The position numbers and the translations under genes were made by a program. The notes under the pieces were generated by a model. It was not told the origin of the DNA. It saw only the letters and a list, made by a program, of their open reading frames with translations, and did not search any database. Shown in pieces: positions 1 through 28,384 of a stretch of 28,384 nucleotides of DNA (its first letter is position 1; the number at the start of each line of letters is the position of its first letter). Source of the DNA: Macrostomum lignano. Its lineage: Eukaryota. Location of the stretch: positions 1 through 28,384 of the forward strand of contig NIVC01005027.1 in the NCBI GenBank assembly GCA_002269645.1, in the 5' to 3' direction.

Positions 1-3000
1 TGTTTGTGGCCGACGAGGACAAGCAGAGAAGTACGTGCAAGTGAACAGGGAGACGCCGAAGGAGCCTAAGAAGGCGCTGAGCCCAAGCCAACTAGAGAAT
101 GTGGAATTCCCCGAGCTGCCGAAGCTGCCCAAGTTTGTGCGCGTCGTGCTGAAGACGCTGCCAGGCAAGGCGACTAGCGTCAGAGCCGAGTTGAAGGCTT
201 GCCACAAGCCGAAGACTACCGTTAGGACGACACAACAGACGACGACCACGACGGGACGCACAACACCGAGCACGACAAGCAGGAAGCCGGGATCGCCAGC
301 CGCCGAGAAGCTCACCTTCCCGATGCCGTCGATGCCAGGAGCGACAGGAAAGACAACGACAACGCCGGCGCCTACTACAACAACAAGACGCCCGTGTGCC
401 TGCGCAAGAGCGTGAAACTGTTTGAGAGCGGCGAGCTCTGCCAGCGACGCGCTGACCAAGGCGGAGAAGCTCCCAGAGAAGAAGGAGTTCACACCCAAGG
501 AGCGAAAGGAGGCCCTGCTGCCTAGCGTAGTGGACTGCCAGTGAAGCGAGGCGGTTCCACCCAGCTCACCTTCCAGGTGGACCGTCTGCCAAAGACTGCC
601 AGCCTGATGAAGGTGGTGCTCAAGAGCAGCACGCCGGACAGTGTTCGCGAGGTGACCGTGTTTGTGGCCGACGAGGACAAGCCAGAGAAGTACGTGCAAG
701 TGAACAGGGAGACGCCGAAGGAGCCTAAGAAGGCGCTGAGCCCAAGCCAACTAGAGAATGTGGAATTCCCGAGCTGCCGAAGCTGCCCAAGTTTGTGCGC
801 GTCGTGCTGAAGACGCTGCCAGGCAAGGCGACTAGCGTCAGAGCCGAGTTGAAGGCTTGCCACAAGCCGAAGACTACCGTTAGGACGACACAACAGACGA
901 CGACCACGACGGGACGCACAACACCGAGCACGACAAGCAGGAAGCCGGGATCGCCAGCCGCCGAGAAGCTCACCTTCCCGATGCCGTCGATGCCAGGAGC
1001 GACAGGAAAGACAACGACAACGCCGGCGCCTACTACAACAACAAGACGCCCGGCCGTGTGCCTGCGCAAGAGCGTGAAACTGTTTGAGAGCGGCGAGCTG
1101 CCCAGCGACGCGCTGACCAAGGCGGAGAAGCTCCCAGAGAAGAAGGAGTTCACACCCAAGGAGCGAAAGGAGGCCCTGCTGCCTAGCGGTAGTGGACTGC
1201 CAGTGAAGCGAGGCGGTTCCACCCAGCTCACCTTCCAGGTGGACCGTCTGCCAAAGACTGCCAGCCTGATGAAGGTGGTGCTCAAGAGCAGCACGCCGGA
1301 CAGTGTTCGCGAGGTGACCGTGTTTGTGGCCGACGAGGACAAGCCAGAGAAGTACGTGCAAGTGAACAGGGAGACGCCGAAGGAGCCTAAGAAGGCGCTG
1401 AGCCCAAGCCAACTAGAGAATGTGGAATTCCCCGAGCTGCCGAAGCTGCCCAAGTTTGTGCGCGTCGTGCTGAAGACGCTGCCAGGCAAGGCGACTAGCG
1501 TCAGAGCCGAGTTGAAGGCTTGCCACAAGCCGAAGACTACCGTTAGGACGACACAACAGACGACGACCACGACGGGACGCACAACACCGAGCACGACAAG
1601 CAGGAAGCCGGGATCGCCAGCCGCCGAGAAGCTCACCTTCCCGATGCCGTCGATGCCAGGAGCGACAGGAAAGACAACGACAACGCCGGCGCCTACTACA
1701 ACAACAAGACGCCCGGCCGTGTGCCTGCGCAAGAGCGTGAAACTGTTTGAGAGCGGCGAGCTGCCCAGCGACGCGCTGACCAAGGCGGAGAAGCTCCCAG
1801 AGAAGAAGGAGTTCACACCCAAGGAGCGAAAGGAGGCCCTGCTGCCTAGCGGTAGTGGACTGCCAGTGAAGCGAGGCGGTTCCACCCAGCTCACCTTCCA
1901 GGTGGACCGTCTGCCAAAGACTGCCAGCCTGATGAAGGTGGTGCTCAAGAGCAGCACGCCGGACAGTGTTCGCGAGGTGACCGTGTTTGTGGCCGACGAG
2001 GACAAGCCAGAGAAGTACGTGCAAGTGAACAGGGAGACGCCGAAGGAGCCTAAGAAGGCGCTGAGCCCAAGCCAACTAGAGAATGTGGAATTCCCCGAGC
2101 TGCCGAAGCTGCCCAAGTTTGTGCGCGTCGTGCTGAAGACGCTGCCAGGCAAGGCGACTAGCGTCAGAGCCGAGTTGAAGGCTTGCCACAAGCCGAAGAC
2201 TACCGTTAGGACGACACAACAGACGACGACCACGACGGGACGCACAACACCGAGCACGACAAGCAGGAAGCCGGGATCGCCAGCCGCCGAGAAGCTCACC
2301 TTCCCGATGCCGTCGATGCCAGGAGCGACAGGAAAGACAACGACAACGCCGGCGCCTACTACAACAACAAGACGCCCGGCCGTGTGCCTGCGCAAGAGCG
2401 TGAAACTGTTTGAGAGCGGCGAGCTGCCCAGCGACGCGCTGACCAAGGCGGAGAAGCTCCCAGAGAAGAAGGAGTTCACACCCAAGGAGCGAAAGGAGGC
2501 CCTGCTGCCTAGCGGTAGTGGACTGCCAGTGAAGCGAGGCGGTTCCACCCAGCTCACCTTCCAGGTGGACCGTCTGCCAAAGACTGCCAGCCTGATGAAG
2601 GTGGTGCTCAAGAGCAGCACGCCGGACAGTGTTCGCGAGGTGACCGTGTTTGTGGCCGACGAGGACAAGCCAGAGAAGTACGTGCAAGTGAACAGGGAGA
2701 CGCCGAAGGAGCCTAAGAAGGCGCTGAGCCCAAGCCAACTAGAGAATGTGGAATTCCCCGAGCTGCCGAAGCTGCCCAAGTTTGTGCGCGTCGTGCTGAA
2801 GACGCTGCCAGGCAAGGCGACTAGCGTCAGAGCCGAGTTGAAGGCTTGCCACAAGCCGAAGACTACCGTTAGGACGACACAACAGACGACGACCACGACG
2901 GGACGCACAACACCGAGCACGACAAGCAGGAAGCCGGGATCGCCAGCCGCCGAGAAGCTCACCTTCCCGATGCCGTCGATGCCAGGAGCGACAGGAAAGA

Positions 3001-6000
3001 CAACGACAACGCCGGCGCCTACTACAACAACAAGACGCCCGGCCGTGTGCCTGCGCAAGAGCGTGAAACTGTTTGAGAGCGGCGAGCTGCCCAGCGACGC
3101 GCTGACCAAGGCGGAGAAGCTCCCAGAGAAGAAGGAGTTCACACCCAAGGAGCGAAAGGAGGCCCTGCTGCCTAGCGGTAGTGGACTGCCAGTGAAGCGA
3201 GGCGGTTCCACCCAGCTCACCTTCCAGGTGGACCGTCTGCCAAAGACTGCCAGCCTGATGAAGGTGGTGCTCAAGAGCAGCACGCCGGACAGTGTTCGCG
3301 AGGTGACCGTGTTTGTGGCCGACGAGGACAAGCCAGAGAAGTACGTGCAAGTGAACAGGGAGACGCCGAAGGAGCCTAAGAAGGCGCTGAGCCCAAGCCA
3401 ACTAGAGAATGTGGAATTCCCCGAGCTGCCGAAGCTGCCCAAGTTTGTGCGCGTCGTGCTGAAGACGCTGCCAGGCAAGGCGACTAGCGTCAGAGCCGAG
3501 TTGAAGGCTTGCCACAAGCCGAAGACTACCGTTAGGACGACACAACAGACGACGACCACGACGGGACGCACAACACCGAGCACGACAAGCAGGAAGCCGG
3601 GATCGCCAGCCGCCGAGAAGCTCACCTTCCCGATGCCGTCGATGCCAGGAGCGACAGGAAAGACAACGACAACGCCGGCGCCTACTACAACAACAAGACG
3701 CCCGGCCGTGTGCCTGCGCAAGAGCGTGAAACTGTTTGAGAGCGGCGAGCTGCCCAGCGACGCGCTGACCAAGGCGGAGAAGCTCCCAGAGAAGAAGGAG
3801 TTCACACCCAAGGAGCGAAAGGAGGCCCTGCTGCCTAGCGGTAGTGGACTGCCAGTGAAGCGAGGCGGTTCCACCCAGCTCACCTTCCAGGTGGACCGTC
3901 TGCCAAAGACTGCCAGCCTGATGAAGGTGGTGCTCAAGAGCAGCACGCCGGACAGTGTTCGCGAGGTGACCGTGTTTGTGGCCGACGAGGACAAGCCAGA
4001 GAAGTACGTGCAAGTGAACAGGGAGACGCCGAAGGAGCCTAAGAAGGCGCTGAGCCCAAGCCAACTAGAGAATGTGGAATTCCCCGAGCTGCCGAAGCTG
4101 CCCAAGTTTGTGCGCGTCGTGCTGAAGACGCTGCCAGGCAAGGCGACTAGCGTCAGAGCCGAGTTGAAGGCTTGCCACAAGCCGAAGACTACCGTTAGGA
4201 CGACACAACAGACGACGACCACGACGGGACGCACAACACCGAGCACGACAAGCAGGAAGCCGGGATCGCCAGCCGCCGAGAAGCTCACCTTCCCGATGCC
4301 GTCGATGCCAGGAGCGACAGGAAAGACAACGACAACGCCGGCGCCTACTACAACAACAAGACGCCCGGCCGTGTGCCTGCGCAAGAGCGTGAAACTGTTT
4401 GAGAGCGGCGAGCTGCCCAGCGACGCGCTGACCAAGGCGGAGAAGCTCCCAGAGAAGAAGGAGTTCACACCCAAGGAGCGAAAGGAGGCCCTGCTGCCTA
4501 GCGGTAGTGGACTGCCAGTGAAGCGAGGCGGTTCCACCCAGCTCACCTTCCAGGTGGACCGTCTGCCAAAGACTGCCAGCCTGATGAAGGTGGTGCTCAA
4601 GAGCAGCACGCCGGACAGTGTTCGCGAGGTGACCGTGTTTGTGGCCGACGAGGACAAGCCAGAGAAGTACGTGCAAGTGAACAGGGAGACGCCGAAGGAG
4701 CCTAAGAAGGCGCTGAGCCCAAGCCAACTAGAGAATGTGGAATTCCCCGAGCTGCCGAAGCTGCCCAAGTTTGTGCGCGTCGTGCTGAAGACGCTGCCAG
4801 GCAAGGCGACTAGCGTCAGAGCCGAGTTGAAGGCTTGCCACAAGCCGAAGACTACCGTTAGGACGACACAACAGACGACGACCACGACGGGACGCACAAC
4901 ACCGAGCACGACAAGCAGGAAGCCGGGATCGCCAGCCGCCGAGAAGCTCACCTTCCCGATGCCGTCGATGCCAGGAGCGACAGGAAAGACAACGACAACG
5001 CCGGCGCCTACTACAACAACAAGACGCCCGGCCGTGTGCCTGCGCAAGAGCGTGAAACTGTTTGAGAGCGGCGAGCTGCCCAGCGACGCGCTGACCAAGG
5101 CGGAGAAGCTCCCAGAGAAGAAGGAGTTCACACCCAAGGAGCGAAAGGAGGCCCTGCTGCCTAGCGGTAGTGGACTGCCAGTGAAGCGAGGCGGTTCCAC
5201 CCAGCTCACCTTCCAGGTGGACCGTCTGCCAAAGACTGCCAGCCTGATGAAGGTGGTGCTCAAGAGCAGCACGCCGGACAGTGTTCGCGAGGTGACCGTG
5301 TTTGTGGCCGACGAGGACAAGCCAGAGAAGTACGTGCAAGTGAACAGGGAGACGCCGAAGGAGCCTAAGAAGGCGCTGAGCCCAAGCCAACTAGAGAATG
5401 TGGAATTCCCCGAGCTGCCGAAGCTGCCCAAGTTTGTGCGCGTCGTGCTGAAGACGCTGCCAGGCAAGGCGACTAGCGTCAGAGCCGAGTTGAAGGCTTG
5501 CCACAAGCCGAAGACTACCGTTAGGACGACACAACAGACGACGACCACGACGGGACGCACAACACCGAGCACGACAAGCAGGAAGCCGGGATCGCCAGCC
5601 GCCGAGAAGCTCACCTTCCCGATGCCGTCGATGCCAGGAGCGACAGGAAAGACAACGACAACGCCGGCGCCTACTACAACAACAAGACGCCCGGCCGTGT
5701 GCCTGCGCAAGAGCGTGAAACTGTTTGAGAGCGGCGAGCTGCCCAGCGACGCGCTGACCAAGGCGGAGAAGCTCCCAGAGAAGAAGGAGTTCACACCCAA
5801 GGAGCGAAAGGAGGCCCTGCTGCCTAGCGGTAGTGGACTGCCAGTGAAGCGAGGCGGTTCCACCCAGCTCACCTTCCAGGTGGACCGTCTGCCAAAGACT
5901 GCCAGCCTGATGAAGGTGGTGCTCAAGAGCAGCACGCCGGACAGTGTTCGCGAGGTGACCGTGTTTGTGGCCGACGAGGACAAGCCAGAGAAGTACGTGC

Positions 6001-9000
6001 AAGTGAACAGGGAGACGCCGAAGGAGCCTAAGAAGGCGCTGAGCCCAAGCCAACTAGAGAATGTGGAATTCCCCGAGCTGCCGAAGCTGCCCAAGTTTGT
6101 GCGCGTCGTGCTGAAGACGCTGCCAGGCAAGGCGACTAGCGTCAGAGCCGAGTTGAAGGCTTGCCACAAGCCGAAGACTACCGTTAGGACGACACAACAG
6201 ACGACGACCACGACGGGACGCACAACACCGAGCACGACAAGCAGGAAGCCGGGATCGCCAGCCGCCGAGAAGCTCACCTTCCCGATGCCGTCGATGCCAG
6301 GAGCGACAGGAAAGACAACGACAACGCCGGCGCCTACTACAACAACAAGACGCCCGGCCGTGTGCCTGCGCAAGAGCGTGAAACTGTTTGAGAGCGGCGA
6401 GCTGCCCAGCGACGCGCTGACCAAGGCGGAGAAGCTCCCAGAGAAGAAGGAGTTCACACCCAAGGAGCGAAAGGAGGCCCTGCTGCCTAGCGGTAGTGGA
6501 CTGCCAGTGAAGCGAGGCGGTTCCACCCAGCTCACCTTCCAGGTGGACCGTCTGCCAAAGACTGCCAGCCTGATGAAGGTGGTGCTCAAGAGCAGCACGC
6601 CGGACAGTGTTCGCGAGGTGACCGTGTTTGTGGCCGACGAGGACAAGCCAGAGAAGTACGTGCAAGTGAACAGGGAGACGCCGAAGGAGCCTAAGAAGGC
6701 GCTGAGCCCAAGCCAACTAGAGAATGTGGAATTCCCCGAGCTGCCGAAGCTGCCCAAGTTTGTGCGCGTCGTGCTGAAGACGCTGCCAGGCAAGGCGACT
6801 AGCGTCAGAGCCGAGTTGAAGGCTTGCCACAAGCCGAAGACTACCGTTAGGACGACACAACAGACGACGACCACGACGGGACGCACAACACCGAGCACGA
6901 CAAGCAGGAAGCCGGGATCGCCAGCCGCCGAGAAGCTCACCTTCCCGATGCCGTCGATGCCAGGAGCGACAGGAAAGACAACGACAACGCCGGCGCCTAC
7001 TACAACAACAAGACGCCCGGCCGTGTGCCTGCGCAAGAGCGTGAAACTGTTTGAGAGCGGCGAGCTGCCCAGCGACGCGCTGACCAAGGCGGAGAAGCTC
7101 CCAGAGAAGAAGGAGTTCACACCCAAGGAGCGAAAGGAGGCCCTGCTGCCTAGCGGTAGTGGACTGCCAGTGAAGCGAGGCGGTTCCACCCAGCTCACCT
7201 TCCAGGTGGACCGTCTGCCAAAGACTGCCAGCCTGATGAAGGTGGTGCTCAAGAGCAGCACGCCGGACAGTGTTCGCGAGGTGACCGTGTTTGTGGCCGA
7301 CGAGGACAAGCCAGAGAAGTACGTGCAAGTGAACAGGGAGACGCCGAAGGAGCCTAAGAAGGCGCTGAGCCCAAGCCAACTAGAGAATGTGGAATTCCCC
7401 GAGCTGCCGAAGCTGCCCAAGTTTGTGCGCGTCGTGCTGAAGACGCTGCCAGGCAAGGCGACTAGCGTCAGAGCCGAGTTGAAGGCTTGCCACAAGCCGA
7501 AGACTACCGTTAGGACGACACAACAGACGACGACCACGACGGGACGCACAACACCGAGCACGACAAGCAGGAAGCCGGGATCGCCAGCCGCCGAGAAGCT
7601 CACCTTCCCGATGCCGTCGATGCCAGGAGCGACAGGAAAGACAACGACAACGCCGGCGCCTACTACAACAACAAGACGCCCGGCCGTGTGCCTGCGCAAG
7701 AGCGTGAAACTGTTTGAGAGCGGCGAGCTGCCCAGCGACGCGCTGACCAAGGCGGAGAAGCTCCCAGAGAAGAAGGAGTTCACACCCAAGGAGCGAAAGG
7801 AGGCCCTGCTGCCTAGCGGTAGTGGACTGCCAGTGAAGCGAGGCGGTTCCACCCAGCTCACCTTCCAGGTGGACCGTCTGCCAAAGACTGCCAGCCTGAT
7901 GAAGGTGGTGCTCAAGAGCAGCACGCCGGACAGTGTTCGCGAGGTGACCGTGTTTGTGGCCGACGAGGACAAGCCAGAGAAGTACGTGCAAGTGAACAGG
8001 GAGACGCCGAAGGAGCCTAAGAAGGCGCTGAGCCCAAGCCAACTAGAGAATGTGGAATTCCCCGAGCTGCCGAAGCTGCCCAAGTTTGTGCGCGTCGTGC
8101 TGAAGACGCTGCCAGGCAAGGCGACTAGCGTCAGAGCCGAGTTGAAGGCTTGCCACAAGCCGAAGACTACCGTTAGGACGACACAACAGACGACGACCAC
8201 GACGGGACGCACAACACCGAGCACGACAAGCAGGAAGCCGGGATCGCCAGCCGCCGAGAAGCTCACCTTCCCGATGCCGTCGATGCCAGGAGCGACAGGA
8301 AAGACAACGACAACGCCGGCGCCTACTACAACAACAAGACGCCCGGCCGTGTGCCTGCGCAAGAGCGTGAAACTGTTTGAGAGCGGCGAGCTGCCCAGCG
8401 ACGCGCTGACCAAGGCGGAGAAGCTCCCAGAGAAGAAGGAGTTCACACCCAAGGAGCGAAAGGAGGCCCTGCTGCCTAGCGGTAGTGGACTGCCAGTGAA
8501 GCGAGGCGGTTCCACCCAGCTCACCTTCCAGGTGGACCGTCTGCCAAAGACTGCCAGCCTGATGAAGGTGGTGCTCAAGAGCAGCACGCCGGACAGTGTT
8601 CGCGAGGTGACCGTGTTTGTGGCCGACGAGGACAAGCCAGAGAAGTACGTGCAAGTGAACAGGGAGACGCCGAAGGAGCCTAAGAAGGCGCTGAGCCCAA
8701 GCCAACTAGAGAATGTGGAATTCCCCGAGCTGCCGAAGCTGCCCAAGTTTGTGCGCGTCGTGCTGAAGACGCTGCCAGGCAAGGCGACTAGCGTCAGAGC
8801 CGAGTTGAAGGCTTGCCACAAGCCGAAGACTACCGTTAGGACGACACAACAGACGACGACCACGACGGGACGCACAACACCGAGCACGACAAGCAGGAAG
8901 CCGGGATCGCCAGCCGCCGAGAAGCTCACCTTCCCGATGCCGTCGATGCCAGGAGCGACAGGAAAGACAACGACAACGCCGGCGCCTACTACAACAACAA

Positions 9001-12000
9001 GACGCCCGGCCGTGTGCCTGCGCAAGAGCGTGAAACTGTTTGAGAGCGGCGAGCTGCCCAGCGACGCGCTGACCAAGGCGGAGAAGCTCCCAGAGAAGAA
9101 GGAGTTCACACCCAAGGAGCGAAAGGAGGCCCTGCTGCCTAGCGGTAGTGGACTGCCAGTGAAGCGAGGCGGTTCCACCCAGCTCACCTTCCAGGTGGAC
9201 CGTCTGCCAAAGACTGCCAGCCTGATGAAGGTGGTGCTCAAGAGCAGCACGCCGGACAGTGTTCGCGAGGTGACCGTGTTTGTGGCCGACGAGGACAAGC
9301 CAGAGAAGTACGTGCAAGTGAACAGGGAGACGCCGAAGGAGCCTAAGAAGGCGCTGAGCCCAAGCCAACTAGAGAATGTGGAATTCCCCGAGCTGCCGAA
9401 GCTGCCCAAGTTTGTGCGCGTCGTGCTGAAGACGCTGCCAGGCAAGGCGACTAGCGTCAGAGCCGAGTTGAAGGCTTGCCACAAGCCGAAGACTACCGTT
9501 AGGACGACACAACAGACGACGACCACGACGGGACGCACAACACCGAGCACGACAAGCAGGAAGCCGGGATCGCCAGCCGCCGAGAAGCTCACCTTCCCGA
9601 TGCCGTCGATGCCAGGAGCGACAGGAAAGACAACGACAACGCCGGCGCCTACTACAACAACAAGACGCCCGGCCGTGTGCCTGCGCAAGAGCGTGAAACT
9701 GTTTGAGAGCGGCGAGCTGCCCAGCGACGCGCTGACCAAGGCGGAGAAGCTCCCAGAGAAGAAGGAGTTCACACCCAAGGAGCGAAAGGAGGCCCTGCTG
9801 CCTAGCGGTAGTGGACTGCCAGTGAAGCGAGGCGGTTCCACCCAGCTCACCTTCCAGGTGGACCGTCTGCCAAAGACTGCCAGCCTGATGAAGGTGGTGC
9901 TCAAGAGCAGCACGCCGGACAGTGTTCGCGAGGTGACCGTGTTTGTGGCCGACGAGGACAAGCCAGAGAAGTACGTGCAAGTGAACAGGGAGACGCCGAA
10001 GGAGCCTAAGAAGGCGCTGAGCCCAAGCCAACTAGAGAATGTGGAATTCCCCGAGCTGCCGAAGCTGCCCAAGTTTGTGCGCGTCGTGCTGAAGACGCTG
10101 CCAGGCAAGGCGACTAGCGTCAGAGCCGAGTTGAAGGCTTGCCACAAGCCGAAGACTACCGTTAGGACGACACAACAGACGACGACCACGACGGGACGCA
10201 CAACACCGAGCACGACAAGCAGGAAGCCGGGATCGCCAGCCGCCGAGAAGCTCACCTTCCCGATGCCGTCGATGCCAGGAGCGACAGGAAAGACAACGAC
10301 AACGCCGGCGCCTACTACAACAACAAGACGCCCGGCCGTGTGCCTGCGCAAGAGCGTGAAACTGTTTGAGAGCGGCGAGCTGCCCAGCGACGCGCTGACC
10401 AAGGCGGAGAAGCTCCCAGAGAAGAAGGAGTTCACACCCAAGGAGCGAAAGGAGGCCCTGCTGCCTAGCGGTAGTGGACTGCCAGTGAAGCGAGGCGGTT
10501 CCACCCAGCTCACCTTCCAGGTGGACCGTCTGCCAAAGACTGCCAGCCTGATGAAGGTGGTGCTCAAGAGCAGCACGCCGGACAGTGTTCGCGAGGTGAC
10601 CGTGTTTGTGGCCGACGAGGACAAGCCAGAGAAGTACGTGCAAGTGAACAGGGAGACGCCGAAGGAGCCTAAGAAGGCGCTGAGCCCAAGCCAACTAGAG
10701 AATGTGGAATTCCCGAGCTGCCGAAGCTGCCCAAGTTTGTGCGCGTCGTGCTGAAGACGCTGCCAGGCAAGGCGACTAGCGTCAGAGCCGAGTTGAAGGC
10801 TTGCCACAAGCCGAAGACTACCGTTAGGACGACACAACAGACGACGACCACGACGGGACGCACAACACCGAGCACGACAAGCAGGAAGCCGGGATCGCCA
10901 GCCGCCGAGAAGCTCACCTTCCCGATGCCGTCGATGCCAGGAGCGACAGGAAAGACAACGACAACGCCGGCGCCTACTACAACAACAAGACGCCCGGCCG
11001 TGTGCCTGCGCAAGAGCGTGAAACTGTTTGAGAGCGGCGAGCTGCCCAGCGACGCGCTGACCAAGGCGGAGAAGCTCCCAGAGAAGAAGGAGTTCACACC
11101 CAAGGAGCGAAAGGAGGCCCTGCTGCCTAGCGGTAGTGGACTGCCAGTGAAGCGAGGCGGTTCCACCCAGCTCACCTTCCAGGTGGACCGTCTGCCAAAG
11201 ACTGCCAGCCTGATGAAGGTGGTGCTCAAGAGCAGCACGCCGGACAGTGTTCGCGAGGTGACCGTGTTTGTGGCCGACGAGGACAAGCCAGAGAAGTACG
11301 TGCAAGTGAACAGGGAGACGCCGAAGGAGCCTAAGAAGGCGCTGAGCCCAAGCCAACTAGAGAATGTGGAATTCCCCGAGCTGCCGAAGCTGCCCAAGTT
11401 TGTGCGCGTCGTGCTGAAGACGCTGCCAGGCAAGGCGACTAGCGTCAGAGCCGAGTTGAAGGCTTGCCACAAGCCGAAGACTACCGTTAGGACGACACAA
11501 CAGACGACGACCACGACGGGACGCACAACACCGAGCACGACAAGCAGGAAGCCGGGATCGCCAGCCGCCGAGAAGCTCACCTTCCCGATGCCGTCGATGC
11601 CAGGAGCGACAGGAAAGACAACGACAACGCCGGCGCCTACTACAACAACAAGACGCCCGGCCGTGTGCCTGCGCAAGAGCGTGAAACTGTTTGAGAGCGG
11701 CGAGCTGCCCAGCGACGCGCTGACCAAGGCGGAGAAGCTCCCAGAGAAGAAGGAGTTCACACCCAAGGAGCGAAAGGAGGCCCTGCTGCCTAGCGGTAGT
11801 GGACTGCCAGTGAAGCGAGGCGGTTCCACCCAGCTCACCTTCCAGGTGGACCGTCTGCCAAAGACTGCCAGCCTGATGAAGGTGGTGCTCAAGAGCAGCA
11901 CGCCGGACAGTGTTCGCGAGGTGACCGTGTTTGTGGCCGACGAGGACAAGCCAGAGAAGTACGTGCAAGTGAACAGGGAGACGCCGAAGGAGCCTAAGAA

Positions 12001-15000
12001 GGCGCTGAGCCCAAGCCAACTAGAGAATGTGGAATTCCCCGAGCTGCCGAAGCTGCCCAAGTTTGTGCGCGTCGTGCTGAAGACGCTGCCAGGCAAGGCG
12101 ACTAGCGTCAGAGCCGAGTTGAAGGCTTGCCACAAGCCGAAGACTACCGTTAGGACGACACAACAGACGACGACCACGACGGGACGCACAACACCGAGCA
12201 CGACAAGCAGGAAGCCGGGATCGCCAGCCGCCGAGAAGCTCACCTTCCCGATGCCGTCGATGCCAGGAGCGACAGGAAAGACAACGACAACGCCGGCGCC
12301 TACTACAACAACAAGACGCCCGGCCGTGTGCCTGCGCAAGAGCGTGAAACTGTTTGAGAGCGGCGAGCTGCCCAGCGACGCGCTGACCAAGGCGGAGAAG
12401 CTCCCAGAGAAGAAGGAGTTCACACCCAAGGAGCGAAAGGAGGCCCTGCTGCCTAGCGGTAGTGGACTGCCAGTGAAGCGAGGCGGTTCCACCCAGCTCA
12501 CCTTCCAGGTGGACCGTCTGCCAAAGACTGCCAGCCTGATGAAGGTGGTGCTCAAGAGCAGCACGCCGGACAGTGTTCGCGAGGTGACCGTGTTTGTGGC
12601 CGACGAGGACAAGCCAGAGAAGTACGTGCAAGTGAACAGGGAGACGCCGAAGGAGCCTAAGAAGGCGCTGAGCCCAAGCCAACTAGAGAATGTGGAATTC
12701 CCCGAGCTGCCGAAGCTGCCCAAGTTTGTGCGCGTCGTGCTGAAGACGCTGCCAGGCAAGGCGACTAGCGTCAGAGCCGAGTTGAAGGCTTGCCACAAGC
12801 CGAAGACTACCGTTAGGACGACACAACAGACGACGACCACGACGGGACGCACAACACCGAGCACGACAAGCAGGAAGCCGGGATCGCCAGCCGCCGAGAA
12901 GCTCACCTTCCCGATGCCGTCGATGCCAGGAGCGACAGGAAAGACAACGACAACGCCGGCGCCTACTACAACAACAAGACGCCCGGCCGTGTGCCTGCGC
13001 AAGAGCGTGAAACTGTTTGAGAGCGGCGAGCTGCCCAGCGACGCGCTGACCAAGGCGGAGAAGCTCCCAGAGAAGAAGGAGTTCACACCCAAGGAGCGAA
13101 AGGAGGCCCTGCTGCCTAGCGGTAGTGGACTGCCAGTGAAGCGAGGCGGTTCCACCCAGCTCACCTTCCAGGTGGACCGTCTGCCAAAGACTGCCAGCCT
13201 GATGAAGGTGGTGCTCAAGAGCAGCACGCCGGACAGTGTTCGCGAGGTGACCGTGTTTGTGGCCGACGAGGACAAGCCAGAGAAGTACGTGCAAGTGAAC
13301 AGGGAGACGCCGAAGGAGCCTAAGAAGGCGCTGAGCCCAAGCCAACTAGAGAATGTGGAATTCCCCGAGCTGCCGAAGCTGCCCAAGTTTGTGCGCGTCG
13401 TGCTGAAGACGCTGCCAGGCAAGGCGACTAGCGTCAGAGCCGAGTTGAAGGCTTGCCACAAGCCGAAGACTACCGTTAGGACGACACAACAGACGACGAC
13501 CACGACGGGACGCACAACACCGAGCACGACAAGCAGGAAGCCGGGATCGCCAGCCGCCGAGAAGCTCACCTTCCCGATGCCGTCGATGCCAGGAGCGACA
13601 GGAAAGACAACGACAACGCCGGCGCCTACTACAACAACAAGACGCCCGGCCGTGTGCCTGCGCAAGAGCGTGAAACTGTTTGAGAGCGGCGAGCTGCCCA
13701 GCGACGCGCTGACCAAGGCGGAGAAGCTCCCAGAGAAGAAGGAGTTCACACCCAAGGAGCGAAAGGAGGCCCTGCTGCCTAGCGGTAGTGGACTGCCAGT
13801 GAAGCGAGGCGGTTCCACCCAGCTCACCTTCCAGGTGGACCGTCTGCCAAAGACTGCCAGCCTGATGAAGGTGGTGCTCAAGAGCAGCACGCCGGACAGT
13901 GTTCGCGAGGTGACCGTGTTTGTGGCCGACGAGGACAAGCCAGAGAAGTACGTGCAAGTGAACAGGGAGACGCCGAAGGAGCCTAAGAAGGCGCTGAGCC
14001 CAAGCCAACTAGAGAATGTGGAATTCCCCGAGCTGCCGAAGCTGCCCAAGTTTGTGCGCGTCGTGCTGAAGACGCTGCCAGGCAAGGCGACTAGCGTCAG
14101 AGCCGAGTTGAAGGCTTGCCACAAGCCGAAGACTACCGTTAGGACGACACAACAGACGACGACCACGACGGGACGCACAACACCGAGCACGACAAGCAGG
14201 AAGCCGGGATCGCCAGCCGCCGAGAAGCTCACCTTCCCGATGCCGTCGATGCCAGGAGCGACAGGAAAGACAACGACAACGCCGGCGCCTACTACAACAA
14301 CAAGACGCCCGGCCGTGTGCCTGCGCAAGAGCGTGAAACTGTTTGAGAGCGGCGAGCTGCCCAGCGACGCGCTGACCAAGGCGGAGAAGCTCCCAGAGAA
14401 GAAGGAGTTCACACCCAAGGAGCGAAAGGAGGCCCTGCTGCCTAGCGGTAGTGGACTGCCAGTGAAGCGAGGCGGTTCCACCCAGCTCACCTTCCAGGTG
14501 GACCGTCTGCCAAAGACTGCCAGCCTGATGAAGGTGGTGCTCAAGAGCAGCACGCCGGACAGTGTTCGCGAGGTGACCGTGTTTGTGGCCGACGAGGACA
14601 AGCCAGAGAAGTACGTGCAAGTGAACAGGGAGACGCCGAAGGAGCCTAAGAAGGCGCTGAGCCCAAGCCAACTAGAGAATGTGGAATTCCCCGAGCTGCC
14701 GAAGCTGCCCAAGTTTGTGCGCGTCGTGCTGAAGACGCTGCCAGGCAAGGCGACTAGCGTCAGAGCCGAGTTGAAGGCTTGCCACAAGCCGAAGACTACC
14801 GTTAGGACGACACAACAGACGACGACCACGACGGGACGCACAACACCGAGCACGACAAGCAGGAAGCCGGGATCGCCAGCCGCCGAGAAGCTCACCTTCC
14901 CGATGCCGTCGATGCCAGGAGCGACAGGAAAGACAACGACAACGCCGGCGCCTACTACAACAACAAGACGCCCGGCCGTGTGCCTGCGCAAGAGCGTGAA

Positions 15001-18000
15001 ACTGTTTGAGAGCGGCGAGCTGCCCAGCGACGCGCTGACCAAGGCGGAGAAGCTCCCAGAGAAGAAGGAGTTCACACCCAAGGAGCGAAAGGAGGCCCTG
15101 CTGCCTAGCGGTAGTGGACTGCCAGTGAAGCGAGGCGGTTCCACCCAGCTCACCTTCCAGGTGGACCGTCTGCCAAAGACTGCCAGCCTGATGAAGGTGG
15201 TGCTCAAGAGCAGCACGCCGGACAGTGTTCGCGAGGTGACCGTGTTTGTGGCCGACGAGGACAAGCCAGAGAAGTACGTGCAAGTGAACAGGGAGACGCC
15301 GAAGGAGCCTAAGAAGGCGCTGAGCCCAAGCCAACTAGAGAATGTGGAATTCCCCGAGCTGCCGAAGCTGCCCAAGTTTGTGCGCGTCGTGCTGAAGACG
15401 CTGCCAGGCAAGGCGACTAGCGTCAGAGCCGAGTTGAAGGCTTGCCACAAGCCGAAGACTACCGTTAGGACGACACAACAGACGACGACCACGACGGGAC
15501 GCACAACACCGAGCACGACAAGCAGGAAGCCGGGATCGCCAGCCGCCGAGAAGCTCACCTTCCCGATGCCGTCGATGCCAGGAGCGACAGGAAAGACAAC
15601 GACAACGCCGGCGCCTACTACAACAACAAGACGCCCGGCCGTGTGCCTGCGCAAGAGCGTGAAACTGTTTGAGAGCGGCGAGCTGCCCAGCGACGCGCTG
15701 ACCAAGGCGGAGAAGCTCCCAGAGAAGAAGGAGTTCACACCCAAGGAGCGAAAGGAGGCCCTGCTGCCTAGCGGTAGTGGACTGCCAGTGAAGCGAGGCG
15801 GTTCCACCCAGCTCACCTTCCAGGTGGACCGTCTGCCAAAGACTGCCAGCCTGATGAAGGTGGTGCTCAAGAGCAGCACGCCGGACAGTGTTCGCGAGGT
15901 GACCGTGTTTGTGGCCGACGAGGACAAGCCAGAGAAGTACGTGCAAGTGAACAGGGAGACGCCGAAGGAGCCTAAGAAGGCGCTGAGCCCAAGCCAACTA
16001 GAGAATGTGGAATTCCCCGAGCTGCCGAAGCTGCCCAAGTTTGTGCGCGTCGTGCTGAAGACGCTGCCAGGCAAGGCGACTAGCGTCAGAGCCGAGTTGA
16101 AGGCTTGCCACAAGCCGAAGACTACCGTTAGGACGACACAACAGACGACGACCACGACGGGACGCACAACACCGAGCACGACAAGCAGGAAGCCGGGATC
16201 GCCAGCCGCCGAGAAGCTCACCTTCCCGATGCCGTCGATGCCAGGAGCGACAGGAAAGACAACGACAACGCCGGCGCCTACTACAACAACAAGACGCCCG
16301 GCCGTGTGCCTGCGCAAGAGCGTGAAACTGTTTGAGAGCGGCGAGCTGCCCAGCGACGCGCTGACCAAGGCGGAGAAGCTCCCAGAGAAGAAGGAGTTCA
16401 CACCCAAGGAGCGAAAGGAGGCCCTGCTGCCTAGCGGTAGTGGACTGCCAGTGAAGCGAGGCGGTTCCACCCAGCTCACCTTCCAGGTGGACCGTCTGCC
16501 AAAGACTGCCAGCCTGATGAAGGTGGTGCTCAAGAGCAGCACGCCGGACAGTGTTCGCGAGGTGACCGTGTTTGTGGCCGACGAGGACAAGCCAGAGAAG
16601 TACGTGCAAGTGAACAGGGAGACGCCGAAGGAGCCTAAGAAGGCGCTGAGCCCAAGCCAACTAGAGAATGTGGAATTCCCCGAGCTGCCGAAGCTGCCCA
16701 AGTTTGTGCGCGTCGTGCTGAAGACGCTGCCAGGCAAGGCGACTAGCGTCAGAGCCGAGTTGAAGGCTTGCCACAAGCCGAAGACTACCGTTAGGACGAC
16801 ACAACAGACGACGACCACGACGGGACGCACAACACCGAGCACGACAAGCAGGAAGCCGGGATCGCCAGCCGCCGAGAAGCTCACCTTCCCGATGCCGTCG
16901 ATGCCAGGAGCGACAGGAAAGACAACGACAACGCCGGCGCCTACTACAACAACAAGACGCCCGGCCGTGTGCCTGCGCAAGAGCGTGAAACTGTTTGAGA
17001 GCGGCGAGCTGCCCAGCGACGCGCTGACCAAGGCGGAGAAGCTCCCAGAGAAGAAGGAGTTCACACCCAAGGAGCGAAAGGAGGCCCTGCTGCCTAGCGG
17101 TAGTGGACTGCCAGTGAAGCGAGGCGGTTCCACCCAGCTCACCTTCCAGGTGGACCGTCTGCCAAAGACTGCCAGCCTGATGAAGGTGGTGCTCAAGAGC
17201 AGCACGCCGGACAGTGTTCGCGAGGTGACCGTGTTTGTGGCCGACGAGGACAAGCCAGAGAAGTACGTGCAAGTGAACAGGGAGACGCCGAAGGAGCCTA
17301 AGAAGGCGCTGAGCCCAAGCCAACTAGAGAATGTGGAATTCCCCGAGCTGCCGAAGCTGCCCAAGTTTGTGCGCGTCGTGCTGAAGACGCTGCCAGGCAA
17401 GGCGACTAGCGTCAGAGCCGAGTTGAAGGCTTGCCACAAGCCGAAGACTACCGTTAGGACGACACAACAGACGACGACCACGACGGGACGCACAACACCG
17501 AGCACGACAAGCAGGAAGCCGGGATCGCCAGCCGCCGAGAAGCTCACCTTCCCGATGCCGTCGATGCCAGGAGCGACAGGAAAGACAACGACAACGCCGG
17601 CGCCTACTACAACAACAAGACGCCCGGCCGTGTGCCTGCGCAAGAGCGTGAAACTGTTTGAGAGCGGCGAGCTGCCCAGCGACGCGCTGACCAAGGCGGA
17701 GAAGCTCCCAGAGAAGAAGGAGTTCACACCCAAGGAGCGAAAGGAGGCCCTGCTGCCTAGCGGTAGTGGACTGCCAGTGAAGCGAGGCGGTTCCACCCAG
17801 CTCACCTTCCAGGTGGACCGTCTGCCAAAGACTGCCAGCCTGATGAAGGTGGTGCTCAAGAGCAGCACGCCGGACAGTGTTCGCGAGGTGACCGTGTTTG
17901 TGGCCGACGAGGACAAGCCAGAGAAGTACGTGCAAGTGAACAGGGAGACGCCGAAGGAGCCTAAGAAGGCGCTGAGCCCAAGCCAACTAGAGAATGTGGA

Positions 18001-20022
18001 ATTCCCCGAGCTGCCGAAGCTGCCCAAGTTTGTGCGCGTCGTGCTGAAGACGCTGCCAGGCAAGGCGACTAGCGTCAGAGCCGAGTTGAAGGCTTGCCAC
18101 AAGCCGAAGACTACCGTTAGGACGACACAACAGACGACGACCACGACGGGACGCACAACACCGAGCACGACAAGCAGGAAGCCGGGATCGCCAGCCGCCG
18201 AGAAGCTCACCTTCCCGATGCCGTCGATGCCAGGAGCGACAGGAAAGACAACGACAACGCCGGCGCCTACTACAACAACAAGACGCCCGGCCGTGTGCCT
18301 GCGCAAGAGCGTGAAACTGTTTGAGAGCGGCGAGCTGCCCAGCGACGCGCTGACCAAGGCGGAGAAGCTCCCAGAGAAGAAGGAGTTCACACCCAAGGAG
18401 CGAAAGGAGGCCCTGCTGCCTAGCGGTAGTGGACTGCCAGTGAAGCGAGGCGGTTCCACCCAGCTCACCTTCCAGGTGGACCGTCTGCCAAAGACTGCCA
18501 GCCTGATGAAGGTGGTGCTCAAGAGCAGCACGCCGGACAGTGTTCGCGAGGTGACCGTGTTTGTGGCCGACGAGGACAAGCCAGAGAAGTACGTGCAAGT
18601 GAACAGGGAGACGCCGAAGGAGCCTAAGAAGGCGCTGAGCCCAAGCCAACTAGAGAATGTGGAATTCCCCGAGCTGCCGAAGCTGCCCAAGTTTGTGCGC
18701 GTCGTGCTGAAGACGCTGCCAGGCAAGGCGACTAGCGTCAGAGCCGAGTTGAAGGCTTGCCACAAGCCGAAGACTACCGTTAGGACGACACAACAGACGA
18801 CGACCACGACGGGACGCACAACACCGAGCACGACAAGCAGGAAGCCGGGATCGCCAGCCGCCGAGAAGCTCACCTTCCCGATGCCGTCGATGCCAGGAGC
18901 GACAGGAAAGACAACGACAACGCCGGCGCCTACTACAACAACAAGACGCCCGGCCGTGTGCCTGCGCAAGAGCGTGAAACTGTTTGAGAGCGGCGAGCTG
19001 CCCAGCGACGCGCTGACCAAGGCGGAGAAGCTCCCAGAGAAGAAGGAGTTCACACCCAAGGAGCGAAAGGAGGCCCTGCTGCCTAGCGGTAGTGGACTGC
19101 CAGTGAAGCGAGGCGGTTCCACCCAGCTCACCTTCCAGGTGGACCGTCTGCCAAAGACTGCCAGCCTGATGAAGGTGGTGCTCAAGAGCAGCACGCCGGA
19201 CAGTGTTCGCGAGGTGACCGTGTTTGTGGCCGACGAGGACAAGCCAGAGAAGTACGTGCAAGTGAACAGGGAGACGCCGAAGGAGCCTAAGAAGGCGCTA
19301 AGCCCAAGCCAACTAGAGAATGTGGAATTCCCCGAGCTGCCGAAGCTGCCCAAGTTTGTGCGCGTCGTGCTGAAGACGCTGCCAGGCAAGGCGACTAGCG
19401 TCAGAGCCGAGTTGAAGGCTTGCCACAAGCCGAAGACTACCGTTAGGACGACACAACAGACGACGACCACGACGGGACGCACAACACCGAGCACGACAAG
19501 CAGGAAGCCGGGATCGCCAGCCGCCGAGAAGCTCACCTTCCCGATGCCGTCGATGCCAGGAGCGACAGGAAAGACAACGACAACGCCGGCGCCTACTACA
19601 ACAACAAGACGCCCGGCCGTGTGCCTGCGCAAGAGCGTGAAACTGTTTGAGAGCGGCGAGCTGCCCAGCGACGCGCTGACCAAGGCGGAGAAGCTCCCAG
19701 AGAAGAAGGAGTTCACACCCAAGGAGCGAAAGGAGGCCCTGCTAGCGGTAGTGGACTGCCAGTGAAGCGAGGCGGTTCCACCCAGCTCACCTTCCAGGTG
19801 GACCGCTGCCAAAGACTGCCAGCCTGATGAAGGTGGTGCTCAAGAGCAGCACGCCGGACAGTGTTCGCGAGGTGACCGTGTTTGTGGCCGACGAGGACAA
19901 GCCAGAGAAGTACGTGCAAGTGAACAGGGAGACGCCGAAGGAGCCTAAGAAGGCGCTGAGCCCAAGCCAACTAGAGAATGTGGAATTCCCCGAGCTGCCG
20001 AAGCTGCCCAAGTTTTGCGCGT
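1..20022 (+). repeat. Coding tandem array, 663-bp unit, about 30.2 copies in window, open at the 5' edge
   Basis: One GAATTC per unit at 104, 763, 1425+663k (to 10707), 11369+663k (to 19325) and 19983 = 31 sites. The ORF track translations recur with an exact 221-aa / 663-nt period. Confidence 0.99.
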
Positions 20023-20176
20023 TATAGTTCAAATTTTGGCTGAGAATTCCACGAATGTTCTTTGGATCTATTTTCGTGTCAGGATGATTTTTATCCATGT
20101 ATGAATTGCACACACAACGGGACTTCGTCATTGACGGCTCGATTGTATCGCTTAATGGAGTCAAATGTGATCATCA
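1..20176 (+). CDS. Giant exon: array of [discoidin/F5-8C-like module + Thr/Pro-rich linker] repeats, diverged terminal strand and start of a vWC-like module
   Basis: ORFs 795-10754 (3319 aa) and 10739-19765 (3008 aa) are the same repeat frame split by a 1-nt deletion at ~10714. After 20022 the frame-corrected reading continues KFVRVIVQILAENSTNVxLDLFSCQDDFYPCMNCTH..DFVIDGSIVSLNGVKCDH up to the donor CA|GTAAGT at 20177. Confidence 0.85.
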
Positions 20177-23100
20177 GTAAGTGTTTAACGCGACTTGTAT
20201 TTTGGAGTTAAAGTTTTTGTTTAATTGTTTTATGAATTTCTTCGTTTTTAGTGTGTGCCGGAAACGATCGTGGGAGCCTCTTTATGACTGCTCGTCATGG
20301 AGTTCCTGGTCAAACTGCTCGTCGGAATGCGATGCCGGATTCAAGACTAGGATGAAGATCTGTCGTCTAGTTTCCGGGATCTGATGGCAAGGCAAAATCT
20401 GACGTCGTTGGAAAAGTGCTTTAACCAGGTCGAGCGAGAACCGTGTTTTAACAGAAGATGCTCTAGTATGTATTTTTTGCAATGCTCTTCTTCGTCACTT
20501 GAATTTTCGTTAATCTACTGCAATTTTGTTTTTTTTTTCAGAAACTGAGTGCAACCCTGCAGAATGGGGTCCCTGGAGCCCGTGCTCTGGAGAGTGCAGC
20601 ACTTTGCTTTCAGAGCGGAAGCGGCAGCCGGGCAGCGCTGTGTTGTCAGAATTTTGCAAGAAAGTTCAACTGCCAGAATCGCGCTTGTGCCCGAAACGAA
20701 AAGTGCCGTAAGTTAGAATCTGCTTTTTATTAGTATTCCTTCTTTGTATACCGAGACGCATTCCATTGTGCTTTACTATTCTTATTTAGTCTTGCTCTTT
20801 TAAAGTAGGATTAAATCATTTTCCTCTTTCAGTGTGCAAGGATCCCAATGCAGCGTGGAAACAACTGCTCAAACCAATGTCCTTTCACATGCGGCCACCT
20901 CTCCGAGCAATCTGCGTGTGTCATGACCTCTGCCTGCGTGCCTGGTGCGCGGCAAGCCAGCTATTACCTGCAGGACGGCCGCTGCGTACCGCAGTCGCAG
21001 TGCCGCTGCCCAGGTCTCACACCAACTACATTGGCGATTAGTACAACTGCACTGACGACTCCCAGTACTGGAGCCGCTGCCGCCTTGTTTGTGTCTTACT
21101 CAAGTCCAAAGGCTCGAATTCGCGGAACCGCCGCTCCTGACAAAATCTCAATGCTGATTCCGGATCTCAACCTATTGATCCCCGCACTGCCAACTATCGT
21201 AGGAGGTGGAGCTTCAAGCCAGCGATGGCGCTGACTTGAAATCAACGTCAGTTAGCGTTGGCGCTAAACCAATCCGCCTGCGACTTCCAGTTTCGCAAGC
21301 GCCACGCATCCGGGCACGGCAGCGCCGGATCGTGCGTCAATGCTCATCCCCATGCTTCCTGGCAAACCAGCTGCTACCCCTGTGAAGCCGGCTACGACTG
21401 CGACAGCACGACTCCTACAACACCGGTCAGGATTCGAGGCACTGCAGCGCCAGACGGAGTAAACCTGCTGATCCCTACGCTATCACTGGGCTCAGCTGCT
21501 AATACCACAACTATGGCTCCCAGTACAAACTGTTCCAACGACAACTGCGGCGGCATCTGTAGCACAGTTGCATCCGTGAATGGAATTCCCGCCGCACCTT
21601 CTAACGCTGCAACGCCAGGCGCTTTTGCTCCGGGAGTAACGAGCGGGTCGTCAGGCAGCTTCACAGTGAAGGGCTTTGTTTCTCCGCTCAAGGACTTGGT
21701 AAAGCCAACACACATGGGTGCGTTCGAGTAACGTCTCTGCTTAAACATGAAACGGCGCCTCCACCGCCCCACAGGCCCGGAGGCAACCACGGACGGTTCC
21801 AACATTCAGCATTCCGACTGCCGCCCAAGTTCCACCTACCTCACCATCGGAGGCAGGCCGGCTTTCAGGCTGCCGGGCCAGTTTAAACCGCCTCCGGCGT
21901 TCCGTCCACCCGGCGGTGGCAGCTTTGGAAAGTTTAATCCTGCAAGCCAGTTTTCCGCCTGCCGGAGCTGGCTCTTTCAATCCGCCGGGAAAGCCAGGCA
22001 CAAAGAATTCGAGTCCGTCTGTCTCACACTCCGGCCGCGGCTAGCCTGCCCAACCGGTGACTCCTAAGTCATCAAGCATCGACCCCGGCTCCCCCACCAG
22101 GCCTAAAGCCAGTCCCATCAGGCCAGCAGCTTCAGTTGCGCCCACTAAACGACTACAAAGGCGCCAGTGCCGATGTCGAGCCAGGGAACCAGAATTCGTG
22201 CACTGCTGCCGACGATCGCGTGGACCTACGAATTCCAACTCTGCCGAACTTGCTGCCTCTGCCAACTTCTCCAAGGACTAAGCTGTTTACAAAGCGCTCA
22301 ACGCCGTCAACTAGATCCATGCCGACATTGGTCCCATACAAGCGCTACCGCTAAGCGAAAAACTTACTTCGGCCGCTCCAGTCACTAGCAAGCTCTACGC
22401 CCATCTTTCCCGGGTATTCCGCCAGCGGACCGCACGCGCCGCCCGGTGGACAAGGTTCCAGCCGGCAACGCCTAAAGCCGACAACAGTTGCGACAACAAC
22501 ATCGATGGGTACTCGAGCTACTAACAGTGGGTGATGATTGGTGGCAGCAACTGTACATGCACATCAGGCAAGACCACCTGCGTTGGAGGGCACGAGGACT
22601 CGCTAGCTGCCTGGTCTACGTGGACAGCGTGGTCCAACTGCAGCGCCGCACTGTGGCCAGGCAAGCAAGCAGTACAGGTTCCGCCAGTGTTCTGGCCCAG
22701 CCTGCGTTGGAAAACGGTCACGCCAATGAGTCCAGAGCTTGCACCGGAGTGGACTGCTACTGCGTCTTCAGCCGAGCCAACTACAGTGGCTGCTAACTGA
22801 TGATTACTATCACGCCGAGATGTGGGTCGAACGTGACGGAAAACCAGCCTGAGCAGTCCTCTGGAAACAGTGAACGACGGCGATAGACCAACGGCTCGGT
22901 GCTGCAGGTCGGCTGCCTTCGTTGCACCTGCAAGGACGGCGCGATTTGCCTGCAAAACTGCAGCGCTGCGCAGCGACTGTCAATGGCGCCTGGCAGCCGT
23001 GGCACACGTGCAGTGCACCTGCGGAGGCGGCTTGCAGACAAGACTACGGACGATTCACAAGCCAGCTGTAGCCGACGGTGCGCCTTGCCAGGCGAGCGGC

Positions 23101-26100
23101 TTCACGGACACGCAGGCCTGCAACCTGGATCCATGCCCTGGCTGCTCCTGGTCCAGCTGGTCACAGTGGAGCAACTGCACCGGCAGCGCTACCAGCGACA
23201 TCGGAGTGCGAGAACGGCGACGCCAGCCGAATCGGCAGCTGCAAAGAGCCGACCGCGACCTGCAGCCGTGCCAACTGCGCCCGGCACAGTCCAAATGCAA
23301 GCCCGGCCAGCTGCACAGCGCTGTCACAAACGTTACAGGCTGCGAGGTGGCTTGCTCTGCCGGCGCTAACGCTAGGACCCTCTGCTCACAGACTGACGCG
23401 TGCTAAGTGTGCCTGTGCCCCAAGGGTCAAGTGATGGGCCCGAATGGACAGTGCGTTGCCACTGACAAGTGGCAGATGCTTGCCAAAATCAATCAACTGT
23501 TCAAACTGGTAAGTTTCGAGTCAGTCTTGAGTAATACACACTGAAAACTTCTTGCAGAAAATGAGGGGCAACATCCCGCACGCCTAGACTAGTCAAGGAC
23601 ACTAGTAATATATTCTGGAAGTCCTTGGCTGTAGTTTTTACAACGTTTTTAGACACTGCACTTCCTAGGAATGGAAATTTTCAGCTCAAAAGCGTTCTCG
23701 AACGACATCGGAGTGCGAGAACGACGACGCCAACTGATCGGCAGCTGCAACGAAGCCGACCTTTTCGACATGTTTGATTAGTTCTCGGTCCAGAGTTATA
23801 AAGTCGCCCTTAAATCAAACTTTGCCCATCCAATCGAGTAGAAAGTATTTTGAATTATCGCAACTTGAACACCAAGAAATTCCACTCCGCTTCAAGCCAG
23901 TCTGCCTGAACGGCCAGCCGACCTGCCTGCCGGACATGAACTGCCACGTCTCTACACCGAGTGTCGACCTGCGGCTTGCTCAGCGCCTGCGCGAGGGTCT
24001 CAGCCCCGAACTCGCCAGCTGCTGCAGGAGGGCCGCCGGCCAGCCGGCTGCGGCAAGTCGGACATGATCGAGACGCGCCACTGCCAACGCCCGGCCGTGG
24101 CGGCTACGCTTGCAAAGATCGGAATGGCGACTTGTACACCGAGGGACAGGCTATGCCGGCGCTGGACCAGTGCTCCATGTGGTGAGCTCAAGCTCTTCAT
24201 GCATGTACACACCGTGCATCTCCTACATGCGTGTCTAATAGTGAGATTCGATCTGGCCTGGACCTCAGCATGCAGTTAGATACAGACGTTCGAAACATAT
24301 TTAATAACTACAAGCCTCACCCTTTTAATGTCGGTGGTGACTTTTAATGTCGGTTGGTGACTTTTAATGACGTTCGAAATCATATTTAATCAACTACAAG
24401 CCTCACCCTTTTAATGTCGGTTGGTGACTTTTAATGTCGGTTGGTGACTTTTAATGTCGGTTGGTGACTTTTAATGTCGGTGGTGACTTCTAATGTTGTC
24501 AAGCATTCCGCAACCTTTATTGCACGCATTATATTGGAGATTACACTATTTATTTTTTAATACTGTACGCGTATGCGTAATTCCAAACTGTTTCTCGCAC
24601 AGACAGCATTATTAACATCCTCAACCAACTGCAGCTTCTGCCGCGCCAATCGCACCGAGTGTGTCAGCAAGGCGAAGGTAGGCGAGCCGGTGCCCACCCC
24701 GGTCTGGTCGGCCTGGTCAACCTGGAGCTCCTGCGTCAGCGCGGCTGCCAACAACCGACGCCAGGAGCGGCGCCGCCGGTGCGTGCGCATCTGTCCAGAC
24801 GACCCCAGGAAGTGCGGAGAGTTCTTCGAAAGGAGGAATCGGTCGAATGGAAGGCTTGCCTTCCCAAAACACCGCGTAAGCACTTTGAAATAACAGTGTT
24901 GGACGGGTGGGGTCGCAACTCTCCCATTTCTACCGCAGCTCAGCGCTGCTTCAAGCGTACTAACCGATATCAACTCAGCTTAACTTGCATGTTCTGGCGA
25001 CCTCTCTTCTCCCAGTTCTGAAACGAGACTGCATTGTGTCGCCGGATTGGATCGAGGGCACCTGCTACGCCAACTGCATGGTCCGCTCCGCTGTGGCCAA
25101 AGAGGATTCCGCACTCTCTACCGGCGAATCCTTCAGCTGCCGGCGAACGGAGGCGCTCCGTGCCCGAACTGCGCCGCGAAGACGTGCCGTGCACGAAGAC
25201 CTGCCCAGTCGACTGCTCGCAGACCGCCTGGTCTGCCTGGGGCGCCTGCGTCGCGCCTCCAACTCCGGCTGCTCCGGCCTGCAAGTGCGGTCGCGCGGCG
25301 TCTTAGTGCCGCCCGCCAACGGAGGCCGCGCCTGCGAGGACGCCAAGCAGCTTCGGGTCCTGTCTGGCGCCCGGCTGCCAGACCAGCGCCTGTCGGGCTC
25401 CAATGACGAAGCAGCCGCTACAGCAGAGCCGATGCATCGTCCGCTGCTCTGATCTGGCCAGCGAAGACAAGTGCGCGCCAGTCCAGGCTGCCAACGCTGC
25501 GGCCGTCAATGCAACAGCGTGTGCCTGTCCTGCTGGCCAGTACGAACAGGACGGTCGCTGCGTGGCCAAGCAGGCCTGCCGATGCCGCTGGAACGAGGAA
25601 CTGATGGGCCAGCGAAGTCCCGGCACCAGGGAGGAGTTCGCAGCGGGGAGCGGCTTGTCATGGGCTGCAAGAACTGGTGAGCGGCGGTGAACTCTTCTGC
25701 ACTTACTAAATACCCATTGAAGCACATGTACTACTGTTCAAACAACCAATGTACTGACTGCATAGTGGCCTATCCTGCAATCAGAGAATACAGATGATTG
25801 TAAGGTGGCTTAGACCACTGCCACAAATCAAGACGACATGACAGTCGACCCTGAACACCCCACCCGGATGCGTATGCGGGCTCACACAGGTGTACAGTAG
25901 GGGGCGTAGCCTAGCGGTCTAACGCAGCGCTCTGATGTTTCAGCGGCCCAGGCTCGATTCCAAGTCCAGTCATAATAATTTGGGGTTAAATTGGAATCTC
26001 GGCTTGGCTCTGCTCGTGCAATTAACGGCCAGCTTGAGGGCCAACCTCCAAGGCACAGTGAAGTGTATATGCCTAACGATAAATAAAGTCAGGGCCGCTG

Positions 26101-27833
26101 TACACTCCTGTGTGAGTGTGTGCCTGTGCGTATGACTGCGTACGTATCCTTGCGCTTGTGTGCCTGCTCAGGGGATGCTCAGTGCATACTACTAGCACAC
26201 AGCCACCCTTCTCTGCCTCTAATACAGGGTGTACTGCACCCTGACATTCTTATCGTCAGGAGTGTACACTTTTTGTAGCTTTTGTGGGTTGCCCTTTATT
26301 GGCCAGAATAGTGCAGAAAACTCTGGGCCAATATTCGTGCACTAAAGCCCCAAGTTGAGTGTGGCTCACTCACGGAATTTAACCCATGGGGTCGTATGGC
26401 GCGAGGGTGACGCGTTTACCGCTGAGCAGCCCCCCACCCATGTAAAGGTGGCTACCTGATTGCTAATTATCGTTACTCTGCCGGTATTTAACAGCACCTG
26501 CCAGGACGGAGTGTTCAAGTGCAACCGGCTGTCGAGCTGCTCGGACGAGTGCCACTGGTCCAACTGGCGTCCCGAAGGCAAATGCACCGCGGCTGCCGGC
26601 TCAAGCCGGGCCTGCAGAAGTTTGTGCGCTCGCGAGAAACTCGGACTACCTGCCGACTAAGGCCTGCCAGGGACCGTCGGTGAAATACGAGCTGTGCAGC
26701 TCAACTCGAAGCTGCGGTAAGTGTGCAAAAAATATGAAACTTTTGCCTAATGTCAATCTACAAATGAGTACTAAGTCTCTCTAAACTTTCGATCTCTAAG
26801 TTGTGTACCGCACAAAATGCAATAAGCATCAGCCCGGTAGCAGACCCTAAATTTCAGCTGCCGTCATCCAGATTCATAAGCCCTAATCTTTTCAATTCCT
26901 AACTGAAACGCCTTGAAAGCTCAATAAAACAGTTAAGGTTCAGGGGGGTTCTAGCCTAGTGGTTAGAGCGTCGGACTCACGACTTGAAGGTCGGGGTTCG
27001 ATTCCCGATCCACTAGGAACAATTTGTGTCCTTAAACAAGGCATTTAACTCTGAATTTCTTCAGTTCACTCAGCTGTAAAATGGTTGCCAGCATTAGCTG
27101 GGGTAATTGAGGGTGCGTGGCGACCCCCCCCCCAGTCCTTGGACTGAACAGCCGTACGCAGCCTTCAGATGCGCGCGCAATAGCTGCGGCTGAGCTGTGG
27201 GTTGCACATCTCGATTGGGGCAAATGTAATCAATACGATTTTTATGGTTATTATTAATTAGTTTATATAACGCTAGGCGCTGGAAGTGTTGCCTCACAGG
27301 CGTCGCCCTTCATCCTCACTTCCCCTTCCCGTCCATCCAGACTCGCTGTGCCCCAGCGGACAGCGCTACAACGAATTTGGCGAGTGCGATGAGCAGTGCT
27401 ACTCAGCGGCAGCCTCGGACAGCCGCAGCGTCAGCGCTGCCCAGAGCAGGCCTGCGTCTGCGCGCGCGGTCTGGTGAAACGTGGCGACTCGTGCGTGCCC
27501 AAATCCGAGTGCTACAAGTGCTCCAGCGGCAATACTACTCTGCCGGTGAGTAGTTAAGTGGTACACGTGTAGGATTTTAATAATTTTGCTTTCGGAAGTT
27601 TGACCCGCTGCTTATATATTACTAGGAATATCAGCATGTAGCCGTAGGCAAGCGTCATTCAGAAAAACAATTCATTCGCATTTTTCATTTAAACAGGACG
27701 GCGGCTACTCCGTGGACTTGCAGCCTGCCAGATTGTCACCTGCGACAAGGGCAGAACAAGCGCTGTGCCGCTCAGCGTCGACCAGATGCCGGCCTGCAGT
27801 CTGGAGGACGAACGGATCGCCCAGTCAGCGCCA
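1..27833 (+). CDS. Mlig-ap2: Partial (5'- and 3'-truncated) multi-exon gene for a giant secreted adhesive/mucin/SCO-spondin-like protein: 221-aa repeat array followed by TSP1/TIL/vWC-like modules; probably Macrostomum adhesion protein 2
   Basis: Ten + strand exons with GT..AG borders were reconstructed by eye: <1-20176, 20252-20465, 20542-20707, 20833-23508, ~23897-24181, 24635-24875, 25016-25676, 26495-26716, 27341-27545, 27697-27833. The gene name rests on my recollection that Mlig-ap2 has a central block of 221-aa repeats followed by TSP1/TIL/vWC domains; it was not checked by search. Numerous frameshifting indels are present. Confidence 0.72.
20252..20465 (+). CDS. Exon: end of vWC-like module + TSP1 repeat
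   Basis: Acceptor TTCGTTTTTAG|; translation VCR..DCSSWSSWSNCSSECDAGFKTRMKIC..EKCFNQVEREPCFNRRCS with one frameshift near 20380; donor |GTATGT at 20466. Confidence 0.85.
20542..20707 (+). CDS. Exon: TSP1 repeat
   Basis: Acceptor poly-T TCAG|; TECNPAEWGPWSPCSGECSTLLSERKRQ..FCKKVQLPESRLCP; donor |GTAAGT at 20708. Confidence 0.88.
20833..23508 (+). CDS. Large exon: TIL domain, ~1.5-kb Ser/Thr/Pro/Ala-rich region, vWC-like, three TSP1, TIL, start of vWC-like
   Basis: Acceptor TTCCTCTTTCAG|; TIL (NCSNQCPFTCGHL..CVPG..YYLQDGRCVPQSQC); TSP1 motifs WSTWTAWSNC, TCGGGLQTRLR..DGAPC..TQACNLDPC and WSSWSQWSNC; TIL end CLCPKGQVMGPNGQCV; donor TG|GTAAGT at 23509. Many frameshifts; a small internal intron cannot be excluded. 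Confidence 0.72.
21115..22243 (+). repeat. Four dispersed copies of an 18-aa peptide motif RIRGTAA(P/D)D-xx-x(M/L)(L/R)IPxL
   Basis: Copies at 21115-21168, 21305-21357, 21429-21482 and 22191-22243; copies 2 and 4 need one extra G to stay in frame. Confidence 0.8.
23703..23761 (+). repeat. Intronic direct copy (~59 bp) of exonic TSP1 segment 23196-23254
   Basis: CGACATCGGAGTGCGAGAAC is identical in both, followed by a few mismatches/indels up to the shared GCCGACC. Confidence 0.9.
23897..24181 (+). CDS. Exon: vWC-like end, TSP1, start of next vWC-like module
   Basis: CLNGQPTCLPDMNCHV..RTRQLLQEGRRPAGCGKSDMIETRHCQ..ACKDRNGDLYTEGQAMPALDQCSMC across frameshifts; donor TG|GTGAGC at 24182; acceptor uncertain (AG at 23895-96 or 23899-900). 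Confidence 0.72.
24285..24496. repeat. Intronic minisatellite (CTTTTAATGTCGGTTGGTGA, 20 bp) within an ~84-bp-offset tandem duplication
   Basis: Leader GACGTTCGAAA(T)CATATTTAAT(C)AACTACAAGCCTCACC occurs at 24285 and 24369. It is followed by ~2.5 and ~4.5 units respectively. Confidence 0.93.
24635..24875 (+). CDS. Exon: vWC-like end + TSP1 repeat
   Basis: Acceptor CTGCAG|C completes the Cys codon TG|C; FCRANRTECV..VWSAWSTWSSCV..RRQERRRRCVRIC..EESVEWKACLP; donor |GTAAGC at 24876. Confidence 0.88.
25016..25676 (+). CDS. Exon: two TSP1 repeats, TIL, start of vWC-like module
   Basis: Acceptor CTCTCTTCTCCCAG|; RDCIVSPDWIEGTCYANC..RRILQLPANGGAPC..CTKTCPVDCSQTAWSAWGAC..SRGVLVPPANGGRAC..CACPAGQYEQDGRCVAKQACRC..GCKNC; donor TG|GTGAGC at 25677. 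Confidence 0.87.
25900..26274 (+). mobile_element. tRNA-derived SINE-like / Pol III-type element
   Basis: A-box TAGCCTAGCGG (25907-25917) and B-box-like GGCTCGATTCC (25951-25961) at tRNA spacing; no closing acceptor stem. First T run of four or more is at 26270-26274. The 3' boundary is inferred. Confidence 0.55.
26495..26716 (+). CDS. Exon: vWC-like end + TSP1 repeat
   Basis: Acceptor TTTAACAG|C completes TG|C; TCQDGVFKCNRLSSCSDECHWSNWRPEGKC..KACQGPSVKYELCS; donor G|GTAAGT at 26717. Confidence 0.87.
26943..27262 (+). mobile_element. tRNA-derived SINE with CORE-like central domain
   Basis: A-box TAGCCTAGTGG (26952-26962) and B-box GGTTCGATTCC (26995-27005). Then TGTGTCCTTAAACAAGGCATTTAAC..CTTCAGTTCACTCAGCTGTAAAATGG (~27024-27084) resembles the MIR/CORE consensus TGTGTGACCTTGGGCAAGT.ACTTAAC..CCTCAGTTTCCTCATCTGTAAAATGG. 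TTA-rich tail near 27240-27262; no clear TSD. Confidence 0.8.
27341..27545 (+). CDS. Exon: TIL domain + start of vWC-like module
   Basis: Pyrimidine tract and CCATCCAG|; SLCPSGQRYNEFGECDEQCY..CPEQACVCARGLVKRGDSCVPKSECYKC; donor G|GTGAGT at 27546. Confidence 0.85.
27697..27833 (+). CDS. Exon: vWC-like segment; gene continues beyond window
   Basis: Acceptor TTTTCATTTAAACAG|; phase 1 matches the previous exon; GRRLLRGLAACQIVTCDKGRTSAVPLSVDQMPACSLEDERIAQSAP is open throughout; donor |GTAAGC at 27834. Confidence 0.8.
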
Positions 27834-27900
27834 GTAAGCACCTGTTTAGCTGCTTTTCTGCTCGCGTGAATGTTGCAGTCTGGCTTAGGAGGCAAGTCTT

Positions 27901-28384
27901 AGTCTCACTCAGGGTGGTACAGTCTCATCAGGGAGGCACGGTCTCACTCAGGGAGTACAGTCTCACTAGGGAGGTACAGTCTCACTCAGGGGGTACAGTC
28001 TCACTCAGGGAGGTACAGTCTCACTCAGGTGGTACAGTCTCCTCGGAGCACAGTCTCACTCAGGGAGGCACAGTCTCACTCAGGGTGGTACAGGTCTCAC
28101 TCAGGGAGCACAGTCTCACTCAGGGAGGCACAGTCTCACTCAGGGTGGTACAGTCTCACTCAGGGGTACAGTCTCACTCAGGGAGGCACAGTCTCACTCA
28201 GGTGGTACAGTCTCACTCAGGGTGGAGAGTCTCACAAGCAGTCAATTCACTCAGAGAGGTACAATCTCACTCAGGGAGGCAGGTCTCACTCAGGGTGGTA
28301 CAGTCTCACTCAGGGAGTACAATCTCATTCAGGGAGGTACAATCTCACTCAGGGAGGTACAATTTCACTCAGGGAGGTACAGTC
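27901..28384. repeat. Intronic minisatellite, ~20-bp unit AGTCTCACTCAGGG(A/T)GG(T/C)AC, about 24-25 copies, running off the window end
   Basis: Directly visible tandem units with GGGTGGTA, GGGAGGCA and GGGAGGTA variants and small indels. Confidence 0.96.

Follow-up and report, generated by a model that had tools for sequence, protein, structure and literature searches.

Introduction

Mlig-ap2 (Macrostomum lignano adhesion protein 2; GenBank MH586845) is the surface-binding half of the two-protein temporary glue of M. lignano, and in it 221-aa repeats are followed by thrombospondin type 1 (TSP-1) and trypsin-inhibitor-like (TIL) domains (Wunderer et al. 2019, PMC6410801). N-terminal vWD/C8/TIL domains have also been reported. 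Among the surface-binding proteins of reversible underwater glues Mlig-ap2 is the best characterised, and three quarters of it are "repeats of unknown function", a label under which the literature assigns no fold.

Other secreted temporary-adhesive glycoproteins have tandem jelly rolls of the kind proposed here for Mlig-ap2, i.e., sea urchin Nectin, with six tandem discoidin (FA58C) domains, and sea star Sfp1. The Nectin domains are recognisable FA58C domains, 47–55% identical to each other and directly adjacent, whereas the ~50 putative beads of Mlig-ap2 are sequence orphans, identical to one another, with long mucin-type linkers between them. The architecture is also like that of gel-forming mucins, in which small globular CysD beads with disulfides alternate with heavily O-glycosylated PTS stretches and N-terminal vWD/C8/TIL assemblies are present. 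CysD is, however, a different, Cys-rich fold, while the Mlig-ap2 beads have two Cys and a predicted jelly roll, in a protein that is strongly cationic. A minimal jelly roll of the F5/8 type C (F5/8C, discoidin) kind is that of IFT25/HSPB11 (PDB 2yc2, 2yc4, 1tvg), a cytoplasmic protein.

Here we analysed a 28,384-nucleotide stretch of M. lignano DNA (contig NIVC01005027.1; hereafter, the window) that carries an array of 221-aa repeats. On balance, we consider it probable that the repeat is a sequence-orphan predicted jelly-roll bead joined to a cationic mucin tether within Mlig-ap2. Both the repeat and the suggestion of mucin-type O-glycosylation in its Thr-rich part are already known, and the fold assignment comes from prediction, so the value of the present analysis is moderate.

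The window is the 3′ part of the Mlig-ap2 gene

The 221-aa unit of the window is the published "repeat 2" (RP-2, 'repeat B') of Mlig-ap2, and the window corresponds to the 3′ part of that gene. The RP-2 repeats are followed by TSP-1 and TIL exons (Table 1), with sequence identity to the published protein, and the database homologues of the repeat module are M. lignano proteins. Six tryptic peptides were picked, all from the module, and four of them matched mass-spectrometry peptides published for footprints and a PNA pull-down. A search for contigs encoding P0001 and P0002 returned none.

The window differs from published Mlig-ap2 in having more copies, in indels at the array edges and at 10711, and in at least one downstream residue (DLMARQ in the window versus DLIARQ). 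An antibody epitope, VNRETPKEPKKALS, occurs 31 times in the window and 26 times in the published protein (Wunderer et al. 2019, PMC6410801). Given these differences in copy number, indels and residues, the window may represent another allele, another paralogue or another assembly of Mlig-ap2.

Layout of the repeat array

The first 25 bases of the unit were found at 30 positions, from 397 to 19622, and the spacing between unit starts was 663 bp except for two intervals of 662 bp. Among the 28 full-length units, 26 are 100% identical in DNA. One of the two others has a 1-nt deletion at 10711, which breaks the ORF into 795–10754 and 10739–19765, and the other has a synonymous G>A at 19300. The edge units (1–396, 397 onward, and the last partial one from 19622) diverge mainly through small indels, and the array extends past the 5′ end of the window. 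In the terminal unit the match to the repeat ends at ~20015, with divergent sequence beyond; here the last two strands are present in diverged form (KFVRVIVQILAEMSTNVSLDLFSC in the published protein versus KFVRVVLKTLPGKATSVRAELKAC in the canonical unit), with the final Cys retained.

A reading of the same DNA from the sequence alone (hereafter, the sequence-only reading) had counted 30 repeats, a number that is about right, although only 28 are full units and the remaining ones, at the edges, are damaged or partial. Perfect identity between units combined with indel-only differences is typical of long-read assembly and polishing of tandem arrays, and the copy number and the frameshifts may therefore be assembly artefacts. 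The canonical unit is, however, also present 16 times in P0003, an independent database protein. The array escaped Tandem Repeats Finder because the maximum period of that program is 500, below the 663-bp unit. Long antisense ORFs (e.g., 725–11356, minus strand) were rejected as genes and regarded as by-products of the stop-poor repeat.

Table 1 Features of the window, with one full-length unit (from 1059) used as the reference for the parts of the repeat.
Positions	Strand	Feature	Basis
1..396	+	Incomplete RP-2 unit at the edge of the window	Alignment to the canonical unit: deletions of 1 nt at 23 and 4 nt at 391
397..1058	+	RP-2 unit, out of frame through small indels at 436-440, 526 and 767	Alignment to the canonical unit
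1059..19621	+	28 full-length Mlig-ap2 RP-2 units, each of 663 bp (221 aa)	Alignment, literature, identical mass-spectrometry peptides
1059..1196	+	Reference unit, residues 1-46: Cys1 and K/E/P-rich N-terminal arm	AlphaFold2 confidence <50; RP-1 comparison
1197..1523	+	Reference unit, residues 47-155: core, predicted as an eight-stranded beta-sandwich; Cys155 codon at 1521-1523	Two AlphaFold2 runs, Foldseek
1524..1721	+	Reference unit, residues 156-221: cationic Thr/Pro-rich linker	Composition, literature
1626..1652	+	Short hydrophobic motif EKLTFPMPS within the linker; EKVTFPMPS in the RP-1 linker	RP-1 comparison
19622..20079	+	Terminal partial unit, frameshifts in the window vs the published protein and P0001	
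20253..20366	+	Exon, first half of a thrombospondin type 1 repeat (WSSWSNCS...)	TSP_1 confirmed
20544..20696	+	Exon, second thrombospondin type 1 repeat	TSP_1 confirmed
20833..21009	+	Exon, trypsin-inhibitor-like (TIL) Cys-rich domain	TIL confirmed

Anatomy of the unit and its relationship to RP-1

Translation of 1059–1721 on the forward strand has Cys solely at residues 1 and 155, which bound a 155-aa module (1059–1523), and no Trp. The 66-aa linker that follows (residues 156–221) has 23 Thr, 10 Pro and 4 Ser; the two Cys, the missing Trp and the Thr count are as the sequence-only reading had described them. Thr, Ser and Pro together account for 37 of the 66 linker residues (56%), a low-complexity, high-Thr/Ser/Pro composition of the mucin-type PTS kind. 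The net charge is about +7 for residues 47–155, about +9 for the linker and +18 for the unit (pI 10.1).

By alignment, the upstream RP-1 units of Mlig-ap2 (255-aa repeat) are diverged copies of the RP-2 plan. The RP-1 sequence was obtained by OCR of Fig. S12 and corrected by mass-spectrometry peptides and antibody epitopes, and with the small errors that this may leave, the two repeats are colinear with 28% identity over 223 aa (E 2e-10). Identity is 31% for residues 1–46 (the N-terminal arm) and 24% for the core, the arm being at least as conserved as the core. Both Cys align (C1 and C145 in RP-1), and 20 of the 28 hydrophobic strand residues of RP-2 are still hydrophobic in RP-1. The largest indel, 9 aa missing from RP-1, coincides with the tip of the β4–β5 hairpin in the prediction. 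The arm has a conserved [ED]-S-x-x-L, and in RP-1 also a strand-like VVEVKRV.

Sequence comparisons with F5/8 type C domains

The core motifs of F5/8C domains contain conserved Trp, e.g., W-x-Q-V-D-L, and none was found in the RP-2 unit or in the recovered RP-1 module. The sequence-only reading had nonetheless matched the unit to three discoidin anchors, in order and spacing, and this match proved indistinguishable from chance with Pfam, a factor VIII C2 HMM and hhalign. With hmmscan at E ≤ 10, neither the 155-aa module nor the 221-aa unit matched any Pfam family (PF00754 and PF22633 included), and the RP-1 module gave only a noise match to PDZ_Tricorn at the same threshold; IFT25, the positive control, exceeded the Pfam F5_F8_type_C cut-off (35.9 versus 28.2 bits). 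With the factor VIII C2 HMM the module scored −1.0 bits; of 2,000 shuffles 1,399 gave a score, and 208 of these scored as high or higher. Our own F5/8C profile was narrow, as the factor VIII C2-seeded search collected almost only factor VIII orthologues, so the family-wide test rested on Pfam's broad model.

The hhalign comparisons with factor VIII C2 and IFT25 gave probabilities of 0.1–0.6%, with single-sequence as well as RP-1+RP-2 queries, and in the one run that was calibrated 36 of 300 shuffles reached at least the real score. The best local alignments, both non-significant, paired module residues 131–155 with factor VIII C2 131–154 and 63–102 with IFT25 52–88. Against the PDB, nothing rose above background with the module (phmmer), and hmmsearch with the RP profile gave zero matches at E ≤ 10. 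The profile search of the module against Pfam F5_F8_type_C and the PDB, as proposed in the sequence-only reading, thus yielded nothing above shuffled controls.

A word-indexed protein search with the module returned two M. lignano fragments only, as did a search with the downstream TSP-1/TIL region, aimed at ap2b orthologues. phmmer, run exhaustively against 1.84 billion representatives, returned self-matches and two bacterial repeat proteins, and no orthologue. The bacterial proteins, P0005 (E 2.9e-12) and P0006 (E 9.8e-6), are surface proteins of Ig-like repeats to which module residues 45–98 were matched repeatedly and weakly; we rejected them as homologues, since each total adds up 6–16 individual matches that score between −3 and 11 bits and have high bias. 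They do indicate that the strand pattern would also suit a generic β-sandwich.

Predicted fold of the core

AlphaFold2 was run twice, on different constructs (the 155-aa module and the core) and each time with a single sequence because an orthologue alignment could not be built. In both runs residues 47–155 were modelled with eight strands, identical between the runs, and one short helix, with pLDDT of 70–87 per 10-residue block of the core and pTM of 0.59 (155-aa construct) and 0.68 (core construct), while the five models per run spanned pLDDT 36 to 75. Residues 1–46 (pLDDT < 50) and the linker were predicted to be disordered, so that the confident part spans about 109 aa and not the 155-aa folded domain envisaged by the sequence-only reading. 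The arm is conserved, yet of low confidence in the model, and the true domain may be larger or differently organised.

The best 50 Foldseek matches in the PDB were, for both runs, mostly galactose-binding-domain-like (b.18) jelly rolls, including IFT25, CBM16/4/32/6, APC10 and DOC domains, SUN, neuropilin b1, the CASPR2 discoidin domain and a Bacteroides fragilis F5/8C domain (3nng). These matches are of the jelly-roll kind, but at TM-scores of only ~0.5 and with marginal E-values: the best matches had E 1.8e-4 and a TM-score normalised by target of 0.51–0.55, F5/8C-type matches overall ranged from about 0.45 to 0.55 in TM-score and from 1.8e-4 to 7e-2 in E, and only three matches, all of them to the first model, reached E ≤ 1e-3. 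IFT25 was the best structural match to the predicted core (Chlamydomonas chains: TM normalised by target 0.48–0.55, rmsd 3.5–4.6 Å, ~105–125 aligned columns). It is of similar size (about 130 aa) and likewise a single eight-stranded sandwich; it lacks a terminal disulfide and, unlike the module, has Trp and a score above the Pfam cut-off, and the sequence similarity between the two is not significant. Bacterial CBM32, CBM16 and CBM6, also among the top matches, have the predicted fold class and size in common with the core and no sequence relationship to the module. The models thus suggest, at moderate confidence, that about half of each unit is a small jelly-roll β-sandwich resembling discoidin-type domains.

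The discoidin claim of the sequence-only reading is therefore retained at the level of predicted fold class, but in sequence tests it did no better than shuffled controls. A true, extremely diverged F5/8C member, in which all 155 aa form the domain, an N-to-C disulfide closes it and barrel-end loops bind a specific ligand (glycan, lipid or mineral), is in our view possible but rather unlikely. The top matches of the first model are chains of IFT25, a verified Pfam F5/8C member, and CBM32, neuropilin b1, the CASPR2 discoidin domain and 3nng appear in both Foldseek lists or in the second. The module begins and ends with Cys, a placement that is kept in RP-1 and corresponds to the disulfide arrangement of the family, the conserved arm motif and the RP-1 strand-like segment sit where discoidin domains have their first strand, and the best hhalign alignments fall in the register that had been proposed earlier. 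Discoidin domains also recur in echinoderm temporary adhesives. These points have to be set against the uniformly negative Pfam, factor VIII C2 and hhalign results, the absent Trp and the modelled disorder of residues 1–46. In addition, DOC, CBM4/6/16 and SUN match about as well as F5/8C domains, and so only a superfamily-level fold is indicated.

The jelly-roll likeness might instead be an artefact of a low-information, single-sequence model, the core being another β-sandwich (Ig-like, FN3-like or a new fold). The modest TM-scores and the wide confidence spread among the five models per run would fit such a case, as would the Ig-like nature of the bacterial proteins that were the only non-self matches of the exhaustive search, although these matches are sums of weak, high-bias per-repeat hits. 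We regard this alternative as improbable, since Ig, FN3 and nanobody chains were nearly absent from the Foldseek matches, and of low probability where present, and two different constructs gave the same strand pattern.

Even less probable is that the module has no stable fold, i.e., that it is a charged, proline-rich, mucin-like polyampholyte with Cys for intermolecular cross-linking and that the sandwich is an AlphaFold2 hallucination. Its composition (14% Lys, 10% Glu, 10% Pro, one Tyr and no Trp), the lack of a detectable family, the predicted disorder on both sides of the core and the treatment of the region in the literature as repeats of unknown function are all compatible with this. A single-sequence pLDDT of 70–87 and a core pTM of 0.68 are, however, unusual for a disordered sequence; the alternating hydrophobic strand pattern is kept between RP-1 and RP-2 in spite of the low identity of their cores, and the RP-1 deletion trims just the tip of a predicted hairpin.

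Putative beads, tethers and surface binding

In the jelly-roll bead and mucin tether reading, each unit would start with a Lys/Glu/Pro-rich arm of ~46 aa from Cys1, continue with a cationic eight-stranded jelly roll of ~109 aa to Cys155 and end in the cationic Thr/Pro-rich, mucin-type linker of 66 aa bearing core-1 O-glycans. The repetitive core of Mlig-ap2 would then be one string of ~50 beads (RP-1 and RP-2) on glycosylated tethers.

We infer the Cys1–Cys155 disulfide within the module, and likewise the mode of binding; as the units are identical, peptide mass spectrometry of the native protein cannot tell intramodule bonds from bonds between neighbouring modules. Single-molecule work on disulfide-clamped domains has found that the bond bears the tension and shields the fold. 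If Cys1 and Cys155 pair within the module, the bead would be a pendant loop, with chain tension passing through the end-to-end disulfide and the fold spared. The force-unfolding element suggested by the sequence-only reading is at odds with this putative bond.

The linker is probably a mucin-type O-glycosylated tether, judging from its composition. Mlig-ap2 is among the proteins recovered with PNA (Gal-β1,3-GalNAc) in a pull-down, and PNA staining disappears upon RNAi of Mlig-ap2 (PMC6410801). The O-glycosylated tether of the sequence-only reading agrees with this to the extent that a Thr/Pro-rich spacer fits the published glycan, but the glycan is tied to the whole protein and not to sites. 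Glycosylated linkers could hold the chain extended and hydrated, and the electron-lucent rim seen in the secretory vesicles would be in line with this.

Free galactose or PNA lectin in the medium left attachment unaffected in published assays (PMC6410801), which argues against an essential galactose-lectin role. The same insensitivity counts against a diverged F5/8C domain with a specific ligand, and it sets Mlig-ap2-based adhesion apart from the bacterial CBM families that the predicted core resembles. It is quite doubtful that the ~50 RP-1/RP-2 units are true Trp-less discoidin-type domains, unrecognisable in sequence, disulfide-stapled as tension-shielded pendants on a cationic mucin backbone and binding surfaces or neighbouring Gal-β1,3-GalNAc. 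If they were, instant multivalent adhesion or self-gelation upon secretion could be expected, and flatworm adhesion would be tied mechanistically, perhaps evolutionarily, to echinoderm Nectin and Sfp1.

A bounded, probably folded bead of ~110–155 aa with two conserved Cys opens the question of substrate contact to ordinary experiments. Should the bead be truly discoidin-like, the temporary adhesives of flatworms and echinoderms would be built on a common principle; should it not be, a cationic β-sandwich with a mucin tether would still be a compact design for biomimetic adhesives. With jelly-roll beads on mucin tethers, many identical Lys-rich beads may adsorb in a multivalent way and with low specificity to surfaces that are anionic, cationic or hydrophobic, instead of recognising a ligand as a lectin does. 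In published work, footprints were formed on monolayers of all three kinds and not on neutral hydrophilic EG6 (Wunderer et al., PMC6410801).

Identity of the array gene

The sole database relatives of the encoded 155-aa module, the N-terminal part of each 221-aa repeat (RP-2), were Macrostomum lignano proteins that run on into thrombospondin type 1 (TSP-1) repeats. Published tryptic peptides from footprints, tails, and PNA-lectin pull-downs match the module exactly (e.g., LFESGELPSDALTK, GGSTQLTFQVDR, EVTVFVADEDKPEK, and ALSPSQLENVEFPELPK), and the anti-ap2 epitope of the literature, VNRETPKEPKKALS, falls within it. By its sequence, the array gene is thus the one named Mlig-ap2 in the literature, where it is described as the surface-binding component of the two-protein temporary glue of this animal. 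The centre of the published protein (Wunderer et al. 2019, PMC6410801; GenBank MH586845) consists of 21 copies of a 255-aa repeat, RP-1, followed by 25 copies of the 221-aa RP-2, and the C-terminus of TIL and TSP-1 domains. The epitope occurs 31 times in the window versus 26 times in the published protein, and because RP-2 copies are more numerous than in the published gene, the window may stem from an allele, paralogue, or assembly version other than the published one.

Features of the array gene in the window.
Feature	Position	Strand	Basis
Tandem array, 663-bp unit	first 20 kb	+	Repeated unit starts
TSP-1 exon	20253-20366	+	Pfam model match
TSP-1 exon	20544-20696	+	Pfam model match
TIL exon	20833-21009	+	Pfam model match

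Structure of the array

The array was not reported by Tandem Repeats Finder, whose period limit is 500. The window contains 30 unit starts, as the sequence-only reading had counted; 28 units are full-length (1059-19621), and 26 of these are identical base for base. In one of the remaining two, loss of 1 nt at 10711 disrupts the frame and splits the long ORF; the other has a synonymous change at 19300. At the array edges, units depart from the canonical one chiefly through small indels. The same canonical unit is present 16 times in an independent database protein (P0003). Translation of 1059-1721 (+) gave 221 aa with Cys at residues 1 and 155 only, no Trp, and a 66-aa tail with 23 Thr, 10 Pro, and 4 Ser, confirming the earlier description of two cysteines bounding 155 aa, absent Trp, and a Thr-rich linker.

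Nearly all differences, whether from unit to unit or relative to the published protein or P0001 (a database protein carrying Mlig-ap2 sequence), are 1-4-nt indels. This pattern points to errors in long-read assembly, or perhaps to an allele or paralogue in decay. Perfect identity inside the array, with mainly indels at its edges, resembles long-read assembly, so both the number of copies and the frameshifts call for caution. Indel sites were recorded at 23, 391, 436-440, 526, 767, 10711, 19741, 19805, 20015, about 20058, and about 20130.

Within 19622-20190, the array closes with an incomplete RP-2 unit. The published protein continues this unit with a divergent version of the last two strands, KFVRVIVQILAEMSTNVSLDLFSC, which retains the final Cys and precedes a small Cys-rich stretch (QDDFYPCMNCTHNGTS...VKCDHH) instead of the Thr-rich linker.

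The array has a GC content of 0.61, a GC3 of 0.76, and an A-over-T skew of 0.34-0.41. On the minus strand, 522-19812 is crossed by long ORFs of up to 3543 aa and by one 220-aa ORF per unit; they were rejected as genes, since a GC-rich repeat poor in stop codons yields such ORFs as a side effect.

Sequence tests of discoidin membership

The module had been proposed to be a Trp-less discoidin (F5/8 type C) domain that matches the family at three sequence anchors. Neither the module nor the whole RP-2 unit matched any Pfam family at E≤10, and phmmer with the module against all PDB chains returned noise only. An HMM built from 30 factor VIII C2 domains, collected with a factor VIII C2 query, scored the module at -1.0 bits, a value equalled or bettered by 208 of the 1,399 scored shuffles (2,000 made). 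The hhalign probability was 0.2% against the factor VIII C2 alignment and 0.3% against two IFT25 sequences, with 36 of 300 shuffles as good in the latter. The best local hhalign alignments, both non-significant, pair module residues 131-155 with factor VIII C2 131-154 and 63-102 with IFT25 52-88, the registers proposed earlier. Since all sequence tests were negative, the three anchors are indistinguishable from chance.

Predicted fold of the module

Searches with the module and the downstream region found no orthologues for an alignment, so both AlphaFold2 runs were single-sequence. The 155-aa model had a mean pLDDT of 63 and a pTM of 0.59; residues 1-46 fell below 50, and residues 47-155 (the core), mostly at 70-84 per 10-residue block, formed eight strands and a short helix. 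Identical elements were predicted for residues 41-158 (mean pLDDT 75, pTM 0.68).

In Foldseek searches of the PDB, the first model was closest to Chlamydomonas IFT25 chains (E 1.8e-4 to 3.7e-4, TM by target 0.50-0.55), followed by CBM16, CBM4, CBM32, CBM61, CBM22, APC10, a collagenase collagen-binding domain, and human IFT25. The core model gave weaker E-values (best 7.9e-3) with the same population, including BIRC6 chains, a CUL7 E3-ligase complex (7z8b), the HECTD3 DOC domain, IFT25, CBM32, neuropilin b1, the CASPR2 discoidin domain, a Bacteroides F5/8C domain, SUN, and CBM6. Both lists essentially lacked Ig-like folds. Human IFT25 (1tvg) scores above the Pfam F5_F8_type_C cut-off, so the best structural neighbours are genuine family members.

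With moderate confidence, the core is predicted to be a jelly-roll sandwich of the galactose-binding-domain-like kind. The earlier proposal of such a fold is therefore favoured at the level of the class, by IFT25-, CBM-, and DOC-type neighbours; with TM-scores of about 0.5, several sister families equally good, and residues 1-46 below pLDDT 50, the match does not establish F5/8C membership. The analysis as a whole is limited chiefly by the single-sequence models, the modest TM-scores, the OCR-derived RP-1 used below, and an array that may contain assembly artefacts.

The paralogous repeat RP-1

The RP-1 unit was taken from protein text in the supplement of the 2019 paper (PMC6410801), its OCR errors mended with mass-spectrometry peptides and the antibody epitope. 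RP-2 aligns colinearly with RP-1, and the two are homologous (28% identity over 223 aa, E 2e-10). In RP-1 the module spans 145 aa, likewise with Cys at both ends, and the linker is longer. Hydrophobic character is kept in RP-1 at 20 of the 28 hydrophobic strand positions in the RP-2 core, and a deletion of 9 residues leaves RP-1 without the tip of the predicted beta4-beta5 hairpin. RP-1 had no Pfam match, and a profile of RP-1, RP-2, and terminal variant sequences had none in the PDB and reached a probability under 1% in hhalign against F5/8C alignments.

The K/E/P-rich N-terminal arm (residues 1-46, 1059-1196) was modelled as disordered; its identity between the repeats is 31% versus 24% for the core, with F-[ED]-S-x-x-L and LLP-x(1-2)-G-x-GLP among the conserved stretches. 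Conservation above that of the core argues for more than a mere spacer, and the arm may be part of the domain.

The Thr-rich linker and adhesion

The RP-2 linker has the composition of a mucin PTS region. In published work, PNA (Gal-beta1,3-GalNAc) pulls down Mlig-ap2 and ap2 RNAi abolishes PNA staining, and the authors had already proposed O-glycosylation of the Thr-rich part of "repeat pattern B". An O-glycosylated tether is thus a reasonable and already published reading of composition and lectin data, the latter tying the glycan to Mlig-ap2 as a whole. The short hydrophobic motif EK[LV]TFPMPS (1626-1652, in every unit) is common to the otherwise dissimilar RP-1 and RP-2 linkers, so the linker is not a featureless spacer.

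The RP-2 unit has a net charge of +18 (roughly +7 core, +9 linker) and a pI of 10.1. Published assays found attachment to anionic, cationic, and hydrophobic monolayers and none to a neutral hydrophilic EG6 surface, and galactose or PNA in the medium left attachment unaffected. Given this charge, monolayer range, and null effect, we favour low-specificity adsorption over lectin-type recognition: many identical Lys-rich beads, carried by extended, hydrated glyco-tethers, would adsorb multivalently. If Cys1 and Cys155 pair within the module, the disulfide would carry the tension of the chain, leaving the bead a tension-shielded pendant; such a bond would contradict the force-unfolding element suggested by the sequence-only reading.

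Nearest known systems

Among the closest known things to the repeat are published RP-2 itself, IFT25 as structural neighbour of the predicted core, and the mucin plan, in which globular beads lie inside PTS regions. The echinoderm adhesives Nectin and Sfp1, made of recognisable discoidin domains, belong to this group too. In the literature on the Mlig-ap2 repeats, we found no paper giving them a fold; what is new is a predicted domain with boundaries, and we do not claim a new kind of system.

Other downstream features

At 20366-20464 the window reads SSFRDLMARQ in translation, against SSFRDLIARQ in both P0001 and the published protein. Between the TIL exon and the later TSP-1 exons, a Pro-rich stretch repeats the short motif (R)IRGTAAPD, with ...LIP.L after it, two to four times (at 21115-21141, at 21429-21455, and close by, as far as about 22300); the published protein text has four copies. 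Apart from the 663-bp array, the window has two minisatellites with a 20-bp unit, at 24322-24496 (consensus CTTTTAATGTCGGTTGGTGA, 8.5 copies) and at 27901-28384 (consensus AGTCTCACTCAGGGAGGTAC, 25 copies), the second continuing past the window end.
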